Below are positions 1 to 64,000 of a stretch of DNA of 64,000 bases, one piece after another. Source of the stretch: an uncultured Candidatus Poseidoniales archaeon (lineage in GTDB: Archaea > Thermoplasmatota > Poseidoniia > Poseidoniales > Poseidoniaceae); the NCBI GenBank assembly GCA_905182715.1, contig CAJJCP010000003.1, positions 67,580-131,579 of the forward strand. Reading direction: 5' to 3'. The number at the start of each line of letters is the position of its first letter. Positions within the stretch are counted from its first letter, which is position 1. The notes beneath the pieces are model-generated. The model did not search any database, was not told the DNA's origin, and saw only the letters and a list, made by a program, of their open reading frames with translations. Both the position numbers and the translations under genes were made by a program.

Positions 1-267
1 AAATTTCGAGTCGACATGTATTCAAAGAAGATTACCCGAAACCAGCCAGCCCTGATCACCACTCCCCCGATGAGTATGGGGTAAAGTGACTGGAAAAGAC
101 CCGGCCCGATGAGAAGAACTCATCAATCGAGGCCGTCAAGAAAAGACCTTGATAACGACGATATTACACTTGAAAATCCATCGGGTTTTAACATTACAAA
201 AAATGTTGAGAATTGTAAAAAAATACACACTCATCACACCCTTACGGTGTGCCTTTCAGAGGGGGAG

Positions 268-351
268 TGCAGAGGGCAGGATTCGAACCTGCGAACTCAT
301 AGAGACTGGGACCTCATCCCAGCGCCGTTGACCAAGCTTGGCAACCCCTGC
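268..351 (-). tRNA. tRNA-Leu (anticodon GAG), long variable arm, CCA not encoded
   Basis: The reverse complement folds by hand into a cloverleaf. Acceptor is GCAGGGG/CCTCTGC with one G-U. Anticodon stem is CTGGG/CCCAG with loop AUGAGGU (GAG). It has a 13-nt variable arm, T arm GCAGG-UUCGAAU-CCUGC and discriminator A. Confidence 0.9.
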
Positions 352-463
352 TTCAACCAAGCGTTAGAACGCGCGTATATCAATTCCGCGACATGTCCTC
401 AAGGACCTTATCGCCAATTGTGAACTTCAAGAGATACAGAGAAAGCGGACGGTTTAAGGATGA

Positions 464-1846
464 ATGCAAGCGGTCGTAAAGCATCCAACAGGTGATTTCA
501 TGCGCTGGCTCTTCCTTACACTCATCATGCTTCTCGCACCACTCAGCGGTTGTTTTGGGGAAAACACAGTTGAAATTGAAGAACAATTGACCGTAGGCGA
601 AGTCTCAAGCGCAACCCGCGGCCAATACTTGACACTCGAAGTTGATTCAAACGTCGATTGGACCTTTAACCGGTCGGATGGACTTTTCTATGTTGATGAA
701 TTTGGTGTTCTAAGAGATTCAATGGAAATGACGTTTTCTTCTGAAATAAAATTCTTGGAACTTCTCATCCTCGACACGGAAAGAGATTCTGTCGATATAT
801 CTATTTCAGCTGGCACAGAACTCTGGAATGCAACACTCACTCTTCAAGACAGTGACGAATACATGTTGGTTGACGGTAGGCGCGCCTACGAAACAATCGA
901 CATGCTCACCTCGTCCTACAACAACCGCTGGTGTGGCAGTGCTTCAGTTCACGAAGGCGGTTCTGCCTACGAGGCTGCCGCTGAGGCAATGGCTGAGGAG
1001 ATGTGGGATATGGGATTCGATTTTGTCGAAGTCACACGCTATGATGACGACCCCGACCAACTCAATGTGGTAGGATATAATTGGGGGAGAGTCAATCCAG
1101 ATGAATACATCGTCATTGGCGGACATTTCGACATTGCATATGTCTTCACTCCACCGGGTGGCGGCACCAGCGAAGGGGCAAACGACGACACCTCTGGCTC
1201 GACCGTTTCACTCGAAATGGCCCAAGCACTCGCATCGACTGAATTCGATCATACAGTTGTTGCAGCCCTTTGGTCTTGCGAAGAAGAAGGTCTTCTTGGG
1301 TCGCAAGCATATGTTAACCACTTGCCTGAAAATGTGACTGTTAAAGCCTACATGAATTTCGATATGGTCTCTCTCAATTATCCAATCATCCCTCTTTCAG
1401 AGCCATTGGTTGGACCTGGCGGTGAACTCTTTTCAGCATCAAAATATGAATGGGAAATTAGCATCGCAGGGGCAAGTGACAGCAACATGCAACTGATGCA
1501 TGATTGGGTTGGTACGATTATTGAGGACGACCTTTCTTATCAGCCAACTGAAGCCAATCCAATTAACTGGCAGATTGCTGAATCGTGCGCTTCCGACCAT
1601 TGTTCTTTCTTTTCTGCTGACTACCCGACCTTTAATTTCTTCAGTCCAGGGGGAGAAATTTCATTCTGGCAAGAGTGGCATTCGCCATCAGATACGCTTG
1701 ATTTCATGACTGCAAAGGCAGGCGGTCAGGCCGGAATGTCGAGTGGTTTCAACAGCCTCGTTTGGTCTTCACTCGATTTGTTTGTTCGGATTGATAACTC
1801 CGACTCTACTTTCCAGGGTCGCTGGTATGACGCTCCAGCTGCTTGA
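464..1846 (+). CDS. M28-family zinc aminopeptidase, exported (lipobox-like signal)
   Basis: 460-aa ORF. The more likely start is ATG 500, giving MRWLFLTLIMLLAPLSGC. M28 metal-ligand blocks are visible: GGHFD, ANDDTSGS, SCEEEGLLGS, NFDMV and a late WHSPSD. Confidence 0.85.
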   Translation: MQAVVKHPTGDFMRWLFLTLIMLLAPLSGCFGENTVEIEEQLTVGEVSSATRGQYLTLEVDSNVDWTFNRSDGLFYVDEFGVLRDSMEMTFSSEIKFLELLILDTERDSVDISISAGTELWNATLTLQDSDEYMLVDGRRAYETIDMLTSSYNNRWCGSASVHEGGSAYEAAAEAMAEEMWDMGFDFVEVTRYDDDPDQLNVVGYNWGRVNPDEYIVIGGHFDIAYVFTPPGGGTSEGANDDTSGSTVSLEMAQALASTEFDHTVVAALWSCEEEGLLGSQAYVNHLPENVTVKAYMNFDMVSLNYPIIPLSEPLVGPGGELFSASKYEWEISIAGASDSNMQLMHDWVGTIIEDDLSYQPTEANPINWQIAESCASDHCSFFSADYPTFNFFSPGGEISFWQEWHSPSDTLDFMTAKAGGQAGMSSGFNSLVWSSLDLFVRIDNSDSTFQGRWYDAPAA

Positions 1847-1848
1847 CA

Positions 1849-4347
1849 TTAAACAGGCATCCTGCCGCGAAGACGTAACCACGTTTCGCTTCCAAACATC
1901 AAGGCATACAACGATGCGAGCCACAGTGTTGGCCGACTCCACTGTTCGATGAAGCCAATAGAAGCGCTCGACTCCCCAGTCCCTAGAACCAGCAAGATAC
2001 AGAGCCATACCATGGTTACGCCGTGGAGAGCCCAACGTAAGCCCGACATGATGTCCGTCGAATTTGACTGCATTTCGGTAACTTCAACTTTAGTTAAAAC
2101 AGCAGATACGCCCACCAATTTATCCAGTGCTGAACCCCCATTCCAACGAATACGGCCAAGTCTAAATCGGTTTAGAATTTCAATTCCAGTGAAGAGAGTG
2201 ATCCATACAACAACGACTTCGAGTAACGGCTCAGCGCCGAGTAAATCCAGTGTGCCCCAAGTTGACCAAACAAGCAAGCCCCATAACCATCCGACGAGAA
2301 TCAGTTGAAAGGTTCGAGCAAATCGCGTCAAACGTTGCAGTAATTCCGCGTCATGTGAAAGCAGATGTTCGAGCGTAATAACCAGGCCAGTAACGCCAGA
2401 TAGCCCAACAGAGATGAGTAACCACCACCAATCAAGATCGCCGTCGCGCCAAGCGAACATCAGTGCCACTAAGGTCCATGCTAAGGTGATAACAGAAGCC
2501 ACATTTACCGTCGCTTGCATTGTGTAGAGCGGGTCCCGCCCGTCTTTGAGAACAGCCAAGCCACCCATCAATCTGATTTCAAATGCAGAATCATCAACGA
2601 TACCGTGTCCTGCTGCAGTCATACCTCCAGCTGCCTTCAATCGTGCATTACCAACAATACTTTCAGCCTCACCGAGCGCCCATTCATCATCAACACCTTT
2701 GGTGCTCCAAGAAGAGCCCCGACTTGCAGCATGCGCAGCACCAGTGCCTCGATTTTTAGTATTGCCAGAAGAACGAGTTTTCGCCCATGCGCGAATCTCT
2801 TCAGACATGATGTCTTCGACTTGGTCCTCATTGAGCGGGGCGCCGTGGTCAGTGTAGAGCCATCGGCATTGGATTGGAACAGGGGCGGGGTCAACATCGG
2901 GTGCGACCATTTGAAATTGACCAGCGTCAAGAGTCGGTAATTGAGCGACCAAATTTTGGTCCCCTCCACTTTCTTTCAGTAAGTGGCGGACTTTGTCAAT
3001 ATCTTGTGGCTGAGTAAACCTTCCAATGAAGGTGGTATTGGCTTGGGCCAATATTTTGTAATCGACGTCGCTAACGTTTTGTGTCGCTAAAACACAAGCA
3101 ACACCGTATTTTCTCGCTTGCTTGAAGATCAATTTTATCAAATCCTTTGCTGGCGGATTTCGCGGATGTGGTGGAAGATAGGGTGCGACTTCATCCATGA
3201 AGAAGAGCAGTTTAATTTCGTCATCTGCAGGCTGCTGAGTAAGCATCCAATCGTACAATTCACGTGAAAGTTCTTGAACGAAATATTGCTTCTGAGCCTC
3301 ATCTTGGATGGTGTTAAGGTACACGATGTTGAGGGGTATTTTTCCTGGTATCGCAGGTTCAACAAAAGCATCGATATCAATAGGGACGCCATTCGAGAAC
3401 AGCAATTGGTTGACGCCAGAAGAGTACGCTGAGAGCCGGCGTGCTAGATCGTTACGAGTGGCTTTCGTAAGCCGCTCTTCAAAATCTGTCAACCGATGTT
3501 GGGCCATCACTTCTTCCCATGGCGGGGGCTCGATTTTGTCCTCTCCCTCTTCAACTTCATAGAAGCATTCGGGGTAGAGTTTACGAGTAAATTCGAGGTT
3601 AGGCTCACGCACAACGCGGGCTAATGCTTGGAAATCGCCAACATCTAAACCGTGCTTTGTCCCCTGTACTAGAATTTCGTAGAGATACGGTTTGACGACT
3701 TTTCCTTGCGCCTTTTCAACATCATAGCCGGCAAGGCTGGTGAAGCCAGCAGCCACCATATCCCATGCAGTAATGGCTTCTTCAGTGTCAAGGTCGGAAG
3801 GTGGGGCGCGAAAAGGGTCGATACACAACGGCAAACCTTTGCTGCGTAATGGCGTCCAAACCCGGACTTCACACATCTCCATCAATTTCTTCGCACGAAC
3901 AACATCTCCACCCTGGCTTTCAAGTTCATCAAGGTCTATACCGAGTGCAAGACGTGCTAAATCCCCTTGAGGGTCGATGATGAGTGAAGGAATTTTTGCC
4001 AATGCGGCCTCTTCAATGAGGGCTTTTGCCATGACGGTTTTTCCTGAACCTGTCGAACCCAACATTGCAGCGTGACGTGCTAACACCATTGGTTTGATGT
4101 CAATGGGCTCTCCAGTGTCTCTTCTTGTACCGAGAAACATACCTTTTGGTTTGAATTTCTTCTTCGGTTTACCTGTTGAAACAGGCTCTTTCAGAACCGT
4201 TTCCTCGGGTGAAAGAATATCCCCGACTAAATCGGCAAGACTTCGCTCATCAGGGTCAGCGGTGGCTTCATCGGAATCACCGTTTTCAGACACCATATGC
4301 GAGGCAAACCGGTTGGAGGTCTTCAAAGGCGCGCTGATAGGGGGCAA
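1849..4347 (-). CDS. HerA/FtsK-superfamily (DUF87-like) P-loop ATPase fused to a C-terminal polytopic membrane domain
   Basis: 832-aa ORF. Walker A is GSTGSGKT, Walker B is LLFFMDEVAPY, and an LATQNVSDVD sensor-like block follows. The last ~250 aa contain about six hydrophobic helices, e.g. VASVITLAWTLVALMFAW, WWWLLISVGLSGVTGLVITL, FQLILVGWLWGLLVW and VTMVWLCILLVLG. Confidence 0.75.
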   Translation of the reverse strand: MPPISAPLKTSNRFASHMVSENGDSDEATADPDERSLADLVGDILSPEETVLKEPVSTGKPKKKFKPKGMFLGTRRDTGEPIDIKPMVLARHAAMLGSTGSGKTVMAKALIEEAALAKIPSLIIDPQGDLARLALGIDLDELESQGGDVVRAKKLMEMCEVRVWTPLRSKGLPLCIDPFRAPPSDLDTEEAITAWDMVAAGFTSLAGYDVEKAQGKVVKPYLYEILVQGTKHGLDVGDFQALARVVREPNLEFTRKLYPECFYEVEEGEDKIEPPPWEEVMAQHRLTDFEERLTKATRNDLARRLSAYSSGVNQLLFSNGVPIDIDAFVEPAIPGKIPLNIVYLNTIQDEAQKQYFVQELSRELYDWMLTQQPADDEIKLLFFMDEVAPYLPPHPRNPPAKDLIKLIFKQARKYGVACVLATQNVSDVDYKILAQANTTFIGRFTQPQDIDKVRHLLKESGGDQNLVAQLPTLDAGQFQMVAPDVDPAPVPIQCRWLYTDHGAPLNEDQVEDIMSEEIRAWAKTRSSGNTKNRGTGAAHAASRGSSWSTKGVDDEWALGEAESIVGNARLKAAGGMTAAGHGIVDDSAFEIRLMGGLAVLKDGRDPLYTMQATVNVASVITLAWTLVALMFAWRDGDLDWWWLLISVGLSGVTGLVITLEHLLSHDAELLQRLTRFARTFQLILVGWLWGLLVWSTWGTLDLLGAEPLLEVVVVWITLFTGIEILNRFRLGRIRWNGGSALDKLVGVSAVLTKVEVTEMQSNSTDIMSGLRWALHGVTMVWLCILLVLGTGESSASIGFIEQWSRPTLWLASLYALMFGSETWLRLRGRMPV

Positions 4348-4387
4348 AAAGAAGTAGACTCAAGGAGGTCCACCGATTCGCCGAGCC

Positions 4388-5488
4388 ATGGAGCGAATCC
4401 CAATGGCCCGACCATCGTGGGACGAGCCAATGCGTTTAGCGGCGATGGCAACCCTCGACTCGAAACAATGGGTCAAGGGAGCGCAAGGCAAAGCGTTCGG
4501 CAAAGCATTCGCTGAACACTGTGGAGCGCTAAGTGCCACACCTTGTCAAAACGGCTCATCTGCACTGTGGGCCGCACTGAGAATTGCAAACATCGGGCCA
4601 GGCGATGAGGTAATTGTACCCTCATTTACGTTCATTTCTTCCACGACGTGTGCTCTTTTAGTTGGTGCAACGCCCGTCTTCGTCGACATTGAACCCGATT
4701 ACTATTGTTTAGATCTTAATGAAGTCAAAGCGGCAATTACACCGAAGACCAAAGCGGTTATCGGTGTTCATTTATTTGGCCAACCCTATGACCAAGGGCT
4801 CGTTACGCTTTGTCAAAATCACAATTTAGTTTTGATCGAGGATGCGGCTCAAGCACATGGAGCCGAACAAAAATTCTCTGATGGTAGCATCCGCAAGGCA
4901 GGGGCAATGGGTGATATCGGCTGTTTCTCATTTTTCCCTTCAAAGAATATGGCAGTAGGCGGGGAAGGCGGAATGCTCACCACAACTCACCCTGATTATC
5001 AGGATAAAATTGTAGGAATTACCAATCACGGCCGCAGCCCTGACCTTGAAGCAATACAACTTGGAAGCAACCTCAGGATGTCTGAAGTTTCAGCATCCAT
5101 CGGACTCGTTCAGCTTTCAAATCTCGATGTTTGGGTCGAACTTCGTCGACAAAACGCTGCTTTATTCACGCAAGCATTGGCCGATCACCCTACCCTCCAA
5201 GCCCCAACCGTACGGCCTCATTCCACACATGCATGGCATCAATATTGTATTCGTACCGATCATCCAGATGCACTTGTAACTCATCTTGACGAATTGGGGA
5301 TTGATGCACGTCGCTATTACACAACGCCTTGCCATCAACAATACATCTACAAGAACCATGCACAATTCACACAACACTTTGAAAACACGCACATAGCGTC
5401 AAAGTCATTAGTTGCAATTCCAGTCATGCACGAACTTCAAGAAGATGAAAAACAACGAATCGTTACAGCACTACGAAATTACCGGTAA
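4388..5488 (+). CDS. DegT/DnrJ/EryC1/StrS-family PLP-dependent sugar aminotransferase
   Basis: 366-aa ORF with family blocks GDEVIVPSFTFISS, LIEDAAQAHGA and the FSFFPSKN lysine motif. Confidence 0.9.
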   Translation: MERIPMARPSWDEPMRLAAMATLDSKQWVKGAQGKAFGKAFAEHCGALSATPCQNGSSALWAALRIANIGPGDEVIVPSFTFISSTTCALLVGATPVFVDIEPDYYCLDLNEVKAAITPKTKAVIGVHLFGQPYDQGLVTLCQNHNLVLIEDAAQAHGAEQKFSDGSIRKAGAMGDIGCFSFFPSKNMAVGGEGGMLTTTHPDYQDKIVGITNHGRSPDLEAIQLGSNLRMSEVSASIGLVQLSNLDVWVELRRQNAALFTQALADHPTLQAPTVRPHSTHAWHQYCIRTDHPDALVTHLDELGIDARRYYTTPCHQQYIYKNHAQFTQHFENTHIASKSLVAIPVMHELQEDEKQRIVTALRNYR

Positions 5489-5489
5489 T

Positions 5490-6056
5490 TCATTCAACGC
5501 CTTTGTGAGCAAGAGTTGAGTTTGACCATTGGTGGAGCCCAGTTATTTCCATGCCGAGCCATTCAGGCAATATGACCTCATAGTCAATATTTGGTAATTC
5601 AATTTCTGCAAGGACTAAGCCAGCAAGACCACCTTCAAATTCATCAACTTCCCAAACCATTCCATCTTCCCCCTTCCAGTGGAATCGGGTTTTAGTAATC
5701 GAAGGATGTTGCTTCGAACTGACAATTTCATCTCCCAGTTCGCGAGAAATATTCCATTCAAGTTCTGTCGCAGAAGCGTAGGTTCGCTTTCCTTTCAAGG
5801 TTAATGTGACAGAATCTTGAGTAAATCGAATCCGTGAAGTCCAATCTTCAGTTGCTTCAAAGAGGGTTCTTTCTTCATCATTCATTTGAACCAATACGAA
5901 TGTATCCCCGTATCCTAAATCGTTCCCATTCCTTTTGAAAAGTGACGAATCGAGGTAATACTGAGATATTTCAGACCGATGCTCACACTGCCTCCAGGGA
6001 AGAGCATCCACCTCGTCAACGAAAAAACGACGTTCAATTTCCACGTACTCGCTCAT
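5490..6056 (-). CDS. CYTH-domain protein (CyaB/thiamine-triphosphatase-like)
   Basis: 188-aa ORF. The N-terminal EIERRF matches the CYTH ExExK-type signature. Acidic beta-strand pattern continues to the end (WEVDEFEG, LAEIEL). Confidence 0.7.
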   Translation of the reverse strand: MSEYVEIERRFFVDEVDALPWRQCEHRSEISQYYLDSSLFKRNGNDLGYGDTFVLVQMNDEERTLFEATEDWTSRIRFTQDSVTLTLKGKRTYASATELEWNISRELGDEIVSSKQHPSITKTRFHWKGEDGMVWEVDEFEGGLAGLVLAEIELPNIDYEVILPEWLGMEITGLHQWSNSTLAHKGVE

Positions 6057-6204
6057 TCTTACAACACCTCAATCTGCACTTGAACAATGACAACAACCAT
6101 CGCTTGCCAATGGAGTATATTTCACCTACTACGGTTAAACCGAATATGTGGTTTGTCAAATCATTGAACCAAGTTCTTGAAAACCTATCCGCCTATGTAC
6201 TCAC

Positions 6205-7017
6205 ATGAACGGAAGTTGGGGTATCCGATTTCTCATTGTTGTATCTCTTGCCTCGGTGCTTTTTGGCTTTGCCACACTCAGCGAGGGGCAGGCAGATACT
6301 GCAACAGATGCGCCTGTGGATGAAAATGATTTTTCAGGAGTAGCAACTGCCGATGAAGCCGAACAAGAAAGTTCTCCATCTGAGAAGAAGAGCCCAGAAT
6401 CTACAGAAGATGGATTAAACAACGATTCATCAATTGGCTTCATCGGTTTTGGTGCGGGCGTATTTACCCTTCTTTTCTTAAGTTCGGCTCTTTCAGAAGC
6501 CATTAAAATTGCAATTCTAATGGCAATTGTTACCCCACTTATCGCGAAGAAATCCAATCGCGACGACCTCAACAGAGGGAGAATTTTGGGATTCATCGAA
6601 GCAAATGCAGGAATTCACTTTTCTGCACTAAGAGATGCACTTCAACTTGCCAATGGAGTCACAGCCCACCATTTACAAATGCTAGAAACACAAGGCTCCA
6701 TCATTTCATGGAGAGACGGTAAACTCAGAAGATATGCGGCTGCCAACATTTCTCCAGATCAAATACATGCTCTCAGCCAACCGATTGTTGGTACCCGGCT
6801 CGCCATTTTAGAAACTCTTGCAGACGCAGGTGCCCTTGGATTGTCAAATAAGGAACTTGGGGCGAAATTACAACTCTCAAGACAATTACTTTCACATCAT
6901 ATGATTCAATTAAACGCCAACCAACTTATTGAAAAAACCGATGCAAAAAAGCGCTCTCCATGGAGGCTTACGGAAATTGGAACTGAAACGCTGAACGACA
7001 CTGCTTCGCCATCATAA
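6205..7017 (+). CDS. Membrane-anchored transcriptional regulator with two winged-helix (ArsR/MarR-like) domains
   Basis: 270-aa ORF. Signal-like N-terminus, acidic exposed segment and TM region (FIGFGAGVFTLLFLSSAL..ILMAIVTPLI). These are followed by ILGFIEANAGIHFSALRDALQLANGVTAHHLQMLE and RLAILETLADAGALGLSNKELGAKLQLSRQLLSHHMIQL. Confidence 0.6.
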   Translation: MNGSWGIRFLIVVSLASVLFGFATLSEGQADTATDAPVDENDFSGVATADEAEQESSPSEKKSPESTEDGLNNDSSIGFIGFGAGVFTLLFLSSALSEAIKIAILMAIVTPLIAKKSNRDDLNRGRILGFIEANAGIHFSALRDALQLANGVTAHHLQMLETQGSIISWRDGKLRRYAAANISPDQIHALSQPIVGTRLAILETLADAGALGLSNKELGAKLQLSRQLLSHHMIQLNANQLIEKTDAKKRSPWRLTEIGTETLNDTASPS

Positions 7018-7101
7018 CGTAAAATCACTTTACCAATTCCTTCATATCAGTGTGCGAAAGTGGTAGGAATATGAAAGAACACAAAACACTGGCTGTTTTC
7101 C

Positions 7102-9435
7102 TTGTTTCCCTCTTCCTCGTGTCCGGCTGTTTGGGCATGGTTGACTCGGAAGTGGAAATTCCAGACGTCACTCTTCCAGATGATTGGTCAACCGTCGTTC
7201 AACGCAGCGTTGCAAGCCCTCAATTATCTCAGTTTGCTGATTGTGATGATTTGGAAACATCTCTTAAAGTCCTCAATAGCCGAAGAATACAGAATTCAAC
7301 TCTTACAGGCTGTCGAAGAAGAATACTACTACGGAGGCGGAATGTGGGCTGAAGACGACATGGTGATGGCCGAGGGTGCTGAAAGTGACTCAAGCACCTC
7401 TTCCGCACCGACTACAAAACGCCAAGAAGGTACTGACTTTTCAGGAACCAACAACCAAGAGCAAGGTGTCGATGAAGCAGATTTCGTCAAAACCGATGGT
7501 TATTTCATCTACTTTTTGAACGGCAACAATCTTGAGATCTTTGGCGTACCTGAATTTGGTGAACTGACTCACCTTTCTACTACAAGAATCGAAGGCACAC
7601 CTCAAGCAATGATGCTTGATGGCGACCGACTGGTCGTCATTTCCACCGTCTCTTCTTGGAACATTCCGCAAACAGATGCGCTCTCTTCTGTGATGGGATG
7701 GGATAACGGCTACGGTTCATGGCGCACCTCTTCACTCACCAAGTTCACGGTTTTGGACATTACAAACCGTTCTTTGCCAGCGGATGGAAAGGAATTGTAT
7801 CTTGAAGGATATTACATGACTGCACGAGAAGTTAACGCAACTGTTCGGACCGTAACACATGCTTGGCTTGACATTCCAGGTGTACAAAGCTGGTTAGACC
7901 TCCCTTCAGGCTACTGGGCCCTCGATTATGACGACCCAATCCGCCGAGAAGTTCGAGAGAAAGTTGCGTACCAGACCATGCTTGAAAATCAAATCTCACT
8001 TGATGCACTTGCTCTTGAAGACATCCTTCCGAAGGTGTATGAGCGCTCCAATGGGCAAATTACAGTCCATACCATGGATGATGAACAATGCGCAGACTTC
8101 GTTGCTCCAGAAGACGGGTTCAATCGAGGCTTCAACAGTATTTTCACCTTTGATTTATCTTCCGAGGACTTTGAATTCCAAGCCGATCACATCGTGGGGA
8201 ACTACCCTCTCGTCTACGCTTCTGCTGACGTCCTTATCTTGACGGAAAATGCGTGGGACTGGTGGTTGTTCTGGGGCAATGATGGCATGGCTGAAGCAAC
8301 CAACATCCACACGTTTGATATTTCACAAGCAGGCGATACAACCTATACTGGCTCAGGGCGCGTGAACGGAACAATTCTCAACCAATTCTCTTTATCCGAA
8401 CATGAAGGAATTGTTCGAGTCGCCGTCACCTCGGGGCAATGGGCCCGTTGGTGGATGGAGAATCCTGAGCCAATGAGTTCCAGCGTTGTTACCTTTACCC
8501 GCAGCGTCGATGTTCAAACCGACCAGCAAATCATCATTGAAGTTGGCCGAGTTGACAATATTGCACCCGAAGAACGAATTTGGAGCGCGCGCTTTGATGG
8601 AGACCGTTGCTATCTCGTCACGTTCCGCCAAATCGACCCTTTGTGGGTTATCGACATGTCAGATGAGACCAACCCAACAATACTTGGAGAGCTCGAAGTG
8701 CCAGGGGTCTCAACGTACATCCACCCGCTTTCTCGAGATCACTTGTTGACCATTGGAATGGGCCCAGGAGAGGCTGATGGAACAGGACTTGATTGGTCAA
8801 GCACCCGTCTTTCTTTGTTCAACATCACCGACCCGACCGCTCCAGCAGTTGACGACCACCTTACACTCACGCCTGTTGCGGACCCTGCAGATACTGCATG
8901 GATGTGGTCGTACTCCGAAGCCTCGTATGAGCACAAAGCATTCCAATATTGGGCACCCAAAGGACTGTTGGCCATTCCTCTTTCAACCTACAGATACCAA
9001 AGCTGGACAGACTCAAACGGCGGATATCATTGGAATTATCAATATGTTTCCAAGTTAATTCTGGTGAATGTTTCTGAAGACACGGGTAACCTTTCCGTGC
9101 ATGGAACAGTCGACCACTCTGACTTGTATGACCGCGATGACAACCAGAACTGGTGGAATGGCTTCAACATCCGCCGTTCAATCTTCATGGGTGATTTCGT
9201 CTATGCAATTTCATCAGCAGGCGTTACAGCGACGAACCTTACAACCATGGATGAAAGCGCAAGCGTAGAACTCGCTTATGAGAACCCATACAATACGTAT
9301 TACTACGACGTTGCAGTTGATTCTGATGCAGGGGAGAGCACAACAAGCGAGGGCGAATCTTCAAACTCTGATGGCGACGACAAAACGGATTCTTCTGACA
9401 CTGAAGGCGCCGGTTCGGAACCAGATCAAACTTAA
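7102..9435 (+). CDS. Secreted beta-propeller-domain protein (PF09826-like); its signal peptide lies in a different frame (7071-7270)
   Basis: 777-aa ORF with GTNNQEQGVDEADFVKTDGYFIY, typical of the 'beta propeller domain' family. The first ~55 tracked codons look off-frame. The overlapping ORF 7050-7352 supplies MKEHKTLAVFLVSLFLVSGC (ATG 7071). See the finding on the frameshift. Confidence 0.8.
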   Translation: MFPSSSCPAVWAWLTRKWKFQTSLFQMIGQPSFNAALQALNYLSLLIVMIWKHLLKSSIAEEYRIQLLQAVEEEYYYGGGMWAEDDMVMAEGAESDSSTSSAPTTKRQEGTDFSGTNNQEQGVDEADFVKTDGYFIYFLNGNNLEIFGVPEFGELTHLSTTRIEGTPQAMMLDGDRLVVISTVSSWNIPQTDALSSVMGWDNGYGSWRTSSLTKFTVLDITNRSLPADGKELYLEGYYMTAREVNATVRTVTHAWLDIPGVQSWLDLPSGYWALDYDDPIRREVREKVAYQTMLENQISLDALALEDILPKVYERSNGQITVHTMDDEQCADFVAPEDGFNRGFNSIFTFDLSSEDFEFQADHIVGNYPLVYASADVLILTENAWDWWLFWGNDGMAEATNIHTFDISQAGDTTYTGSGRVNGTILNQFSLSEHEGIVRVAVTSGQWARWWMENPEPMSSSVVTFTRSVDVQTDQQIIIEVGRVDNIAPEERIWSARFDGDRCYLVTFRQIDPLWVIDMSDETNPTILGELEVPGVSTYIHPLSRDHLLTIGMGPGEADGTGLDWSSTRLSLFNITDPTAPAVDDHLTLTPVADPADTAWMWSYSEASYEHKAFQYWAPKGLLAIPLSTYRYQSWTDSNGGYHWNYQYVSKLILVNVSEDTGNLSVHGTVDHSDLYDRDDNQNWWNGFNIRRSIFMGDFVYAISSAGVTATNLTTMDESASVELAYENPYNTYYYDVAVDSDAGESTTSEGESSNSDGDDKTDSSDTEGAGSEPDQT

Positions 9436-9649
9436 CAAAAGTTCTCATTTTTCAATATTTAGAAGGGCCCCCATACGAACGCCCTCGCTTGAAAGGGTGC
9501 CGACGTACACGAACCATAGAGACCCCTTCTGTGGACGAAATCTGTTTCCAAGGATGTACTGAATGATATCTTTAGTCTTTCTAAGATAGACCTAGATTGA
9601 GGCTAATGCTGGTGATAACTTTATTTCCAATCTGAACGAACGTCCATAC

Positions 9650-10015
9650 ATGGGTGATGATGAAAATGAACATGAACGCCCGAGAAAGGCCAACAGAAGA
9701 GGCATGAACTATTTCGGTTTATTTTTGTTGTTTTCTTCATCGAGTATTATCTTCACACCCTTGTTGGAAAATTTTCCAAGTTTAGCGCCAAACGGTTGGG
9801 AAATTTTGATTTGGCTCGCCTGGGGGTATGCCATGTTCACCTTTTCTATCATTCTCTTGATCGTCAACAATGTGTTTCGATTTCTCGAAAACCAGAGATC
9901 GGATGGGTCTCCATCACATCCGACCCGTAATTGGCTCAAAAATTTCAAAACTCTCGGAACGAGTTTGCTTCTTTGGTTCGCTCTAATTATCATTTTATGG
10001 AATATACCTGTTTAG
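9650..10015 (+). CDS. Small hypothetical membrane protein (about 3 TM)
   Basis: 121-aa ORF with a basic N-terminus followed by hydrophobic helices. No recognisable family. Confidence 0.5.
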   Translation: MGDDENEHERPRKANRRGMNYFGLFLLFSSSSIIFTPLLENFPSLAPNGWEILIWLAWGYAMFTFSIILLIVNNVFRFLENQRSDGSPSHPTRNWLKNFKTLGTSLLLWFALIIILWNIPV

Positions 10016-10186
10016 GTTCAAAGTGATGGAATCTACTTTTTATCCACATGGGGGCCCGTTGTAGTCGTATACAGCCACGGGGATACCCTTCCAAAGCACT
10101 GGCACAAGGCCGTTCAAACAACACATTCATTGGGTTGAGTATTCGGATTGACTCTTACAACTGAAGTAGCGAGGCAGATTTGATAC

Positions 10187-11065
10187 CTATTCCATTTCTG
10201 CGAACTTCTGCTGTTCTTTTTTTGAGAATACAAAACCAGAAAGAAGAACTGCAGAGCCAAGGCATCCCGCAAGAATGAACAGAATTGCTCCGGACATTCC
10301 AGGGCTTGCAATTGCGACGCGCAAGATGACTGTGGAGAGAATGAATCCAGTGTTTCTCGCTAAATGTGCGAATTCGGTAATGTAGTGGTGGGATACCAGT
10401 AAAATCAAGATATCAGCCATGATGAGTACGGTGAAAAAGTCGAGGAAGAAAATGGTGCGATTCGTACTTCCATCTCCGTCAAACACGTTATATGTCCATG
10501 TTGAAAGGGAGTAAATCGCCGTTAAAATATAGACTAAGAGCAGCAAGATTGCAAGTTGCTTTTTCTGTAAAATGAACTTCTCTAAACCTTCACTGTCATT
10601 GGTGATTAAACTTGTTTCACGTTGGGCAGTGCCGAAGAACAGCGCAGTGCCGAAGAGAATCAGAAAGGCCAGACATTCCACTGCTAAGATTGTGATGCTG
10701 TCATCAACTGTCGAGGTGACAGAAGCATCGATATCAGACAATCTCTTCAAAATATCTCGAACAACCAGTAACGTGATAATTTCAAACTGTTTTCCAATCG
10801 AGTTCGTGAACGAATCTGGAATTGTACGAATCAATTCGTACACTTCGTATGCTAAAAAAATGGAGAACGGAGTGTATAATGCGTCGAGGTACGAATCGAA
10901 TAATCCACTGGTTTGTACACTAAAATCGATCAAGCCCAACTGATATAAAAGACATAAAAGTAAGTGGAATAAGAACCCGAATATGGCGGTTCGAATGCAA
11001 AGATGTCTTAGCGTTTCATTCGCTTTGCGACCTAGGATACGATCGTACAACGCGGCACCTAGCAT
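10187..11065 (-). CDS. Hypothetical polytopic membrane protein
   Basis: 292-aa ORF with about 7 hydrophobic segments. No motif recognised. Confidence 0.6.
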   Translation of the reverse strand: MLGAALYDRILGRKANETLRHLCIRTAIFGFLFHLLLCLLYQLGLIDFSVQTSGLFDSYLDALYTPFSIFLAYEVYELIRTIPDSFTNSIGKQFEIITLLVVRDILKRLSDIDASVTSTVDDSITILAVECLAFLILFGTALFFGTAQRETSLITNDSEGLEKFILQKKQLAILLLLVYILTAIYSLSTWTYNVFDGDGSTNRTIFFLDFFTVLIMADILILLVSHHYITEFAHLARNTGFILSTVILRVAIASPGMSGAILFILAGCLGSAVLLSGFVFSKKEQQKFAEME

Positions 11066-11495
11066 GCTCCTACCTCAAATGAATCACTCAAATAGGTGCG
11101 TTCCAGCCCGTACATGAATTTGGATGAATTACTCAGGGGTGCGTTTGCTAATCTACTTCTCTTTGGTCAACGCTTATACTTTGTTCACCAAGGCACCACT
11201 GAACAGCAGAACGCCGAACGCGCAGGTGGTTGCCAGTTAGCGAATTCGATGGCAGCGGCACCTAGGATTTCTCTGATTCTGTCTGCTATCCATATAACCC
11301 ACTCAAACAGAGAGTCGGTGAATTTTTCTCGCTCGGCATTGATGATTGCCAAGGATTTGAACCCCTGTTCATATCGTATCATACAGAAATAAAGTGTTAG
11401 CACACAACACCCATTGATTCCGAATCGTTGAATGAATGGGGTTTCAGTGGGTCTGTACAGCCGCCAATCTTGGAAAAAGGCAATTGAAAACTCAA

Positions 11496-14294
11496 TCAAC
11501 GGTTCTTGAGGTAGTCTGCACCATACCAAGCCCATTGGTCCATTGTCCAACCTTCAGGCAATCCCTCAGGCGGCAATGGTGGAGTCACTGGGACGGTCGG
11601 AGCTGTTGGCATTGTGGGTGCAACAGGTGCAACAAGTGGGGTGAATGGGACAGGTATCTTTTGGTCAAAGTCGGTGTTGAGGGGATTTTGCTTTCCTCGT
11701 CGACTTACAACTCCAAAAGCAACCAACGCCAAACCAACTATTGCAATTCCCGCTATGGCCAAAACCATTGGCAAAGAGGAACTTTCTGCAGCGAACTGCC
11801 GAGCAGCATCATTTGGAAATACATCGCCTTCATCTGACCAACCATCGCCGTCAGTGTCGAGACAACCGATTCGGTCTTGATTTGAAGTTCCAGCAACCTC
11901 AGGACAGTCGTCTGACATATTCGTTCCTTGTTGATCAGGATGGCCATCTTCATCGATGTCAGACCAAAATCGGACATCATCTACGAAAACATCGAGGTTA
12001 TCTCCCCAGCCATCTCCATCAGAATCTGGGCAACCGAGTTCTTGTTCTGTTGAGGTACCAAATACTCCAGGGCAACTGTCGGGGAAGTTTCCATTTCTTG
12101 AATCTCCATACCCATCCATGTCTGCGTCAACGTGCTGCGTTGCATCTTCAGGGAAAGCATCACCAGCATCTGACCATCCGTCTCCATCGGTATCGAGGCA
12201 ACCAAACACATCTTCGGTTGAGGTTCCTGCAATATCAGGGCAAATATCTCCTCGGTATCCAGTCGAAGAATCTCCATAGCCATCATCATCTCGGTCTGCA
12301 TGTTGAGTGCTGTAAGTAGGGAATGCGTCAGCACCATCTGTGGCCAACCAGGTGGCATCAGGGTCTGACCAACCATCTCTATCCGTGTCCAGGCAGCCGA
12401 TTCGGTCATTCGATGAAATACCAGCTACTGTAGGGCAGTGGTCTCCTTCTAAACCGTCGACTTCATCGCCAAAGCCATCACCATCAAGGTCGGACCATTG
12501 AGTAGGTTCTGTAGGGAATTCATCGACAGAATCGGCATACCCATCAGCATCCCAATCATCGCATCCAATGACAGAACCAGCATCACTCGTACCTGCATTA
12601 TCGGGGCAATTATCAATACTGTCTGAGAATCCATCGTTGTCATCGTCAAGGTCTTCAGTATTATCTTCACAACCGTCTTGGTCGCCATCATTCGACATGA
12701 TTGAGAAGAAAGAAGGAGAACTCATTGGACAGAGGTCGACTTCTGCTGATGATTCCGAACATGTCCAAAACCCATCCATAACAGCAGCGTCACAAATACG
12801 GTCATTATCATCGTCGTAATCTTCACCAGCGTCTCTACAACCGTCCATATCATAGTCAGTAGAGGAAGAAGAGGTCCAAGCAAGATCTCCAGTTGCACAG
12901 TAATCAGCGTCATCATCCATACCATCGTTATCGTCGTCATTATCTTCGGTTAAATCCGCACAACCGTCCATGTCATGGTCGGTCGCCGTTGAAGATATCC
13001 AACTTAAATTCCCAAGAGCGCAGTCATCATCGATATCTAAAACCGCATCATTGTCATCATCCGCATCACAAAGGTCACCGAACGCATCACCGTCGTGGTT
13101 GGCTTGTGCAGCGTTCGCAATGAATGGGCAGTTGTCGACTTCGTCGCCGACGCCATCTCCGTCCTCGTCCATGTAAGGGTCCATTCGAATAACTTCGTCA
13201 CGTCCATTATCAACGTAGTAAAGATTTCCATTTGGCCCTATTTCAATACCCATAATCGAAGAAGCCGATGTTTGAACAGTTTCTGTTTCAGATGCACTTT
13301 TTCCATCGGAATTCAAATCAAATGCAGTCAGTTTCCCGTTACCATTTTGTGAGACAAACAATCGGTCACCGTCAAGTGCAATTCCCGAAGGCCTGTTAAG
13401 GCCAGTGGCAAGAACGCCCCATTCGATTCCAGTCATTTCAGAATATTCTTGAAGTGGTTCTAATCGAGTTGAAGAGCTCATTATGTTCTGTGATGAAACC
13501 GATGTGTCGTCAGTATTGACCCATACAACACGGTTCGCACCTGCATCTGCAATGTAGAGGATGCCTGAACTTTTATCCAAAACCATGTGGCCTGGAATCC
13601 CATAAGCATGAGTAAGTTGCACTTCAGAATACCTACGAACCATTCCATCTGAATGGTCATCTTCACCCGTGTCGTGGTCTAATTGGAAATCGTAGAAGAC
13701 CAATTCTCCGTAATATCCATCATTGTACCAGTATGCGTTGGCAGAATCATGAGCGATTCCTACGCCGTATGGGGATTCATGGAGCATGTCGATATGGCTG
13801 CCCAAAAGGCCGTTCCCGTTATTTTGATTTTCCACTGCAAAATGGCTTAAGGACGACGGCCACAAAGCCGGGCCCATGAAATTATTCGCTGCTCCTTGGC
13901 CACAGAATGTATTTCTCGTTTCTTGAGCAGAACCCCATTGCCAATCAAACTCGGGATGATATGCGCCAAACGAAATTGCACTTACTTCTTCAAGGAAATG
14001 GTTTCGGTTCGAATCTTTACGATTCTGTGAGGTCTGAGTCTCAAGTCCTGTGTCCTCAATAATGGTGATGCTGTCAGTATTTCGATTTGCCACCCAGAGT
14101 TCGTTTGCTCGACCTGGATGGAATTCTAAATCCCGAGGATCAGAGAGCTCATCGGTCGAATCCGCAATGACTACTTCATCGAAGCCAACACCAAATTGCT
14201 CAACCAAAGGCGCTTCCTTCGTGGCTGTAGCATAAGATGGGATTGAAAAGAGTAGAATGCTTAAAAGAAGAATAGCGGCTTGCTTATTCACCAT
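11496..14294 (-). CDS. Surface protein: signal peptide, NHL/beta-propeller-like domain, TSP3-like Ca-binding repeats with Cys-containing modules, TM anchor, Pro/Trp-rich cytoplasmic tail
   Basis: 932-aa ORF. N-terminus is MVNKQAAILLLSILLFSIPSYA. NHL-like strands are present (GILYIADAGANRVVWVN, LFVSQNGNGKLTAFD, NLYYVDNGRDEVIRMD). There are 4-5 tandem ~55-aa modules of the form GC.D.D.DGWSD..D.FP.D.TQ..D.D.DGYGD...CP...GTS. TM helix is LPMVLAIAGIAIVGLALVAFGVV. Confidence 0.85.
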   Translation of the reverse strand: MVNKQAAILLLSILLFSIPSYATATKEAPLVEQFGVGFDEVVIADSTDELSDPRDLEFHPGRANELWVANRNTDSITIIEDTGLETQTSQNRKDSNRNHFLEEVSAISFGAYHPEFDWQWGSAQETRNTFCGQGAANNFMGPALWPSSLSHFAVENQNNGNGLLGSHIDMLHESPYGVGIAHDSANAYWYNDGYYGELVFYDFQLDHDTGEDDHSDGMVRRYSEVQLTHAYGIPGHMVLDKSSGILYIADAGANRVVWVNTDDTSVSSQNIMSSSTRLEPLQEYSEMTGIEWGVLATGLNRPSGIALDGDRLFVSQNGNGKLTAFDLNSDGKSASETETVQTSASSIMGIEIGPNGNLYYVDNGRDEVIRMDPYMDEDGDGVGDEVDNCPFIANAAQANHDGDAFGDLCDADDDNDAVLDIDDDCALGNLSWISSTATDHDMDGCADLTEDNDDDNDGMDDDADYCATGDLAWTSSSSTDYDMDGCRDAGEDYDDDNDRICDAAVMDGFWTCSESSAEVDLCPMSSPSFFSIMSNDGDQDGCEDNTEDLDDDNDGFSDSIDNCPDNAGTSDAGSVIGCDDWDADGYADSVDEFPTEPTQWSDLDGDGFGDEVDGLEGDHCPTVAGISSNDRIGCLDTDRDGWSDPDATWLATDGADAFPTYSTQHADRDDDGYGDSSTGYRGDICPDIAGTSTEDVFGCLDTDGDGWSDAGDAFPEDATQHVDADMDGYGDSRNGNFPDSCPGVFGTSTEQELGCPDSDGDGWGDNLDVFVDDVRFWSDIDEDGHPDQQGTNMSDDCPEVAGTSNQDRIGCLDTDGDGWSDEGDVFPNDAARQFAAESSSLPMVLAIAGIAIVGLALVAFGVVSRRGKQNPLNTDFDQKIPVPFTPLVAPVAPTMPTAPTVPVTPPLPPEGLPEGWTMDQWAWYGADYLKNR

Positions 14295-14396
14295 GTATGT
14301 CCCAAAATGCGATATGCTTTGATACCTTGCCCTTCATAATCATTCTAAAAGAAAAATTAACTCCAATTTATTCCGGCGGATTGCCCCAGGAGTAAA

Positions 14397-15365
14397 TCAA
14401 ACATTCGAATCTTTGAGCTTACTCGCCGCCATTGCTTTTGAGAACAGTGGAGGGATGAGGGCCAGCCAGAACATCAGGTAGTATCCAAACGGCAACTGCG
14501 GCGCATCATCGTGAGTGTCGAGGCCGTAATAAGGCAAACTCGATTTCAGGTGATGGGATGGGTGCAGGGGCAATTCTAACAGTGTCCAGCGTGACCAGCG
14601 AGAACGACTTTCCCACGCATGTGCAGCAGTTCCACGTTCCCCATCTTCGCGCTGCAAGCCGTGATGCTGGAGAAAGTTGACGTATTCAAGAATGAAAATC
14701 GCGAACCCTGCTTGAAGAAGAAAACCAGCTAACACGGCTGGATTGAGGATGAAAAGCCCAAGAACGAGCAAACCTTCGACCGCAAGTGAACGCCCCGTAT
14801 CGACAGGACGTGCCCGCCAAGCACCAATGACTTGCAGAGGTACAGTTCGAAGGACATGGACGTAGAGATTCCGTCCGAACGGCGAAGATGTCGGGTCAAC
14901 ATCTCTCGCCCAATGTTTGTGATGCGTGTGATTATGTTCAGTTGTGAAGTGTAAATACAGTACGCATAACAGGTCGAGGCGAGCAAGCCACCAACTGAAG
15001 GAACGAGGACGACGATGGCCCAACTCATGCGCAGTTACGATTCCACTCGCTCCAGAGGAGAAGCCGATAGAAACAGCGCCTAAAGCCACGAACTGATTCC
15101 ACCCAGTCACATGTATTTGCCACAAGAGTATCACAATTGCAATCGGAACAAGAAGCCCGTGCAGATGAAGAATAATATCAAAGGCACGCCCTTGGTTTAC
15201 ACGACTTCCAGCGTCATCATTGCCAAAAACAACATCCAAGAGTGGATAGAGGATAAGAAGCAGCACAATTACGCTGCCAGACCACCAGCCACCGATAATG
15301 ATTCCTAAGATCGCTACGAGGGGAGTGACTAAACCAAGCAGATGAGGGGCCCATCGTTGCATCAT
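14397..15365 (-). CDS. AlkB-like integral-membrane di-iron hydroxylase (fatty-acid desaturase superfamily)
   Basis: 322-aa ORF with His boxes HELGHR, EHNHTHH, NFLQHHGL and LHPSHH. Their order and spacing match alkane-1-monooxygenase-type enzymes. Several TM helices. Confidence 0.8.
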   Translation of the reverse strand: MMQRWAPHLLGLVTPLVAILGIIIGGWWSGSVIVLLLILYPLLDVVFGNDDAGSRVNQGRAFDIILHLHGLLVPIAIVILLWQIHVTGWNQFVALGAVSIGFSSGASGIVTAHELGHRRPRSFSWWLARLDLLCVLYLHFTTEHNHTHHKHWARDVDPTSSPFGRNLYVHVLRTVPLQVIGAWRARPVDTGRSLAVEGLLVLGLFILNPAVLAGFLLQAGFAIFILEYVNFLQHHGLQREDGERGTAAHAWESRSRWSRWTLLELPLHPSHHLKSSLPYYGLDTHDDAPQLPFGYYLMFWLALIPPLFSKAMAASKLKDSNV

Positions 15366-15610
15366 ATCATGGAGTGTTACGCGCTTCCTTTGTAAAGACT
15401 AGCCACTCACGCGACTTGAACGTAAACCTCCGTGTAAGGCGCCAAAACGACGGTTGCTTCATCATCAAGAACAAGATGGCGAGCCATGGGCGGACTTCTA
15501 CGAGGGGGCGCTCAGTCTTTGCATCGCCTTACCAAATTAAATTCCACCTATTTCACAGAATTACAATTGAACTACTGTGTACAGGATTTACTTCTAAAGG
15601 GGGGCACTCA

Positions 15611-16546
15611 ATGAAGACCGCAATTCTTCTTCTTGGCTTCAATCGCGTGGACTATTTCCAACAAACGCTTGCAGCTCTTGAAGCAAATAAGGCAGCGTAT
15701 GACTGTGACCTTCATGTCTACCTCGACGGTGGAGAGAAAGCACGTCAAAATGATCTTATTGAACTGGTTAAAAACTCATCTTTCCAGAACCCAACCTTTG
15801 TTCTTCGAGAAGAGAACTGGGGCATAGGCCGTCATCTTATCGATGCCCGCAGAACATTATTCGACGACCTTTCATATGATCGAATCATCCTCCTTGAGGA
15901 TGATATGCTGCTTGCTCCGAGCTATATTCAGACGGTGCTCGACCTGTTAGATTGGTCTCAAGACTTTTGTGACATTGGGACTGTAATGGCCTACAATATC
16001 AACCATGATTCTGCTGAATTACAAACCCACCAAATGGAACACGTCGTGGCAACGAACCGACATTTTTGGGGCTATGCCATGACGCGAGAGGTTTGGGATA
16101 TCATCAAACATATCATCTATGATTTTGAAAAGAAATATTTGTCTAAAAACACCTACAGGGACCGTTCACATTTCCGAATCCGTTGGATGTTTATGCGCTC
16201 CATCATGTCGAAAAAACGACACATACGAACAGGAAAGAACCTCATTCCTGATGCGTGTTTAACGCCACCATTCCCTCGAATCCCTCGAAAATCTCCAACA
16301 AGCCAAGACGCTATTACTGCGCTTGCTCTCTGGCATCACGGGTTTGGACGAATTACGATGCGTGTTTCACGTGCAGAATATATCGGCGTAGAAGGGTTTT
16401 CATTCTCTCCAAAACTGTACGCTGACTTTGGGTTTGAAAATCAAAATACACAAGACTTGTCTCAATTCACCACAGCAGTGACTCAGTATGAATTCGCAAC
16501 ACATGATGAGCAAGGCAGTATTCTCAAACCTCGGCCGTATGAATGA
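15611..16546 (+). CDS. GT-A fold glycosyltransferase, GnT-I (GT13)-like
   Basis: I prefer ATG 15611 (MKTAILLLGFNRVDYF) inside tracked ORF 15374-16546. ILLLGFNR, YLDGG, GIGRHLIDARR and ILLEDDMLLAPSY parallel the GnT-I blocks (ACDR / QDCG / EDDLEVAPDF). The comparison is from memory. Confidence 0.6.
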   Translation: MKTAILLLGFNRVDYFQQTLAALEANKAAYDCDLHVYLDGGEKARQNDLIELVKNSSFQNPTFVLREENWGIGRHLIDARRTLFDDLSYDRIILLEDDMLLAPSYIQTVLDLLDWSQDFCDIGTVMAYNINHDSAELQTHQMEHVVATNRHFWGYAMTREVWDIIKHIIYDFEKKYLSKNTYRDRSHFRIRWMFMRSIMSKKRHIRTGKNLIPDACLTPPFPRIPRKSPTSQDAITALALWHHGFGRITMRVSRAEYIGVEGFSFSPKLYADFGFENQNTQDLSQFTTAVTQYEFATHDEQGSILKPRPYE

Positions 16547-16556
16547 TTTGGTTACG

Positions 16557-17534
16557 ATGTCATACAATGTAGGCGTAGTAGGTTGTGGCCGTTGGGGCAC
16601 AAAACATCTTGAAACACTTGTACAATTGAAAAGTCAAGGGTTCATTGACGGAATATATGCTTGCGATGTCAACCCAAACCGTCTGGAAGCAATAGACCCG
16701 TTAATCGACGGAGTGTTCCAAGGCTGGACGGAAATGCATGCGTCTGTCAAACTGGATCTGGTTTCTATTGCGACTCCAAATGCAACTCATTCCCTTCTTG
16801 GAATCGCCATGCTACAGAAAGGGCTCAATGTCCTGGTCGAGAAACCCCTCGGGGCATCTTTCGAAGAGGTGAAGCATCTATGCGACGCAGCTCGAAAAAG
16901 CACGGGAACGCTCCATTCCGGGTATCTTTTACGCTACCACCCTGGAATAGAATATGCGCAGCACCTCATCAAAGAACATGCCATAGGGCAAGTTAAATCA
17001 ATTCGATACACAAAATATTCTTCCCGCCAGAAACCAGCAAACGCCAATGTTATTGAGAATTTAGCATCCCATGCTTTCGCTCTTATTCCCTCGTTTCTTG
17101 TATCCGAATCATCTCCTCTTTTTCCGGTTGCAATCGCACTTGAAAACGACAGACCTTCGTCTCTTTCATCCGCCCTTCAGGCGAAATTCCACATGGTGTA
17201 TGCAGGTCAAGAAAGCCGACCCCGAACCGATGTAGAAGTGTATGTTGGATGGGGGCAAGCAGATAGGAATCGCCTTACAATTGAAGGAACGAAACAACAT
17301 ATCCGTCTTGATTTTAGAGAGCATAAATCAATAGAATGCGGGTCGCAAAGAACAGGGTATAGAACACTGCCAACACCCCATTCAACCCCGCCCCTTGAAG
17401 CCCAATACAAACACATTCTTTCAAACAACGACCTCGCTCTCGAAAGTATAGACGACCACCTTCGAACCGCATCCCTGCTCGACAAAGCAACATCCCTTGC
17501 CCGCCAATACCACCTTCAGAACGTAGAGAATTGA
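16557..17534 (+). CDS. Gfo/Idh/MocA-family NAD(P)-dependent oxidoreductase
   Basis: I prefer the start giving MSYNVGVVGCGRWG (Rossmann GxGxxG), inside ORF 16488-17534. The family EKP motif (VLVEKPL) is present. Confidence 0.8.
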   Translation: MSYNVGVVGCGRWGTKHLETLVQLKSQGFIDGIYACDVNPNRLEAIDPLIDGVFQGWTEMHASVKLDLVSIATPNATHSLLGIAMLQKGLNVLVEKPLGASFEEVKHLCDAARKSTGTLHSGYLLRYHPGIEYAQHLIKEHAIGQVKSIRYTKYSSRQKPANANVIENLASHAFALIPSFLVSESSPLFPVAIALENDRPSSLSSALQAKFHMVYAGQESRPRTDVEVYVGWGQADRNRLTIEGTKQHIRLDFREHKSIECGSQRTGYRTLPTPHSTPPLEAQYKHILSNNDLALESIDDHLRTASLLDKATSLARQYHLQNVEN

Positions 17535-17543
17535 AACCTCCTC

Positions 17544-17936
17544 TTGCGAGTCTTCAAGAATCAAAGGCGCTTCGCTATCGACATGGGCCTTTCCTTTGTG
17601 ACCGTTCAACGCATGTTCCTCGGAAGTTTTCTTGTCTCCTTCTTCACATGGATTCTCCAAGGCAACCTTATGGATGCCACACTGACCCTTATCGGGCTAT
17701 CAGCACTCACTGGAATTACCTGGGGCTTGTCTGAAAAAGAGATTGCATTCGAAGCACTCGGCCTAAATGCAGAAGGTATTTTGGTCATTTTCAGTTTTCT
17801 CGCCTCGATTGCTATTTTTGCCCAGATATGTATCGGCGTCTTCGATTTCCCAATGATCGGCTCCTACGTCCTATCGCTGTTTTTCGTCGGGTCTTTTTGG
17901 TGGACTGGCGCCCTTATTCAGCCTAAAACAAACTGA
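17544..17936 (+). CDS. Small hypothetical membrane protein
   Basis: 130-aa ORF with 3-4 hydrophobic helices. The start is uncertain. Confidence 0.45.
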   Translation: MRVFKNQRRFAIDMGLSFVTVQRMFLGSFLVSFFTWILQGNLMDATLTLIGLSALTGITWGLSEKEIAFEALGLNAEGILVIFSFLASIAIFAQICIGVFDFPMIGSYVLSLFFVGSFWWTGALIQPKTN

Positions 17937-17951
17937 TTTTCTCCCCCGCCT

Positions 17952-19352
17952 TTGATGCGAAGGGTGAAATGCTCCTCGTTCCGACGATGGCCGATTGCAA
18001 TGGCTAAGTTCGGCGACCACCCCCCCCTCCCTCAACCAATTGAAGCCTTGTTGATGGAGCAGGTGCACACCGTCTTTCTCAAGGCCGATTGCCCCCCCCG
18101 AGTCAAACAAGGTTCAATTGGAGACCTTCGGTTAATCGAAGTAGAATCCGAGCAAAATTGGGATACGCTGAGAATGGAGGCGCTACAAGAAGAACTTGGG
18201 GACCTCGTTGATGAAAACCGTCACCGAAGTGATTGTTTTCTTGAAATTGACCGAAACGGGTGCAAAGTTATTCAACTCGGAGATTTGAGAATCGCTTGTG
18301 CATGGCCTCCTTTTGCTGATGCTCGAGAAATCACCATTGTCCGGCCCGTTGCCAAACTTTCTCTCGATGAGTATGAGTTGGATGAGCGACTAATCGCCCG
18401 TTTAGCAGACCACCACCGTGGTGTTTTCATTTGTGGACGCCCGGGTTCTGGAAAAACAACCCTCGCCCAAGCTATTGCAGAATACCTCGACACCGATATT
18501 GGGGCTATGGTCAAAACCATGGAAGCGCCCCGTGATTTGCAACTCGCCGACCGTATCACTCAATACGCTCCACTCGAAGGAGATCTTGAGAAAACAGCGG
18601 AAATCATCTTCCTGGTTCGCCCAGATTTCGTCATTTTTGATGAAGTGCGCCGTGCACGTGATTTCGAAATATTCGCTGACGTCCGCCTTGCCGGTGTTGG
18701 GCTTCTCGGCGTTACCCACGCCAATTCGGCCCTCGAAGCGATTCAGCGTTTGATTGGAAAAGTCGAATTGGGCCTTGTTAGCCAAGTGCTTGACACCATT
18801 ATTCACGTTGAAGCAGGACAAATTCAGCAAGTTCTTGAATTGAGAATGACCGTAAAACCGCCAACAGGAATGCAAGAAGAACTTGCACGGCCAGTGATTG
18901 AAGTCGTTGAATTCCCAAGCGGTAAAATCACTCACGAAATGTTTGCATTTGGTTCTGAAATCGCCGTTGTGCCCGTTGAAGGCCGTACTGCCGCCGCCGT
19001 ATCACCGCTCAAATCACTTGCCCGAGATCAACTGATTCACATTATCCAGCAATGGGTTGGTGTACAATGCCAAGTCCAATTCAAAGGCGAAACCAGTGCG
19101 ACAATTTACGCTCCTCAAAATATGATTTCTACCCTCATTGGTAAAGGTGGAGAAAATGTTCGCCAACTGCAAGAGGAATTAGGCGGTATGCACCTTAACA
19201 TCGAATCGTTTGAAGACATGCCTGAAGGCCTTCGAGCTCCTAAAAAGAACAATTGGGAAGACGAATCTGACCGCCGTAGCAAAGACAGCCGTTCATGGGA
19301 AAACCAATCTCGTGGCTCTAAACCGCGCAAAGGCAAAAAGAATCGAAGATAG
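17952..19352 (+). CDS. Archaeal PilT-like ATPase with C-terminal KH domain (COG1855-type)
   Basis: 466-aa ORF. Walker A is GRPGSGKTTLAQA and Walker B is VIFDEVR. The KH GxxG motif is ISTLIGKGGENVRQLQEELG. The tail is basic. Confidence 0.8.
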   Translation: MMRRVKCSSFRRWPIAMAKFGDHPPLPQPIEALLMEQVHTVFLKADCPPRVKQGSIGDLRLIEVESEQNWDTLRMEALQEELGDLVDENRHRSDCFLEIDRNGCKVIQLGDLRIACAWPPFADAREITIVRPVAKLSLDEYELDERLIARLADHHRGVFICGRPGSGKTTLAQAIAEYLDTDIGAMVKTMEAPRDLQLADRITQYAPLEGDLEKTAEIIFLVRPDFVIFDEVRRARDFEIFADVRLAGVGLLGVTHANSALEAIQRLIGKVELGLVSQVLDTIIHVEAGQIQQVLELRMTVKPPTGMQEELARPVIEVVEFPSGKITHEMFAFGSEIAVVPVEGRTAAAVSPLKSLARDQLIHIIQQWVGVQCQVQFKGETSATIYAPQNMISTLIGKGGENVRQLQEELGGMHLNIESFEDMPEGLRAPKKNNWEDESDRRSKDSRSWENQSRGSKPRKGKKNRR

Positions 19353-19461
19353 AACCGTTTTGTTCATCTTTCTGAAATCTCTTTAATGAACCATCGAACG
19401 TTTTTTTCTAAATGGCAAGGCAAGAGAAAGGGTTCATCTATACGCTTCACCGCCGCTTGAA

Positions 19462-21063
19462 GTGATGGCTCAACGCAATGATGGCTCAGGACGCGCACCG
19501 GTTGCGATTGTCCGCCCAACCACTTCGGTGACAAGTGGGCCAGCTGTCACTCAAAAATTGGTCAACGCTTCCGTTGCGTTTGGCAATCTACTCAAAGGAA
19601 CATTTGGCCCCAACGGCCTTGACAAAATGATGTACAAAACCAGTGGCGAGACTGCAGTAACCAATGATGGTGCAAAAATAGTTGCCGAACTTTTGGTCAA
19701 ACATCCAGCGGCTAAGGCCTTTGTCCAACTCGCAGAATCACAAGAAAATGCTTGCGGCGATGGCGTGACTGGGTGCCTGATTCTTGCAAGTGAACTTATG
19801 CGTGAAGCCGGGCGGCTTTTGGAAAAAGGACTTCATCCATTGTTGGCTGTTAAAGGCTATCAAGCTGCACTTGAAACAACGCTCAAAGTATTGGAGCAAC
19901 GGGTTGAGCGCATATTGCCGACCGATATTGAACGACTCGTTTTGGTTGCTAAAACCTCAATGACGGGCACTGCTGCAGAATCTGGCAGCGAACATCTCGC
20001 CCGCTGCATTGTTGATGCAGCACAAACGGTTGCCGGTGAAAGTAACGGAGTGCTCCACGTTCGTACCGAGGACGTTCGAATGACAAAGCGGGGCGAAGGA
20101 ACTCTTTCTGACACTTCTCTTTTGCAGGGTTTGGTTTTAGAACGGCGATTTGAACTTGACCGGATGCCGCGACACCTCCCCGCTGGCAGAGTGGCCGTTC
20201 TGTCGTGCCCTATCGCTCTTGAACAAAGTTCTCGGGAAGCAGAAATCGAAATCTCAACTCCAGATGAATGGGTTGCCTTCATGGAAGCAGAGGAACGCCT
20301 TCTCGAAAAGAAGGCATTGCAAATTCTTGAAAGTGGAGCAACTATTGTCGTTTGTGCTGAAGAAATAGACCCACGTGCTCTTCATCGATTCGTCGATTCA
20401 GGATTATTTGTTCTCGGTGGTTTTGAACGAGCGGGTGCTGAAGATGTAGCCAAGGCATCAGGCGCACAACTCGTCGACCACATCGATGACTTGACAGCAT
20501 CGGCTCTGGGTACTTTTGAATCAATGAATGTCGAAATTTTCGAAGGCGAAGACGCCCGAAGAGAACGCATCCACCTCGATTTTGGCAAGAACTCTGGACT
20601 TGCTACCGTTGATGTCGGCGGTGGGGATGGAGTTGCAACAGAAGAAATCATACGAGGATTGTATGATGCATTATGTTCGGTAACAAGTGCCATGGAAACA
20701 GGCGAGGTTCTGTTGGGTGGAGGAAGTTTGCACATCGCTGCCAGTTTGGCGATCAAAGATGCTGCTGAACAACATGGCGGCCGAGAACGTTTGGCTATGG
20801 AGGCATTTGCCCGAGCACTTGAGGCCATTCCATCCGTCTTGATTTCAAATTCTGGTAACGACCAACTCGATTGTTTGCTTGAACTCCGAGCCCAACACCG
20901 TCAAGGCAATTCCAGTTTTGGCGTAGCTGAAACGGGTCTCTGCGAGCCCATTGAACAAGCATGGGCCAGCGCAGAAACCCTGGCACATGGATTGGAAGCG
21001 GCTTGTGATACGGCCTGCGGTCTCTTGCGAGTTGACCAAGTTATCTCGGCCCGTGGCGACTAA
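19462..21063 (+). CDS. ths: Thermosome subunit (group II chaperonin)
   Basis: 533-aa ORF with GPNGLDKMM, TNDGAKIV and VDVGGGDGVATEE-type blocks. Length and layout match CCT/thermosome. Confidence 0.95.
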   Translation: MMAQRNDGSGRAPVAIVRPTTSVTSGPAVTQKLVNASVAFGNLLKGTFGPNGLDKMMYKTSGETAVTNDGAKIVAELLVKHPAAKAFVQLAESQENACGDGVTGCLILASELMREAGRLLEKGLHPLLAVKGYQAALETTLKVLEQRVERILPTDIERLVLVAKTSMTGTAAESGSEHLARCIVDAAQTVAGESNGVLHVRTEDVRMTKRGEGTLSDTSLLQGLVLERRFELDRMPRHLPAGRVAVLSCPIALEQSSREAEIEISTPDEWVAFMEAEERLLEKKALQILESGATIVVCAEEIDPRALHRFVDSGLFVLGGFERAGAEDVAKASGAQLVDHIDDLTASALGTFESMNVEIFEGEDARRERIHLDFGKNSGLATVDVGGGDGVATEEIIRGLYDALCSVTSAMETGEVLLGGGSLHIAASLAIKDAAEQHGGRERLAMEAFARALEAIPSVLISNSGNDQLDCLLELRAQHRQGNSSFGVAETGLCEPIEQAWASAETLAHGLEAACDTACGLLRVDQVISARGD

Positions 21064-21140
21064 TCCGGCAGAATTTCCAATTTTCTGCTGCGCTATGTTC
21101 AATATCATCGGACCAATGCGTTCGATAACGGGAATCTTCG

Positions 21141-22784
21141 ATGAGCGCAACCTCAACCCCGCAACCACGTGCCTTACTCAGCGTTTATGACAAAACAGGG
21201 ATTGTAGAATTCGCAACCTCTTTGTCGCAACATGGCTTCCAACTCGTGTCGACCGGAGGAACCGCTCGCACTCTTCGTGCAGCAGGTCTCGACGTAATCG
21301 GCGTCTCTGAAGTAACCGGGCATCCTGAAATTTTTGATGGCCGCGTCAAATCTCTCCATCCTGCAATCCACGGACCGCTTCTCGCCCGTCTCGAATCCGA
21401 AGAAGATCTGAAAGGTTTGGCTGAACTCGGATATCCACCCATTCAAATTGTCGCTTGCAACCTTTACCCCTTCTCTGCAGCAGCAGCACAACAACCTCCT
21501 TTGGAAGACCCCGTTCTCCTCGAAATGATTGACATTGGCGGGCCAACGATGGTCCGAGCTTCAGCAAAAAACCACCGAAACGTGATTATCGCTTGTAATC
21601 CATCCCGCTACGATGAAATTGTATCTGCTCTCCATTCCTCCTCGGATGTTCAATCGGTTGGAATGGATTTACGCCGAAGTTTGGCGTTAGATGCATACGA
21701 ACATACTGCAGCGTACGATTCAGCTATTGCGGACGAACTCCATGCTCGTTGGATTGGGCGCCCTGAACTGAGTGATGTTACAGCCGAACAGACAGAACGC
21801 CTCCCCTCTACCCTCCTTGCGTCGGCCGTCAAAACACATGCATTACGGTATGGGGAAAACAGCCACCAAGCAGCAGCGTTGTATACCGACCCGCGTGAGT
21901 TTGGTAACCATTCTACGCTTGTAACCGCACATGTCGAGGGCGAAAAAGACATGTCGTACAATAATTATTCTGATGCAGATGCCACCCTCCGCCTCTGCCG
22001 TGCACTGTCGACCGATGAATGGCCCAACACCCCACACGTTTGTGTAATTGTCAAACACAACAACCCATGCGGGGCAGCTCTTGGTGCAACTCAAAAAGAA
22101 GCGTATGAGGCAGCATTAGCAAGTGACCCCGAATCAGCATTTGGGTCGATAATCTGTTTCAATGAACCACTTGAAGTGGACACAGCCAAAGCAATGGAGG
22201 CGCTCTTTATCGAAGTTTTGATGGCTCCAGCATACAATGAAGAAGCCAAAGCAATCGTCATGCAAAAGAAAAATCGCCGAATCCTCACCATCGAATCTCC
22301 GGAGAACCGTCTGGCGTCTCTTGAACGAATTCTCGTTCGCAAACCAATCGAAGGCGGTTGGCTCGTTCAAACTGAAGAAGCACCGGTTATCGACTGGGAA
22401 AAGGCAAAGGTTGTTACAAAAGTATCACCAAGTGAAGATGAAATAGCGAGTATGAAGTTTGCAGTTCGGATTTGCGAACAAGTAAAATCGAACGCCATCG
22501 TTATGGTCCAAGGGACTGCAACAGTCGGTATTGGCCCGGGCCAAACGAGTCGAGTAGAAGCAGTTCGAATCGCCGCACGCCGGGCTGGTGAGCGTGCAAA
22601 AGGCTGCGTTCTTGCTTCTGATGCTTTCTTCCCTTTCAAAGACGGCCTTGAGCAGGCGGCTGATGCTGGAGCAGCGTCAATTGTTCAACCAGGTGGTTCC
22701 ATTCGTGATCAAGAAGTCATCGATGCTGCCGATGAACGAGGTCTTTCGATGTTGTTTACGGGTCACCGCCTTTTCCGTCATTGA
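21141..22784 (+). CDS. purH: Bifunctional AICAR transformylase / IMP cyclohydrolase
   Basis: 547-aa ORF. The N-terminal MGS-like domain carries ALLSVYDKTG..STGGTA. The C-terminal AICARFT blocks are KHNNPCG and SDAFFPF. Confidence 0.95.
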   Translation: MSATSTPQPRALLSVYDKTGIVEFATSLSQHGFQLVSTGGTARTLRAAGLDVIGVSEVTGHPEIFDGRVKSLHPAIHGPLLARLESEEDLKGLAELGYPPIQIVACNLYPFSAAAAQQPPLEDPVLLEMIDIGGPTMVRASAKNHRNVIIACNPSRYDEIVSALHSSSDVQSVGMDLRRSLALDAYEHTAAYDSAIADELHARWIGRPELSDVTAEQTERLPSTLLASAVKTHALRYGENSHQAAALYTDPREFGNHSTLVTAHVEGEKDMSYNNYSDADATLRLCRALSTDEWPNTPHVCVIVKHNNPCGAALGATQKEAYEAALASDPESAFGSIICFNEPLEVDTAKAMEALFIEVLMAPAYNEEAKAIVMQKKNRRILTIESPENRLASLERILVRKPIEGGWLVQTEEAPVIDWEKAKVVTKVSPSEDEIASMKFAVRICEQVKSNAIVMVQGTATVGIGPGQTSRVEAVRIAARRAGERAKGCVLASDAFFPFKDGLEQAADAGAASIVQPGGSIRDQEVIDAADERGLSMLFTGHRLFRH

Positions 22785-22842
22785 ATGCTTATTTCGGAAA
22801 TATGCCCCGATTCTTTAAGTTGAGAACCGTGCCGCTTCAAGC

Positions 22843-23025
22843 ATGGGCCATCTCAAGGATATTGGAAAGTCATATCTCCAACATCTCATTGGAGCTTGGA
22901 GAATGGCTTTTTGGTTTGGATTTGGAAGCCTTCGTCTCATCATCCACGGTCTTCTTCCAAATTTTGATACAGAAGCAGGGCATTCAACGGTTCAAAAATA
23001 CGAAGGCCCATCTACTGAAGATTAA
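22843..23025 (+). CDS. Small hypothetical protein, DUF6356-like
   Basis: 60-aa ORF. SYLQHLIGAWRMAFWFGFGSLRLIIHGLLP resembles the E.Y..H...A..F......HA.LP pattern I recall for that family; this is unverified. The competing ORF 22781-23068 looks less protein-like. Confidence 0.4.
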   Translation: MGHLKDIGKSYLQHLIGAWRMAFWFGFGSLRLIIHGLLPNFDTEAGHSTVQKYEGPSTED

Positions 23026-23537
23026 GCAGTGGTGGGAACTTTCCATCCCACCCACCATACGCCAATAATGGCAACTACAGCAATAAGTGTCTGGCCGAAA
23101 CCAGGGTCGCCTGCTTTGGTAATAATCCAAATTGAACCTATTGAAGCGATGCAAATAATGCCGGCAATGACAACTTTAGAGTGGAATGGCAATGATTTCC
23201 CAGTTCGATAATATTCTAAAAGTCCGGCGCCAAACATTCTATTTGTGAGCAACCATTTGAACATCTTTTGACTTGAGCGAGCATAACAATAGGCTGAAAG
23301 CACCAACCAAGAGGTGGTTGGCCAGCCCGGTACGAATATGCCAATCACGGCAAAGACAACCCCAAGACTTCCGATAACAATCCATAATCCTCGAACAAAT
23401 GGATTACGTGATGGTTTGTGTTCACCAAGAACACGTTGAATAATTTCATCCTCGCTCAAAGAAAGGAATGGGTTTTGAGGACTCTCTCCACCTTCTTCAG
23501 GACTCTCCGAAGAATTTGATGCGACCATTTCAGCCAT
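23022..23537 (-). CDS. DUF454 (YbaN-like) inner-membrane protein
   Basis: 171-aa ORF. GLWIVIGSLGVVFAVIGIFVPGWPTTSWLVLSAYCYARSS is the characteristic YbaN block. Confidence 0.75.
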   Translation of the reverse strand: MAEMVASNSSESPEEGGESPQNPFLSLSEDEIIQRVLGEHKPSRNPFVRGLWIVIGSLGVVFAVIGIFVPGWPTTSWLVLSAYCYARSSQKMFKWLLTNRMFGAGLLEYYRTGKSLPFHSKVVIAGIICIASIGSIWIITKAGDPGFGQTLIAVVAIIGVWWVGWKVPTTA

Positions 23538-23573
23538 GCTCCTCGTTCAAGCGTACGGAGGGACCCCCAAAAA

Positions 23574-24251
23574 GTGATGGGCGCGCTTTTCCGAAGGGCT
23601 CAAGACATTTACACGATAGCGCATGATATGACCAACGGGATGGGCCCACTTCGAACGGGTTCCGTTTCCAACCCTATTCGTTGTGCTGTTCTGATTTCAG
23701 GTTCAGGCTCTGGCATGGAGGCCATGGCCATCCATCAACAAACACATCTTGACTGTGGCCATTGTACTGTACTGGTAATCTCAGATAATGCGGAGGCAAC
23801 TGGACTCACGAAAGCTGAACGACTTGGAATACCGGCGCATTGCATTGTATTGCCCGATGAGACAGATCGCACTCTTCGGCGCCATCTCCACGAACAGCAG
23901 ATACAATCTCTGCTCCAAGAGTATCAAATTGAATTGATACTTCTCAGTGGCTATATGCGCCTCGTATCAGCGAATTTCGTAGATCAATGGACGCCTCACA
24001 TCATCAACATACACCCTTCTCTTCTCCCTGCATTTCCAGGAGCACATGCGCACCGTGACGTGCTCGCTGCTGGCGTTGAAGTCTCAGGTTGTACGGTTCA
24101 CTATGTCGATGCAGGAATGGATTCTGGCGAAATTATCGGACAACGCCGTGTTCCAGTATTTGCCGAAGACGATGAAGCGTCTCTTGCTGAACGAGTGAAA
24201 ATCGAAGAGCATCAATTGTATCCTGAAGTAATTGATAGAATAGTTTCGTAA
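23574..24251 (+). CDS. purN: Phosphoribosylglycinamide formyltransferase
   Basis: 225-aa ORF with VLISGSGSG, LSGYMRL, INIHPSLLPAFPG and SGCTVHYVD.GMDSGEII. The true start may be the internal ATG at 23628. Confidence 0.9.
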   Translation: MMGALFRRAQDIYTIAHDMTNGMGPLRTGSVSNPIRCAVLISGSGSGMEAMAIHQQTHLDCGHCTVLVISDNAEATGLTKAERLGIPAHCIVLPDETDRTLRRHLHEQQIQSLLQEYQIELILLSGYMRLVSANFVDQWTPHIINIHPSLLPAFPGAHAHRDVLAAGVEVSGCTVHYVDAGMDSGEIIGQRRVPVFAEDDEASLAERVKIEEHQLYPEVIDRIVS

Positions 24252-24258
24252 TTCGAAT

Positions 24259-24750
24259 TTAATCCAAAGGTGTGTTGAAATTTTTCATTTGAGTGGCCAT
24301 TTCGCCAAGATTGAGCGAACGTAAATCAGAAAACAGGGAGGAGACTCTTCCATCAGAGGAATTCAGATCCCACTCTGCTGGGCAATGGGCAAGCAATGGT
24401 TGACGAACGCCTTTCTCATCCATTGGGACTCCGCCTCCACATGCTAACAAGAAAGCCATTCCGTCGTGCTCTAATTCAAAGGAGTCGCATGAAATCAGTT
24501 GAACAGCACCTTCGATTTTCTCGAATACCCATTCCAATATTTCAGACAAAGAGTTGCATGAAGAGGGGTCTGGCCACGTTTCCCCTTCAAACATAGATTG
24601 GCGCTCTGCCTTACCACAGAGGGTAATGATTCGTTCAACACCGCATTGAATGGCGAGTAAACGCAACCGCTCAACACCCCCTTTCATCATCGATTTATCT
24701 TGCCCCATCCGGCGACTCTTTCCGCCAGCAAGGAGTACTACAGTCACCAT
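24259..24750 (-). CDS. MobA-like nucleotidyltransferase (NTP_transf_3)
   Basis: 163-aa ORF whose N-terminus VVLLAGGKSRRMGQDKS is the MobA/GT-A nucleotide-binding signature. Confidence 0.7.
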   Translation of the reverse strand: MVTVVLLAGGKSRRMGQDKSMMKGGVERLRLLAIQCGVERIITLCGKAERQSMFEGETWPDPSSCNSLSEILEWVFEKIEGAVQLISCDSFELEHDGMAFLLACGGGVPMDEKGVRQPLLAHCPAEWDLNSSDGRVSSLFSDLRSLNLGEMATQMKNFNTPLD

Positions 24751-24759
24751 TTAGTCACC

Positions 24760-24999
24760 TCATGTGAGGTCTTCAAGCCCATCTAATGCCGACTCAAGTT
24801 CTGCTAAGAGGCCTCTTACACGGTCGAGTAATGCTTTGCGTTCTCGACTCGAACGTGCCTCAGGTAACCATTCCAGTAAACGGCGAACATCTTGTGCGTC
24901 TCGCGCAACTGTCCACTGGAGTACAGCCTCCAGCACCGGGTCATCCGTAGGCAGAAATCGTTCACTCATACACACATGGTGTCCGAGCAAGGGCTTCAA
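24760..24999 (-). CDS. Small hypothetical protein
   Basis: 79-aa helical ORF packed between two same-strand genes. No family recognised. Confidence 0.4.
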   Translation of the reverse strand: MKPLLGHHVCMSERFLPTDDPVLEAVLQWTVARDAQDVRRLLEWLPEARSSRERKALLDRVRGLLAELESALDGLEDLT

Positions 25000-25676
25000 T
25001 TCTCCTGTGAAAGAATACGGTTTCGAATCCTTTCAAACAGTTCTCCGCCAGCAGGGGCGGCCGTTACAAGACCTCGGATCTCTGTAACTCCTTCTTTTCT
25101 TAAAGAGAGAAACAATACTGCAACCTGATGCCAAAGTTTGCTCTGCCTAGCCATTGCGATTAACCACGCATCATCAGGAACCTCATGCCCTCCGCGAATT
25201 AATTCTTCACCGATTTCAAGTAAAGCGCCCAAAGGTTCTTGTTTTTTGAAAAGATGTATGAATGCCATCCACGGTGATTCGCCTAATTCTTCTTCTGACA
25301 TATTTGCAAGTAAAAGTCCAGTCAAAACAAGGTCTTCTTGCCCGTGCCGCTTCCAAAGCGCGGGAATCAGTTTTGCGACGCGGCGGGTATTTCCTTCACC
25401 ACTGGTGAGAATCCAAGATGCAATATCTCGCATTTCGGGGTTTGGGCAGCCACAATGAAATGCATATCCCACGGAGTGCGCTAACAAGTCGGTCGATGGC
25501 TTCGTCATCATACCAGGGACGCCAGAGTCGTAAGCGCCTTTGAGGAACTTCAACATCTTGCGATGCGATCGAAGCAGTTTTGGTTGCGGCTCACCAAGGT
25601 ACTGCGCTAATTTTTCATTCACTTCGACCACCATCGGAGGTCTTCTTTCGAACGGTATCAAAAATATCGCCGACAA
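24996..25676 (-). CDS. Hypothetical helical-repeat protein (tentatively AlkD/HEAT-like)
   Basis: 226-aa ORF, alpha-helical, with a W...RQSKLWHQVAVLFL block reminiscent of DNA-alkylation-repair (AlkD-like) repeats. The resemblance is weak. It overlaps the upstream gene by about 60 nt, so the start is uncertain. Confidence 0.45.
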   Translation of the reverse strand: MSAIFLIPFERRPPMVVEVNEKLAQYLGEPQPKLLRSHRKMLKFLKGAYDSGVPGMMTKPSTDLLAHSVGYAFHCGCPNPEMRDIASWILTSGEGNTRRVAKLIPALWKRHGQEDLVLTGLLLANMSEEELGESPWMAFIHLFKKQEPLGALLEIGEELIRGGHEVPDDAWLIAMARQSKLWHQVAVLFLSLRKEGVTEIRGLVTAAPAGGELFERIRNRILSQEN

Positions 25677-26151
25677 GTCCTACCGAATCGCGGAGAGTAT
25701 GGAGCATTTTATCGACAACGCTTGGGTCCTCGAATTTTTCTTTAACAATCTCACGGAGCAATGTCTCAATGCTTTGATGTTCATCGTCATCGATTTCAAA
25801 TACCGAGCGCAAATGAGCAAGAACCCGAAACTCATCACGTGAGAGCGACGCATTAACAATAGCGACTTCAAACACTTTCGTATATATTTCACGAGCCTTT
25901 TCCATTGAAACAAGTTCGCCTGGGTCAGTTTCTGTCTTATTCTGAATGGCTTTGTAAATGAGAGCAGGCTGCTCTTCAGTCAACTCTAACGCACTGGCGA
26001 GTTTGATTGTGAGGCGCTTCTCTTCTCTCGTGAGCCGTCCATCAGCGAGCATGACTTCGACAGTACTCCGAAATACATCCAAGTTCCGAGATGTTGAGGT
26101 CGTCACGCGTAATGGGAAGACGCCACTGTTCTTCAAACTCTTGTATGGCAA
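25615..26151 (-). CDS. TerB-like (tellurite-resistance/DjlA N-terminal type) domain protein
   Basis: 178-aa ORF with two helical hairpin units, MLADGRLTREEKRLTIKLASALELTEEQ and AIVNASLSRDEFRVLAHLRSVFEIDDDEHQ. Confidence 0.5.
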   Translation of the reverse strand: MPYKSLKNSGVFPLRVTTSTSRNLDVFRSTVEVMLADGRLTREEKRLTIKLASALELTEEQPALIYKAIQNKTETDPGELVSMEKAREIYTKVFEVAIVNASLSRDEFRVLAHLRSVFEIDDDEHQSIETLLREIVKEKFEDPSVVDKMLHTLRDSVGLVGDIFDTVRKKTSDGGRSE

Positions 26152-26297
26152 ATAAAGACATTAAGCCTGAAAACCGTAAGAGGATTCAAAAGGAGCCGAC
26201 AGGTCGGGTAACTATCCACCTCCCTTTCACGCAGTGTGAATTCATTCACTCTTGCAGCAAATGAGCGATTGGCTCCGGCCAATCATCTTGCAATGGG

Positions 26298-27566
26298 ATG
26301 TCGATAGAAGGAGAAATTAAAATGGCTCGAAAACCACACACAGGAGGGCGCTCAGGCGGCTCCAAGCAAGGCAAGGCAATGAAATATCAAATCCGTGCCG
26401 ATATTAAAGTAAATGGAACAGTCCAACGAAAAGACATCATTGGCGCGATCATGGGGCAAACAGAAGGTTTGCTCGGAGACGAACTGGAATTGCGTAAATT
26501 ACAACGCACAGCTCGAATCGGACACGTTGATGTAGAAATCGAATCGAAAGGCGGAAAAGTGCACGGACTCATCTTGATTCCAAGCAGTTTGGACAACGTT
26601 GAAACAGCAATTATCGCTTCAGCGCTTGAAACAATTGACCGAATTGGACCATGCAGTTCAATCATCACAGTTGTAGAAATCCAAGACATCCGTGCATCGA
26701 AGCGTACAGCAGTCGTTGACCGTGCAAAAGAACTGTTGCTCAGCCTTGTCAATTCTGGCGAAGCAGCATCGAAAACCATCATCGAAGAAGTTCGTTCAGT
26801 GATGACCACTGGAACAGCAACTGTATTCCACGGGCTCACCTGCGGGCCGAACATTGAATCCTCTTCATCGCTCATTATCGTTGAAGGCCGAAACGATGTC
26901 CGCAATCTTTTGAATTGTGGCGTCAAGAACGCTATCAGTGCCGATGGCGCTGGAACAATGAAACAGGAACTTATCGATCTTGCCAATGGCAAGGAAACCG
27001 TCATTCTTGCAATTGATGGTGACCGAGGCGGCGAAATGTTGTTCAGTCAATTAATGGATACTTTGAAAGTCGATTTCGTTGCTCAAGCACCCGTTGGCCA
27101 AGAATGGGAACTACTTCCTCAAAAGACCGTTACAAAGTGCCTTTCGATGAAGGTGGAAGCAAAGAAATTCGCTCACACTCTCGGCAAGAAGCATGCTGAA
27201 GACGATGAAAAAGCAGGCGTTCAAGACAAAAACTGGTCTGAAGGAATGGAAGAAGTTTACGAAGCTCCTGAAGCACCAGCCGAAGTCCAAGAAATGTTCG
27301 ACCACCTGGACAATCTTGACAAGAACAAGGCTGTTTTCATTATGGTTGATGGAACAGTTTCGGAACCTGTTGGACCTGCAACGCTCTCGAAAGCAGCAGG
27401 TAGTGCAGACGGCGCAGTTGCCATTGTATTCAATGGTCCACTGAGCGACCGAACTCTTGAGATCGCATCTGAATCAGCTATTGCAACTGTAATTGGAACA
27501 AAAGCAGGTAAAGGATACGCAGAACGTGAAGATGTTCAATCTTGGTTGGCTGAACTCCACCGTTGA
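26298..27566 (+). CDS. dnaG: Archaeal DnaG-type primase / exosome-associated TOPRIM protein
   Basis: 422-aa ORF with TOPRIM motifs IIVEGRNDVRNL and AIDGDRGGEML. The conserved N-terminal beta domain is also present. The start may be ATG 26322 (MARKPH). Confidence 0.9.
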   Translation: MSIEGEIKMARKPHTGGRSGGSKQGKAMKYQIRADIKVNGTVQRKDIIGAIMGQTEGLLGDELELRKLQRTARIGHVDVEIESKGGKVHGLILIPSSLDNVETAIIASALETIDRIGPCSSIITVVEIQDIRASKRTAVVDRAKELLLSLVNSGEAASKTIIEEVRSVMTTGTATVFHGLTCGPNIESSSSLIIVEGRNDVRNLLNCGVKNAISADGAGTMKQELIDLANGKETVILAIDGDRGGEMLFSQLMDTLKVDFVAQAPVGQEWELLPQKTVTKCLSMKVEAKKFAHTLGKKHAEDDEKAGVQDKNWSEGMEEVYEAPEAPAEVQEMFDHLDNLDKNKAVFIMVDGTVSEPVGPATLSKAAGSADGAVAIVFNGPLSDRTLEIASESAIATVIGTKAGKGYAEREDVQSWLAELHR

Positions 27567-27608
27567 TGACGACTACCTTCATCTAATGGTCCAACTCTCG
27601 TCTCTCTT

Positions 27609-28811
27609 ATGGGCGAAGGTGAATCTACCGAGTGGCCAGACGACGACACAGACCCCTTTGGCGATGTGGAGTTAGAAAAAACCACATCGTTAGAAAAGAC
27701 ACCTGAAGATGAAAATAAAGCAGAACCCGAAGAACCCGAAGAACTCAAAGAATCCGAAGAAGTTGAAAATTCTGAAGAAGCATTGGAAGAGCGTTCCGAA
27801 ACGGCAGACATACCCGATGAATGGGGCTTGCCAATTCGAGCAGCACCGCTTCTCCAACAATTCCATAATGAAAAGGTAACTGAATTCCCTCTTCAGCAAT
27901 CGGATGATGGGCGAAAAGCTACATCTCTTGTGATTGACGACGACTTGCTTCGAATTATTGAATCAAGGCTCGATGATGATGGGCAACGCAGATTGAAAGT
28001 CTCTCTTTCAATGAAAAGAGAAATTACTGGTTTCAAACACCAACACAATGAATTGATGCATAATCATCAGTTTCTTTGGCTGGGCTTGTTTATTTCCGGA
28101 ATCGTATTTTTGGTATTGCCCCCAACCATATTCAATTTCATAGGGGTGATTTTAGTCGCCCTAGGTATACGCTACGGGACTCTTATGCATCTTGAAACAC
28201 ACCACCTTGAGTTTTCCAATTCAGGCGGAGTCCACGTGCACACCTTGCATGGTTACGGTACGAACCGCCCCTTTTTCCGAGCGAGTATGGCTTTACTTGG
28301 TTCAGAAATGGCCGGCCTATTGAGAAATGGAAACCTCGAAACTGAAACACTCAACCAACTTCATGCTTCTCTTGCAGCACCGGCGCCAGCGCCAGCACCG
28401 GTGCCAATTCCAATGCCGGTTCAAACACCTCAGGCACCGATTGAACCACAAACATTGGTCACACCCCTCTCGATACCACCTCCTCCAATGCAAATACCAG
28501 AACCGCCACAAGCGGTTCCCGTTGAAGCAGCACCAATGGCAGGGCCGCCCGTGGTGTTAGCCCCACCGCTCCCAGTACCTTTGGCGCCCCCAGTAGCGCC
28601 GCTTCCAAAGCCGCTACCTCCTCCGGCTCCTCTCCCTGCATTAGGTGCCGCTACAGCAATGCCTCTACCGGCACCGTTTGGTTTACCTGGCGCCCCTATG
28701 CCGCTTGATGCTCCTCTTCCCAACGCACCAGAAATTGCAGTCGTTGCTTCACCAGTCGAGGAGACATTGAGTGAAAAAGAGCAGAGTGAACTTTTGAATC
28801 AACTCTCATGA
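27609..28811 (+). CDS. Hypothetical membrane protein: acidic N-terminus, TM hairpin, ~125-aa proline-rich C-terminus
   Basis: 400-aa ORF. The TM hairpin is FLWLGLFISGIVFLVLPP..FIGVILVALGI. The tail runs AAPAPAPAPVPIPMPVQTPQAP...PLPPPAPLPALG. Confidence 0.6.
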   Translation: MGEGESTEWPDDDTDPFGDVELEKTTSLEKTPEDENKAEPEEPEELKESEEVENSEEALEERSETADIPDEWGLPIRAAPLLQQFHNEKVTEFPLQQSDDGRKATSLVIDDDLLRIIESRLDDDGQRRLKVSLSMKREITGFKHQHNELMHNHQFLWLGLFISGIVFLVLPPTIFNFIGVILVALGIRYGTLMHLETHHLEFSNSGGVHVHTLHGYGTNRPFFRASMALLGSEMAGLLRNGNLETETLNQLHASLAAPAPAPAPVPIPMPVQTPQAPIEPQTLVTPLSIPPPPMQIPEPPQAVPVEAAPMAGPPVVLAPPLPVPLAPPVAPLPKPLPPPAPLPALGAATAMPLPAPFGLPGAPMPLDAPLPNAPEIAVVASPVEETLSEKEQSELLNQLS

Positions 28812-31595
28812 TTCTACTACGATGCCACCTGCAGAGGGGAGATTCATGTGGGCAATGAGTTGCTTGACTTCTCCTTCTAACTTTTTGATATCATCGGGGT
28901 CAGGCAATTCATATTCATCACTTGAAAGAGAGATTGGAAAACCCGGTCCAGGTATTCGTTGAAGTGCCTTTCCAAGATCCAACGCATCTTCAAGAAACAC
29001 ATCATTTGAACCAGAATGTCGATTTTCAAGTCGAGCCCTCATCCATAGTTTCATTGTTTTCGTATTGCCGCCAATTCTTGCCAACAATTCAGATTTAGAC
29101 AGGTCATTTGTATCCCCTTGAGGCAACAACCGGAGTGCTAACCTCAACATCCTGTCGACACGGGTATCTCGCGGAGCAATCCCGACATGCTTGGCCAACC
29201 TACGGCGAACATTTGGTAATGAATCAGAACCATTGAGCGTTAAATCATCGACCAAATCGTCGAGATTTATTGCTTCAAGGAATTGAATGATATTTGAGTA
29301 AATAGCCGGATTGGCAGAATTATTTCTTTGAGGAGTTTGCACTTTTTCGGATTCAATATGGGCGGGTTTTACCGGTGAGACATTTTCTGTTTGTATTGGA
29401 ATTTCTTTCGGAGGTTGTTCTTTGATTTCCAATTCGATTTGAACAGGAGAGCTACTGATTTCCTCCTTTTGTTGTTCCATTACCTCTACAGGTTCAACTT
29501 CTGGCTTCGCGATTTCAATTTCCGGTTCATGCGATTCAATTTCCGGTTCCATCGCTTCAAGCATCGCTTCATGTGCATCTCCTAAGGCGTCTTTTGGAAT
29601 CATTGTATGGCGCACATAACTTTCAGGAACTGGCATCAGTGTTTGGCGTATTGGTGCGGGTAACCACGCCTCAAAGACGAACATTTCATCTTCACCCTTT
29701 TGAGATGCGAGGTGCTGACTCAGTAATGGTATCTTTTCGGTGAGAGAACTCAATTGAGTAGGGTCGCGTAACTGTTCTTGAATCTCAAGCGCCAATGTGA
29801 CATCTTTGTGCCATGGTAGAGCGGAAAGGCGCCGAACAAGTCGAGGATAGGAGAGAACATGTGGTCGAAACGCATTGATTTTTTGTGCTGTTGAAATCAA
29901 ATTTGTTTCCACTTCTCTGAGAAGCTGCTGCACGACCCATCCAGATGATTCCAAGATGGTTAATTCTTGTCGAGTCCGAGCTTTCAACCGTTGATGGATC
30001 TCTCCTGCTACAAGAGACACTCCAACGCCCGACGCTGAAACAGATGTTCCAAGTCGGCGAATATTTGCAATTTCATCTTCAAACTCTTGGAGTGTGAAAC
30101 TCGAAGTGGGAATGGAATCGTCTGCTTTTCCTTGGGCGACTAATTGTCGCCAATCTTGCTCCAACATTCGACGGTGACGGGCCCCTCGTTTGGCTAATGT
30201 GTCGATCATTTCGCGAGTGTTTTGTAAAACATCTAAATCGACATCGAGTTCTTTCATCACCCCAATACGTGCATCGACATCCTCTCTTCCTTCGAACGAA
30301 GTGTCAAGGTTCAACAAATCTTTGATGCATTCGAGGCGTTGTTCGAATCGATGTTCATTCTTTTTCAGTTGTTGTAATGCGCTTCTTGGGTCCCGAAGAA
30401 TTTCATCACTCCAATCATCCATCACGATACCCATGCCTTGATAACGTTCAACAAGCATCATTGCTTCCAATTCATACTGCTTCCACTGTTGATCTAAACG
30501 GTCTACATGATCAATAAATTGTTCACTCCGTTCAAGCACCCCAGCATCCTTGGCACCAGAACTCTCACCATCACCCCAGAGTAAAATAATTTGATTCCAA
30601 CGTCCAAGAGCATTCAAGTGATTGTGTACGGAAACCTCAATTTCGGGAAGATTTGTTTCCCATTCAAGTAATTCAAGAGGGCGCACACCGTCTTTATGTG
30701 GGAATTGAATGCCCTTCTCTCTCCATTCATTTAACAAATCGTTGAGTTTAGCAAGGCGCTGGTACAGATTATCCGCTATCGCATCAATTTGCAATCGGAA
30801 ATTTCGCAATTCGGCATGTGAGGTTTCACCGATTAATCCCTGTCTTCGTAGTTCGTGGTGGTCGGCTAATTCAGGGTCAAAAAGAGTAATCCGCTCAATG
30901 ATGAGCAGCCGCAACTCTTCATGCAAATCATGTAATTCATGTAATTTAGCAATCCAATCAAGCCCTTCAATAATTGACATTCTTTCAATTTCACCGACGT
31001 TAAACCCTGCGGCATCTAACAGGATTGCCGCGTTGGTAATCGCAGTTCTTTGTCGGTGTTCATCCTCTTCAAGCATGGACAGAGCCTGATTTATTTCATC
31101 CACATCAACAGGAGATGCAAGTAAGGGGGATATGATGGCAGTTGAAGGTAATGAGGAGACATCTAAAGCATCAAAGCGCGCAAGGAAAGAGGCATATTCT
31201 CCTTCCTGCCCCGCATCCCGCCAGTCTTCTTCCGCCCCATGGAGTATGAGTTCCCAAGGCCGCCAATCTTTCGCCCAAGCACTGTATTCAGAGAGTATTC
31301 GTTCAGCATTCATGGGATTTCGCAACTCTTGTTCCCAGAGTTCACTTTGGTTCATTGAGCGCTGGTCGACAGAATCGCCAAGATAACCAGTCCGTTCCAA
31401 CAATTCTTGTGCAAGATCGACAGCGAAATCAACATACACCAGTCGTTCACTGGCTAAATCCTCGTCTTCAGCAAGGTACTCTTCAATAGAATCAACGACC
31501 CAACCTTCGAGTTCCAAATCCCTCAAACGTTCGAGGTACCAAGGTCTGTTTGAATCATCATCGACATCATCCATGCTGCGACCCCAATCACTCAT
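28806..31595 (-). CDS. Large acidic alpha-helical hypothetical protein (929 aa), apparently cytoplasmic
   Basis: Long uninterrupted ORF with no signal peptide or TM. Trp/Glu-rich helical segments recur. An internal PE-rich linker reads EPEIESHEPEIEIAKPEVEPVE. No family recognised. Confidence 0.7.
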   Translation of the reverse strand: MSDWGRSMDDVDDDSNRPWYLERLRDLELEGWVVDSIEEYLAEDEDLASERLVYVDFAVDLAQELLERTGYLGDSVDQRSMNQSELWEQELRNPMNAERILSEYSAWAKDWRPWELILHGAEEDWRDAGQEGEYASFLARFDALDVSSLPSTAIISPLLASPVDVDEINQALSMLEEDEHRQRTAITNAAILLDAAGFNVGEIERMSIIEGLDWIAKLHELHDLHEELRLLIIERITLFDPELADHHELRRQGLIGETSHAELRNFRLQIDAIADNLYQRLAKLNDLLNEWREKGIQFPHKDGVRPLELLEWETNLPEIEVSVHNHLNALGRWNQIILLWGDGESSGAKDAGVLERSEQFIDHVDRLDQQWKQYELEAMMLVERYQGMGIVMDDWSDEILRDPRSALQQLKKNEHRFEQRLECIKDLLNLDTSFEGREDVDARIGVMKELDVDLDVLQNTREMIDTLAKRGARHRRMLEQDWRQLVAQGKADDSIPTSSFTLQEFEDEIANIRRLGTSVSASGVGVSLVAGEIHQRLKARTRQELTILESSGWVVQQLLREVETNLISTAQKINAFRPHVLSYPRLVRRLSALPWHKDVTLALEIQEQLRDPTQLSSLTEKIPLLSQHLASQKGEDEMFVFEAWLPAPIRQTLMPVPESYVRHTMIPKDALGDAHEAMLEAMEPEIESHEPEIEIAKPEVEPVEVMEQQKEEISSSPVQIELEIKEQPPKEIPIQTENVSPVKPAHIESEKVQTPQRNNSANPAIYSNIIQFLEAINLDDLVDDLTLNGSDSLPNVRRRLAKHVGIAPRDTRVDRMLRLALRLLPQGDTNDLSKSELLARIGGNTKTMKLWMRARLENRHSGSNDVFLEDALDLGKALQRIPGPGFPISLSSDEYELPDPDDIKKLEGEVKQLIAHMNLPSAGGIVVES

Positions 31596-31780
31596 GAACT
31601 CCGAGAGCCTTTCAATGTGAGCAAAGAATCACTCCATTAGAGCGTAGTTTAATCACTCAAATCGACGAACCATACCAAGAATTCCCCCGATGCCGGGAAA
31701 ATCAGTAGGGTGTGTAAAACCCACCTGCAATACCCAAATCCTCCGCAGACCATAAAGGGGCAAAGTTCGGGTGGACTACA

Positions 31781-34072
31781 ATGGACCCTCTAACTGCCGT
31801 ATTTGGACTCGCTTGTATTGGTGTAGGGGGAGGTGCTGGATTTTGGCTCAAAAAGGCCGACGAACGGCTCCACCGGCTCTCCGAAACAGCCATTGTTCTC
31901 CAAGAAGGGCAAGCTGCGCATTTCACTCACTTGAATACAGAAGTCAACACGCTTCAACAACATCTCTCACACATGACTGGATTGGTTGAGGCACTTCGAG
32001 CGACTCACCCCGAAATCGACGGAGCCTTACTCGTTCACTCTGTAATTGTTCAATCCGAAAACACAACCGGCTTGGAACAAGAATTCTCTCGTTCAGATGC
32101 ACTTGAAGCGCTTGAGACACTGGTCGCACCGATTTCGACAGAATCCGAAATAGCGGGAGAATCCTTGTTATCTTCAGCAACTGAGAGTTTGTTAAACCGC
32201 CTTCTTGATGTGTTTGAAGCCCGTCAAATTACGGTTGAATCTTTAGGCCTTAATCCAGTTGCAGCCCACCGTCTTGGCCACGCAAGTCTACTCTTGCGCC
32301 GTTATGATTGGGCGGAATCTTGTTTTGGTGTTGCGTATCGCTCTTCACCAGGAAACAAAAATATTCTTGAAGCACTGGAACACATTGCATTACTCAGGGG
32401 CGATGAAGAACTTCGACGCCATTGGCTCGAGGCTCGTATGACCGTGTCTCCGGACCAACCTGAATTGTTACGAGCACACGCCCATTTGTTGGCTAAACTT
32501 GGTGATGCAGAAGCTGAACGCGACGTTCGACGATTGGAAGCATTGGGCGTTGATACTGCTGCCGATCGTTCTCTTTTGTCAGGGCTACGTGCCCGTGCAG
32601 GCTCTCGTTCCGAAGCGCTAGAAGCGATTGAACTGGCTTTAGCAGATGACCCTGAACGGTCAGATGATTGGTACAGTTATGCGCAATTACTGTATGATGA
32701 TGGTGAACAAGGCAAAGCCCAACAAGCGGTTGAACGTTGCCTCGATATTGACCGTCAAAACGGCGAGGCTTGGGGATTGCTTGCCAAGCTATTAGCGCCC
32801 ATGGCAAACCGACTTGAAGAGGCACTCAAAGCAGCAATCCATGCGGTTGCTTTGGAAGCCGGCGGCACACAACTGGTCTTTTTGAAGTCTGATTTGTTAT
32901 TGGCAAGTGGCAAGGTTACAGAATCCGAAGAAGCACTTGAGCGAGCATTACTCGCCAGCCCCGATAACGCCGAATTGCGTGCACGGATGGCAAGCCGTAA
33001 ACTTCTCAACGGATATATTTCAGAAGCCCAAACACTTCTTGACGAAACCCCATTAGGCATTGACCACGCTTTACTTCATGTCATTGAAGGCAGAATACAC
33101 CTTGCTCGCGCTGACAGAGGGCGAGATGGCACAGGACAAACCGATGCCACCCTACTTGCAGCATCCCTCACCGCTTTCAATGATGGATTACGATTGGACC
33201 GCGAATGTGGAGTTGCATGGCTTGGACTTGCTCGAACAATGCGCTTACTCGGAGATTTGCAAGGTGCGGAGGAGGCCATTGCGCGTGCACTCCGTCTTCT
33301 ACCAAATGAAGATACATCAGCAGCAGCAGAAGCTGCCATGCTGGCCCTAGATCTTGAAGACCTCTCCGCCGCAACCAAACATATCGAGGCGGCAGCAGTT
33401 CATGGAAATTCAGCCACCATTAGTTATGTCCGAGGAAACATTGCTGCAAGAAGCGGAATGCTCGATAAGGCACTGATGCAGTTTGATGAAGCACTCTCAA
33501 CAGACCCAGCACATATCCGTGCTCGATTGAATCGGTGCAGCATTCTCATGGCTATGGGTGAAGGGAGAAAAGTCATCGATGATGCAGAAATATTGCTTGA
33601 TTTGGCCCCATCCCTCACTCTTGCTCGCCTTCGACGTGCTGAAGGATTCATGCTCTTGAGCGAATGGGAACACGCCCGAGACGATCTCAAGATGGTGCTT
33701 GAAGCAGCCCCGCACCATTACCATGCTTTGACACAACTCGGCTCCTGCTATCTTTCACTCGAACGGCCAGAACGTGCGGAAGGCCCTCTTAATGAGGCGA
33801 TTCGATTGAACCAAAATCATGCACCTGCTTGGCATCAGCGTGGTTTACTTTATTTGGAATTGAAGGAACTTGATGCAGCATTCGATGATTTTCAAGCAGC
33901 AATCCGTTGCGATGGAAATCACCTCGATTCCCGGCTCCATATCGCAGCAACTCTACACCAACAAGAACAACACGAGGAAGCAGCAGCAGCATGGCGTGCC
34001 GTTTTAACGATTGACCCTGACCACACGGTCGCAAGAACTCGCTTGGGCGATTGTGAAGTGAAACTCGTTTGA
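31781..34072 (+). CDS. Membrane-anchored TPR-repeat protein
   Basis: 763-aa ORF. N-terminal TM is LTAVFGLACIGVGGGAGFWL. More than 10 34-residue TPR-like units follow (W..LA..L...G....A...), e.g. AWGLLAKLL, AWLGLARTM and AWHQRGLLY. Confidence 0.85.
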   Translation: MDPLTAVFGLACIGVGGGAGFWLKKADERLHRLSETAIVLQEGQAAHFTHLNTEVNTLQQHLSHMTGLVEALRATHPEIDGALLVHSVIVQSENTTGLEQEFSRSDALEALETLVAPISTESEIAGESLLSSATESLLNRLLDVFEARQITVESLGLNPVAAHRLGHASLLLRRYDWAESCFGVAYRSSPGNKNILEALEHIALLRGDEELRRHWLEARMTVSPDQPELLRAHAHLLAKLGDAEAERDVRRLEALGVDTAADRSLLSGLRARAGSRSEALEAIELALADDPERSDDWYSYAQLLYDDGEQGKAQQAVERCLDIDRQNGEAWGLLAKLLAPMANRLEEALKAAIHAVALEAGGTQLVFLKSDLLLASGKVTESEEALERALLASPDNAELRARMASRKLLNGYISEAQTLLDETPLGIDHALLHVIEGRIHLARADRGRDGTGQTDATLLAASLTAFNDGLRLDRECGVAWLGLARTMRLLGDLQGAEEAIARALRLLPNEDTSAAAEAAMLALDLEDLSAATKHIEAAAVHGNSATISYVRGNIAARSGMLDKALMQFDEALSTDPAHIRARLNRCSILMAMGEGRKVIDDAEILLDLAPSLTLARLRRAEGFMLLSEWEHARDDLKMVLEAAPHHYHALTQLGSCYLSLERPERAEGPLNEAIRLNQNHAPAWHQRGLLYLELKELDAAFDDFQAAIRCDGNHLDSRLHIAATLHQQEQHEEAAAAWRAVLTIDPDHTVARTRLGDCEVKLV

Positions 34073-34109
34073 TAGGAAGGCAATTATATTACTGAACTGA
34101 GGCTATTCT

Positions 34110-34469
34110 ATGCAAGGCTCACCCCCGCCTCAAACCATTGTTGGTGTGTGGGATTCTCCACAACCTCAGCAGGCCACCTTCCCGATTCACGGGGCTCAAA
34201 TGGGATTTTTCCCGAAAACGAATGCTTCGACGGCCCTGACCTTGTCCATACTTGGATTAGCACTCGGGGTCATGTGTTTTCCGCTTTGCGGATTACTTGC
34301 TATTCCGGGCCTAATCATGGGCCAAAGTTCTCTTAATGTCACGAAATCTATACCGGGGCACCCCGATAGTGGAGCTGCACGAGCAGCCCAAGTTATTGGC
34401 CTGATTACACTTGGGCTACTGCTTGTTATGCTTGCCATTTTTGTCTTAGTTGTCATGACTGAACTTTAA
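34110..34469 (+). CDS. DUF4190-like small membrane protein (paralog 1)
   Basis: 119-aa ORF. Pro/Gln-rich N-terminus (MQGSPPPQ), then two TM helices flanking GQSSLNVTKSIPGHPDSGAARAAQVIG. Confidence 0.7.
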   Translation: MQGSPPPQTIVGVWDSPQPQQATFPIHGAQMGFFPKTNASTALTLSILGLALGVMCFPLCGLLAIPGLIMGQSSLNVTKSIPGHPDSGAARAAQVIGLITLGLLLVMLAIFVLVVMTEL

Positions 34470-34520
34470 ACCGGAAATGCTTAGTGAAACCTTTATCCAT
34501 TGGCGCCAATACCAATTATC

Positions 34521-35192
34521 ATGCAAGGCACACCTCCCCCTCAACAACAGATGGGTCAAGTATGGACACAACCTGCTGCAAACCAAATCCCTCTTAATCC
34601 CGGCATGGGCATGCAGGGATACTTTGCACCCACCCAAGCCGTCTTGGCCCTTGTTCTTTCAATACTCGGCGTCGTGGGGTGCTCGATTTGTACTGCAATA
34701 CCTGGTTTGATTTTAGCAAACCAAGCCTTGACCATCACAAGTGACCAACCCGGACACCCTGATGCAGGGCTTGCAAAGGCTGCGCAAATCATTGGCTGGA
34801 TTGTTATTGGAATCACGATTTTGAGCTTATTAGCTTATGGCGCTATGTTCGCCTTCTTTGCTGCTAACGGTATGGTCCGACTGGCCTTGATCCTGGCCCA
34901 AAAACACCCACTTCTTCGTTATTCATCGGTGAAATGGAGAGTATTTTTCCCAGCAATCATCTGCTGTTCAAAGAGTGCAACGACTCGTATGGAACAACGA
35001 TCTGAACAAATGTTCACATTGTTTTCGCGAAGAGATATCGTTTCAGACGAGCCCCAAAAACCATCACCGTTTTCAAGTATAGTGCAGGGTGAAATCTGTA
35101 CCATTGTTTCATCGATAAGTGCGGGTATTGAAGCATTCTCAAGCGGGGCTGCAAGAATTGTGATATGCCGAGATTCTCCCTCTGGGGTGTAA
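34521..35192 (+). CDS. DUF4190-like small membrane protein (paralog 2) with a doubtful ~100-codon 3' extension
   Basis: The start is chosen by homology (MQGTPPPQ) inside ORF 34500-35192. The core ANQALTITSDQPGHPDAGLAKAAQIIG aligns with paralog 1. Beyond ~34880 the frame stays open but is Ser/Arg/Cys-rich and antisense to a better-looking minus-strand ORF. Confidence 0.55.
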   Translation: MQGTPPPQQQMGQVWTQPAANQIPLNPGMGMQGYFAPTQAVLALVLSILGVVGCSICTAIPGLILANQALTITSDQPGHPDAGLAKAAQIIGWIVIGITILSLLAYGAMFAFFAANGMVRLALILAQKHPLLRYSSVKWRVFFPAIICCSKSATTRMEQRSEQMFTLFSRRDIVSDEPQKPSPFSSIVQGEICTIVSSISAGIEAFSSGAARIVICRDSPSGV

Positions 35193-35221
35193 TAGTTCAA
35201 AAACTGGACTTTGAAAAACAC
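34919..35221 (-). CDS. Probable 3' continuation of the 35197-35841 gene (different frame)
   Basis: 100-aa ORF with plausible composition (FFKVQFLNYYTPEGESRHITILAAPLENAS...). It starts on GTG and overlaps the upstream stop by 25 nt. Its frame opens only at ~35280. Confidence 0.35.
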   Translation of the reverse strand: MFFKVQFLNYYTPEGESRHITILAAPLENASIPALIDETMVQISPCTILENGDGFWGSSETISLRENNVNICSDRCSIRVVALFEQQMIAGKNTLHFTDE

Positions 35222-35841
35222 CCCTCGGTCTTCAACGAATATAAACTTCCAAGTCCGGGATAATTTGGTGACGGCACTAAATCATACACATACCATTCAA
35301 GGCGTTGTTCAGAAGTTTCATTGAAGATCAAATCATCTCGGTATTTGGTGTCGCTAAAATCCTCTTTAACAGCGATTGCGGTAACATTTTCACCAAGGAA
35401 AAAATCTGTCCGAGTAAATGATATGCTTGTCGAACCGTTTCGAACAGCACTCATTGAGAAAAGGTCGAGATACTGTGTCTCTTCGCTGGTAACATCAACA
35501 TTCACAGTGAACGTTTTTCCGTCTGCATTTAATTTTGATTGTACCGTGCCGTTCGACTGTTCAACAGAGCTCATTCCTCCAACCATGCACGGATATTCTT
35601 CCCCATCGACCTTTAAACTCAGTTGGACAGCATTCCAAGAAAGGTTTTCTCCACCATTTTCAAACGAGGCATTAACAAGAATATCCTGGGAATTGTCTGT
35701 TGATTCTCCCCCTTGGAGTAGAAGAACATTGTTCGTACCGAGATGTTGCTCGATGGAGATAATGTTGGCATAGAACCCCATTGAGATAACAAAGACAACA
35801 AAGAGTGAGAGGAGTTTAATCCGCCAGTCGACCTTCGCCAT
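35197..35841 (-). CDS. Hypothetical exported/anchored protein
   Basis: 214-aa ORF with signal-anchor IKLLSLFVVFVISMGFYANI and a beta-rich body. It probably continues into ORF 34919-35221; see the finding. Confidence 0.6.
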   Translation of the reverse strand: MAKVDWRIKLLSLFVVFVISMGFYANIISIEQHLGTNNVLLLQGGESTDNSQDILVNASFENGGENLSWNAVQLSLKVDGEEYPCMVGGMSSVEQSNGTVQSKLNADGKTFTVNVDVTSEETQYLDLFSMSAVRNGSTSISFTRTDFFLGENVTAIAVKEDFSDTKYRDDLIFNETSEQRLEWYVYDLVPSPNYPGLGSLYSLKTEGCFSKSSF

Positions 35842-35891
35842 AACCCGGCGAAACCTGTGAACTACATGAATCCAAGGATTTCTTATTTAGA

Positions 35892-37019
35892 ATGAAATAC
35901 TTGGCGAGAGTTGATACGCGTTTCGGTTATGTCGGTTCTATGGGCGTACGAACACACCTTCTGCCGGTAGTTTTACTGCTTGTCTTCCTCCTCGTGGCTC
36001 GTGAGATTTATCCTTATACAGAGCCCCTGAACAGTGAGGTTATCGATGGATACGCTATCGAGAAAGTAGCCACTGGTTTTGGCGGCCCAACATGTCTTGA
36101 ATGGGCAGATGAACAGCATCTTTTGATGTGCGACCGGGACGGCGGGCGCATTCTTTCACTCAATGCTTCTGATAATTTTTCCACAACAACTCTTCTTTCT
36201 GGCCTCATCCATCCGCATGGCCTTCATATCTCTCAAGACTATATCTTCATTTCAGAAGAAGGTAAACTTACCCGTTACGATCGGACAAATTTCACCTTGG
36301 GCAACCCTGCAATTCTCGTAGAAGGCATTCCCAGCGGGAACCACCAAACAAATGCCATCAATGCCTTTCCAAACGGGACTTTGATTTGGCACAGCGGCTC
36401 AACATGCAATGTTTGTGAAGAAGATGACAATCGCAACGGCGCCTTACTTTGGGTGAACCCGGATACAGGCGAGCATGGCGTCCTTGCTTCTGGCGTTCGG
36501 AATTCTTTTGACGGTGTTTGGGTTTCAGGAATGGGATATCTGTTTTCCGATAATGGGCGTGATTGGGACGGAGACCATCCAAATGAGGAAGTCAACCTCC
36601 TGGTAGCAGGTGAATCATATGGGTGGCCAGATGATGACCCTGAGCACCCAATTCCAACCGGTACCCTTGGTCCCGTTGCCCAATGGACCCCGCATACTTC
36701 GTTGAATGGCATTGACGTGCGGCCAAACAATTCTCTCCTTCCAGGCTTAAATTCAACCGCAGGTGAAGGATATACCGTGTATGCAACCGTCTATGGCTCT
36801 TGGAATACTCTTTTGCCGCAAGGTCATGAAATCGTTCGAATTGATTTTACTCCAAGATCGACAAACAGTTCGATACCGGATGAACAATGGGACAGCAAAG
36901 TTACCCGCTTTGCAACTGATTTAGGGACTCCACTCCCTCTTCGTTTTGGACCTGATGGGAATTTGTACTATGCAATCTTCAGTGGTGGCGGAACGCTCTA
37001 CCGCATCACAGCGAATTGA
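35892..37019 (+). CDS. PQQ-dependent sugar (glucose/sorbosone) dehydrogenase-like beta-propeller
   Basis: 375-aa ORF with a signal anchor (alternative start 35940, MGVRTHLLPVVLLLVFLLV). Family-like blocks are HPHGLHIS, NHQTNAI, GVRNSFDGVW, DNGRDWDGD and ESYGWP. Confidence 0.8.
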   Translation: MKYLARVDTRFGYVGSMGVRTHLLPVVLLLVFLLVAREIYPYTEPLNSEVIDGYAIEKVATGFGGPTCLEWADEQHLLMCDRDGGRILSLNASDNFSTTTLLSGLIHPHGLHISQDYIFISEEGKLTRYDRTNFTLGNPAILVEGIPSGNHQTNAINAFPNGTLIWHSGSTCNVCEEDDNRNGALLWVNPDTGEHGVLASGVRNSFDGVWVSGMGYLFSDNGRDWDGDHPNEEVNLLVAGESYGWPDDDPEHPIPTGTLGPVAQWTPHTSLNGIDVRPNNSLLPGLNSTAGEGYTVYATVYGSWNTLLPQGHEIVRIDFTPRSTNSSIPDEQWDSKVTRFATDLGTPLPLRFGPDGNLYYAIFSGGGTLYRITAN

Positions 37020-38157
37020 GCCATTCACTTAGGCGGCGAACACCTTCATGAATATTTTCGGTTGAAGTCGCATAGGAGATTCGAACAAAACCTTCACCCG
37101 CATCCATTAACGACCCGGGTATCAGTTGCACCTTTGCTTCTTCAAGCGCACGAGTAGCGAATTCTATATCGTTCATTCCAGTTCCAGTTACGTCACAGAA
37201 CGCATAGAAGGCACCTTCAGGTTCAGGCACGATAATTCCGGGTAATTCTTTCAAAAGGCCATGTATGATGCCCCTTCGTTCTTTGAATGATGCAGCCATA
37301 GCCGCCGTTTCTTCTTCAAGTCCTAAGGCTACTGTTGCAGCAGGCATCATGAAGGTCGCGACATGGGTCGCAGAACTGACGTTTATTTTCTTGACACCAT
37401 CCATCACGAGTTTTGGCCCGGTAATCCAACCCAATCTCCATCCAGTCATGGCCCAACTTTTTGACCAGCCTCCAACAGTGATTGTTCGCTTAGCCCCCCC
37501 TTCAAGGGAGCACGGGGAGGTATAGGGGTAATCGGTCCACGTTAGATTTGCATAAATCATGTCATCAATTATCCACAGATCGTGCTTGATAGCAAAATCA
37601 ACAAGTTGGCGAATTTCTTCTGGCGTGTAAACAGCCCCAGTCGGGTTATTTGGAGAATTAAGAAGGATAGCTTTGGTTTTCGATGTTACCGCCGCTTCCA
37701 GTGCGTCAAAATTCGGATGGTAATTCTCTCTTAACACAGGAACATGAACCGGTTTGCAGTTGAGAAGTTTGAGCATCCCATCATACGAAGGCCAGGCGGG
37801 AGAGAGTAACAATACTTCATCGCCAGCATCGAGGGTTGCCATCATTGAATAGAGAAGAGCTTGCTTACAACCTGGCGTAATGAGGACATCGAGTGGATCC
37901 ACTGGAATATTATATTTTGAAAGGTGAAGGGCAACTGCATCACATAATTCAACCGAACCTTGTGTCCGAGTGTATGTTGTCTCTCCTCGGTCGAGAGCCG
38001 CTTTAGCTTCATCAACAACAGGCTGTGGTGTGGCAAAATCAGGTTGCCCGACACTAAAGCGAATCACTTCTGGGCCTGGAGGGGCGAGGAATGCAGCAAA
38101 ACCCGTGCCAACATTTTCCAACGAACGATTGATTTCCGGCATAGCCACTTCCCCCAA
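37006..38157 (-). CDS. Class I/II PLP-dependent (aspartate-type) aminotransferase
   Basis: 383-aa ORF with LNSPNNPTG and the SKSWAMTGWRLGW lysine motif. Confidence 0.9.
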   Translation of the reverse strand: MGEVAMPEINRSLENVGTGFAAFLAPPGPEVIRFSVGQPDFATPQPVVDEAKAALDRGETTYTRTQGSVELCDAVALHLSKYNIPVDPLDVLITPGCKQALLYSMMATLDAGDEVLLLSPAWPSYDGMLKLLNCKPVHVPVLRENYHPNFDALEAAVTSKTKAILLNSPNNPTGAVYTPEEIRQLVDFAIKHDLWIIDDMIYANLTWTDYPYTSPCSLEGGAKRTITVGGWSKSWAMTGWRLGWITGPKLVMDGVKKINVSSATHVATFMMPAATVALGLEEETAAMAASFKERRGIIHGLLKELPGIIVPEPEGAFYAFCDVTGTGMNDIEFATRALEEAKVQLIPGSLMDAGEGFVRISYATSTENIHEGVRRLSEWLNSL

Positions 38158-38252
38158 CTAGACAATGTCTATGTGATAAGACAAACCAATCTGTCTTTCG
38201 CTATCAACACTGCGCGTCAAAACAAAGTCAAAACAGTGTTTTTTTTGAAAAG

Positions 38253-38323
38253 AGCACAGACTGGGATTTGAACCCAGGTAAGAGGATTTGCAATCCCCGA
38301 CGTAGCCGCTCCGACACCCGTGC
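38253..38323 (-). tRNA. tRNA-Cys (anticodon GCA)
   Basis: Hand fold of the reverse complement. Acceptor is GCACGGG/TCTGTGC with two G-U pairs. Anticodon stem is GGGGA/TCCTC with loop UUGCAAA. T arm is CTGGG-UUCAAAU-CCCAG and the discriminator is U. In my fold the D stem is weak, with only two Watson-Crick pairs. Confidence 0.75.
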
Positions 38324-38455
38324 AGTAGTCCACGCACTGACTGGTTCTATTTCAACGCGACCGAAGCACAGATGCCCTCTTCTCATTGCCAACTTAGCAG
38401 TGTTTTATTTTATTACCGGCAAATCCATTAAACGGTAATCAAGGAACCACTCTTC

Positions 38456-38914
38456 ATGGCCCAGCCTCCGGTGAACGAACCTCAAAATCGTTCCAAAGAC
38501 TCGCCGCCGCAAACGATTATTTTGGAATCGACTCCGTCGATTACTTCTTTTCAAAGGCAAGATAGGACTGTAATATCTCCCCAAAATTCTCCCTTTCAAC
38601 TCCTAGAACCGATGCCCGTAGAGGCCGCACAGAATTCTTGGCCGATGTTTTTTCTTGGATTTTCCATGCCTTTTCTTGTGTGCTTTTTAAGCTATTTTGT
38701 AATAGAAAGCATGTGGGGACTCTTCCCAAGAGTGAGTGATGGACTCCTTGATGCTTCATGTTGGGCCCTCCCCCTCCTCTATATCGGTACATTGATCTAC
38801 TCATTTGCCAAAGGTAGCAGGTCTTTCGGAAAGGGATTATTAGCGGCAGCAGCGGTGCCAGTACTCTTAATCGGAGGTTTATTCCTCATTCTCTATATTG
38901 AATACGGAATCTAA
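38456..38914 (+). CDS. Hypothetical membrane protein
   Basis: 152-aa ORF. Pro/Ser/Gln-rich N-terminus followed by about 4 hydrophobic helices. Confidence 0.5.
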   Translation: MAQPPVNEPQNRSKDSPPQTIILESTPSITSFQRQDRTVISPQNSPFQLLEPMPVEAAQNSWPMFFLGFSMPFLVCFLSYFVIESMWGLFPRVSDGLLDASCWALPLLYIGTLIYSFAKGSRSFGKGLLAAAAVPVLLIGGLFLILYIEYGI

Positions 38915-39007
38915 AGTTTCGAAGAGAAACCCTGCAAATATTGTTCAAATTTGGCGAGGGTATATTTCTAAAAACCTCCTCCTTGAAGCATACTCCGAGG
39001 TGCCTTT

Positions 39008-39526
39008 ATGGAACATGTTTTGATCCCTCCCGCAACACCTACAACTCCCTATTATGACTGTAGATTTGCAGTCCTACGAGAGCCGATTGGGTTTCAAAGG
39101 GGCGCTGAATTACTCGATGATGACGAGCAAGCTATTCACGCGTGGGTCGAATACGATGACCTTGTTGTTGCAGTCGGGAGAGCACACCTCATTGGTGCCG
39201 AAAGCGACGGTTCTGCGGCAGATCATGCGGGACCTGATGCTACGAAATGCCCAGGCTTCGGGCCATTGACGGACCCTTCAAACCGCCCGGCGATCCAAAT
39301 CCGGCAGATGGGCACTCGTCAAGAAGCGCGGCGAAAGGGGCATGCGGCAATAGTTTTAGAAGCACTTGAAAAAAACTCAAAGCACCACTTCGGCGCTAAA
39401 ATAGGCCTTTTACAAGCGAGAGAAATTGCCATTCCATTTTACCAATCGCAAGGATGGACGCTTATCGATGAGCCCTACTCGATTGACGGAATCGGGCCAC
39501 ACCGTTCGATGATGAAGCAATTATGA
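39008..39526 (+). CDS. GNAT-family N-acetyltransferase
   Basis: 172-aa ORF. The acetyl-CoA motif A-like block is IRQMGTRQEARRKGHAAIVLEALE. The C-terminal PFYQSQGW is typical of the fold. Confidence 0.75.
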   Translation: MEHVLIPPATPTTPYYDCRFAVLREPIGFQRGAELLDDDEQAIHAWVEYDDLVVAVGRAHLIGAESDGSAADHAGPDATKCPGFGPLTDPSNRPAIQIRQMGTRQEARRKGHAAIVLEALEKNSKHHFGAKIGLLQAREIAIPFYQSQGWTLIDEPYSIDGIGPHRSMMKQL

Positions 39527-39684
39527 ACATGAATTGTTCATATACCGTCGCAATTTTTCCCTTTCAATGCAATATCGGTCCCGGGAGCGTCAGTTCCACA
39601 AGGGGAAAAATGAATACTGCGCCATTTTTTATGCCATTATTTTGTGAAAAGGTGTGAACACCACTCTGAAACTGAGGAGATACA

Positions 39685-40419
39685 ATGAAATCGAAGCAAA
39701 TCAACAAGAAAGAACCTTATTATGTAACTGCGGGAGACGTAAACCTAATGCCTCCTGAGCAGACCCTGCAAAAAGCAAGGAATGAAAAATATTTGAAAGC
39801 CCTTCAAACTCTTGCCGAAAGAGACCCCGAAGGATTTTCAAATGTCGCCCCCGAACTGATCAAAAGGAGCGTTTGGAATTGGAGAGGCGCAGACCCTTTC
39901 TTCGCAGAAAGACTCTCAAATTGGATCGATACAGCACATAAATGGAGTGAATTCAAAGAAATTCTCCCGAAAGACGCCCACCTCCCTCGTCGAAAATCCA
40001 TTGAAGCGATTTCGTATGAAAATTTACCACAACAATACAGCGGATTTCTACAACACCTGTCGCAGAGATTTGAAGGCGATTATACTCGATGGGATGCTTC
40101 CAAGAGAGACCAATTCACCATTCTCGGCATGCTTGCACTCGAAGGAAAAGAAGGCGTACGCCAGGGGAGATTGATCCATCACCTCGGCCTCGATAGCACA
40201 GGTAGCGTTGGATTGCCTGGCTCAAATGCAATTAGGGCAGCTAAAATCGCATTAAGCCGTTCAGCTAAACCCCTGCATCTTTGGGCTCCAGCATCAGGCA
40301 ACGGTAGTGAAAGACTTCACGCCTTCGACGATTCTAATTTAGCAGATCTTGTCGCGAGATTTGTGTTAAATCAGCAAGCAGCGATTTTACTTCCTCCTGC
40401 ATACACGCTCGAAGGATGA
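39685..40419 (+). CDS. Hypothetical protein
   Basis: 244-aa ORF with plausible composition. A possible winged-helix segment is FTILGMLALEGKEGVRQGRLIHHLGL. No family recognised. Confidence 0.55.
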   Translation: MKSKQINKKEPYYVTAGDVNLMPPEQTLQKARNEKYLKALQTLAERDPEGFSNVAPELIKRSVWNWRGADPFFAERLSNWIDTAHKWSEFKEILPKDAHLPRRKSIEAISYENLPQQYSGFLQHLSQRFEGDYTRWDASKRDQFTILGMLALEGKEGVRQGRLIHHLGLDSTGSVGLPGSNAIRAAKIALSRSAKPLHLWAPASGNGSERLHAFDDSNLADLVARFVLNQQAAILLPPAYTLEG

Positions 40420-40768
40420 CCCAAACACAGCGTCGCGCTCTTCATATAGTGTCGGTATGTTCCAATATGTAGAGGGAACGTTGGGTTCCCTAGAACTAAC
40501 CCGTGAAATACGATGCATTTGGAGGAACAATACAAGGAACTGAACAAGGGACAAAAAAGGACAACTGCGAACCAGTCTGTGCCTGCCACAACCGTAAAAG
40601 TTGTCGGTCGAAAGTCTCTTGTTACCGCCTTGAACATTACCCGCATTCAGTGCGCAGCATCGCGAACATCCCTAGATGCCTCTCCCACCATGTGGGCTGG
40701 GCATCTGGAAAGAGAGAACAGCGGGTTCTCTATGTAACAACAACCAAAAATATAGGAAGTGAAAAAAC

Positions 40769-42505
40769 ATGAATGATAAAAAAATAATGAGCGTGCTAAT
40801 TGCAATGTTCCTCGCTCTCTCTGCATTATCTGCAGTGAGCGGTGACGGATCTGACCCACTCGACCCATCTGATGGTGGCGCCGACTGGGACGGTGACGGT
40901 CTCACCAACTCCGAGGAGCAAAACGAAGGCACCAATATGAACAATGCAGACAGCGATGGCGACGGTCTCCCAGATGGCTGGGAAGTCTCGAATGGCCTTA
41001 ACCCAACTAATGGTGGCGATGGAAATGCAGACCCTGACGGCGATGGTTTAACCAATGCCCAAGAGTATGCAGCGGGTACTAACCCGAACAACGCCGACAC
41101 TGATGGTGACGGTAAGGCTGACAACGTTGACTCGTTCCCGAACGATCCGAACGACGGTGAATATTCCGACTCCGACGGTGACGGTATCCCTGATGCTTAC
41201 GATCCTGACTTTACCGAGTCAGGCGCAGGCGCAGGCGATGGTGGCACTGAAGGCGGTGGCGAATCTGATGCCGGAGCTCAAAACCCACAACCTGGTCAAG
41301 GACAAGGTCAAGGACAAGGTCAAGGACAAGGTCAAGGACAAGGTCAAGGACAAGGTCAAGGACAGGGTCAAGGACAAGGTCAAGGACAAGGTCAAGGACA
41401 AGGTCAAGGACAAGGTCAAGGACAAGGTCAAGGACAAGGTCAAGGACAAGGTCAAGGACAAGGTCAAGGACAAGGACAAGGTCAAGGACAAGGTCAAGGA
41501 CAAGGTCAAGGACAAGGTCAGGGGCAACAAGGTCAACAGGGACAGCAAGGTCAACAGGGACAGCAAGGTCAACAAGGCCAGCAAGGTCAACAAGGCCAGC
41601 AAGGTCAACAAGGCCAGCAAGGTCAACAAGGCCAGCAAGGTCAACAAGGCCAGCAAGGCCAGCAAGGTCAACAAGGTGAACAGCAAGACAATGGACAAGG
41701 TCAGCAACAACAAGGTGGCGAACAAGGTGGTCAACAAGGCCAGCAAGAAGGTCAAAACCAGAACGGCGATAACCAAAACGGTCAGAGCCAACAACAACAA
41801 GGTCAAACCCAAAACGGTCAAGAAGGCCAACAGGGTCAACAGACCGACCAACAACAACAACAGCAAACCGACAACCAGGGTCCTGCCGACAACGACGGTG
41901 ACGGAATTCCAGACAACATTGATAATGACAACGACAACGATGGTATCCCCAACGATGTCGATGACAATCCAAACGACCACGACAACGACGGAATTGACGA
42001 TGCTCTTGACAGTGATGATGACGGCGATGGAATCGACGACTCTGAGGAAACTCAAGACGGCGATCCAAACACCAACATCTACGACCACGACAACGACGGA
42101 ATCACAGATTCCGTTGACCTCGACATCGACAACGACGGAATTGACAACTACAATGATTGGGAAGATTCGAATGGTAATGGTATAATGGATGCTGGTGAAG
42201 ACCGCAGCCGTGACCACGACAACGATGGCTCTGATGATGGAGTAGATACTGATGACGACAACGACGATATTCTCGACGTTGACGAAATTGGTGGAATCTC
42301 TGGAAACTACCGCTACGACCATGACAATGATGGAATTTGGGACCTCTCCGACACAGACGACGACAACGACGGCCTTGCCGACTGGTTCGAAGTCAATGAC
42401 GGAAACTCAATGACCGGTCAATTCGATCACGACAACGACGGAATAGACGACCACGAAGATGCTGACGACGATGACGACGGCATTCTCGATGAACTCGAAG
42501 CTTGA
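40769..42505 (+). CDS. Secreted TSP3-like Ca-binding repeat protein with a central (GQ)n/(GQQ)n low-complexity domain
   Basis: 578-aa ORF. Signal peptide is MSVLIAMFLALSALSAVSG. N-terminal repeats read DWDGDGLTNSEE..GTN..NADSDGDGLPDGWE. These are followed by the GQ/GQQ tract and then ~20 D.D.DG loops. There is no C-terminal TM. Confidence 0.85.
   Translation: MNDKKIMSVLIAMFLALSALSAVSGDGSDPLDPSDGGADWDGDGLTNSEEQNEGTNMNNADSDGDGLPDGWEVSNGLNPTNGGDGNADPDGDGLTNAQEYAAGTNPNNADTDGDGKADNVDSFPNDPNDGEYSDSDGDGIPDAYDPDFTESGAGAGDGGTEGGGESDAGAQNPQPGQGQGQGQGQGQGQGQGQGQGQGQGQGQGQGQGQGQGQGQGQGQGQGQGQGQGQGQGQGQGQGQGQGQGQGQGQGQGQQGQQGQQGQQGQQGQQGQQGQQGQQGQQGQQGQQGQQGQQGQQGQQGQQGEQQDNGQGQQQQGGEQGGQQGQQEGQNQNGDNQNGQSQQQQGQTQNGQEGQQGQQTDQQQQQQTDNQGPADNDGDGIPDNIDNDNDNDGIPNDVDDNPNDHDNDGIDDALDSDDDGDGIDDSEETQDGDPNTNIYDHDNDGITDSVDLDIDNDGIDNYNDWEDSNGNGIMDAGEDRSRDHDNDGSDDGVDTDDDNDDILDVDEIGGISGNYRYDHDNDGIWDLSDTDDDNDGLADWFEVNDGNSMTGQFDHDNDGIDDHEDADDDDDGILDELEA
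41294..41674 (+). repeat. Coding microsatellite: 12-nt unit ggtcaaggacaa (GQGQ), then 9/18-nt units (GQQ)
   Basis: Read directly. 41294-41527 alternates ggt/gga caa almost perfectly, about 39 GQ by hand count, with one cag variant near 41363 and one phase slip near 41471. 41522-41674 holds about 17 GQQ units built from ggt caa caa / ggc cag caa. Confidence 0.95.
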
Positions 42506-42560
42506 ATTTAGTGACGAAACTATCGTAAGTTAATCACCGATACTTTGGTATCGGGGCGCC

Positions 42561-42602
42561 GGATTTCTAGGGGGTTCGCCCCCTGGAAATCCCTCTTTTT
42601 TT
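42561..42602 (+). terminator. Hairpin plus T-run downstream of the GQ-repeat gene
   Basis: ggatttctaggggg-ttcg-ccccctggaaatcc forms a 14-bp stem with one G-U and a UUCG loop. It is followed by ctcTTTTTTTc. A smaller hairpin, ccgatac-tttg-gtatcgg, lies at 42537-42554. Confidence 0.45.
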
Positions 42603-42676
42603 CTTCACTCATTTTTTGTTTACCGAGATATTGATATCGTGTAAGGATTGATAACAGGTTAGCAACTAGAAAGTTC

Positions 42677-42934
42677 ATGTCAGAGAAGCGAGTTCTACGT
42701 AAGATGAAAAAACTCGCTACACGCATCAGTGACAAAATGGAGACTGTCCGTGACGTCATGGAAGATTTAGAGATTGAATTTGAAATACTGCAAAAGCAGA
42801 TCGTTAAGCTTGAATCCAAGAAAGGAATCGAAAGCACAGACGAAAGCAAAGAGGATATCGACTTCGAAGATGAACCTGACGAAGTTCTAGATTTAGAAAA
42901 TACTTCAGTGGTTACCGTACGCCCAAAGTTTTGA
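42677..42934 (+). CDS. Small acidic coiled-coil protein (hypothetical)
   Basis: 85-aa ORF with heptad-like charge pattern (KMETVRDVMEDLEIEFEILQKQIVKLESKK). I prefer it over the overlapping antisense ORF 42520-43200. Confidence 0.5.
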   Translation: MSEKRVLRKMKKLATRISDKMETVRDVMEDLEIEFEILQKQIVKLESKKGIESTDESKEDIDFEDEPDEVLDLENTSVVTVRPKF

Positions 42935-43099
42935 ACATTCAACGCCATTGAGTTCTCTCCCCGACACCATTCCAGTCGTGTCTTCAAGCGGTCTTGTCCG
43001 CAAATGATACGCAACGACTTCTGTGATACCAAAACACGCAACCGCGCCATGGCCTTCAAATAGGGTATGTCGGTGGCAAAATGATTCCGAGGTGCCCAC

Positions 43100-45349
43100 A
43101 TGCTGTCAAAATCACACTTAGAAACCATTAGCCATCGCCAAAAACTCACCATGTCATTGACCATCATCATTTTGATGTTGACCAGCACAATGCTGGGCAT
43201 TGTACAGGACTTTAGTGCGGAAGAAACAAAGCCAACACTTCAATTCAGTGAAGGCGAAAGAATCACTTTAACCTCTGCCCAGTCTACTGAACAAGGCGGA
43301 CAAGGCTCATGGAATGGCGCTCAAGATGCATGGCAACTTGAAGACCACCCTGTTCTCTCGGACCTCATGTGGTCAGACCCAGGAGTTGCTGCTGGAATTA
43401 TTTCCGACGAAGCTGCAATAGCAGCTATTATGCCGTACTATTCGACACTCCTCGAAGAATCAAATAAAGACGATCACGACAATGATGGCGTCAGCGATCT
43501 TTATGATTTGGATGATGACAACGATGGAATTTATGACCTCCTCGAACGATTCGATGGATGTTACGGAACCGACCCATTCGACCATGACAACGACGGAATC
43601 CTCGATGCAGAGGACTGGGACGATGACAACGACGGAATTCTCGAAGGCCCAATTGATATCGAAGCACTTGAAGCACTCGGATTGGACCCACGAAACGTCA
43701 GTACAGACCGCCGCCTCGACCCAAGCGTCGTCCACCCTTGGACTGGACAACCAGTCGGAGCGTTCTACCTTGCAGACCAAAATCCAATGGACCACGATAA
43801 CGATGGCGTTACCGACGAAGACTCCGATGGCTCTGGCCCTGGAAGTTATGACGAAGACGATGACAACGACGCTCGTATTGACCAATTCAAGTGGCCATGC
43901 GACCTTGACAGCGACGGTGTCCAAGATTACTTCGATGCAGACGACGACAACGATGGCGTTGACGACATCACAGATTCCCACCCTTACGATGCATCTATAA
44001 CAACTACGCATGCCCAAGCAGGAAACCTTTACGATGTTGCAATTAACTGGGATTTCAATTCATACCGTGCGTATTCAGGCGGCATCGACTTCCTTACATG
44101 GGAATTAAACCGCGTCAATGCAGTAAACGCCCCTTCAGTCACATCAACATCTCCAAACGGCGTACCAGCATTTACTGCGATTGTAGATGGCGACCTCGAC
44201 GGCGACGGCATTCCAAACTTTATCGACCCCGATAACGATAATGACGACACACCAGACAGCTCCGATACCGATGACGACAACGACGGAATCCTTGACATGT
44301 CTGACCCTGATGATGACAACGACGGAATTCCTGACACATGTATGAATCTCGACGTCAACGGTGATATGCTGAATGATTTCACCCGAGCCAACTCCTCACC
44401 TTTCCAGACACCTGGTGGAGATACAGACGGTATTGCTGGAATTGATTGTGAAATGGACTATGACCAAGATTTAGACGATGACCGATTGCGACCATTCGAC
44501 CAGAATTACAATGCTGTCTATGATTGGCTCGACCCTGACATGGGCGGTACCCCCACACCAGATAACCTTGGAGACATTTCAGTGAGCGGGGATGCAAATA
44601 ATTTTGAATACGATTTAGATGACGACCAAATCACCAATGAAAACGACTCCTTCCCACTTGACAAGTCCTCGGATGTCGCTTCATGGAATTGCCCTACTAT
44701 AGCAAATCCAAATCCGGTAAACCCCGACTCACGCTGTAATACGCGCCGTGCTTCCTATTCTCAATTCAACGATTGGGATGGCGATGGAATCAACAACTGG
44801 ATTGACGTAGACGACGACAACGACGGAATCATCGATCCTCTTGACATCGATTGGGACTGTGATCTTGACAACGATGGCGACCTTCACGCTATCAACGGCG
44901 CACTCTATCGGGACGACGGACCAAACTCAGTTGACTCAGACATCGATGGAGACGGTCTTGAAAACGACATCGATTGGGATGATGACAACGACGGTATTTC
45001 TGATTACTACGATCCAGATGACGGAAATTGCGGTGTTGTTGATTATGACGCAAACGATAATTTTGCAAACCCATACTACCCTATTGCAGACGGTGGCACA
45101 CTCGATGGTAGCCAAGACAGCACACCTTACACAGACAACTCAACCGACCACTGGAATCTCGTCTTTTGGCACAATCCTTTCGCCGACGTTGTTCTTAACT
45201 ACAACGGCTATGATGCATACAACAACACCAGTTACGCCAGGGACAGTTCCAGAATACTACTGGTTCCTCTTTGCTCGCTGGTCACCTTACAACGGCGGAA
45301 ACGACTGGGATATCGACACGGACGGAGATTCTCTCTCCAACGGACTTGA
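43100..45349 (+). CDS. Giant surface protein, fragment 1 of 3 (signal anchor plus TSP3-like repeats)
   Basis: 749-aa ORF. Likely start is ATG 43151 (MSLTIIILMLTSTMLGIV). The body is dozens of D.D.DG..D loops. The last ~35 codons after ~45240 (SSRILLVPLCSLVTLQRRKRLGYRHGRRF) look out of frame. Confidence 0.8.
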   Translation: MLSKSHLETISHRQKLTMSLTIIILMLTSTMLGIVQDFSAEETKPTLQFSEGERITLTSAQSTEQGGQGSWNGAQDAWQLEDHPVLSDLMWSDPGVAAGIISDEAAIAAIMPYYSTLLEESNKDDHDNDGVSDLYDLDDDNDGIYDLLERFDGCYGTDPFDHDNDGILDAEDWDDDNDGILEGPIDIEALEALGLDPRNVSTDRRLDPSVVHPWTGQPVGAFYLADQNPMDHDNDGVTDEDSDGSGPGSYDEDDDNDARIDQFKWPCDLDSDGVQDYFDADDDNDGVDDITDSHPYDASITTTHAQAGNLYDVAINWDFNSYRAYSGGIDFLTWELNRVNAVNAPSVTSTSPNGVPAFTAIVDGDLDGDGIPNFIDPDNDNDDTPDSSDTDDDNDGILDMSDPDDDNDGIPDTCMNLDVNGDMLNDFTRANSSPFQTPGGDTDGIAGIDCEMDYDQDLDDDRLRPFDQNYNAVYDWLDPDMGGTPTPDNLGDISVSGDANNFEYDLDDDQITNENDSFPLDKSSDVASWNCPTIANPNPVNPDSRCNTRRASYSQFNDWDGDGINNWIDVDDDNDGIIDPLDIDWDCDLDNDGDLHAINGALYRDDGPNSVDSDIDGDGLENDIDWDDDNDGISDYYDPDDGNCGVVDYDANDNFANPYYPIADGGTLDGSQDSTPYTDNSTDHWNLVFWHNPFADVVLNYNGYDAYNNTSYARDSSRILLVPLCSLVTLQRRKRLGYRHGRRFSLQRT

Positions 45350-47975
45350 TATTGACCAAGATGCCGACGGAATGCCCGATTGGTGGGACCAAGACGAAGG
45401 TAACGACGGAATGCTCGATACCGATGACCTCAAGATGGGTGGGACCTTCAATATGTCTCAATGCGGTTGGTCTGCAGGAAATCTTGGTGGAGGCTTTGTT
45501 TGTGGATACAGCTATGCAATTTCTTACCACATGCCACTCAATGGAGTAAACGCTCAATTCGGCTCTCCATATTCTACTCGACCTGATGCCTTCATCGACC
45601 AAGGTGCTACACCTGGTGGCCCAAGCGGCAACTGGAGCTGCACCCCCGGTGCACAAGGCGGCTGTTATCACTATGATTTCGGCGGAGACGGTACAGTCGA
45701 ATCAGGTATTACTCACTTCCAAATGGTCAACAACCGAGATGCTTTCGTAACTTGGATTGGATTGGCAGTAGGAATTTGGCAATGGACTTCCGACAACGGA
45801 ATAGTTGCTGACTTCCCTGACGAACTCGGTGCAGATTTGATCAAAAACACAGTTGACGGCGACATTGATGGCGATTTCACGAATGCAACGATTGACCTCG
45901 ATGACGATTATGACTCGGTGTATGATTGGTATGACGTTGACGATGATAATGACGGCATATGGGATTTCTTCGAAATAGATGTCGATGATGACCTCGATAA
46001 CGATGCGAATCAAGAGAACTCCAATTTCTTCAGTGGAACAAATTGCGCTGATAACGATGACGACGGAAACGACGCAGATGTCGATGACGACGGCTATTTC
46101 CAAGCAGTTTGGGACCGAGGAATTCTTTCACAAGGTTTGATTCAACCAACACTCTATGACGTTGACAACGATAACGATGCCGTTCCTGACGCAGAAGACC
46201 CTGATGACGATAACAATGGGATCCTAGATTCTGTCCAAGAGGCACTACCAAATTGTTTCTGGGGCGAAGAACAATCTCCGTTTGACCATGATAACGATGG
46301 AATCGTAGATTGGGCGGATGACGATTGGGATGCAGATGGAATTTCCAACGACGTTGAATTGGCAATCAGCCTCGTTGCTGCTTTCGACCATGATAACGAC
46401 GGACAACGTGACGATATTGATACCGATGATGACCAAGATGGAATGCTTGATGATGATGAAGTCATACTCTGGCCTACACGCTTCAACCGAAACTCAACAA
46501 ATCCTTGGGACCACGATGACTTCGGAGATGGAGAAGGACTTGCAAACCCATTGGATGCAGGTACTGGCCCAGATGCAATCGACAATGATGACGACAACGA
46601 TACGCTTGTTGACGCCGATTTCGACCATCTTGAAGAAGGCGAAACTGGATTCCCTTGCTACAATGGAGGCGAATCAAGCGATTGGGACCATGACAACAAC
46701 TGTGTGCTTGATGAAGATGACAAAGCACCAACATACATCACGCTCAATTTACCTGATACTTTGTGGCTTGATGCACAATCCCCATCCATCTTCAGTGGGC
46801 ACGTCGATTGGGTAAATCCAGTCACTGGTGCCTTTGAGCCTGCAGTTGGCCTTCCAGTCCAAGTCCATATTGAATGGGCTGACAATGGAACACTCGCAGT
46901 TGAGACCATCAACGTCTTGACCTCTGTAGTTGGTAACTTCACAGTTGGCCAATTCCTCTACCCTGAAGATTTGACAGTGGGCGACAACACAACCTACAGA
47001 GTCTATGCAATTGTGACTGAAATGTTTGCATTCAACGGCAACGAATCTCAATCCTATTATTTGGGCGCTGAAGCAAACCTCACAGCTGACATTTACTTGG
47101 ATAGTTATTTCCGAAGCGATGAACAACCATTCTGGATCGACATGTGGTCGTATTATACCGCTGATTTACAACGTGGTATCTTCGACAACTTAGTTCCAAG
47201 TGTGCCATTCACTTTCTCCGTTCGCGGAGGAATCTTTGGCAACTACACTCACCCGACGAACTTTACTGGACTTGGTGGAAACGGTTACCGAGCAGGAAGT
47301 AATGGATTTGTTTCTGTCACATTCGTTCAAGATATCGGCATCAATGGTTTATGGAAACAAATTCAATGGAACTCAACTCGAGATAATGGAGTTGGCCAAG
47401 TTCCTGGTGGATATGAAGAAGTTGCCTGGGATGAACAATCCAAAGAACTCAAACCACTTCTTGACGGAACCGGTGCGATTATTTCGTATGATTACACCAA
47501 TACGAGCCTCCCCGCCGGCGATTACGAAGTGACGACGAGCGTGCAACCAGACCTTGCGCCTGAGTGGCCATTCCCTTACCTCCATGGCGACAGTACCGAG
47601 CCTCAAGCAATCCGTGTCATGCATCGCATGAACATCGAAGCGCAAATGATTGTCGAGGGTACAAATCCAGTTTTCTGGTATAATTCCTCAATCAACAATG
47701 GCGACGGTACCTTCGGTAACTGGGCAACGTTATTCCATTCCGAAGCACTGAATGGTGCAGGTTTGAATTTCGATGATTACAAGAAGGCACACGTGCAAGC
47801 AAAGAATTGGGATGGAAACGCACTCAGCCTTACTGGACCAGAAACTCAATTGCGCAACTTCGTCTCAACGAATTCAACACATTGGTTCATCACTTTGGTG
47901 AACGGTGGAGACGGTGACTTACCACCTTGTGGCGCAGTCGACCCAGACAGACCCAGACAGTTTGGTCCGGTGTGA
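44841..47975 (+). CDS. Giant surface protein, fragment 2 of 3
   Basis: 1044 aa as tracked. The first ~130 codons (Thr/Met/Ile-rich) are the off-frame reading of fragment 1. Believable sequence starts near 45240 (GTVPEYYWFLFARWSPYNGGNDWDIDTDGD). TSP3-like loops give way to beta-rich modules. Confidence 0.75.
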   Translation: MTSIGTVILTTMATFTLSTAHSIGTTDQTQLTQTSMETVLKTTSIGMMTTTVFLITTIQMTEIAVLLIMTQTIILQTHTTLLQTVAHSMVAKTAHLTQTTQPTTGISSFGTILSPTLFLTTTAMMHTTTPVTPGTVPEYYWFLFARWSPYNGGNDWDIDTDGDSLSNGLDIDQDADGMPDWWDQDEGNDGMLDTDDLKMGGTFNMSQCGWSAGNLGGGFVCGYSYAISYHMPLNGVNAQFGSPYSTRPDAFIDQGATPGGPSGNWSCTPGAQGGCYHYDFGGDGTVESGITHFQMVNNRDAFVTWIGLAVGIWQWTSDNGIVADFPDELGADLIKNTVDGDIDGDFTNATIDLDDDYDSVYDWYDVDDDNDGIWDFFEIDVDDDLDNDANQENSNFFSGTNCADNDDDGNDADVDDDGYFQAVWDRGILSQGLIQPTLYDVDNDNDAVPDAEDPDDDNNGILDSVQEALPNCFWGEEQSPFDHDNDGIVDWADDDWDADGISNDVELAISLVAAFDHDNDGQRDDIDTDDDQDGMLDDDEVILWPTRFNRNSTNPWDHDDFGDGEGLANPLDAGTGPDAIDNDDDNDTLVDADFDHLEEGETGFPCYNGGESSDWDHDNNCVLDEDDKAPTYITLNLPDTLWLDAQSPSIFSGHVDWVNPVTGAFEPAVGLPVQVHIEWADNGTLAVETINVLTSVVGNFTVGQFLYPEDLTVGDNTTYRVYAIVTEMFAFNGNESQSYYLGAEANLTADIYLDSYFRSDEQPFWIDMWSYYTADLQRGIFDNLVPSVPFTFSVRGGIFGNYTHPTNFTGLGGNGYRAGSNGFVSVTFVQDIGINGLWKQIQWNSTRDNGVGQVPGGYEEVAWDEQSKELKPLLDGTGAIISYDYTNTSLPAGDYEVTTSVQPDLAPEWPFPYLHGDSTEPQAIRVMHRMNIEAQMIVEGTNPVFWYNSSINNGDGTFGNWATLFHSEALNGAGLNFDDYKKAHVQAKNWDGNALSLTGPETQLRNFVSTNSTHWFITLVNGGDGDLPPCGAVDPDRPRQFGPV

Positions 47976-50900
47976 AATCGTTCCTCAAATGAACACAGGT
48001 GACGCACTATGGGTTACAGGTTCAGTGACCAACCGAACAAATGTTCCTTGGGATGCAGACCCGATCGCACTTCAAGTTGACATCGACGGCAATGGTCAAT
48101 TCCTCGGCCAGCAAGAAACAGCCTACACGCAACGCCCGACAAAGGCCTGCCCAACATGTGCTGCTGAGTTTGAATACAACTGGTCTTGGTACAGCCAATA
48201 CGGTTCTGGAACCTATGGAATGCGTGTTGATTTCACCAATTCAGCGTATTACTTCACAGGTAACAGCTCCTCTCTTGCTGCAACAGGTGCTTACATCAAC
48301 GTCACAGTAGTTGGAACAACTGACTTCCAAACCACTTCAGTGCCTCGTTTGTATCGAAACACAAGTACAACGATTCAAGCGAAACTGGTTGACAACTCTC
48401 TCCAACCCGTTCGTAACGTACCAGTGAACTATACCTGGTCTGCGGATGGCCGTTCTGGGGTTAATTATACCGATGATAATGGCTTCTTCGAGATACCATT
48501 CAATATCTCTGCTGCCGATTCGTTAGGTGATTTCAGTTTACAATTCGAATTTGCAGGAACCCCATTGCTCAAGGGCAACACCATGGTTCAGCAGGTTTGG
48601 GTTGTTTCACGAACTTACATTTCCATTGTATCGACCGATCCCAATTTCCGTCAATCTGGAGATTTATGGTCCTTCACTGGACAAGTCACTGACGATAATA
48701 CGACGCAGGTACGTGATGCCGGAGGCGCTTCCTTAGATGGCGCATCCGCACCAAACGGCGGATTAGTCGATGTTATTTTCGAAGGAGTGGACTTCAATGG
48801 CGTTACACATCGCCAAATTGTTGCCACAGTTCGACCATCAGCAGGTTCAATCACGCTGCCAGATGTCCAACCCGATAAAGCTCACATGTGCTATTATGAC
48901 GGAAACGGAGACGGCATTTTGGACCGAGATATTAACCAAGATGGAATTCTTGACCGCTTCGAAGCCAGTGGAATGTTCAACGGACAGGCTGGATGTCTCC
49001 AAGCCGATATTGCCCCATTGAACGCTACTGCTCTGAAAGAAGACCCTGCGTCTTTCCTCCCAGACGGATTCGGGCCAGTGAATGTTATTCTACGGTTTGA
49101 AGAAACTTTACCAAACGAAGGTTGTGCACAACTTGAACCAGCCGCTCTGAGCATTCAAGGCGCGTGGGATTCTTGTCTTGGTGTGTCTGGAAACGACCAC
49201 TTCAGATTGAAGATGACCAACAATGCAAACGGATTCTCCTTTATTGGCCGAACCGCATTATCAGTTGATGATCAAATCGTCTACACGAGTGAAGTAAGTC
49301 CAATCACTGGCGAAGTTATTCCAAAGCCAATGATTGTTACAGGACAATTACAAGACGAGTTGGGTACGAATTTGACCAACCGTAAGATTCGTGTCAACTA
49401 CGAGATGGTGAACAGCCAATCAAGTCCAACATCATGTAATTCGGGAATGACTGACCTCGACGGATACTTCTCGATCGAATGTCCACTTTCTGATGTTTCT
49501 GCTGGAAAGGCAAAGGTCATCGTCACTTATTCGTCTTACGATAACAACGATGCTTACCGATACCAAAACGATACGTATGAAACCGAATTCGATGTCTTTT
49601 CGAACTCGACACTCGCTTTGAACGAAGTTGGACCATTCAAGTCCAGCGTCGAAACATGGACTGCACCAAACACGACTGAATACCCGGTGCTTTACCTCAA
49701 AGAATCGTTCCACGTCGATGCAAAACTGATGCAATCCAACGGCCAATATGTTGGTGGAAAGTGCTTGAATATCTATCTTGACCCTGAACAAAACATCCGC
49801 CCAATTTCAACCATCCGCACCAGCGAAATCGATGGAACAGTTGAGTGGTTCAGTGGCGACCCAAGTCAAAACCCAACGCTACGAGGGGTCGAAACAACCG
49901 GCGGTAAATTGGAAGGTTTCCGTACACTGCGTGTTGCCTTTGAACCCGACCTCAATGTCCCAGGTGGTTGCGATAAGGATTCATCGAATGTCTTGAATGG
50001 CTCGCACATCGATCAACTTGTTTTGGTACGCTCTCGAATTGACTTGCAAGTGAAGCAAACATGGAGCCACACAGGCGATAATGGATTGGACAATGATGAC
50101 GCAGTCATTGGTTCGATTGCTCTCTTGCGTGACCGACTCGATCTTGCTGTAGAAAACGAAGAAATCTGGTTTGTCCGCCAATATTGGTCTGATGAACTCA
50201 GTGAATGGATTGTTGAAGGAACGAATAAATCGCGAACGAACGAGCAAGGTATTGCCGACTTCGAATGGGCCTTTGGTGGTCAAACATGTGACGGTGTCCC
50301 ATGTTCAGGCCAATGGAGAATCATTGCGTATTACCCTGGTTCAACGTACTTCGAAGAATCTTTAGACAATGTAACGCATGAAGTTACTTGGATGAAGGCT
50401 AATCCGATTCAAGCTGATGCAGGGTTCTTCACTCCAGCCAAGACCATGTCGTTCGTACTGGTTGCAATGGCATTACTCATTGCTGGAGCGATTTACTATC
50501 AACGAGCCCAAGCCCGACGTCAAGTCCAAGCACTCAAGGGTATTTTGACCGACACGATGATGCAACTTGAAGCCAGTAACGAATACATTGCAGCAATTTT
50601 CGAATGCTACAAGAATTTGGTCAAGCACTTCAAACGCTATGGCTTTATGAAGAAGGTTTACGAAACCACTCGTGAATTCGAATCAGCTGTTCGTACTGCA
50701 TTCAACATGGTTCCTTCTGACCAACTTGACCTCTTCCTCTCAGTATTCGAAGAAGCACGTTATTCAGATCACAACATCGATGAAAGCCACCGTGACAAGG
50801 CATTGACTACCTTGGATGCGATTGCTCGTTCACTCACCGTTGCCCTCGGCGAAGGTGGCATGGTTGAACGCAAGGAGTTGGTTAATCTGTATGACAAGCA

Positions 50901-50988
50901 AACAAAGGCTGGCGAATTCGTTGCAGCTGATGGCTCAGTTCGTCAAGCAGGAATCGTTGAAGGCGAAGGCACAGATTTCAAACTTTGA
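47905..50988 (+). CDS. Giant surface protein, fragment 3 of 3 (Ig/prealbumin-like modules, TM anchor, DUF4129-like cytoplasmic tail)
   Basis: 1027-aa ORF with no signal peptide of its own. Repeated modules have the form V.Y.....G..TD..G.F.I. TM helix is MSFVLVAMALLIAGAIYY. The tail (YETTREFESAV...LSVFEEARYSDHNIDE) matches the DUF4129 T.rE...aRY pattern as I remember it. Confidence 0.8.
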   Translation: METVTYHLVAQSTQTDPDSLVRCEIVPQMNTGDALWVTGSVTNRTNVPWDADPIALQVDIDGNGQFLGQQETAYTQRPTKACPTCAAEFEYNWSWYSQYGSGTYGMRVDFTNSAYYFTGNSSSLAATGAYINVTVVGTTDFQTTSVPRLYRNTSTTIQAKLVDNSLQPVRNVPVNYTWSADGRSGVNYTDDNGFFEIPFNISAADSLGDFSLQFEFAGTPLLKGNTMVQQVWVVSRTYISIVSTDPNFRQSGDLWSFTGQVTDDNTTQVRDAGGASLDGASAPNGGLVDVIFEGVDFNGVTHRQIVATVRPSAGSITLPDVQPDKAHMCYYDGNGDGILDRDINQDGILDRFEASGMFNGQAGCLQADIAPLNATALKEDPASFLPDGFGPVNVILRFEETLPNEGCAQLEPAALSIQGAWDSCLGVSGNDHFRLKMTNNANGFSFIGRTALSVDDQIVYTSEVSPITGEVIPKPMIVTGQLQDELGTNLTNRKIRVNYEMVNSQSSPTSCNSGMTDLDGYFSIECPLSDVSAGKAKVIVTYSSYDNNDAYRYQNDTYETEFDVFSNSTLALNEVGPFKSSVETWTAPNTTEYPVLYLKESFHVDAKLMQSNGQYVGGKCLNIYLDPEQNIRPISTIRTSEIDGTVEWFSGDPSQNPTLRGVETTGGKLEGFRTLRVAFEPDLNVPGGCDKDSSNVLNGSHIDQLVLVRSRIDLQVKQTWSHTGDNGLDNDDAVIGSIALLRDRLDLAVENEEIWFVRQYWSDELSEWIVEGTNKSRTNEQGIADFEWAFGGQTCDGVPCSGQWRIIAYYPGSTYFEESLDNVTHEVTWMKANPIQADAGFFTPAKTMSFVLVAMALLIAGAIYYQRAQARRQVQALKGILTDTMMQLEASNEYIAAIFECYKNLVKHFKRYGFMKKVYETTREFESAVRTAFNMVPSDQLDLFLSVFEEARYSDHNIDESHRDKALTTLDAIARSLTVALGEGGMVERKELVNLYDKQTKAGEFVAADGSVRQAGIVEGEGTDFKL
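47941..47960. repeat. Perfect 10-bp tandem duplication acccagacag/acccagacag
   Basis: Read directly at 47941-47950 and 47951-47960. It sits exactly at the frame change between ORF 44841-47975 and ORF 47905-50988. Confidence 0.95.
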
Positions 50989-51049
50989 AATTCCTGAACC
51001 ATACCGATTCGCCTTAACCTTCAAGGAGCGAGTGTGCTGTGGCTTGTCC

Positions 51050-51493
51050 ATGGAAGACTGGAAGCAACTCATCGGCGAAGCAATGCAAATTGAGACTACA
51101 GATACAATTGCAGCATTCAAGATTTACGAACGTGCAGTTTTTGCTGGCCTCACAACGGCTCAGAATTTACTGGATGATGCGGAAGCAGCCCTCATCATTG
51201 AAGCCATCTATGGCGTTTTAGTCGCCTATTCGCAAACTGTTATGCTTCGTATGAAAGCTGAAGATCCAGAAATTGGCGGCGTCGACCATGCATTCCGTGC
51301 AGGTCAAGCCTATGGCGTATCATGCGTCCTCAACCATCTCATCGACAAACTCACAGACATCACAGGCGGAACCGAATTGGGTGCACTTGACGATTTCTCC
51401 GATACACTCCATGACGAGATTATCATCCAAGGTCGCGCCGCAGGACTCACCGTTGAATTGCTCGATGCAAAGGGCGAGATTCTCTACGAGTGA
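51050..51493 (+). CDS. Hypothetical cytoplasmic helical protein
   Basis: I prefer in-frame ATG 51050 (MEDWKQLIGEAM) of ORF 50816-51493, because the upstream part overlaps the giant gene's 3' end. No family recognised. Confidence 0.5.
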   Translation: MEDWKQLIGEAMQIETTDTIAAFKIYERAVFAGLTTAQNLLDDAEAALIIEAIYGVLVAYSQTVMLRMKAEDPEIGGVDHAFRAGQAYGVSCVLNHLIDKLTDITGGTELGALDDFSDTLHDEIIIQGRAAGLTVELLDAKGEILYE

Positions 51494-51644
51494 ACTTTTT
51501 CCGAAGATTTATGGCGACCGCCAGAAACTGTCCCCGAATCAAGAGTTTCGGTGCACTGCGACGCGAATGACACGGCGCCCGCGTCGGTGCATTGATAATG
51601 GGATGGCCGGTCGGCGAATTGCTTCAAAGCATCGAGGGAGTCAA

Positions 51645-52010
51645 ATGAGTAATCCGATACGTAAGACAAACGCAAGATTGGTTGATGTAATCAGCCAGTT
51701 GAAAGCCCAGTCTCGCGACACCGGTGCCGCTGTTTGGCGAGATGTGGCCATGCGACTCTCCAAGAGTCGCAAGAATTGGGCACAGCCGAACTTGAGCCGC
51801 GTGAGTCGCTACGCCCCAGAGGGTGCAACCATCCTCGTACCAGGCAAGCTACTCGGCTCAGGTGAACTGTCCGCAAACCACACGATCGCCGCCTACAGTG
51901 TCAGCAATGGTGCACGTGAGAAAATAGAAGCCGCCGGTGGTCGAGTTATGACCTACGGCGAGCTGATGAACGAAAATCCATCTGGAACGGGGGTTGTTAT
52001 CCTTGGATGA
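51645..52010 (+). CDS. rpl18e: 50S ribosomal protein L18e
   Basis: Internal ATG 51645 of ORF 51273-52010 gives MSNPIRKTNARLVDVI...AVWRDVA...VPGKLLGSGEL, a typical ~120-aa L18e. It is preceded by gagggag. Confidence 0.9.
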   Translation: MSNPIRKTNARLVDVISQLKAQSRDTGAAVWRDVAMRLSKSRKNWAQPNLSRVSRYAPEGATILVPGKLLGSGELSANHTIAAYSVSNGAREKIEAAGGRVMTYGELMNENPSGTGVVILG

Positions 52011-52488
52011 AACAACCTATGTTTTTGACGCGAAAGAACTGATTCTCGGTCGTCTCGCTTCAGCAACAGCAGATATTCTGCTTAAAGCAGCCCGTGACCA
52101 CCGTGATGACAAAGTGATTATTATCAACTCAGAGCATGCAATTGTCTCTGGTCGTCCACGCTCAGTTCTCAACACCTATCACGCCAAGTATAAGTTGAAT
52201 CACGCCCGTAAGGGTCCGTTTTTCCCACGTATGCCTGACATGATTCTCAAGAGAGCAGTCCGCGGAATGTTGCCTTACCAAAAGATCAGCAGTGGTCGCC
52301 GAGCACTCCGCAATTTGCGTGTTGAAATCGGTTGTCCTGCCCATTTGTCTGGTGACCTTCCCGAAGGCCACGTTCATGGCGATACCACGAAATTCCGCAA
52401 AGATCTTCCAGAGCGATTCATCACTCTTGGAGATATCAGCGCCGACCTCGGCGCACCATCCCACCGTTGGACCGGAGGTGAGCAATGA
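51994..52488 (+). CDS. rpl13: 50S ribosomal protein L13
   Basis: 164-aa ORF with a TTG start. LILGRLAS, RKGPFFPRMPDMILKRAVRGMLP and ALRNLRV are archaeal L13 blocks. Confidence 0.9.
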   Translation: MLSLDETTYVFDAKELILGRLASATADILLKAARDHRDDKVIIINSEHAIVSGRPRSVLNTYHAKYKLNHARKGPFFPRMPDMILKRAVRGMLPYQKISSGRRALRNLRVEIGCPAHLSGDLPEGHVHGDTTKFRKDLPERFITLGDISADLGAPSHRWTGGEQ

Positions 52489-52922
52489 TGGCTCGTAAAA
52501 AGCAAAAGTCAGTACAATCCTCTGGTAAGCGTAAGACTGCAGTTGCCCGTGCTTCACTTAAAGCAGGTAAAGGCAGAGTTCGTGTTAACAGTTCACCAAT
52601 CGAAATTCTACAACCGTCTCTTGCACGCCGCAAGTCAATGGAACCATTGATTATTGCAGACGCAATGAACCGATTGAGCAAGGTTGACATTAGCATCACC
52701 ACTCTTGGTGGAGGAATAATGGGTCAAACTGACGCTATTCGAACCGCAATCGCTCGTGGCCTTGTTCTTTACAACGGTGGCGCAGAAGGTATCGATGAAG
52801 AACTTCGAGAAGAATACCTTCGTTTCGACCGTAGCCTTTTGGTTAACGATCCACGACGCAAGGAAGCCAAGCACCAACTTGGACGTGGTGCTCGTCGCAA
52901 GAAGCAAAAGTCCTATCGATGA
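52485..52922 (+). CDS. rps9: 30S ribosomal protein S9
   Basis: 145-aa ORF with GKRKTAVARA, GGGIMGQTDAIR.AIARGL and the C-terminal ...RRKKQKSYR. Confidence 0.95.
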   Translation: MMARKKQKSVQSSGKRKTAVARASLKAGKGRVRVNSSPIEILQPSLARRKSMEPLIIADAMNRLSKVDISITTLGGGIMGQTDAIRTAIARGLVLYNGGAEGIDEELREEYLRFDRSLLVNDPRRKEAKHQLGRGARRKKQKSYR

Positions 52923-52928
52923 GGTGAG

Positions 52929-53135
52929 ATGATGATTATACCAATACGATGTTTTAGTTGCGGGGGCGTTATTGCCCATAAGTGGGAAGAATTCAGTGAA
53001 TTGACAGCAGCAGGTGTCGAAATGGCAGATGCTCTCGACAAAGTCGGTCTAATGCGCTACTGTTGCCGCCGTATGTATGTCGGTCACATTGACCTCATCT
53101 ACGAAATCGCTCCTTTCAGCACTTCTATTCAGTGA
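52929..53135 (+). CDS. rpoN: DNA-directed RNA polymerase subunit N (Rpb10 homolog)
   Basis: 68-aa ORF. MIIPIRCFSCG...RYCCRRM is the Rpb10/RpoN zinc-bundle signature. Confidence 0.9.
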   Translation: MMIIPIRCFSCGGVIAHKWEEFSELTAAGVEMADALDKVGLMRYCCRRMYVGHIDLIYEIAPFSTSIQ

Positions 53136-53148
53136 GACGTACCAACCA

Positions 53149-53223
53149 GGGCCCGTGGGTTAGCTTGGCCTATACTTGGCGGCTGGGGGCCGTCAGACCC
53201 CAGTTCAAATCTGGGCGGGCCCA
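53149..53223 (+). tRNA. tRNA-Pro (anticodon GGG)
   Basis: Hand fold. Acceptor is GGGCCCG/CGGGCCC. The D arm has a GG loop. Anticodon stem is GGCGG/CCGTC with loop CUGGGGG. T arm is CCCAG-UUCAAAU-CUGGG and the discriminator is A. It starts 14 nt after the rpoN stop. Confidence 0.9.
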
Positions 53224-53314
53224 CTTGCACCATTGTAAATTAAATGCTATCAAAACCCATTTTTCACAGACCGGTAACCTTTGGTTTGATATGGGGCTTT
53301 GAAAAGTAGGTATC

Positions 53315-55846
53315 ATGCGAACTGTTCGGGCACTGTGTTTGACCCTTCTCCTCCTGCTGACTCCACTGTCTCTTCTTGCAACACCTGCAACGGCTTCAGA
53401 TACTTCAGTAAGCGCCGATACAACATGGTCGGGGGCTGTTGTCCTCACCGGAAACGTCACCGTCATGAACGGCTCAACGCTCACGCTTTCTCCAGGTACA
53501 ACGGTCGATGGCGGCGATGGGTATTGGATTCGAGTTGATGGAACACTCCTTGCATCTCAAACCGACTTCTTCTCCTCTCAAGTACCACTTACCGGCGGCT
53601 CACATGGAGCTGGTCTATGGACTGGAATTTACATTGCCGCCAAAGGCCACGCGGTTTTGGATGAGGTAACAATCCAGAATGCGAAAACTGCACTCAAGGT
53701 GGAAGGTCAACTTTCAGCCTACAAAATCACCATCGAAGATGCATATATCGGTGTCAATGTGTTCGGTTCGGCAAATATTGAATCGCTTACAGCACAACAC
53801 ATCGATTATGAAGTTCTTCGAAATTCTGGAAATCTAAATCTTTCAACAGGCACATTCACTGATATTGCCGGCGGTCTTTGGTCGACAGGCATGAGCACTG
53901 TTGATACGGTGACCATTTCCCAAGCAGGGACAGGTTTGCGTTCGACAAGCGGTACACTCTCTGCAACAGGCATTGGATTCATCGATACAACCGTTGCAAT
54001 TGCTAGCCAGCAAGGAGCATCTACTACGGTTCAAAGCATAACTGCCAATAACGTCGCTTTGCTTATCGATGCCGCAGACAGTGATGATTTAACCGTCTCG
54101 AATGGTGCAGTTTCAGGACATCGCCTTCTTTTAGCGAACGGAGCGAGTTCCTTTTCAATCAATGATATCGAATTTGAAGGAAACCCATCTGAATCACTAC
54201 CTGTAGTGGACCAAAGATGTACGGGCACCTGTAGTTGGGATGGCATTGAAGTTTCCAATGTAACCAACGGCTTCTTCCTTTCAGGTTCTGGTAACCATTC
54301 AATATCTGGGCTCGATCTTTCTGCATCAGAGCGAGGGATTGAAGGAACAGGAATGGGACATATAAGTCTCGAATTCATCAATGTAACAGCCGGAACAAAA
54401 GGCATAGAGTTCCGCGACCCTGATAGTAGTCTGAATGAAGTTTCAGTTGAAATGACATCGACCACATCGACCGCTTACGACCTTCTCGATGGCCATCACC
54501 AATGGACTTCTGTTGGAGCGTCAAAAACATATTCTGCCCAAGACACAACCTCAATTGGCCTTACTGCATGGTATGCAACCATCGAATCAACTTCTTTCTC
54601 ATCACTTCATTTTGGTAACGGCATACAGGCAAACCATGCCGAAATATCTGGCAGCTCGTTTTCAATTCAAGATGGAAAAGGCATCGGGATTCAATTAGAA
54701 CGCAGTTCACTCATCGTTGATACATTGAATACTCGCGCATACCCTGATGGCGTTGTTCTCGACAAATCTTCAGATCTCCACGTTTCCGATTGGACCGCAG
54801 CAACTCATACGACACCATTGTCCATCAGCACCGCTTCAAACGCCATCATTCGAAACTTCCAGCCTCAAAACACTCCAACCTCTTCCTCCGATGCTCTAGG
54901 AGATGGCACACTCATCTATGGCGGTTCAACAACAGCGAACATTGCAGTATCGTCTGCCTCGTATCTTGAAGAAACTCCGGTAACCTTCACCGACTTAGCT
55001 GGAAACCCAGTTGAAGCAACAATCAGCGTCCATGGTTTTTCAATTCAAAGCGACGTGAACGGAGGAGCAACCCTTCCACTCCTCAACAGTGGGTCTTCAG
55101 TTGATGTCACCCTTGCCGGTGCTGGTGTACGCGTCATACTGTATGGCTCCCAAATGGGGCAATCAGTCCAAGTACCAGTCATTCCACAAGGCGATTGGGT
55201 TATTTCAACAGGTCAATTTGTATTCCTCGGTCCTCGACCTGATGGATTGCCACATACAATGTCTGGCGACCTTACAATCTCCACTGGGGCAGGTTTAGAA
55301 TTGTCTGATACCTCTCTGGTTTTACCTGCTGATGGTAGCGCCGAGATTCAAGGTTCAGGTGAATTGACCGGTAGTGGCTCATCTCTTGTTTCGAACAGTC
55401 TTTCACTTGGTTTTGATTCAGTGCTCACGCAATCAGATGGAGGTCAAGGAATGACCATTGCCTCTAACCTTACATGGGCTTGTCAAACAACACGTAGCGT
55501 CTCAAACATTGACATTCTAGGTTCTTTGATGCTTCAGCCCGGATGCCCAGTTGAGATGCTTGGAGGAAGTGTTGGAGGAACGGTCACAGCACTCACCAGT
55601 GCTGAATTGACGATTCTCTCTTCTCTTCAACTCACTGTTCTCGACAAAGGCGAACCTGTTGCAGGTGCATTCATTTCGATTGATGGAGCAGTTACTTCAA
55701 CCGATGTGAATGGAGAAGTTTCGACCACAGCAACCGCACGACACGTCGATGATGATTCTGAAACGGTCGGCGGCATCAAAAACATTAATCTTCAAATTGG
55801 ATCATTCATGGATTTCGTAACCTGGGATTCCATCGACTTCGTTTGA
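53315..55846 (+). CDS. Exported parallel beta-helix-like repeat protein
   Basis: 843-aa ORF. Signal peptide is MRTVRALCLTLLLLLTPLSLLATPATA. Long Gly/Ser/Thr/Asn-rich short-strand repeats follow (W.G.V.L.G.V.V..GSTLT..PGT.V). No C-terminal anchor. Confidence 0.8.
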   Translation: MRTVRALCLTLLLLLTPLSLLATPATASDTSVSADTTWSGAVVLTGNVTVMNGSTLTLSPGTTVDGGDGYWIRVDGTLLASQTDFFSSQVPLTGGSHGAGLWTGIYIAAKGHAVLDEVTIQNAKTALKVEGQLSAYKITIEDAYIGVNVFGSANIESLTAQHIDYEVLRNSGNLNLSTGTFTDIAGGLWSTGMSTVDTVTISQAGTGLRSTSGTLSATGIGFIDTTVAIASQQGASTTVQSITANNVALLIDAADSDDLTVSNGAVSGHRLLLANGASSFSINDIEFEGNPSESLPVVDQRCTGTCSWDGIEVSNVTNGFFLSGSGNHSISGLDLSASERGIEGTGMGHISLEFINVTAGTKGIEFRDPDSSLNEVSVEMTSTTSTAYDLLDGHHQWTSVGASKTYSAQDTTSIGLTAWYATIESTSFSSLHFGNGIQANHAEISGSSFSIQDGKGIGIQLERSSLIVDTLNTRAYPDGVVLDKSSDLHVSDWTAATHTTPLSISTASNAIIRNFQPQNTPTSSSDALGDGTLIYGGSTTANIAVSSASYLEETPVTFTDLAGNPVEATISVHGFSIQSDVNGGATLPLLNSGSSVDVTLAGAGVRVILYGSQMGQSVQVPVIPQGDWVISTGQFVFLGPRPDGLPHTMSGDLTISTGAGLELSDTSLVLPADGSAEIQGSGELTGSGSSLVSNSLSLGFDSVLTQSDGGQGMTIASNLTWACQTTRSVSNIDILGSLMLQPGCPVEMLGGSVGGTVTALTSAELTILSSLQLTVLDKGEPVAGAFISIDGAVTSTDVNGEVSTTATARHVDDDSETVGGIKNINLQIGSFMDFVTWDSIDFV

Positions 55847-55850
55847 GCAC

Positions 55851-58007
55851 ATGTTCATGGCTTCGACAATTACGCCGGGTTCTCTTTCCAACTGGCTTGT
55901 ACTCGAAGCCCAATGGAGTCCATACTTCCTCGATGGCGATCTCGATGTTGAAGCATTAGGGACACTTACCATCGATGATGGCGTTTCACTGCGTATTTCC
56001 GAAGGAAGTCAAATCAGTGTTGATGGCCGTATTGATGCAGGAGCAGCAACCCTCTCCTCAACAGGCTCGGGCTCTCGTTGGGGTGGTTTTGTTATGGGTG
56101 GCGCCAGTTCCACTCTCGATTTGTCCTTGACCAATATCGTTGAAGCCTCACCGGCTTTGACAGTTGACAGTCAAGGAACCTTCATTGGCGACGGGATTAC
56201 CATGGCGCGTTCTTCAGGGGCTGACCCTTTAATTGTCATCAACAGTAACAGTAATGCGAACATTACCCTCAAAAATTCACACATGTATGACGCTGGTAAC
56301 GGGTGTATCAAGGCATTCCCATCGTCGAGTCACTTGACACTCTCTGAAGTTACACTCGAATCATGTAACGGTATTGGCGTCTGGGCTCGACAAATATCTC
56401 TGAACTTCGACACGGTTGTTGTTGGGGATGAAGTATCAACTGGATTTGATTTCACTGCAGTTACCGGAGTCTTGTCGAACATTGATGCATCCTTGTTCAA
56501 TGGCAGTGGTCACATTCTTGCTTTAGATTCAATCGATGGGGACTTTACGGTTTCTCACTTGAATGGAACCGTTGGAGCAGGTGCAGGGATCACCGGTTCT
56601 AACAGCCGCGACATCCAGATGAACCATATCCAGCTCACCGGCTCACCGGGACTTGATTTTGACAACTCAGCAGGAATGTTACACGATGTTATACTGAACG
56701 GCCCTGGTTCGGGAACTGCGCTCATAAGCCATCACGGACGCTCTTCGGACTCTCTGATCATTGAAGACCTCGTTGCCTTTTCTTATTCAGTGGGTATTGA
56801 TTTACACGGAGATGAAGGCGATGGTGCAATTGCTCCATTGATTCTACGTAACCCAGACATCATCACTTCGACCGTTCTTGCATCAGAGAATTATCCAGCC
56901 CGAATCGAAGGTGGTATCATGTATGGAGTCATTTCTGCATCGGGGATGATTACCATTGACCTCATCGACACATCCACTGAAAATCCTTCAATGTATGATG
57001 GTGCAGAATTGCGAACTTGGAAGACATTTACGCTCAGTGCTCAACTGAACGGGGTCCTTCAGGATGTTGGATTTTCAATACACACGCTTGGGCTTGAGCC
57101 TGCCTTTTCAACATCGGTGTTTGGTAATTCGCTGCTTGTAGAAATCCCGGTAGCATTCGCAGGTAACCAAACCAGTTCAACACTCGTGTCGTTCAACGTC
57201 ACCACCCAAGCCAGTGGTTTACCGGATACCGTTCATGATACGAATTATTCAGAGACAACTTCATTACTCATCGAAATCGCATTAGTTTCAAACAATCCAC
57301 CAACTGTGGAAATCATTCAACCATACTCTGGTGAGCGTGTTATGGAGTCTGTTCACCTCCTCGCAGCAGCAGAATATTCTGATGATTTAGATGCTGTACA
57401 GGATTTAACTTTGGTATGGATTATTACTGATTCCGCCGGAGTTGAAGTGATGCGTGGTCCAAATGAACCACAATACAACATCACGGATTTACAATTTGGA
57501 TTGTATGTTCTTGAATTACGAGTGACTGATACGTTGGGCGCTACTTCAAGTGATGCGGTTGATTTTGAAGTCACAGAACTTGACAGTGATGGAGATTGGA
57601 CCAATACCTGTATATTCACTTTGAACACCAGTGTGTGGTTTGATAAAATCAATGGCTATTCATGCGGACCAGACAGTGAAGATACCGACGATGATAACGA
57701 CGGCCATCCCGACACTCGAGACGCATGGCCTGTTGATCCATGTGCGTGGCAAGATACCGATAATGACGGCCTGCCGAATAATGTCAATTGCCCAGAAGGA
57801 AAAACGACCTATCTTGTTGCAGACCCAGACGATGATAACGACGGCATCCTCGACATATTGGAAGGTGAAACAGCAACTGATAGCGGTGACTTTTCCACTG
57901 GGACACTCTTGCTCATCGTTCTCATTCTTGCGGGCATTGGCCTGTTTATGGCAAGAGTAAAGCGCGGTGGCGGAGAACTTGGCCCGATTAACGAGAAACA
58001 TCTGTGA
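55851..58007 (+). CDS. Beta-helix-like repeat protein with Ig-like region, TSP3-like loops and C-terminal TM anchor; lacks its own signal peptide
   Basis: 718-aa ORF starting 4 nt after the previous stop in another frame. The opening module (WSPYFLDGDLDV.ALGTLTIDDGVSLRISEGSQISVDG) resembles the start of 53315-55846. The end reads DTDDDNDGHPD...DTDNDGLPN...DPDDDNDGILD, then LLLIVLILAGIGLFMARVKR. Confidence 0.75.
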   Translation: MFMASTITPGSLSNWLVLEAQWSPYFLDGDLDVEALGTLTIDDGVSLRISEGSQISVDGRIDAGAATLSSTGSGSRWGGFVMGGASSTLDLSLTNIVEASPALTVDSQGTFIGDGITMARSSGADPLIVINSNSNANITLKNSHMYDAGNGCIKAFPSSSHLTLSEVTLESCNGIGVWARQISLNFDTVVVGDEVSTGFDFTAVTGVLSNIDASLFNGSGHILALDSIDGDFTVSHLNGTVGAGAGITGSNSRDIQMNHIQLTGSPGLDFDNSAGMLHDVILNGPGSGTALISHHGRSSDSLIIEDLVAFSYSVGIDLHGDEGDGAIAPLILRNPDIITSTVLASENYPARIEGGIMYGVISASGMITIDLIDTSTENPSMYDGAELRTWKTFTLSAQLNGVLQDVGFSIHTLGLEPAFSTSVFGNSLLVEIPVAFAGNQTSSTLVSFNVTTQASGLPDTVHDTNYSETTSLLIEIALVSNNPPTVEIIQPYSGERVMESVHLLAAAEYSDDLDAVQDLTLVWIITDSAGVEVMRGPNEPQYNITDLQFGLYVLELRVTDTLGATSSDAVDFEVTELDSDGDWTNTCIFTLNTSVWFDKINGYSCGPDSEDTDDDNDGHPDTRDAWPVDPCAWQDTDNDGLPNNVNCPEGKTTYLVADPDDDNDGILDILEGETATDSGDFSTGTLLLIVLILAGIGLFMARVKRGGGELGPINEKHL

Positions 58008-58010
58008 GGC

Positions 58011-58589
58011 GTGAATATGGCTGAGGATTTGCTCTTATCTGCAAACGTGGCTGCTGCGAGTGCGGTTTTCATTCTCGGCCTTATCGTGGCTTGGGATGCC
58101 TTTTGGTTGACGCGACAAAGGAGTGACATCCCCCAATTAGGTGAATTGAAGAATGGTGGTTTTGCTTGGCAGAGTGAAGGGCCCCATGAAGTCATTCGGC
58201 AATGGGGAAACCTTGCTTCAATGGCTGCAATGATCGCTCTTCCATGGGCACTTATCAACGCATCAAACACCAGTTATTGGTACGGCATCGCCTGGGGTGT
58301 GCTTTTATCTCTCCACATCATTTCATTACTCATTCCAAAGCGTTACGCCATCACCCGCACTCACCTTTTTGCCGATGGTCAGAGGTATGATTGGAATCGA
58401 TTGCGACTTGCTCGCCGTCAACCGGCTCGCCGAATAATGCTTTTACGGAAAGGCTGGGGAATTTTCGGCCCTCTCCCTTTAGGTGGTGCACAAAATGACT
58501 TGTCAGTGGCCCGTTCACGCATTCTTTTAGCGCTTGATACTGAGGGCGATTGGCCCCAAAATACTCAGAAGAAAACGGAAGAAGAGTAG
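58011..58589 (+). CDS. Hypothetical membrane protein
   Basis: 192-aa ORF starting 4 nt after the upstream stop. It has 3 hydrophobic helices and then a basic soluble domain. Confidence 0.5.
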   Translation: MNMAEDLLLSANVAAASAVFILGLIVAWDAFWLTRQRSDIPQLGELKNGGFAWQSEGPHEVIRQWGNLASMAAMIALPWALINASNTSYWYGIAWGVLLSLHIISLLIPKRYAITRTHLFADGQRYDWNRLRLARRQPARRIMLLRKGWGIFGPLPLGGAQNDLSVARSRILLALDTEGDWPQNTQKKTEEE

Positions 58590-58625
58590 CGTTATTCTCA
58601 ATAGTCGCCTTGCATTGGGCAGTTT

Positions 58626-59054
58626 ATGGAATGGACACGAAGCGGCGACGATGTATTTTTGCGACTTGACCCGGGTGAAGAAATTCACGCCTCAATACGA
58701 GCTCTTGCGGATGAAGCCGGTATCGATGCTGCAGCCATTACCAGTGGCATTGGTCGAACTCGAATGAATGTGCACGGCTTTATGGACGAATCTCATAAGT
58801 ACCAACAGTGGACACTTGAAGAAGCGAGTGAATTGGTAAGCATGCAGGGAAACTTAGCACGCCATGAGGATGGGAGTGCATTCACCCATATTCATGCGAC
58901 CTTCACAGCAAATGACAACACCGTTCATGCTGGACATTTGTTTGAAGCAACCGTTCACGTGGTTGCTGAAATACATTTGAGAATCCTTTCTCAAGCAATT
59001 ATGACGCGTTGCCCAATGGCAAACAGCGATTTTGTGGCTCTTCGTTTCAGTTGA
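58626..59054 (+). CDS. PPC (DUF296) domain protein
   Basis: 142-aa ORF. The layout LRLDPGEEI..SI...A.E.GI.AA.I.SGIG....V......H.H..F....TV.AGHL matches the PPC/DUF296 fold family. Confidence 0.7.
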   Translation: MEWTRSGDDVFLRLDPGEEIHASIRALADEAGIDAAAITSGIGRTRMNVHGFMDESHKYQQWTLEEASELVSMQGNLARHEDGSAFTHIHATFTANDNTVHAGHLFEATVHVVAEIHLRILSQAIMTRCPMANSDFVALRFS

Positions 59055-59097
59055 CCGTTAAGGGAGCCTTAAGAAGTCTTGATTCCCTCGTTCTATT

Positions 59098-61323
59098 ATG
59101 GCGCAGACCGGCCCTTCTCCAACAGATGAGCCGGCGCGAATAGCGTGGCTTGCTGAACAAATTGGCCACCATTCCCATCTCTACTATAACGTCGCAGAAC
59201 CCGAAATCTCTGACGCTGCCTTCGACCGATTATGGGATGAACTCAACACACTTTCACCTGAACACCCTCAACTCAATCGTGTTGGAGCAGATGTCGATCC
59301 TGGCTCGGTTAAAGTTGAACACATGTTTCCAATGCGCAGTCTTGACAAGGCAACGGGAGATGAAGAAATACATCATTTTGTTCATGAGACAGCATTAGGG
59401 GCAACTCGCTTTCTCTCCCAACCAAAACTCGACGGTTCTGCTCTCTCCTTAGAGTATCGAAAAGGTCGATTAGTCCGAGCAGCAACACGGGGAAGCGGAG
59501 AGAGAGGCGAAGATGTTACTCGAAATGCTCGTAAAGTTGGCAACGTCCCTGAGCGATTGAACGTCGATGTTGATGTCCATGTTCGCGGTGAAGTCGTTAT
59601 GGAGCGAGATGTTTTTCATTCGAAATACAGCGACATTTCTCCAAACCCGCGAAATCTTGCGGCTGGCGCTCTTCGTCAAAAGCGAGCCGAAGGGAAAGCA
59701 AAGCCCAGTGACTTGGTCTTTCAAGCATATGATGCGAAATTCCCATCCACTGCCGACAGCCATCCAGATGCAATCAAGCCACCAAGTACTGAATTCGACA
59801 GCGATATCCTCGATTGGTTAAGTGAGGTTGCAGGTATTTGCCCGGCACCTTGGAAAATCCATCAAGCCGAAACACCTTCCGAAGTCACTCAATTGATGAC
59901 CCAAACAACCCAACATTGGGCGAATATCAGAGATCAACACCCGTTTGAAATCGATGGAGTGGTGTTCAAAGTCGATTCCCTGGCTACCCGAGACTTGCTT
60001 GGTATGACTGCCCATCATCCCCGATGGGCATTGGCGTGGAAGTTCCCTCCTGAAGAAGCCACATCGGTGATTCTCGAAGTCAATTGGCAAACAGGGCGAA
60101 CAGGCGTGGTTACACCAGTCGCTCGCATCGCCCCTCAAACGGTGGGAGGTGTGACTGTTGAACATACGACGCTGCACAATGTTGGCGAAGTCGAACGCCT
60201 CGGGCTCCAACTTGGAGACAGAGTTCTCATCGTTCGCAGAGGAGATGTCATTCCCAAAATTGAATCTGGATTAGGCCCAGCCAAACCAGAAGACCTGGCA
60301 AATAGGTACCATGCTGACGGAACGCTCTTCGATGAAGAATTACCACTTGACACCACCATCGTGATTCCCCCCCATTGTCCTGCCTGTGAAGGGGGTTTGG
60401 AAACCGATGGAGCATTTTTGCGATGTACGGACCTTATGTGCGATGCTCGAACGAGCCGTTCGATTCTCTATTGGTGCAGAGCGCTTGAAATGGACGGGAT
60501 TGGCGAAAAGCTCGTCGAGCAGTTACTCGAGCAAAACCATATCAAGAATATCCCCGATTTATTCCGCCTTCAGCAAGCAGAACTGGAGAATATGGACCGA
60601 ATGGGTGAGAAGTCTGCTCTCAATGTTTTGAATGAACTTGGTAAAGTCAAGGAACTCCCGCTTGGTAAATTCTTGCATGCGTTGGGCCTTCCAGGGATTG
60701 GGCCAGAATTAGCAACAGCTGTAGCCCAACACTGCGGAGATTTCGATTCACTTTTACAATGGGTCGAGGATGCTTTTGCGACCGAAGAGGATGCGAACTT
60801 CGGCTCATTGCTTGATGAAAAAGAGAAACCATATTCTGAAAATCAAGCCATTCGTTCACTGTGTGATGTTGAAGGAATTGGCAGCAAGGTCGCCCTCCAA
60901 GTTCGCGACGGACTTTCAAAAAGAAAAGAAATGTTACTCGACCTCGCAACACTGATCACTCTTCTTGACGAGCCAAAAGCAGCATCTGGCGGGCCACTTG
61001 ATGGGATGACGTTTTGTCTAACCGGTACACTTCAAAAACCACGAAAAGAAGTTCAATTAGCTATCAAGGCCGCAGGCGGTAAGGTCGTAGGCAGTGTTTC
61101 TTCACAACTCAGCGTTTTACTCGCAGGAGAAAAAGCAGGTTCGAAGTTGGCAAAAGCAGAATCCCTTGGCGTACAAGTCTGGTCGGAACAAAAACTCGAA
61201 GCAGCACTTGGTCAATCAACACCTCCTGCGCAAACCCACACATCTCCAGAGCGTGAGCCTGAGATGAATTCAGAAACTAAAAAAGAAGAGAAGAAACAAC
61301 CATCTCTTTTTGATTTCAACTGA
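59098..61323 (+). CDS. ligA: NAD+-dependent DNA ligase (bacterial type) with a C-terminal extension
   Basis: 741-aa ORF. The adenylation motif is KLDGSALSLEY. The OB fold, the Zn finger (CPACEGGL...CTDLMC), HhH repeats and BRCT (FCLTGTL...AGGKV..SVS....LLAGE.AGSKL.KA..LGV) follow. A ~45-aa tail then ends in KKQPSLFDFN. Confidence 0.95.
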   Translation: MAQTGPSPTDEPARIAWLAEQIGHHSHLYYNVAEPEISDAAFDRLWDELNTLSPEHPQLNRVGADVDPGSVKVEHMFPMRSLDKATGDEEIHHFVHETALGATRFLSQPKLDGSALSLEYRKGRLVRAATRGSGERGEDVTRNARKVGNVPERLNVDVDVHVRGEVVMERDVFHSKYSDISPNPRNLAAGALRQKRAEGKAKPSDLVFQAYDAKFPSTADSHPDAIKPPSTEFDSDILDWLSEVAGICPAPWKIHQAETPSEVTQLMTQTTQHWANIRDQHPFEIDGVVFKVDSLATRDLLGMTAHHPRWALAWKFPPEEATSVILEVNWQTGRTGVVTPVARIAPQTVGGVTVEHTTLHNVGEVERLGLQLGDRVLIVRRGDVIPKIESGLGPAKPEDLANRYHADGTLFDEELPLDTTIVIPPHCPACEGGLETDGAFLRCTDLMCDARTSRSILYWCRALEMDGIGEKLVEQLLEQNHIKNIPDLFRLQQAELENMDRMGEKSALNVLNELGKVKELPLGKFLHALGLPGIGPELATAVAQHCGDFDSLLQWVEDAFATEEDANFGSLLDEKEKPYSENQAIRSLCDVEGIGSKVALQVRDGLSKRKEMLLDLATLITLLDEPKAASGGPLDGMTFCLTGTLQKPRKEVQLAIKAAGGKVVGSVSSQLSVLLAGEKAGSKLAKAESLGVQVWSEQKLEAALGQSTPPAQTHTSPEREPEMNSETKKEEKKQPSLFDFN

Positions 61324-61422
61324 GGAGTGTTGTCTTTCGAACACATGAACTTCTTCGATGAAATCAGAGATTAAACATCCACTTGACCAACCTTTGATAA
61401 CCACTCACACAGTGGTATAGAC

Positions 61423-63960
61423 ATGAATCGAAGGGCACTTGCCATGGTTTTGGTTCTTCTTGTCCTACTCGGCAGCTCGCCGCTGACGCAGGGAAAATCT
61501 GCTGGGATGCAGAAACAAAGTTCCGGCTGTAACTGTCATTCACAATCCGGCTCAACCGCAGCGACCGTGGTCGTGACTGGCTACCCCACTCAATATACGG
61601 CCGGCGTAACTTCGACCTTGACCATTACAGTGAGTAACGGCGTTAGTGGTTCAAACGGCGGTTTTAGTCTCGAAGCCGATAAGGGCTCATTGACCGCACC
61701 GTTCTCATTTGCTGTCAGTGTGAACAACGCCCAAGACAGCGCTACCCATTCATCCACGGGTACGAGTCAAAGGTCTTGGGACGTAGATTGGACTGCGCCT
61801 TCCAGTGGTTCAGGTATCGCAACCCTTTCTGTTGCCGGTTTGACTGCAAATAACATGAACGGCAATTCAGGTGACCGATGGGCTACAGCATCCTATCAAA
61901 TTTCAGAAGCGGGTGCAGTTCCAAATACCGCTCCGGTTGTTTCGAATGTCATGTTGGGTCCGAACGGGGCAACGACCACATCGTCACCTGCGCTCAGTTA
62001 TGTCTATTCAGATTCAGACAATGATCCAGAATCTGGGACTCAAATTCAATGGTACAAAGATGATGTTGAACAAATAGGCCTTCAAGGACTCACTCTTTCA
62101 GCATCAGCAACTTCGAAGGGAGAAGAATGGAAGGCAACTGTAACGCCGTCAGACGGTTCAGACGCCGGCACTCCACAGACGAGTAATACATTGATCATTG
62201 CGAACTCCATACCCACTTTGACAACGCCAACAATTCAGCCGGCTAATCCAACCTCTGATGACGACTTAACGTTCAGCAGTACTTCTTCTGACAACGATGC
62301 GGACCAGGTTCATTTTGATATTCATTGGTTCCTTGAGGGCGTACTCGTCTCCGAATTAAACGATATCGAAACTCTTCCGTCTTTTGCCACACGTAGTGGT
62401 GAATCATGGACTGTTGAACTTCGAGCGAATGATTCCGAAAACACCTCGCAATGGCAATCGTCCTCCGCCGTTGTTATTGGCGCTGGGCAAACAAATACCG
62501 CCCCCGTAGCATCGAGTGTTGTACTGGGTCCCGCAACAATTTACACAACCGATGACCTTTCAGTCAACTATATTTTTACAGATATTGACGGCGACCTTGA
62601 AGTCGATTCCGAAATTAGTTGGTTCCTCAACAACGCACCGTTTACGTTTGCTGAAAACAGCAGAACACTGCCTTCGAGTTTTACCGAAAAGGGCCAAAAT
62701 TGGTTTGCGGAAGTACGCGTGAATGATGGCACTGAATGGTCACCTTGGTCTTCAAGTAACACACTTGTTGTTGAAAATACCCTGCCTATCACAGTATCTC
62801 TTTCACTGAGTCATACAGAAGCGAAAACTACCGATTCGGTCACAGTTGAGTTTACTCAATCCGATATCGATGGAGATGGAGAATCAGGTTCGGAGATTAC
62901 TTGGTGGAACAACGGCGTTCAGCAATCATCTCTTACAGGGCAGATAACTCTCCCTTCTGAAGCTACATCGAAAGGCGAAATGTGGACGGTAATGGTGAAA
63001 GCAGGCGATGGTACCGGTATGAGTGAAATCGCCCTTTCTGCAAACGTCACTGTCATTAACAGCGCCCCAACAGCAAGTTTCATCATTTCTTCGAATGTGA
63101 CTGCTCTTGGGCCATTGAATCTTACCATAACCACTGATGATGTGGATGGCGATGATGTAGAAACAGAGATTATGTGGTACCGTAATGGTTTCCTCGAAGG
63201 TTCTCTTACCGGTGAAATCAGCGTCCCAACCCTCTTACTTGGTCCAGGCCAAACTTGGGCAGCACACGTCACACCAACGGACAGTGAAGCAGCATCTGGG
63301 GCTACTGTTATCAAAACAATCACCGTTGTTAACATCGAACCCACTGCTCAGATCAATGTTCAAAACGAGGTCATTTGGATTGGAGAATGGACGACACTTG
63401 ACGCTGCACAATCGAGCGATGTCGACGGACGGATTGTAGAGGCAACATGGTCTTGGACCGATGCTACAGGCACCATAAATTCGGATTCAGGTTTCGAAAT
63501 TCACATGATTCCTCTCGCCAATATGGTTGTTACACTCACCGTTCTCGATGACATGGGCTCAACTGCTACTGCGGAACTACAACTCTCGGCAGTTCAAGGC
63601 CCAATGATTACTGATTTCAACACCGAATCGAAAGGCAAGTCGGTTGTTTTAGAGTGGGGCTGGAATGGGCCAAATGCTACCTTTAACATTCTGCGTAACG
63701 GAATCCTGATTGGAACAACAGCCTCAGAATCATACACCGACGCGCCTCTGTTTGCTGGCGAAACCTCCTACGCCATACAACCGCAAATTGGAGACATGAC
63801 GTTGGTTGCAGGAACTTCAGGCGCTCAAACAATCATGATTGAAACCGCTGCTGCTGAAGCACCAGGTCCCTCTTCAACCGGAGGCCTCGTCTCTGGAATT
63901 CTTTTCTTATTGATTGGAATTGTCGTAAGCGGATTTGCTTTGATTGGACGGAGGGATTGA
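61423..63960 (+). CDS. Surface protein: signal peptide, N-terminal Cys/His-containing beta domain, five ~95-aa tandem Ig-like modules, PKD-like domain, C-terminal TM anchor
   Basis: 845-aa ORF. Signal is MVLVLLVLLGSSPLTQG. The repeated module is N[ST].P....[YF].[YF].D.D.D.E....I.W[YFW].N...LP...T.KGE.W...V...DG. The PKD-like stretch is LDAAQSSDVDGRIVEATWSW. The tail is STGGLVSGILFLLIGIVVSGFALIGRRD. Confidence 0.85.
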   Translation: MNRRALAMVLVLLVLLGSSPLTQGKSAGMQKQSSGCNCHSQSGSTAATVVVTGYPTQYTAGVTSTLTITVSNGVSGSNGGFSLEADKGSLTAPFSFAVSVNNAQDSATHSSTGTSQRSWDVDWTAPSSGSGIATLSVAGLTANNMNGNSGDRWATASYQISEAGAVPNTAPVVSNVMLGPNGATTTSSPALSYVYSDSDNDPESGTQIQWYKDDVEQIGLQGLTLSASATSKGEEWKATVTPSDGSDAGTPQTSNTLIIANSIPTLTTPTIQPANPTSDDDLTFSSTSSDNDADQVHFDIHWFLEGVLVSELNDIETLPSFATRSGESWTVELRANDSENTSQWQSSSAVVIGAGQTNTAPVASSVVLGPATIYTTDDLSVNYIFTDIDGDLEVDSEISWFLNNAPFTFAENSRTLPSSFTEKGQNWFAEVRVNDGTEWSPWSSSNTLVVENTLPITVSLSLSHTEAKTTDSVTVEFTQSDIDGDGESGSEITWWNNGVQQSSLTGQITLPSEATSKGEMWTVMVKAGDGTGMSEIALSANVTVINSAPTASFIISSNVTALGPLNLTITTDDVDGDDVETEIMWYRNGFLEGSLTGEISVPTLLLGPGQTWAAHVTPTDSEAASGATVIKTITVVNIEPTAQINVQNEVIWIGEWTTLDAAQSSDVDGRIVEATWSWTDATGTINSDSGFEIHMIPLANMVVTLTVLDDMGSTATAELQLSAVQGPMITDFNTESKGKSVVLEWGWNGPNATFNILRNGILIGTTASESYTDAPLFAGETSYAIQPQIGDMTLVAGTSGAQTIMIETAAAEAPGPSSTGGLVSGILFLLIGIVVSGFALIGRRD

Positions 63961-63967
63961 TTTGAAG

Positions 63968-64000
63968 ATGAAATCCCGCTTCCACACAGTGCTTGTTCTT
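63968..64000 (+). CDS. Possible 5' end of a further ORF (truncated by the window edge)
   Basis: The ATG at 63968 gives MKSRFHTVLVL. That is only 11 codons, so it is not assessable. Confidence 0.2.
   Translation, partial: MKSRFHTVLVL

What the first reader, a model, noticed from the sequence alone, without database searches (positions are those of the whole stretch)
1849..4347. HerA/FtsK-like ATPase fused to a six-helix membrane domain, with no NurA or other partner nearby
The N-terminal ~560 aa carry the HerA/FtsK-type P-loop features: GSTGSGKT, hhhhDE (LLFFMDEV) and LATQNVSD. They are preceded by a ~95-aa charged, disordered leader. The C-terminal ~250 aa form about six TM helices rich in Trp.

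- Classical archaeal HerA is soluble and paired with NurA/Mre11/Rad50.
- FtsK has its TM domain at the N-terminus.
- The crenarchaeal Ced DNA-import system uses a membrane-associated HerA/VirB4-like ATPase together with a separate polytopic protein.

A single polypeptide combining both parts could be a self-contained nucleic-acid or polypeptide translocase. The neighbours (M28 peptidase convergent, sugar aminotransferase divergent) give no functional hint, so this is an orphan.
Basis: partly seen in the sequence, partly recalled or inferred. Interest (0 to 1): 0.6.

Follow-up and report, generated by a model that had tools for sequence, protein, structure and literature searches.

The report
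Membrane-anchored HerA-like motor ATPase
A real, strongly conserved gene of ocean-surface Marine Group II archaea joins a HerA/FtsK-type ring ATPase, through a floppy linker, to a six-helix membrane domain of unknown fold. It is probably a membrane-tethered motor for DNA or another polymer, but its function is untested.

Summary
Window 1849-4296 (- strand) encodes one 815-aa protein; the true start is ATG 4296, not TTG 4347. It consists of:
- a 52-aa disordered leader;
- a HerA/FtsK-superfamily ATPase without a HAS barrel, with Walker A, Walker B, Arg finger and sensor all invariant;
- a roughly 60-aa disordered linker;
- six TM helices, with N and C termini both in the cytoplasm.

It is not an assembly join. 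The full-length gene is single-copy in about 70 of 75 Poseidoniaceae (MGIIa) genomes, with conserved synteny and dN/dS of 0.01-0.06 in the ATPase, linker and membrane parts.

It is the only HerA/FtsK-superfamily gene in these genomes. NurA and true FtsK are absent, and most MGIIb genomes lack the gene.

The membrane domain has no Pfam, PDB or viral fold relative. It occurs once without the ATPase.

Sister ATPases in other Thermoplasmatota carry soluble tails instead, such as zinc ribbons. No gene neighbour is conserved across clades.

Best reading: a membrane-tethered ring motor, most likely acting on DNA. A rigid, pore-aligned channel is not supported. It is a new variant of a known kind, and no description was found in the searched literature.

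The parts
1849..4296 (-). Whole gene, 815 aa plus stop. The true start is ATG 4296. The ORF finder's TTG at 4347 adds 17 residues that orthologues lack.
4141..4296 (-). N-terminal leader (residues 18-69 of the 832-aa frame). It is acidic, then has a short conserved SLADLVGDILSP helix, then a basic KPKKKFKPKG stretch. It is disordered, restricted to Poseidoniaceae-type members, and under relaxed selection (dN/dS 0.2-0.5).
2764..4140 (-). HerA/FtsK-superfamily RecA-like ATPase domain (residues 70-528) with a helical insert at about residues 188-310. There is no HAS barrel.
4036..4059 (-). Walker A motif GSTGSGKT (residues 97-104). G97, G100, G102, K103 and T104 are invariant in 27 family members.
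3187..3210 (-). Walker B motif LLFFMDEV (residues 380-387). D385 and E386 are invariant.
3067..3117 (-). ARKYGVACVLATQNVSD (residues 411-427). By my own comparison with the FtsK 'ARAAGIH...ATQRP' block, R412 would be the trans-acting Arg finger and Q423 the sensor. Both are invariant.
   Evidence: the motif correspondence rests on established knowledge of FtsK/HerA
2584..2763 (-). Gly/Ala/Ser-rich disordered linker (residues 529-588). pLDDT is below 40. Length ranges from 18 to 97 aa across the clade, but dN/dS is 0.03-0.06 within Poseidoniaceae.
2524..2583 (-). Conserved cytoplasmic pre-membrane motif FEIRLMGGLAVLKDGRDPLY (residues 589-608). The family consensus is E.xLxGGLxxLxDxxDPL and D605 is invariant. 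Its last three residues overlap the start of helix 1 in the model.
1870..2532 (-). Six-helix membrane domain (residues 606-826), with N and C termini both cytoplasmic. It has no Pfam, PDB or BFVD relative.
4388..5488 (+). Divergent neighbour, a DegT/DnrJ/EryC1-family sugar aminotransferase. It is conserved next to the gene in 76 of 80 Poseidoniaceae loci, with a median gap of 56 bp. This is context only, with no shown functional link.
464..1846 (+). Convergent neighbour, an M28 peptidase. This position varies among relatives. It is context only.

Best explanation
**Shown**
- The gene encodes a catalytically intact HerA/FtsK-superfamily P-loop ATPase with no HAS barrel.
- A disordered linker ties the ATPase to a six-helix membrane domain. 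Both ends of that domain, and the ATPase, lie in the cytoplasm.
- It is a vertically inherited, single-copy core gene of Poseidoniaceae (MGIIa) under strong purifying selection.
- It is the only member of this ATPase superfamily in these genomes.

**Inferred from family knowledge**
- Like HerA, FtsK and VirB4, it assembles into a ring (hexamer). ATP sites lie between subunits and are completed by the invariant R412.
- It uses ATP to thread a polymer through its central pore.
- The membrane domain, 36 helices per hexamer, holds the motor at the inner face of the membrane.

**Inferred, most likely substrate**
- The substrate is most likely DNA. The protein would then act like a topologically inverted FtsK/SpoIIIE (motor, linker, membrane anchor). 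It could clear or move DNA at the membrane or division site, or feed DNA to or from the envelope.
- The flexible, length-variable linker and the modular tails of sister families argue that the membrane part is a tether or adaptor. A rigid channel stacked on the ATPase pore is less likely.
For: **ATPase identity**
- Pfam DUF87 scores 45.1 bits against a cut-off of 23.2.
- The best sequence matches in the PDB are HerA proteins, at E 1e-12.
- The AlphaFold model of residues 70-528 has pLDDT of about 80-93.
- Foldseek top hits are HerA-NurA 9x1m, Sulfolobus HerA 4d2i, SIR2-HerA 8wiv and VirB4 4ag5, at E 1e-12 to 1e-9.
- Walker A, Walker B, R412 and Q423 are invariant in 27 sequences that go down to 31% identity.

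**Membrane part**
- Six helices are predicted.
- The positive-inside rule fits.

**Real fusion**
- Full-length copies occur in 70 of about 75 family genomes, including a one-contig 2.1-Mb genome.
- 80 loci in named Poseidoniaceae MAGs carry it.
- The membrane-fused clade is monophyletic, with 97% support over 18 representatives.

**Constraint**
- dN/dS is 0.01-0.03 for the ATPase, 0.03-0.06 for the linker and 0.03-0.04 for the membrane domain.

**Sole superfamily member**
- It is the only DUF87 hit in 29 of 29 high-quality family genomes.
- NurA is found in 0 of 29.
- FtsK_SpoIIIE scores above its cut-off in 0 of 16.

**Tether rather than channel**
- The linker has pLDDT below 40 and ranges from 18 to 97 aa.
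- A stand-alone membrane domain exists in one MGIIb genome.
- Sister ATPases carry zinc-ribbon/Lys-rich tails or other soluble tails.
- Membrane fusion arose at least twice in this ATPase clade.

**Lean towards DNA**
- All the closest characterised relatives move DNA.
- Sister subfamilies carry zinc-ribbon plus Lys-rich tails, which are typical of nucleic-acid binders.
Against: - No experiment and no structure of an oligomer exists. The hexamer and the threading mechanism are inferred only.
- No DNA-recognition module is present: no FtsK gamma domain and no HAS barrel.
- I could not map the residues that contact DNA in Thermococcus HerA onto this protein.
- No neighbour linked to DNA transactions is conserved.
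- Most MGIIb genomes lack the gene and any DUF87 protein. It therefore cannot be an essential chromosome-segregation factor for the order.
- The superfamily also includes protein-secretion motors (VirB4, EssC).
- The linker is conserved within Poseidoniaceae, so it may be more than a passive tether.
Confidence: 0.5

Rival explanations
1. It is a protein or peptide secretion motor, or a membrane-protein handling motor. In this reading a VirB4/EssC-like ring ATPase energises export or assembly of a surface component, with the six-helix domain as part of the conduit.
For: - The HerA/FtsK superfamily includes VirB4 and VirD4. VirB4 4ag5 is among the fold matches, and TrwB_AAD_bind and AAA_10 give weak Pfam hits.
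- The genomic region is rich in exported proteins (beta-propeller, NHL and M28 proteins).
- Published archaeal SPEARE proteins fuse a VirB4/TraG-like ATPase to a membrane-spanning surface protein.
Against: - Scores against curated VirB4 and TraC models are far below their cut-offs (28 against 643).
- No pilin, secretin-like or other secretion genes are conserved nearby in any clade.
- HerA proteins, not VirB4, are the best sequence and fold matches.
Confidence: 0.15
2. It is a single-gene antiviral defence. In this reading a HerA-type sensor or motor is coupled to a membrane-perturbing effector domain, by analogy with SIR2-HerA, DUF4297-HerA and MADS Mad7/Mad8.
For: - Among the curated libraries, the best matches are defence HerA models: PADLOC HerA at 2.7e-22 and mad8 at 1.8e-19, the latter covering 288 of 314 profile positions.
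- NCBIfam HerA_antiphage_2 scores 2e-12.
- The variable C-terminal modules in the wider ATPase clade (STAND/TPR, zinc ribbons, TM domains) resemble the modularity of conflict systems.
Against: - It is a core, single-copy, syntenic gene in about 93% of family genomes.
- dN/dS is 0.01-0.06 and GC is ordinary at 0.489 against 0.463 for the genome. Defence genes are usually patchy, sit in islands and evolve fast.
- No SIR2, DUF4297 or nuclease partner lies nearby.
- NCBIfam defence scores are far below their cut-offs (47 against 850).
- There are no relatives in the phage collection and only three weak ones in plasmids.
Confidence: 0.1
3. It plays a role in the envelope or glycan pathway, suggested by the conserved divergent DegT sugar aminotransferase. 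In this reading the motor would help export or organise a surface polymer.
For: - DegT lies directly upstream and divergent in 76 of 80 Poseidoniaceae loci, with a median gap of 56 bp.
- A Gfo/Idh/MocA oxidoreductase lies nearby in relatives.
Against: - The pairing is absent in every other clade that carries the fusion, so it may be plain synteny at family depth.
- To my knowledge, no HerA/FtsK-type ATPase is known to move glycans.
Confidence: 0.05
4. It is an artefact: an assembly join, or a frameshift-fused pair of separate genes.
For: - The collection holds some shorter gene calls, from 271 to 685 aa.
Against: - Those short calls are truncated copies of the same protein. They are collinear with the full-length sequence and begin inside the ATPase or linker region, with no independent N-terminus.
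- The uninterrupted full-length frame recurs in hundreds of independent assemblies, single-cell genomes and a one-contig genome.
- Purifying selection runs across the junction.
Confidence: 0.01

Closest known systems
HerA hexameric DNA translocase (Sulfolobus 4d2i; Thermococcus HerA-NurA 9x1l/9x1m; bacterial defence HerA 8wiv, 8xau)
   Same: - It shares the RecA-like core with Walker A, Walker B, Arg finger and sensor.
- HerA proteins are the best sequence matches (E 1e-12) and fold matches (E 1e-12 to 1e-9).
- It matches the Pfam DUF87 family.
   Different: - There is no HAS barrel.
- No NurA, SIR2 or DUF4297 partner is present.
- Identity is only 15-20%.
- Scores of 28-47 bits fall far below the curated HerA equivalog cut-offs of 800-970.
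- It carries a C-terminal linker and a six-helix membrane domain.
FtsK / SpoIIIE membrane-anchored DNA pumps of bacteria
   Same: - The design logic matches: a polytopic membrane anchor, a long low-complexity linker and a ring motor of the same superfamily.
- By my reading, the ARKYG...ATQN block corresponds to the FtsK Arg-finger/sensor block.
   Different: - The order is inverted: motor at the N-terminus, anchor at the C-terminus.
- It has six helices of unrelated sequence, where FtsK has four.
- There is no gamma (KOPS-reading) domain.
- PF01580 scores 17.8 bits, below its cut-off of 24.
- It is not universal in its order.
Ced DNA-import system of Crenarchaeota (CedA membrane protein plus CedB/CedD ATPases)
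   Same: - It is an archaeal, membrane-associated HerA/VirB4-type ATPase, and a polytopic membrane component is present.
   Different: - In Ced, the ATPase and the membrane protein are separate genes in one locus. Here they form one chain.
- Scores of 29.5 and 41.6 bits fall far below the CedB and CedD cut-offs of 700 and 600.
- The membrane domain has no detectable relative.
SPEARE giant surface proteins of DPANN archaea (Hamm 2019, PMC6642349; Reva 2023, PMC10266531)
   Same: - It is a single archaeal polypeptide that joins a cytoplasmic VirB4/HerA-superfamily ATPase to a membrane-spanning part.
   Different: - SPEARE proteins have a huge ectodomain, one TM helix, and then the ATPase at the C-terminus.
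- Here there is no ectodomain, the ATPase comes first, and a six-helix bundle comes last.
- The lineage and the likely role differ.
Soluble sister ATPases of other Thermoplasmatota (unnamed 'ATP-binding protein' / COG0433; about 650-865 aa)
   Same: - The ATPase core is 39-50% identical and is followed by the same disordered linker.
   Different: - Their C-termini are zinc-ribbon/Lys-rich tails, a doubled 'YLPxW...IDGVxGKE' domain, or STAND/TPR modules, rather than the membrane domain.
- These proteins are also uncharacterised.

Membership tests
Pfam DUF87 / HerA-FtsK superfamily | RecA-like P-loop core scoring above the Pfam gathering threshold, with Walker A, Walker B and Arg finger | tested here: met
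   PF01935 scores 45.1 bits against a cut-off of 23.2. The motifs are invariant. The fold matches HerA and VirB4.
Canonical HerA (HerA-NurA end resection) | N-terminal HAS barrel | tested here: not met
   Only a 52-aa disordered leader precedes the core. The Pfam match starts at residue 81. Most relatives start directly at the core.
Canonical HerA (HerA-NurA end resection) | NurA nuclease partner (usually also Mre11/Rad50) in the genome or operon | tested here: not met
   NurA (PF09376) is found in 0 of 29 high-quality family genomes and is absent from the own genome. Mre11 and Rad50 were not searched.
Canonical HerA (HerA-NurA end resection) | Score above the curated NCBIfam equivalog cut-off | tested here: not met
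   helicase_HerA scores 27.7 against 970 and HerA_Thermprot 29.9 against 800.
FtsK/SpoIIIE | N-terminal membrane anchor, C-terminal alpha/beta motor and gamma wHTH domain; PF01580 above cut-off | tested here: not met
   The anchor is C-terminal. PF01580 scores 17.8 bits against a cut-off of 24. No domain follows the motor except the linker and the TM helices.
VirB4/VirD4 type IV secretion ATPases | Curated model score, plus neighbouring T4SS or conjugation genes | tested here: not met
   TIGR00929 scores 28 against 643. Pfam found no T4SS or conjugation families in any neighbour scanned.
Ced DNA import (CedB/CedD) | Curated model score, plus an adjacent CedA-type membrane protein | tested here: not met
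   CedB scores 29.5 against 700 and CedD 41.6 against 600. No polytopic partner gene lies adjacent. CedA itself was not searched genome-wide.
HerA-based antiphage systems (SIR2-HerA, DUF4297-HerA, MADS Mad7/8) | Adjacent effector (SIR2, DUF4297 or nuclease), patchy island-like distribution, curated score | tested here: not met
   No such neighbour is present. The gene is core and syntenic. HerA_antiphage_2 scores 46.7 against 850. PADLOC HerA and mad8 hits reach only 68-77 bits.
DUF853 / YjgR-type HerA-like (PF05872) | Full-length match to the 502-position profile | tested here: inconclusive
   The score of 29.3 bits passes the cut-off of 22, but only profile positions 7-106 align. YjgR 11kk matches only the P-loop region, at E 2.6e-5.
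Ring (hexameric) translocase | Oligomeric ring with a central pore that threads substrate | not testable with these tools
   No multimer modelling was available. This is inferred from the invariant trans-acting Arg finger candidate R412 and from family knowledge.

The most novel reading that the evidence does not exclude
The protein is a complete, single-polypeptide archaeal DNA transporter that arose independently of FtsK and Ced. Six copies of the new six-helix domain would form the membrane conduit, or dock to one. The HerA-type ring would pump DNA through it for uptake, export, or septal clearance. This would give the ocean's most abundant surface archaea a previously unknown route of DNA traffic.
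Probability: 0.15. Interest if true: 0.75.

Novelty: new variant of a known kind. Interest (0 to 1): 0.45.

Why it matters
Poseidoniaceae (MGIIa) are among the most abundant archaea in the surface ocean, and none has been cultured. This gene is a core family marker under very strong constraint.

It is their only HerA/FtsK-type motor, and they lack both HerA-NurA and FtsK. Whatever it does with DNA or another polymer at the membrane is therefore likely to be a lineage-defining piece of cell biology.

It also adds a new, unclassified membrane domain. It is a clear natural example of how one ATPase core is re-targeted by swapping C-terminal modules: membrane domains on at least two occasions, zinc ribbons, and STAND/TPR.

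The protein is compact enough for heterologous expression and cryo-EM, so the question can be tested directly.

Tried and rejected
**Identifying the membrane domain.** Nothing consistent or significant came from any of these:
- Pfam on 20 members at E up to 5;
- a profile against PDB sequences;
- Foldseek of a dedicated model against the PDB, best E 0.67;
- Foldseek of the same model against BFVD, best E 0.41.

**Conserved partner genes.**
- I compared neighbourhoods in Poseidoniaceae, a 52%-identity MGIIb-type clade, a 33%-identity clade, and family f3 and f2 genomes.
- Only DegT is conserved, and only within Poseidoniaceae.
- A PLD-like/LTD protein lies directly upstream in one f2 genome. 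It has only a 71-aa partial match (45% identity, E 2e-9) in the own genome, within the window but about 37 kb from the gene, so I dropped it as a lead.

**Mobile-element or viral origin.**
- There is no match in 50,697 phage records and only three weak plasmid matches.
- PHROG hits are generic: an unknown-function family and a terminase family, at 1e-23 and 5e-15.
- GC is ordinary.

**'Stand-alone' membrane-domain proteins.** Of the shorter hits, the five I read are truncated gene calls of the fused protein. The other short hits lie on short contigs and were not read. Only the G015 protein is clearly ATPase-less.

**Mapping DNA-contact residues.** I could not map the Thermococcus HerA contact residues (Gln262, Thr325, Arg328, Lys332).

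**Literature.**
- Three full-text searches found no description of this protein.
- The Iyer et al. 2004 FtsK-HerA classification paper is not held.

Full report
**1. What is in the sequence**

The six-frame ORF list shows an 832-codon frame at 1849-4347 on the minus strand, starting at TTG. It translates without stops. All residue numbers in this report follow this 832-aa frame.

Orthologues from independent assemblies are 810-816 aa long and start MVSE(N/D/E).... This corresponds to ATG at 4296. The gene is therefore 1849-4296 and encodes 815 aa.

A 19-residue hydropathy scan finds five segments above threshold between residues 611 and 800, and a sixth lies at about 805-825. Trp makes up 7.3% of residues 640-832.

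The neighbours are an M28 peptidase (464-1846, convergent, two bases from the stop codon) and a DegT/DnrJ/EryC1 aminotransferase (4388-5488, divergent).

**2. Domain anatomy**

I predicted the structure with AlphaFold2 on a 27-sequence alignment that goes down to 31% identity. The model has these parts:

| Part | Residues | Model quality |
|---|---|---|
| Leader | 1-69 | disordered |
| ATPase | 70-528 | confident, blocks mostly pLDDT 80-93 |
| Linker | 529-595 | disordered, pLDDT 27-48 |
| Six long helices | 606-634, 640-662, 667-697, 706-730, 753-789, 796-826 | moderately confident |

A separate model of the membrane part alone reached pLDDT 77 and pTM 0.71, with the same six helices.

Across the family, the loops predicted to be cytoplasmic carry on average 1.5, 6.8 and 2.6 Lys+Arg. 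The outer loops carry 0.1, 0.3 and 0.2. The domain therefore has both termini in the cytoplasm, which places the ATPase there too.

A conserved motif (E.xLxGGLxxLxDxxDPL, with D605 invariant) sits just before helix 1.

**3. The ATPase**

- Pfam DUF87 (HerA central domain) is above threshold. HerA_C and TrwB_AAD_bind also pass their cut-offs but align only to part of the protein, and FtsK_SpoIIIE is below threshold.
- Scores against curated NCBIfam equivalogs for HerA, CedB/CedD and VirB4 are 12-47 bits, against cut-offs of 325-970. It belongs to none of these named families.
- The best PDB sequence matches are HerA proteins of defence systems and of archaea, with E-values from 1e-12 to 1e-5.
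- Foldseek on the model returns HerA-NurA (9x1m), Sulfolobus HerA (4d2i), SIR2-HerA, DUF4297-HerA and VirB4, with E-values from 1e-12 to 1e-9 and 15-20% identity.
- There is no HAS barrel.
- Walker A (K103/T104), Walker B (D385/E386), R412 and Q423 are invariant in all 27 aligned sequences. By my reading, the RKYG...ATQ block corresponds to the FtsK Arg-finger and sensor block. The enzyme looks active, and an Arg finger acting in trans implies oligomerisation.

**4. Not an artefact; who has it**

- The full-length protein occurs on hundreds of contigs from ENA, JGI, NCBI, Logan and Tara. Its source labels are 'ATP-binding protein', 'DUF853 family protein' or 'hypothetical', from Candidatus Poseidoniales and Poseidoniaceae.
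- Eighty loci in named Poseidoniaceae and Poseidonia MAGs and single-cell genomes carry it.
- In a sample of 151 genomes of the order, 70 of about 75 genomes of the window's own family have one full-length copy. One of these is a single-contig 2.1-Mb genome. Only a handful of the sister family f3 (MGIIb) have it.
- Against close orthologues, dN/dS is 0.01-0.03 for the ATPase, 0.03-0.06 for the linker, 0.03-0.04 for the membrane part and 0.2-0.5 for the leader.
- Gene GC is 0.489 against 0.463 for the genome.
- The gene is the only DUF87 hit in 29 of 29 high-quality family genomes. NurA is absent from all of them and from the own genome. No genome has an FtsK_SpoIIIE match above the cut-off.
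- Most MGIIb genomes have no DUF87 protein at all.

**5. The wider family and the origin of the fusion**

An exhaustive search of 1.84 billion cluster representatives found 530 representatives at E ≤ 1e-30.

- The nearest hits (P0122, P0125-P0131, P0154, P0159; 31-65% identity) share the same membrane domain and pre-membrane motif.
- Most of the rest are soluble proteins of about 650-800 aa. They have the same core and a disordered linker, but other C-terminal modules: zinc ribbons with Lys-rich spacers, a doubled 'YLPxW...IDGVxGKE' domain, or STAND/TPR.
- In a 401-genome sample of the phylum, the membrane domain appears only in Poseidoniales. Five other families carry the soluble sisters.
- A tree of 137 ATPase domains puts all carriers of this membrane domain in one clade with 97% support. 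Two derivatives in that clade have replaced tails (P0161, P0162).
- Three proteins with a different six-helix C-terminus (P0151, P0153, P0156) fall elsewhere in the tree. Membrane anchoring therefore arose at least twice.
- One MGIIb genome (G015) encodes the membrane domain alone, behind a 180-aa acidic tail. That genome has no DUF87 ATPase.
- Of the other short 'stand-alone' hits, the five I read are truncated gene calls.

**6. The membrane domain is unclassified**

None of these searches found a relative:
- Pfam, where no family was hit by more than one of 20 members even at E ≤ 5;
- a profile against PDB sequences;
- Foldseek against the PDB, best E 0.67;
- Foldseek against BFVD, best E 0.41.

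**7. Genomic context**

Within Poseidoniaceae the divergent DegT gene is adjacent in 76 of 80 loci, with a median gap of 56 bp. A CYTH-like gene, a membrane wHTH regulator and a beta-propeller gene follow it. The downstream position varies.

In the other clades the neighbours are unrelated:
- primase-like and unknown genes;
- a 3-hydroxyacyl-CoA dehydrogenase and a giant protein;
- a bPH-domain protein and PP2C, or a PLD-like/LTD protein and a metallo-beta-lactamase-fold protein.

No partner is conserved across clades. There are no matches in the phage collection and only three weak ones in plasmids.

**8. Interpretation**

*Shown.* This is an intact HerA/FtsK-superfamily ATPase tethered by a disordered linker to a cytoplasm-in/cytoplasm-out six-helix domain. 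It is core, vertically inherited and strongly constrained in MGIIa, and it is the sole member of its superfamily there.

*Inferred.* It forms a ring and threads a polymer at the inner face of the membrane. I favour DNA, at roughly even odds, for two reasons:
- all the closest characterised relatives move DNA;
- sister subfamilies carry zinc-ribbon/Lys-rich tails.

The layout is an inverted FtsK/SpoIIIE.

- the linker is variable and disordered;
- the C-terminal modules are interchangeable;
- a stand-alone membrane domain exists.

One caveat is that the linker is conserved within Poseidoniaceae.

*Rivals.*
- A protein-secretion motor.
- A defence system. PADLOC HerA and mad8 give the strongest E-values among the four HMM libraries scanned, after one PHROG family of unknown function. 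Mad7/Mad8 is described as an ATPase-nuclease module. The core, syntenic, slowly evolving pattern argues against defence.
- A glycan-related role suggested by DegT.

**9. Novelty**

Three full-text searches found no description of this protein. Membrane-anchored motors of this superfamily are well known: FtsK, VirD4, EssC, CedB, and the DPANN SPEARE proteins. This is therefore a new variant of a known kind, with a new membrane domain.

Earlier agents of this scan reached the same reading on orthologues in other genomes. That is not independent evidence. Their 'MGIII' attribution was not confirmed in my phylum sample.

**10. Limits**

- No multimer modelling was available.
- Model coordinates could not be used to map pore residues.
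- The taxonomic origin of the 31-39% identity clades is unknown, apart from one 'Thermoplasmatota archaeon' label.

Noticed in passing
L017:5469-6818 (genome G015, an MGIIb genus): A 449-aa protein consisting of a roughly 180-aa extremely acidic, disordered N-terminus followed by the same pre-membrane motif and six-helix domain. It is about 49% identical to the window's domain. That genome has no DUF87 ATPase. Its neighbours are an RCC1-repeat surface protein, a SIR2-family gene and an MscS channel.
   Followed up: partly
L021:10170-13379 (genome G004, family f2), directly upstream of the fusion gene on the same strand: A 1069-aa exported protein with three Lamin-tail domains and two PLD-like (PLDc_2) domains lies 66 bp upstream of the 57%-identity orthologue. 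It could be an extracellular nuclease or phospholipase. In the window's own genome it has only a 71-aa partial match (45% identity), about 37 kb from the gene.
   Followed up: partly
L106:3425-9874: A 2149-aa protein with a weak Tubulin-family hit lies two genes downstream of a 33%-identity member of the fusion family, in an unidentified marine archaeon.
   Followed up: no
window 109-423 (+): A 104-aa ORF with no Pfam match is about 81% identical in 54 of 80 Poseidoniaceae loci. It always lies downstream of the ATPase gene, with one variable gene in between. It is a strongly conserved small protein of unknown function.
   Followed up: partly
P0161 and P0162 (metagenome representatives): These two proteins sit inside the membrane-fused clade in the ATPase tree. 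The six-helix domain has been replaced by a different C-terminus with only one or two hydrophobic helices and a long polar region.
   Followed up: no
P0151, P0153, P0156 (metagenome representatives): These are related ATPases of 828-1252 aa with very long acidic or repetitive linkers and a different six-helix C-terminus. In the tree they fall outside the main fused clade, so they represent an independent membrane fusion.
   Followed up: partly
G012:C9:86974-87318 (same genus as the window): A second, partial DUF87-like frame matches residues 70-184 at 48% identity. It may be a truncated paralogue or a pseudogene.
   Followed up: no
L103:1-13664 (contig carrying the 741-aa, 52%-identity orthologue): Here the fusion gene sits among a run of unannotated genes (838, 245, 169, 431 and 236 aa), together with a primase-small-subunit-like gene and a DksA/TraR zinc-finger plus SHOCT protein. 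It is unclear whether this is ordinary chromosome or an integrated element.
   Followed up: partly

Follow-up and report, generated by a model that had tools for sequence, protein, structure and literature searches.

The frameshift at 47.94 kb is, with a probability of roughly 85%, a single-base indel error made when the consensus of a mixed-strain metagenome assembly was built or polished, and would then reflect neither a duplication nor any property of the organism. Comparison of the window (the whole 64-kb stretch of DNA analysed here) with related contigs directly shows a one-base difference, intact orthologs, many sister insertions and a pattern in which two alleles stand in tandem; from these we infer that the cause was an assembly or polishing step. 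The preliminary description had read the site as a 10-bp tandem duplication that splits a giant surface-protein gene, and had itself named an assembly or polishing artefact as one outcome that would refute it. Judged from sequence comparison, that outcome is the most likely one.

A one-base difference at the 10-mer repeat

The repeat is present as had been described. Window positions 47940-47960 read GACCCAGACA GACCCAGACA G, which Tandem Repeats Finder reports with a period of 10, 2.1 copies and a 100% match. The two reading frames also agree with the earlier account, with the frame-0 ORF (44841-47975) ending in ...GAVDPDRPRQFGPV and a stop, and the frame-1 ORF (47905-50988) reading ...TQTDPDSLVRCEIVPQ across the same site.

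The difference from related sequences is much smaller than a repeat unit. The site is 27 nt long in all 16 related contigs that cover it and 28 nt long in the window. These contigs belong to separate assemblies, which include SPAdes, MEGAHIT, Logan, TARA and JGI assemblies and one GTDB MAG, and some of those with the 27-nt allele are 99.5% identical to the window over 8.4 kb. The 27 nt read GAC CAG/CCG/CCA ACA GAC CCA GAC AGT, or D-Q/P-T-D-P-D-S in translation, so that the relatives carry an in-frame 9+10 near-repeat, GACCAGACA followed by GACCCAGACA, coding for D-Q/P-T-D-P-D. Alleles of 18, 28 or 38 nt occur in none of the 16 (0/16), and the supposed 10-bp duplication reduces to a single base. 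A pattern scan of genome and metagenome collections that allowed 1-4 variable bases at the site, and that could not match an 18-nt allele, returned 27-nt alleles only; the absence of an 18-nt allele is therefore a statement about the fetched relatives. Neither truncated product, of 749 aa or of 843 aa, turned up in exact look-ups of public records.

Removing one copy of the 10-mer by hand, the repair put forward earlier, does yield GAVDPDSLVRCE and a single open frame to 50988, but this state is absent from all relatives. None of them has the 18-nt junction or the peptide GAVDPDSLVR, and all carry GAVD(Q/P)TDPDSLVR. The right repair is the removal of one base, which gives GAVDQTDPDSLVRCE and not GAVDPDSLVRCE. 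Alignment of the orthologous loci, which had been suggested as a check, shows no copy-number variation and single ORFs across the junction.

Which base is the extra one depends on the comparator. Against the A-type sequence GACCAGACA it is one C of CCC (47942-47944), against the C-type sequence GACCCGACA it is A47945, and against the B-type sequence GACCCAACG it is G47946. A homopolymer error from CC to CCC was considered as a whole account of the site and set aside, as it fits the A-type comparison only, the extra base being an A (C-type) or a G (B-type) otherwise.

For reference, the 28-nt allele of the window can be written as the 28-mer GTCGACCCAGACAGACCCAGACAGTTTG, and the one-copy 18-nt junction, if slipped, would be GTCGACCCAGACAGTTTG. 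Peptides across the site would be GAVDQTDPDSLVR or GAVDPTDPDSLVR for an intact allele and GAVDPDSLVR for a slipped one. An Rfam scan returned tRNAs only, with no RNA element near the 47.94-kb site.

Table 1. Coordinates of the gene fragments, the repeat and the private extra bases in the window.
Feature	Position	Strand	Remarks
Two private extra bases	7060..7264	+	7060 and 7264
Private extra base near the 3' end of a 122-aa DUF4190 gene	34876	+	Stop codon lost
Two private extra bases breaking a 306-aa gene	35236..35275	-	35236 and 35275; gene intact in relatives
Fragment 1 of the giant gene	43100..45349	+	ATG start, N-terminal hydrophobic segment, then Asp-rich DxDxDG repeats
Fragment 2 (earlier 'upstream ORF')	44841..47975	+	True coding about 45219-47943
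First extra base, +1 shift	45217..45218	+	From comparison with A-, B- and C-type relatives
Fragment 3 (earlier 'downstream ORF')	47905..50988	+	True coding about 47945-50988
Perfect tandem 10-mer GACCCAGACA, x2.1	47940..47960	+	Window sequence, Tandem Repeats Finder
Second extra base, +1 shift	47942..47946	+	Placement varies with comparator
Neighbouring 1563-aa surface-protein gene	53315..58007	+	Signal peptide, PKD-like domain, C-terminal anchor

One surface-protein gene in three fragments

The view that both ORFs are pieces of one gene holds, since the orthologs are single 2628-aa ORFs that span the junction. The window copy is, however, cut in three and not in two, by a further +1 insertion at 45217/8, where the window has GC-A-T-ACA; the relatives read GCA ACA (A-type) or GCT ACA (B-type and most of the C-type). 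What had been taken for about 900 upstream codons is an internal fragment only, and the start codon lies on a third piece. This first fragment begins where the 2628-aa gene called in contigs L008-L015 begins; its true coding sequence ends at about 45217, and the remainder is out-of-frame read-through to a stop. Correspondingly, the first ~125 codons of the second fragment are an out-of-frame overlap with the first. The third fragment holds the Ig-like domains, together with a transmembrane helix towards the C-terminus and a DUF4129 domain on the cytoplasmic side.

Once 45218 and 47944 are deleted, the ORF extends to 2628 aa, and its translation aligns end to end and gap-free with 2628-aa orthologs, at 98.5% and 97.0% amino acid identity. 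The repaired frames contain zero stops and zero indels (98.5% amino acid against 96.5% nucleotide identity), and so show no gene decay. Frameshifts in an otherwise undecayed gene fit an artefact and a very recent event alike. As judged from the repaired translation, the real gene is a 2628-codon ORF for a predicted membrane-anchored, Asp-rich surface protein of the calcium-binding-repeat type that carries Ig-like domains and has DUF4129 as its cytoplasmic tail. The match to DUF4129 (Pfam PF13559) reaches 25.4 bits, the cut-off being 24.8, and the transmembrane segment falls at about residues 2447-2467. The N-terminal 1738 aa gave no Pfam match even at E = 1; the assignment of Asp-rich repeats comes from visible DxDxDG motifs and from TSP_3 and TSP3_bac matches in neighbouring paralogous genes.

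The second break bears directly on the proposal that the 10-mer pair is an on/off switch, a slipped-strand contingency locus at which one copy is gained or lost in replication to turn a costly adhesin off or on. The proposal has its attractions: removing one copy in silico restores the local frame at the price of a protein 3 aa shorter, the gene encodes a kind of surface protein that has been associated with adhesion in this order, and a perfect repeat of this sort would rarely arise by chance (the window has one non-simple perfect tandem 10-mer, where a first-order Markov null predicts 0.07). Yet there are only two repeat copies, copy number varies in none of the 16 relatives (all 27 nt, with the 18-nt allele absent among those fetched), and the intact state lies one base from the window and not one repeat unit. 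Furthermore, the gene has its other, independent break at 45217/8, a site free of repeats, and this break would persist after reversion; therefore switching at 47.94 kb could not restore expression. We consider such a switch very unlikely. A variant in which the 28-nt allele is real in one strain, the insertion into the 9+10 near-repeat having created a 10-mer pair from which slipping out one unit would recover the frame with a 3-aa deletion, would make the site a newborn reversible off-switch of an adhesin-like gene in an uncultured planktonic archaeon; this, too, appears very improbable.

Extra bases elsewhere in the window

The two insertions in the giant gene belong to a larger set. The window contains at least eight private single-base insertions, seven of which are listed in Table 1 and the eighth of which lies at 55830-55833, and no private single-base deletion was found in its coding DNA. 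If insertions and deletions were equally likely, eight of eight insertions would have P = 0.004. Five of the window's roughly 42-55 genes are broken, and removing one extra base each time returns the broken genes to exactly the length found in relatives. As the 47.94-kb base has at least seven counterparts in the window, the frameshift there is most likely an assembly error and not a biological switch. The earlier argument that base-calling artefacts do not typically take the form of a 3n+1 duplication loses its footing here, given a true difference of one base among these private +1 insertions. A majority of the extra bases lie outside homopolymers, so they are not of the classic nanopore or 454 error type. 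Two contigs of the same population with names in the style of long-read assemblers, L021 and L027, carry private 1-nt indels of their own.

The extra base at 55830-55833 leaves the neighbouring surface-protein gene as two ORFs, 53315-55846 and 55851-58007; at this site the window has TTCCATCGAC where A-, C- and B-type relatives have TTCCACGAC, TTCCTCGAC and TTCATCGAC, respectively. The 306-aa gene is whole in L017, L029 and one further assembly. The base at 7264 severs the N-terminal hydrophobic, signal-like segment of a 787-aa Beta_propel gene, which it interrupts at about codon 65, and the one at 7060 is intergenic, about 10 nt 5' of the ATG at 7071. Two overlapping ORF pairs were also considered as frameshifts and rejected. 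Pair 15374/16488 has unrelated Pfam domains, and pair 24996/25615 has uninformative Pfam matches; both look like separate genes because the gene calls of relatives keep them separate.

These insertions could instead be real and very recent, having inactivated the surface-protein gene and several others in one strain that the assembly renders faithfully. The frameshifts do stand in the sequence, and the lack of decay suits a very recent event. In natural strains, true inactivation strikes surface-protein genes more often than any others, which counts against an artefact; three of the eight insertions lie in the two largest surface-protein genes, common targets of loss, and this region, with 15% polymorphic sites, is the most strain-variable stretch examined in detail. 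Against this, eight independent insertions and zero deletions would be required within 64 kb, breaking five genes. Prokaryotic indel spectra are deletion-biased. The broken set includes the DUF4190 and beta-propeller proteins, which are whole in every relative, and the allele at 47.94 kb is found in no other public assembly. Seven of the eight insertions are in coding DNA, a share that matches the 89% of the window that is coding, so they bear no trace of selection. Together with the origin of the inserted bases described below, this makes real inactivation unlikely; if it were true, it would amount to a minor strain-level gene inactivation.

Programmed +1 ribosomal frameshifting at each site, by which full-length protein would still be made, accounts for the uniform +1 direction of the shifts, and a shift at CCC-AGA (47951-47956, read by eye) would yield a protein of normal length. 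However, the shift sites occur in no ortholog, every one of which is a single in-frame 2628-aa ORF, and near-identical relatives (99.5% at the nucleotide level) are in frame, whereas programmed shifts are as a rule conserved among close relatives. The sites have no obvious motif in common, and the 7060 insertion is intergenic. This reading is likewise very unlikely, indeed close to negligible.

Two alleles side by side

At all three sites with diverse comparators (3/3), the extra base is the one that another strain carries as its alternative SNP allele, and it stands beside the resident allele: GC[A][T]ACA, GACC[C][A]GACA and TTCC[A][T]CGAC. The chance of this pattern is 0.082 per random insertion and 5.5e-4 for three of three; the test covers 3 of the 8 insertions, the comparators at the other five all carrying one haplotype. 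The window haplotype changes along its length. At 43-46 kb its nearest match is B-type; at 47-56.5 kb it agrees ~100% with A-type, and past that point ~100% with B-type. Within the A-type stretch, all of the listed mismatches to A-type contigs match the B-type allele, the C-type allele or both, and no private alleles were found from 45809 to 56747. The contig is thus probably a mosaic of strains.

An assembly error of the following kind would produce these features. The contig appears to combine reads or contigs from several strains of a single marine Poseidoniales (Marine Group II) archaeon that occur together, and the consensus step would at strain-variable positions sometimes have retained both alleles side by side. 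At 47.94 kb, the C of a CCG allele and the A of a CAG allele would both have been kept, giving one base more. Placed within the older in-frame GACCAGACA and GACCCAGACA (Asp-x-Thr-Asp-Pro-Asp), this added base would make both units identical by chance, and hence a perfect 10-mer pair.

The case carries a caution, as a striking out-of-frame perfect repeat in a giant adhesin-like gene would be the chance by-product of one stray base. Anyone who annotates the contig, counts its pseudogenes or uses it to compare pangenomes should first make single-base corrections in at least five genes. For specialists, the only reading of interest, if true, would be the reversible switch, which is unlikely.

Comparison with known systems

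Phase-variable surface-protein genes driven by slipped-strand mispairing are known from the adhesins of Neisseria and Haemophilus. The window resembles these contingency genes in having a short tandem repeat within a surface-protein coding region, where a one-unit change would alter the reading frame. Unlike them, it has two repeat copies only and no copy-number polymorphism in the population, its intact allele is not another copy number, and a second, repeat-free frameshift is present.

The window also resembles the consensus indel artefacts of collapsed haplotypes or mixed strains in long-read or merged assemblies. When alleles that differ at closely spaced sites, or that contain internal repeats, are collapsed into a single long-read consensus, indel errors and apparent frameshifts are reported to result, as described for a diploid trypanosome genome (PMC8445201). 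As in that case, frameshifts in the window occur where alleles differ or where short internal repeats blur read alignment, removal of the indels returns ORFs to their expected length, and many genes are hit along one assembly. The present case differs in that the alleles would come from mixed strains of a marine metagenome and not from two homologous chromosomes, and in that the artefact is deduced from comparison with 16 other assemblies and not from reads.

Finally, homologs of 2154-2628 aa that bear the labels of Euryarchaeota, Thalassarchaeaceae or Poseidoniaceae DUF4129 proteins are collinear with the repaired protein, which is an adhesin-like member of the giant DUF4129 surface-protein family of Poseidoniales. 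Thrombospondin-like genes have been reported as widespread in Poseidoniales and linked to adhesion. Like the large, thrombospondin-type-3-like Asp-rich surface proteins of Ca. Poseidoniales (Marine Group II), the repaired protein combines DxDxDG repeats, Ig-like domains, a transmembrane anchor and a DUF4129 tail, and nothing substantive sets it apart from them except the two extra bases in the window copy.

A single extra base at 47.94 kb

The window reads GACCCAGACA GACCCAGACA G at 47940–47960, so the tandem 10-mer of the preliminary description is present, and Tandem Repeats Finder agrees (period 10, 2.1 copies, 100% match). It is the only perfect non-simple period-10 tandem repeat in the window (periods 8–12 scanned), whereas a first-order Markov null predicts ~0.07. 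As had also been stated, removing one 10-mer by hand joins the frame-0 and frame-1 ORFs.

The hand-joined C-terminal 1417 aa were used as a protein query, which returned 33 proteins, many of which (up to 2446 aa long) cover 100% of the query in one piece; the source names, on a few matches, were Euryarchaeota or Thalassarchaeaceae MAG proteins. Across the junction, the closest related proteins P0003 (~100% identical) and P0001 (98%) read GAVDQTDPDSLVRCE and GAVDPTDPDSLVRCE. Both have three residues more than the hand repair.

DNA for comparison at this site came from 16 related contigs of separate assemblies, obtained by exact-protein look-ups (P0003 and P0001 to L001 and L002; neighbouring ribosomal protein L18e to L008–L016; window 39008–39526 to L017), a genome-collection pattern scan (L003, a Ca. 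Poseidoniaceae MAG) and a metagenome-collection pattern scan (L004–L006). All of these relatives are one base shorter here than the window, and the 18-nt one-copy form was found in none of the 16. The event was therefore not a 10-bp duplication: a single base was inserted into an older near-repeat that was in frame, GACCAGACA followed by GACCCAGACA, and made its two units identical. The scan pattern admitted 1–4 variable bases, so that a 28-nt allele was detectable if present; none was found in the genome and metagenome collections, with 4/4 matches being 27 nt. Programmed +1 frameshifting fails on conservation, since no ortholog shares the shift site, and is the least credible account of the split.

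Features of the broken genes and private insertions in the window (A-, B- and C-type, strain haplotypes of the relatives)
Feature	Position	Window	Relatives	Gene or remark
N-terminal piece	43100–45349			ATG start, N-terminal hydrophobic segment, Asp-rich repeats; tail is nonsense
Frame-0 ORF	44841–47975	ends ...GAVDPDRPRQFGPV*		
Frame-1 ORF	47905–50988	continues ...DPDSLVRCEIVPQ		
Extra base	47.94 kb	GTCGACCCAGACAGACCCAGACAGT	A-type (L001, L004, L008, L010–L016) GTC GAC CAG ACA GAC CCA GAC AGT; C-type (L003, L005, L009) GTC GAC CCG ACA GAC CCA GAC AGT; B-type (L002, L006, L017) GTT GAC CCA ACG GAT CCA GAC AGT	
Extra base	45217/8	GCATACA	GCA-ACA or GC-TACA	2628-aa surface protein
Extra base	55830–3	TTCCATCGAC	TTCCACGAC, TTCCTCGAC or TTCATCGAC	1563-aa surface protein
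Extra base	34876	one extra base	not in L017, L029	DUF4190 gene (122 aa), stop lost
Extra bases	35236 and 35275	two extra bases	not in L017, L029	306-aa gene
Extra base	7264	one extra base	not in six relatives	787-aa beta-propeller gene
Extra base	7060	one extra base	not in six relatives	no gene hit; just upstream of the 787-aa gene's ATG

A giant gene in three pieces

The two ORFs meeting at 47.94 kb do belong to one gene, as proposed, but that gene lies in three pieces and the N-terminal one had been missed. ORF 44841–47975 begins with nonsense, and its true junction with the N-terminal piece is at 45217/8, where a +1 insertion (45217–45218) had been overlooked. The whole gene is a single 2628-aa ORF in L008–L015, and L016 holds 2269 aa of it, as far as the contig end. 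A slipped-strand on/off switch, which had been suggested for the repeat, fails on copy-number variation, which none of the 16 relatives shows, and on this additional break in the gene, where there is no repeat; we regard it as very improbable.

The 2628-aa product contains 13.9% Asp and visible DxDxDG repeats that may be read as thrombospondin-type-3-like calcium-binding repeats, a reading taken from the motif because a Pfam search found no match on the N-terminal 1738 aa. Also detected were weak Ig-like matches (Big_1, CarboxypepD_reg), a DUF4129 domain (25.4 bits vs a cut-off of 24.8) and, near residue 2447, a transmembrane helix.

Private insertions in other genes

The next large gene (53315–58007) is one 1563-aa ORF in every contig that contains it whole, and its product carries a signal peptide as well as a PKD-like domain and is anchored at the C terminus; in the window, a private extra base at 55830–55833 splits it into 843-aa and 718-aa ORFs. 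The beta-propeller, DUF4190 and 306-aa genes are likewise intact in all relatives and broken in the window. With the extra bases taken out, each broken ORF regains exactly the relatives' length, and the two repaired surface proteins align gap-free with their orthologs (98.5% and 97.0% aa identity for the 2628-aa protein, 97.8% for the 1563-aa protein).

No window-private single-base deletion was found in coding DNA in comparison with the related contigs, and the few other 1-nt differences are polymorphic, occur in a single other contig, or sit in regions that are intergenic or compensated. With gain and loss of a base taken as equally likely, an eight-to-zero split in favour of insertions has P = 0.004. 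Of the eight, seven fall in coding DNA, matching the 89% coding fraction of the window, as expected if selection never saw them. The alternative, in which one strain truly acquired these insertions very recently, would require both an odd mutational spectrum and no selection, and is unlikely.

A mixed-strain signature

At the three sites with diverse comparators, both SNP alleles stand adjacent in the window (A+T, C+A and A+T), a pattern that a random inserted base would mimic with a probability of 0.082 per site and 5.5e-4 for all three. The window is closest to B-type at 43–46 kb (92–100% per 250-nt bin), ~100% A-type at 47.0–56.5 kb and ~100% B-type beyond 56.5 kb. The sharp switches at ~47000 and ~56500 arose either because the assembly is chimeric or because the strains recombined naturally. 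Within the A-type stretch, each listed mismatch to A-type contigs is a B-type allele, a C-type allele or both, and between 45809 and 56747 the window has no private allele. Two contigs of this population with long-read-assembler-style names, L021 (at 30553) and L027, carry private 1-nt indels of their own that split genes.

The best explanation, to which we assign a probability of roughly 0.85 from these comparisons, is that a consensus or polishing step in a mixed-strain metagenome assembly would have introduced the extra bases, such that the frameshift and repeat at 47.94 kb are probably not real features of the organism. In practice, users of the contig need to correct its indels and should handle it as a strain mosaic.

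Other strain-variable segments

Within ORF 40769–42505, whose protein has TSP3_bac repeats, long in-frame arrays at 41294–41842 (GGTCAAGGACAA, x19; 18-nt unit, x8.6) code for a Gly/Gln-rich tract and differ in length by 6 or 9 nt among strains. In-frame 9-nt and 18-nt repeat-number polymorphisms at 27732 and 28595 are genuine tandem-repeat variation that keeps the frame, unlike the 47.94-kb site. At 38364–38396, beside tRNA-Cys (38252–38323), the window lacks a ~0.9-kb segment bearing a 263-aa gene that is present in L002, L017 and L029. A flexible island at 9497–10084 spans only ~590 nt in the window and ~2.7 kb in L031 and L033, which carry an 818-aa GDSL-lipase/GH43 gene in opposite orientations. 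In L032, this gene is called as fragments of 179, 55 and 335 aa, and an additional 729-aa collagen-repeat/DUF7151 gene lies farther on, past a 292-aa gene. ARAGORN called a tRNA-Pro (GGG) at 53149–53224, which is absent from the Rfam matches obtained at the gathering threshold; L001 differs from the window by one base at 53144, just upstream.

Comparison with known systems

The giant gene itself does not depart from its orthologs and belongs among the large DUF4129/Asp-rich surface proteins of Ca. Poseidoniales, an order in which thrombospondin-like genes are reportedly widespread and linked to adhesion (PMC6461757). In a collapsed diploid long-read assembly, nearby allelic variants together with internal repeats were described as leading to misaligned reads, indel errors and truncated ORFs (PMC8445201), an artefact of the same kind as that proposed here for the window.

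Follow-up and report, generated by a model that had tools for sequence, protein, structure and literature searches.

A conserved PIP-box-like motif at the extreme C-terminus of a bacterial-type DNA ligase in Poseidoniales archaea: a putative PCNA tether

Results

The ligase gene and its domains

The window, a stretch of 64,000 nucleotides from an uncultured Candidatus Poseidoniales archaeon, carries at positions 59098–61323 of its forward strand, on which all of the features described below also lie, a gene of 741 codons plus stop for an NAD+-dependent DNA ligase (LigA). This assignment follows from the list of open reading frames and from matches to two family models, TIGR00575 (NCBIfam; 529.6 bits against a cutoff of 444.45, over residues 18–700) and PRK07956 (525.2 bits against a cutoff of 369). 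The 741-aa translation begins with domain Ia, for NAD+ recognition (residues 13–59, 59134–59274; Pfam PF22745), followed by the adenylation (nucleotidyltransferase) domain (residues 72–319, 59311–60054; PF01653, E = 5e-51), with the catalytic KxDG lysine in a KLDG at residues 110–113, and by the OB-fold domain (residues 323–391, 60064–60270; PF03120). A zinc finger of the short variant comes next (60376–60441), recognized by its four cysteines C427, C430, C443 and C448; a profile search of the window protein gave no match to the Pfam zinc-finger model PF03119. K110, D112, G113 and all four cysteines are invariant in an alignment of 105 sequences. The helix-hairpin-helix DNA-binding domain (residues 463–555, 60484–60762; Pfam HHH_5 and HHH_2) and the BRCT domain (residues 632–705, 60991–61212) complete the architecture, the latter matched by PF00533 over residues 632–700 and ending in a last helix, residues 697–705, in the AlphaFold2 model. 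By sequence, then, this is a complete, intact ligase.

Beyond the BRCT domain the protein continues for about 36 residues (706–741), that is, a 28-residue linker and an 8-residue motif, to a C-terminus that reads ...LEAALGQSTPPAQTHTSPEREPEMNSETKKEEKKQPSLFDFN*. The linker (residues 706–733, 61213–61296; QSTPPAQTHTSPEREPEMNSETKKEEKK) becomes Lys/Glu-rich at its end, and the peptide with the terminal motif is KKEEKKQPSLFDFN. The first-pass annotation had put the tail at about 45 residues from 61183, which is too long, because that start (residue 696) falls inside the last BRCT helix; the ending that it read, Q-P-S-L-F-D-F-N-stop at 61297–61323, is confirmed by translation as residues 734–741 (Q734-P-S-L737-F-D-F740-N741, 61297–61320) and a TGA stop codon (61321–61323). 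The Pfam and NCBIfam models of LigA stop at residue 700–705, and annotation pipelines pass over the tail motif. While AlphaFold2 models the body of the enzyme with confidence (mean pLDDT 89.6), the tail is predicted to be disordered, with pLDDT below 50 for residues 708–735 and about 45–50 at the motif, where a short (3-residue) helical turn is placed on L-F-D, residues 737–739. A comparison of the tail peptide with the PDB gave no matches.

The host and its ligases

That the host is archaeal, as had been supposed, is borne out by a thermosome, an HVO_0163-type HTH protein and a DnaG-like Toprim protein in the window. The best 120 homologues of the ligase are 62–100% identical to it, the named ones all being Poseidoniales, Poseidoniaceae or Poseidonia, and the nearest loci, L001 (93% identity) and L023 (92%), belong to MAGs of a Poseidoniaceae archaeon and an uncultured euryarchaeote. 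The host belongs to the Poseidoniaceae, within Marine Group II.

For Marine Group II, a published table covering one 2012 genome (Table 3 of PMC4153887) lists a bacterial NAD ligase, PCNA, RFC and FEN-1 as present and no ATP-dependent ligase. In the Poseidoniales loci examined here, which are loci rather than whole genomes, no ATP-dependent ligase motifs were found. PCNA is the sliding clamp of archaea (PMC3914693). A search with phmmer of the window and the Poseidoniales loci (~1 Mb, 3064 ORFs), with the PCNA of human and of P. furiosus and the FEN1 of human as queries, returned no PCNA or FEN1 matches, and no replisome clients were found in the gene content of the window.

Conservation of the terminal motif across Poseidoniales

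Conservation was assessed in 45 species-level Poseidoniales genomes, of which 44 yield an intact LigA and the 45th a frameshifted one. Forty-four of the 45 ligases terminate in x-x-[ST]-L-x-[DE]-[FYW], then 0–2 further residues. The one without the motif, L026, was rejected as a true exception, its frameshift accounting for the missing motif; it comes from a MAG of 4x coverage, and QKSLMDF lies in another frame 60 nt downstream. In every one of the 44 intact proteins position 3 is Ser or Thr (Ser from two codon families), position 4 is Leu (with all six Leu codons in use and no substitution), position 6 is Asp or Glu and position 7 is aromatic (F, Y or W). Position 1 is more variable, being Gln in 27 of the 44, Pro in 10, Thr in 5 and Ser and Asp in one each; Leu does not occur at position 2. 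Among positions 3–7 the fifth is the least constrained (F in 26, L in 9, D in 5, A in 3, S in 1). Position 8 is missing or non-aromatic in most species, 20 of the 44 proteins stopping exactly at position 7, and L, I or M is found there only in Thalassarchaeaceae-type tails.

The linker that carries this motif is hypervariable: 13–38 aa across species, E/S/K/Q-rich and unalignable, it is conserved neither in sequence nor in length. Synonymous sites, too, are saturated, while the Leu, the Ser/Thr, the Asp/Glu and the aromatic residue stay unchanged. Strong purifying selection acts on the motif across the order, and tail and motif, whose conservation among related archaeal ligases had been left to be checked, are retained throughout it.

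Specificity and chance expectation

Within the window, a Qxx[LIMV]xx[FYW] ending occurs on only 1 of the 135 ORFs of at least 100 aa. In Poseidoniales loci totalling ~1 Mb, all 44 intact LigAs carry the strictly defined C-terminal motif, and a looser criterion, a match within the last 16 residues, picks up 4 of ~830 other ORFs: one methylase, two copies of an exonuclease and one probably spurious 130-aa ORF. A DEDDh exonuclease encoded near LigA in some loci, ending in QSLLSDWLSTKNTD or RETLREFISSVRDR, was considered as a second clamp client and rejected; among 120 homologues of its family neither the aromatic residue nor the spacing is conserved.

Outside the archaea the motif is found in none of 93 bacterial LigAs and none of 80 LigAs from viral contigs. 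The BRCT domain is the C-terminal end in most of 150 LigA family representatives, and the assertion that canonical LigA stops there holds for the bacterial and viral enzymes, which do so without a tail. The motif is specific to archaeal LigAs. A viral origin of the ligase was also rejected, the best 80 IMG/VR LigA loci being at most 37% identical to it and none having the tail.

Other archaeal ligases and a possible non-recruiting role

Related endings are seen on further LigAs. A Promethearchaeota (Asgard) LigA ends in SSTLDNFFT, and two LigAs of uncertain host, P0122 and P0275, end in QATLDRFG and QATIDRFG, P0122 being the closest outgroup with such a tail and not of the haloarchaeal type. 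These may be convergent or related cases. The tail is entirely absent, on the other hand, from a well-sampled archaeal clade represented by P0287 (29 members, three independent contigs), the genes of which stop 14 nt from the next gene.

Since LigA can evidently manage without a tail in the P0287 clade, the peptide might serve something other than recruitment, as an autoinhibitory latch on LigA or as a degradation or localization signal. Conserved C-terminal hydrophobic or aromatic peptides can play such roles in other proteins. We consider this quite improbable here. The very low pLDDT of the tail comes with no confidently predicted intramolecular docking, and the ending departs from the HbYX proteasome-activator pattern in having an acidic rather than a hydrophobic residue before the aromatic one. 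Moreover, similar endings recur on independent archaeal LigAs and on 0 of 173 bacterial or viral ones, which ties the ending to the archaeal replication context.

PIP box or β-clamp motif

The PIP box, QxxI/L/MxxFF/Y, is normally located at an extreme terminus of the protein that bears it (PMC2737543), and in archaea the consensus is QxxLxxFx, with no second aromatic residue required (PMC7776575). The match to Qxx[LIM]xx[FY] originally proposed for the window protein stands: Q734, L737 and F740 occupy the three specified positions, in a flexible region at the extreme C-terminus. The second aromatic residue of the canonical eukaryotic PIP box, at position 8, is replaced in the window LigA by N741. 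In P. furiosus the large RFC subunit bears QATLFDFL, which QPSLFDF resembles very closely. A literal literature search for QATLFDF gave no papers.

A resemblance to the bacterial β-clamp motif, QL(S/D)LF (PMC4976356), had also been claimed, and survives in part. For the window protein alone it is real, QPSLF matching four of the five positions of QL[SD]LF though not the full pattern; it does not extend to the family, which has no Leu at position 2 and no constraint at position 5. The constraint on positions 1, 4 and 7, together with the freedom at position 5, fits an archaeal PIP box and not QL[SD]LF. The same evidence bears on the idea that the motif is an inherited β-clamp motif of the latter type, persisting as a functionless relic in an archaeon without a β clamp. 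Besides the four matching positions, this idea draws on the nearest non-archaeal relatives, P0233, P0252 and P0257, in which a similar linker leads to the endings QLPLF, QLNLF and QLLLF. A functionless sequence, however, would not outlast an order-level radiation, and the motif has stayed unchanged where synonymous sites are saturated; the Phe at position 5 that a β clamp needs is the least constrained residue, Leu is never present at position 2, and the invariant [DE]-[FYW] at positions 6–7 falls outside the β-clamp motif. A relic of this kind is therefore strongly disfavoured and, in our estimation, hardly credible.

A more serious competitor, although still an unlikely one, is that the motif recruits LigA by docking on a partner other than PCNA (for example RPA, PolD, GINS, FEN1 or a nuclease). 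A short linear motif, though clearly conserved and carried by a disordered tail, does not by its sequence specify a receptor, and this one does depart from the canonical PIP box, with Gln in only 27 of 44 species and no conserved position 8. Against this, positions 1, 4 and 7, the extreme C-terminal location and the basic neighbours are those of published PIP boxes. No other archaeal hub is known to recognize this pattern. For PCNA itself, the loss of Gln in 17 of the 44 proteins and the usual lack of position 8 suggest that any binding may be weak or of a non-canonical kind.

Origin of the tail

The archaeal LigAs and a set of retron-linked bacterial LigA fusions form one subfamily (neighbor-joining bootstrap 100/100), marked by two shared 2-residue deletions and by loss of the Pfam zinc-finger match; the 2-residue deletion in the zinc finger is common to other archaeal, retron-linked and phage LigAs. 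The bacterial members are ADP-ribosylglycohydrolase-LigA fusions encoded directly after type XIII retron reverse transcriptases, and their tails consist of a disordered linker followed by a β-clamp-type QLxLF-COOH. These fusions share the tail architecture, with an ending of the β-clamp type; the tail may predate the arrival of the gene in archaea, and "re-tuned" is perhaps a more accurate description than "newly added".

A broader scenario, which we offer tentatively and regard as rather less probable than its negation, is that the LigA of Poseidoniales comes from a subfamily associated with mobile elements, in which the BRCT domain is followed by a disordered linker, a basic patch and a C-terminal clamp motif. 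Once in archaea, the QLxLF of such a tail would have been re-tuned to Qx[ST]Lx[DE][FYW] through a small number of substitutions and the addition of two residues, so that LigA could oust the ATP-dependent ligase and become the sole replicative ligase of an archaeal order that is among the most abundant in the ocean. If true, this would be a traceable switch of a docking peptide between the clamps of two domains of life, clamps that are non-homologous in sequence.

Discussion

A proposed PCNA tether

The reading that we prefer is that the tail is probably a PCNA tether on the replicative ligase; PCNA is the most likely partner, and the tether presumably matters for replication. This agrees with the first-pass proposal of a horizontally acquired NAD+ ligase adapted to dock on PCNA, the predictions of which held wherever they were checked. 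A linker of ~28 residues hanging from the BRCT domain would present the Q-x-[ST]-L-x-[DE]-[FYW] peptide, Leu737 and Phe740 of which would insert into the hydrophobic pocket that PCNA has under its interdomain connector loop, with Gln734 making the usual polar contact and the Lys-rich stretch beside the motif lending electrostatic help. Tethered in this way to a clamp left on the DNA after Okazaki-fragment synthesis, LigA would be delivered to nicks. It serves a lineage in which the ATP-dependent ligase usual in archaea is reportedly absent.

We have found no published description of a clamp-docking tail on the LigA of Poseidoniales. Proteins of the replication machinery are generally considered poor candidates for transfer from one domain to another, since each must work with a whole set of partners. 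In this globally abundant lineage the native archaeal ligase seems to have given way to a bacterial-type enzyme, and the sequence suggests a minimal adaptor, a flexible tether with a clamp-docking peptide of eight residues at its end, that would explain how a core replisome enzyme can be displaced by a non-orthologous one. The family would also offer a natural system in which to follow the re-tuning of clamp-binding motifs between the β clamp and PCNA, and possibly a guide to the engineering of PCNA-tethered NAD+ ligases.

Comparison with known systems

A ligase tethered to the PCNA ring seals the nicks between Okazaki fragments (PMC6212786), and the arrangement proposed here, a PIP peptide on a flexible segment, follows the same logic as human LIG1, Sulfolobus solfataricus Lig1 and Pyrococcus furiosus Lig. 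Those enzymes, however, are ATP-dependent and belong to another ligase family, whereas the window LigA is NAD+-dependent and bacterial-type; their motif is N-terminal or in the DNA-binding domain rather than at the extreme C-terminus after a BRCT domain; and their binding has been measured, whereas a tether on the window LigA is a prediction from sequence. In its placement the motif is closer to those of the archaeal RFC large subunit, PolB, PolD DP2, FEN1, RNase HII and NreA, which carry QxxLxxFx at the same extreme C-terminal site (PMC7776575). These are native proteins with PCNA binding demonstrated in several species, while the carrier in the window is foreign and its family usually lacks position 8.

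LigN of Haloferax volcanii is likewise a bacteria-derived LigA at work in an archaeal cell, where it shares the essential ligase function (PMC7776575, PMC1684257). It coexists with an ATP-dependent ligase, and these two papers and PMC2737543 describe no PIP motif for it; nor is the window LigA of the haloarchaeal type, scoring 395.7 bits against the PRK14351 cutoff of 1051.

A clamp peptide on an NAD+ ligase is already known from Helicobacter pylori, the LigA of which contacts the host clamp via 554-QEFIRSLF-561 near its BRCT domain (PMC4976356), although both the clamp (DnaN) and the motif grammar of this bacterial pairing differ from those of the window LigA. Nor is the bacterial interaction universal, since the M. 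tuberculosis β clamp, according to the title of one report, does not bind LigA directly (PMC3335792). Finally, T4 DNA ligase binds the trimeric gp45 clamp through a flexible peptide, LDFLF, that copies the C-terminal tail SLDFLFG of the polymerase (PMC6212786). Here, too, a short peptide connects a ligase to its ring, but it is an internal loop of an ATP-dependent phage ligase and binds as an α-helix, not as a 3-10 turn.

A conserved peptide closes the archaeal LigA

The bacterial-type NAD+ DNA ligase (LigA) of the window is encoded at 59098..61323 (+) as a protein of 741 residues with the C-terminus ...VWSEQKLEAALGQSTPPAQTHTSPEREPEMNSETKKEEKKQPSLFDFN, followed by TGA; read from the sequence, the motif QPSLFDFN occupies nt 61297-61320 (+). 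Modules Ia, adenylation, OB, HhH and BRCT are all matched, the last of these spanning residues 632-700 (Pfam), and the protein scores 529.6 bits against TIGR00575, above the LigA equivalog cutoffs (NCBIfam). All 105 sequences of an alignment share the KxDG lysine (K110) and the four zinc-finger cysteines. The family models stop at residue 700-705 (Pfam, NCBIfam), and ORF translation and domain models agree on what the first-pass annotation had described, namely a LigA with QPSLFDFN at its C-terminus after the BRCT domain. An AlphaFold2 model, for which the 105-sequence alignment served as input, is confident for the body of the enzyme (mean pLDDT 89.6) and places the final BRCT helix at residues 697-705. 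The tail is therefore 36 residues long rather than the "about 45" first proposed, the start originally assigned to it falling within that last helix. Residues 708-735 are modelled with pLDDT <50, and L737-F-D forms a three-residue helical turn.

Conservation was assessed in 45 species-level archaeal genomes, each with a complete LigA C-terminus. In 44 of these, a seven-residue motif with 0-2 trailing residues closes the protein; the sole exception, L026, is a low-coverage MAG with a frameshift, in which QKSLMDF is encoded shortly downstream in another frame. Position 4 is Leu in 44/44, position 3 is Ser (26) or Thr (18), position 6 Asp (33) or Glu (11), and position 7 Phe (26), Tyr (13) or Trp (5). 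Position 1 is mostly Gln (Q 27, P 10, T 5, S 1, D 1), position 5 is F 26, L 9, D 5, A 3 or S 1, and position 2 is variable but never Leu. Three flavours track phylogeny among the Poseidoniales LigAs: Poseidoniaceae have Q-x-S-L-x-[DE]-[FY], a second group has (G)PKTLF[DE][FY], and the group containing the named Thalassarchaeaceae genomes has TGTLDDW[LIM]. The linker between BRCT and motif (13-38 residues, rich in E/S/K/Q) is unalignable across species, so that the expectation of a tail and Q..LFDF-type motif conserved in related archaea holds for the motif and for the presence of a tail, not for the linker sequence. Because the motif leucine uses all six Leu codons across species and position 3 both Ser codon families as well as Thr, the comparison indicates that the peptide is kept by selection and not by shared recent ancestry.

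Such endings are rare elsewhere. A PIP-like (PCNA-interacting peptide) motif terminates 1 of the 135 ORFs in the window. Under a relaxed criterion (motif anywhere in the final 16 residues), the matches outside LigA in ~1 Mb of Poseidoniales loci number four among some 830 ORFs: a DNA methylase, a DEDDh exonuclease in two copies, and an ORF that is probably spurious. That canonical LigA ends at the BRCT domain is borne out by most of 150 family representatives (50% clustering), which stop a few residues past it, and the C-terminal motif is found in 0/93 bacterial LigAs and in 0/80 LigAs on IMG/VR viral contigs.

The methylase, an N6/N4 DNA methyltransferase (PF01555; L046:15210-16094 (+)), ends in the PIP-like QSKLDDYSH and is the only non-LigA ORF with the motif in its strict form; its genome has a Thalassarchaeaceae-type LigA, and the methylase may itself be tethered to PCNA. 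The exonuclease is DnaQ-like, and some Poseidoniales genomes encode it at a distance of 2-6 kb from LigA (L053:14202-15029 (-); L024:18058-18885 (-)). It was rejected as a second PCNA client, since only a few members end in PIP-like QSLLSDWL or TLREFI and the family at large does not.

PCNA or the beta clamp

The bacterial beta-clamp consensus is QL(S/D)LF (PMC4976356), and the likeness noted at first pass stands for the window protein, whose QPSLF agrees at 4/5 positions. The family pattern departs from it: no member has Leu at position 2, position 5, where the beta-clamp motif demands Phe, is the least constrained among positions 3-7, and the class-invariant [DE][FYW] of positions 6-7 lies outside that motif. 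Constraint at positions 1, 4 and 7, at the extreme terminus, is the grammar of a PIP box, for which the consensus is given as QxxLxxFx in archaea (PMC7776575) and as QxxI/L/MxxFF/Y at an extreme terminus (PMC2737543). QPSLFDF resembles what we take to be the corresponding peptides of P. furiosus RFC-L (QATLFDFL) and p21 (QTSMTDFY). Archaeal PCNA clients that deviate at the aromatic positions of the PIP box are documented (PMC2737543). From the motif pattern, we infer PCNA as the probable receptor of the LigA tail.

Host and genomic surroundings

The window carries archaeal markers, including a thermosome (Cpn60_TCP1), a DnaG-like Toprim protein, a KH-domain secretion-type ATPase and an HVO_0163-type HTH protein. 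The best 120 LigA homologues share 62-100% identity, the named ones being Poseidoniales, Poseidoniaceae or Ca. Poseidonia; the closest loci among GTDB species representatives, from a Poseidoniaceae MAG and an uncultured-euryarchaeote MAG, show 93% and 92% identity. These markers and homologues confirm the archaeal host, and the source of the contig is a Marine Group IIa archaeon.

LigA is flanked by several secreted or surface proteins of very large size and rich in Asp/Thr/Ser (40769-42505, 11496-14294, 53315-58007 and 61423-63960), which have transmembrane anchors at the C-terminus and repeats of thrombospondin-type-3 or PKD-like type; they are typical of Marine Group II and have no relation to the ligase. 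The interval 43100-50988 contains long ORFs of 749, 1044 and 1027 aa, none with a Pfam match, whose ends overlap in different frames; the three may represent a single giant surface-protein gene that frameshifts or sequencing errors have split. A tRNA-Pro (GGG) at 53149-53224 is called by ARAGORN and not reported by Rfam at gathering threshold; the two programs agree on the other two tRNAs.

A LigA subfamily with clamp-type tails

In a neighbour-joining tree of LigA residues 14-700 (100 bootstraps), the Poseidoniales clade has a bootstrap of 100 and a second archaeal-like group 95; both, together with representatives P0137, P0233, P0252 and P0257, separate from ordinary bacterial LigAs at 100. 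The grouping is also borne out by three independent characters: the loss of 2 residues from the zinc-finger Cys2-Cys3 interval, a second 2-residue deletion in the next helix (HFASRxAMDI -> YWC--RALEM), and a missing Pfam PF03119 match. The same subfamily includes, from a different archaeal branch, a Promethearchaeota (Asgard) LigA (L057:9870-11852) with the PIP-like C-terminus KKKKSSTLDNFFT, whose contig also encodes an Arf/Ras/Roc-type GTPase. The related P0122, P0275 and P0277 end in QATLDRFG, QATIDRFG and QATLF, respectively, and P0125, whose contig looks archaeal from its TFIIB zinc ribbon and diphthamide synthase, in YQTKLFQ; the archaeal-like relatives P0276 and P0278-P0281 have no motif at the C-terminus. 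Nor is a tail obligatory for an archaeal LigA, because the well-sampled P0287 clade (29 members; L053:10001-12130, also L054 and L055), has none: on its archaeal contigs, which carry an L18e-L13-S9-RpoN operon, 14 nt separate the LigA stop codon from the next gene, a PAC2 gene in convergent orientation.

P0233 and P0257 are ADP-ribosylglycohydrolase-LigA fusions (1078 aa each) encoded directly 3' of a retron-type reverse transcriptase (PADLOC RT_XIII, 563 and 505 bits) on bacterial-looking contigs, as two-gene cassettes at L056:3232-7910 and L058:996-5650. L058 also has a PhdYeFM antitoxin gene after the fusion. P0233, P0252 and P0257 close with a Pro/Glu/Ala-rich linker and then QLPLF, QLNLF or QLLLF, basic residues immediately preceding the motif in P0252 and P0257. 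In the two fusions the linker is disordered and the closing QLLLF or QLPLF is of beta-clamp type. The RT_XIII-linked fusion may be a clamp-docking, NAD+-using retron effector. P0137, a short-zinc-finger LigA (L059:10001-12013), sits on a 124-kb phage-like contig with Dam, Bro-N, HU, MazG and many small ORFs, which hints that this subfamily travels on mobile elements. As the three tailed representatives also end in linker plus clamp-type motif, the tail architecture may be ancestral to the subfamily, with just the terminal motif altered upon entry to archaea, a reading no more than suggestive, given the proneness of neighbour joining to long-branch attraction, thin sampling and unalignable linkers.

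Ligase repertoire and comparison with known systems

For the MG-II genome, Table 3 of Borrel et al. (2014; PMC4153887) has an X under "ATP-dependent DNA ligase", brackets the "NAD-dependent DNA ligase" as of bacterial origin, and lists PCNA, RFC, FEN-1, PolB and PolD as present; by this one published table, MG-II reportedly has no ATP ligase. If LigA is the sole ligase of these archaea, it would have to join Okazaki fragments within a replisome built on PCNA, and a PCNA tether would then be an expected adaptation. A putative adaptation of LigA to PCNA, as first proposed, is supported by all available tests.

Raymann et al. (2014) treat the bacterial-type NAD+ ligase for Halobacteriales only. 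In H. volcanii, an essential function can be supplied by either LigN or the ATP ligase (PMC7776575, PMC1684257), and the literature on that organism (these two papers and PMC2737543) makes no mention of a PIP motif on LigN; our literature search found no description of one on any archaeal LigA. An NAD+-dependent LigA with a PIP-type C-terminal tail, order-wide, thus appears to be undescribed, and it spans an abundant archaeal order reported to be without an ATP ligase; the mechanism itself, recruitment of ligases to the clamp via a terminal peptide, is already known.
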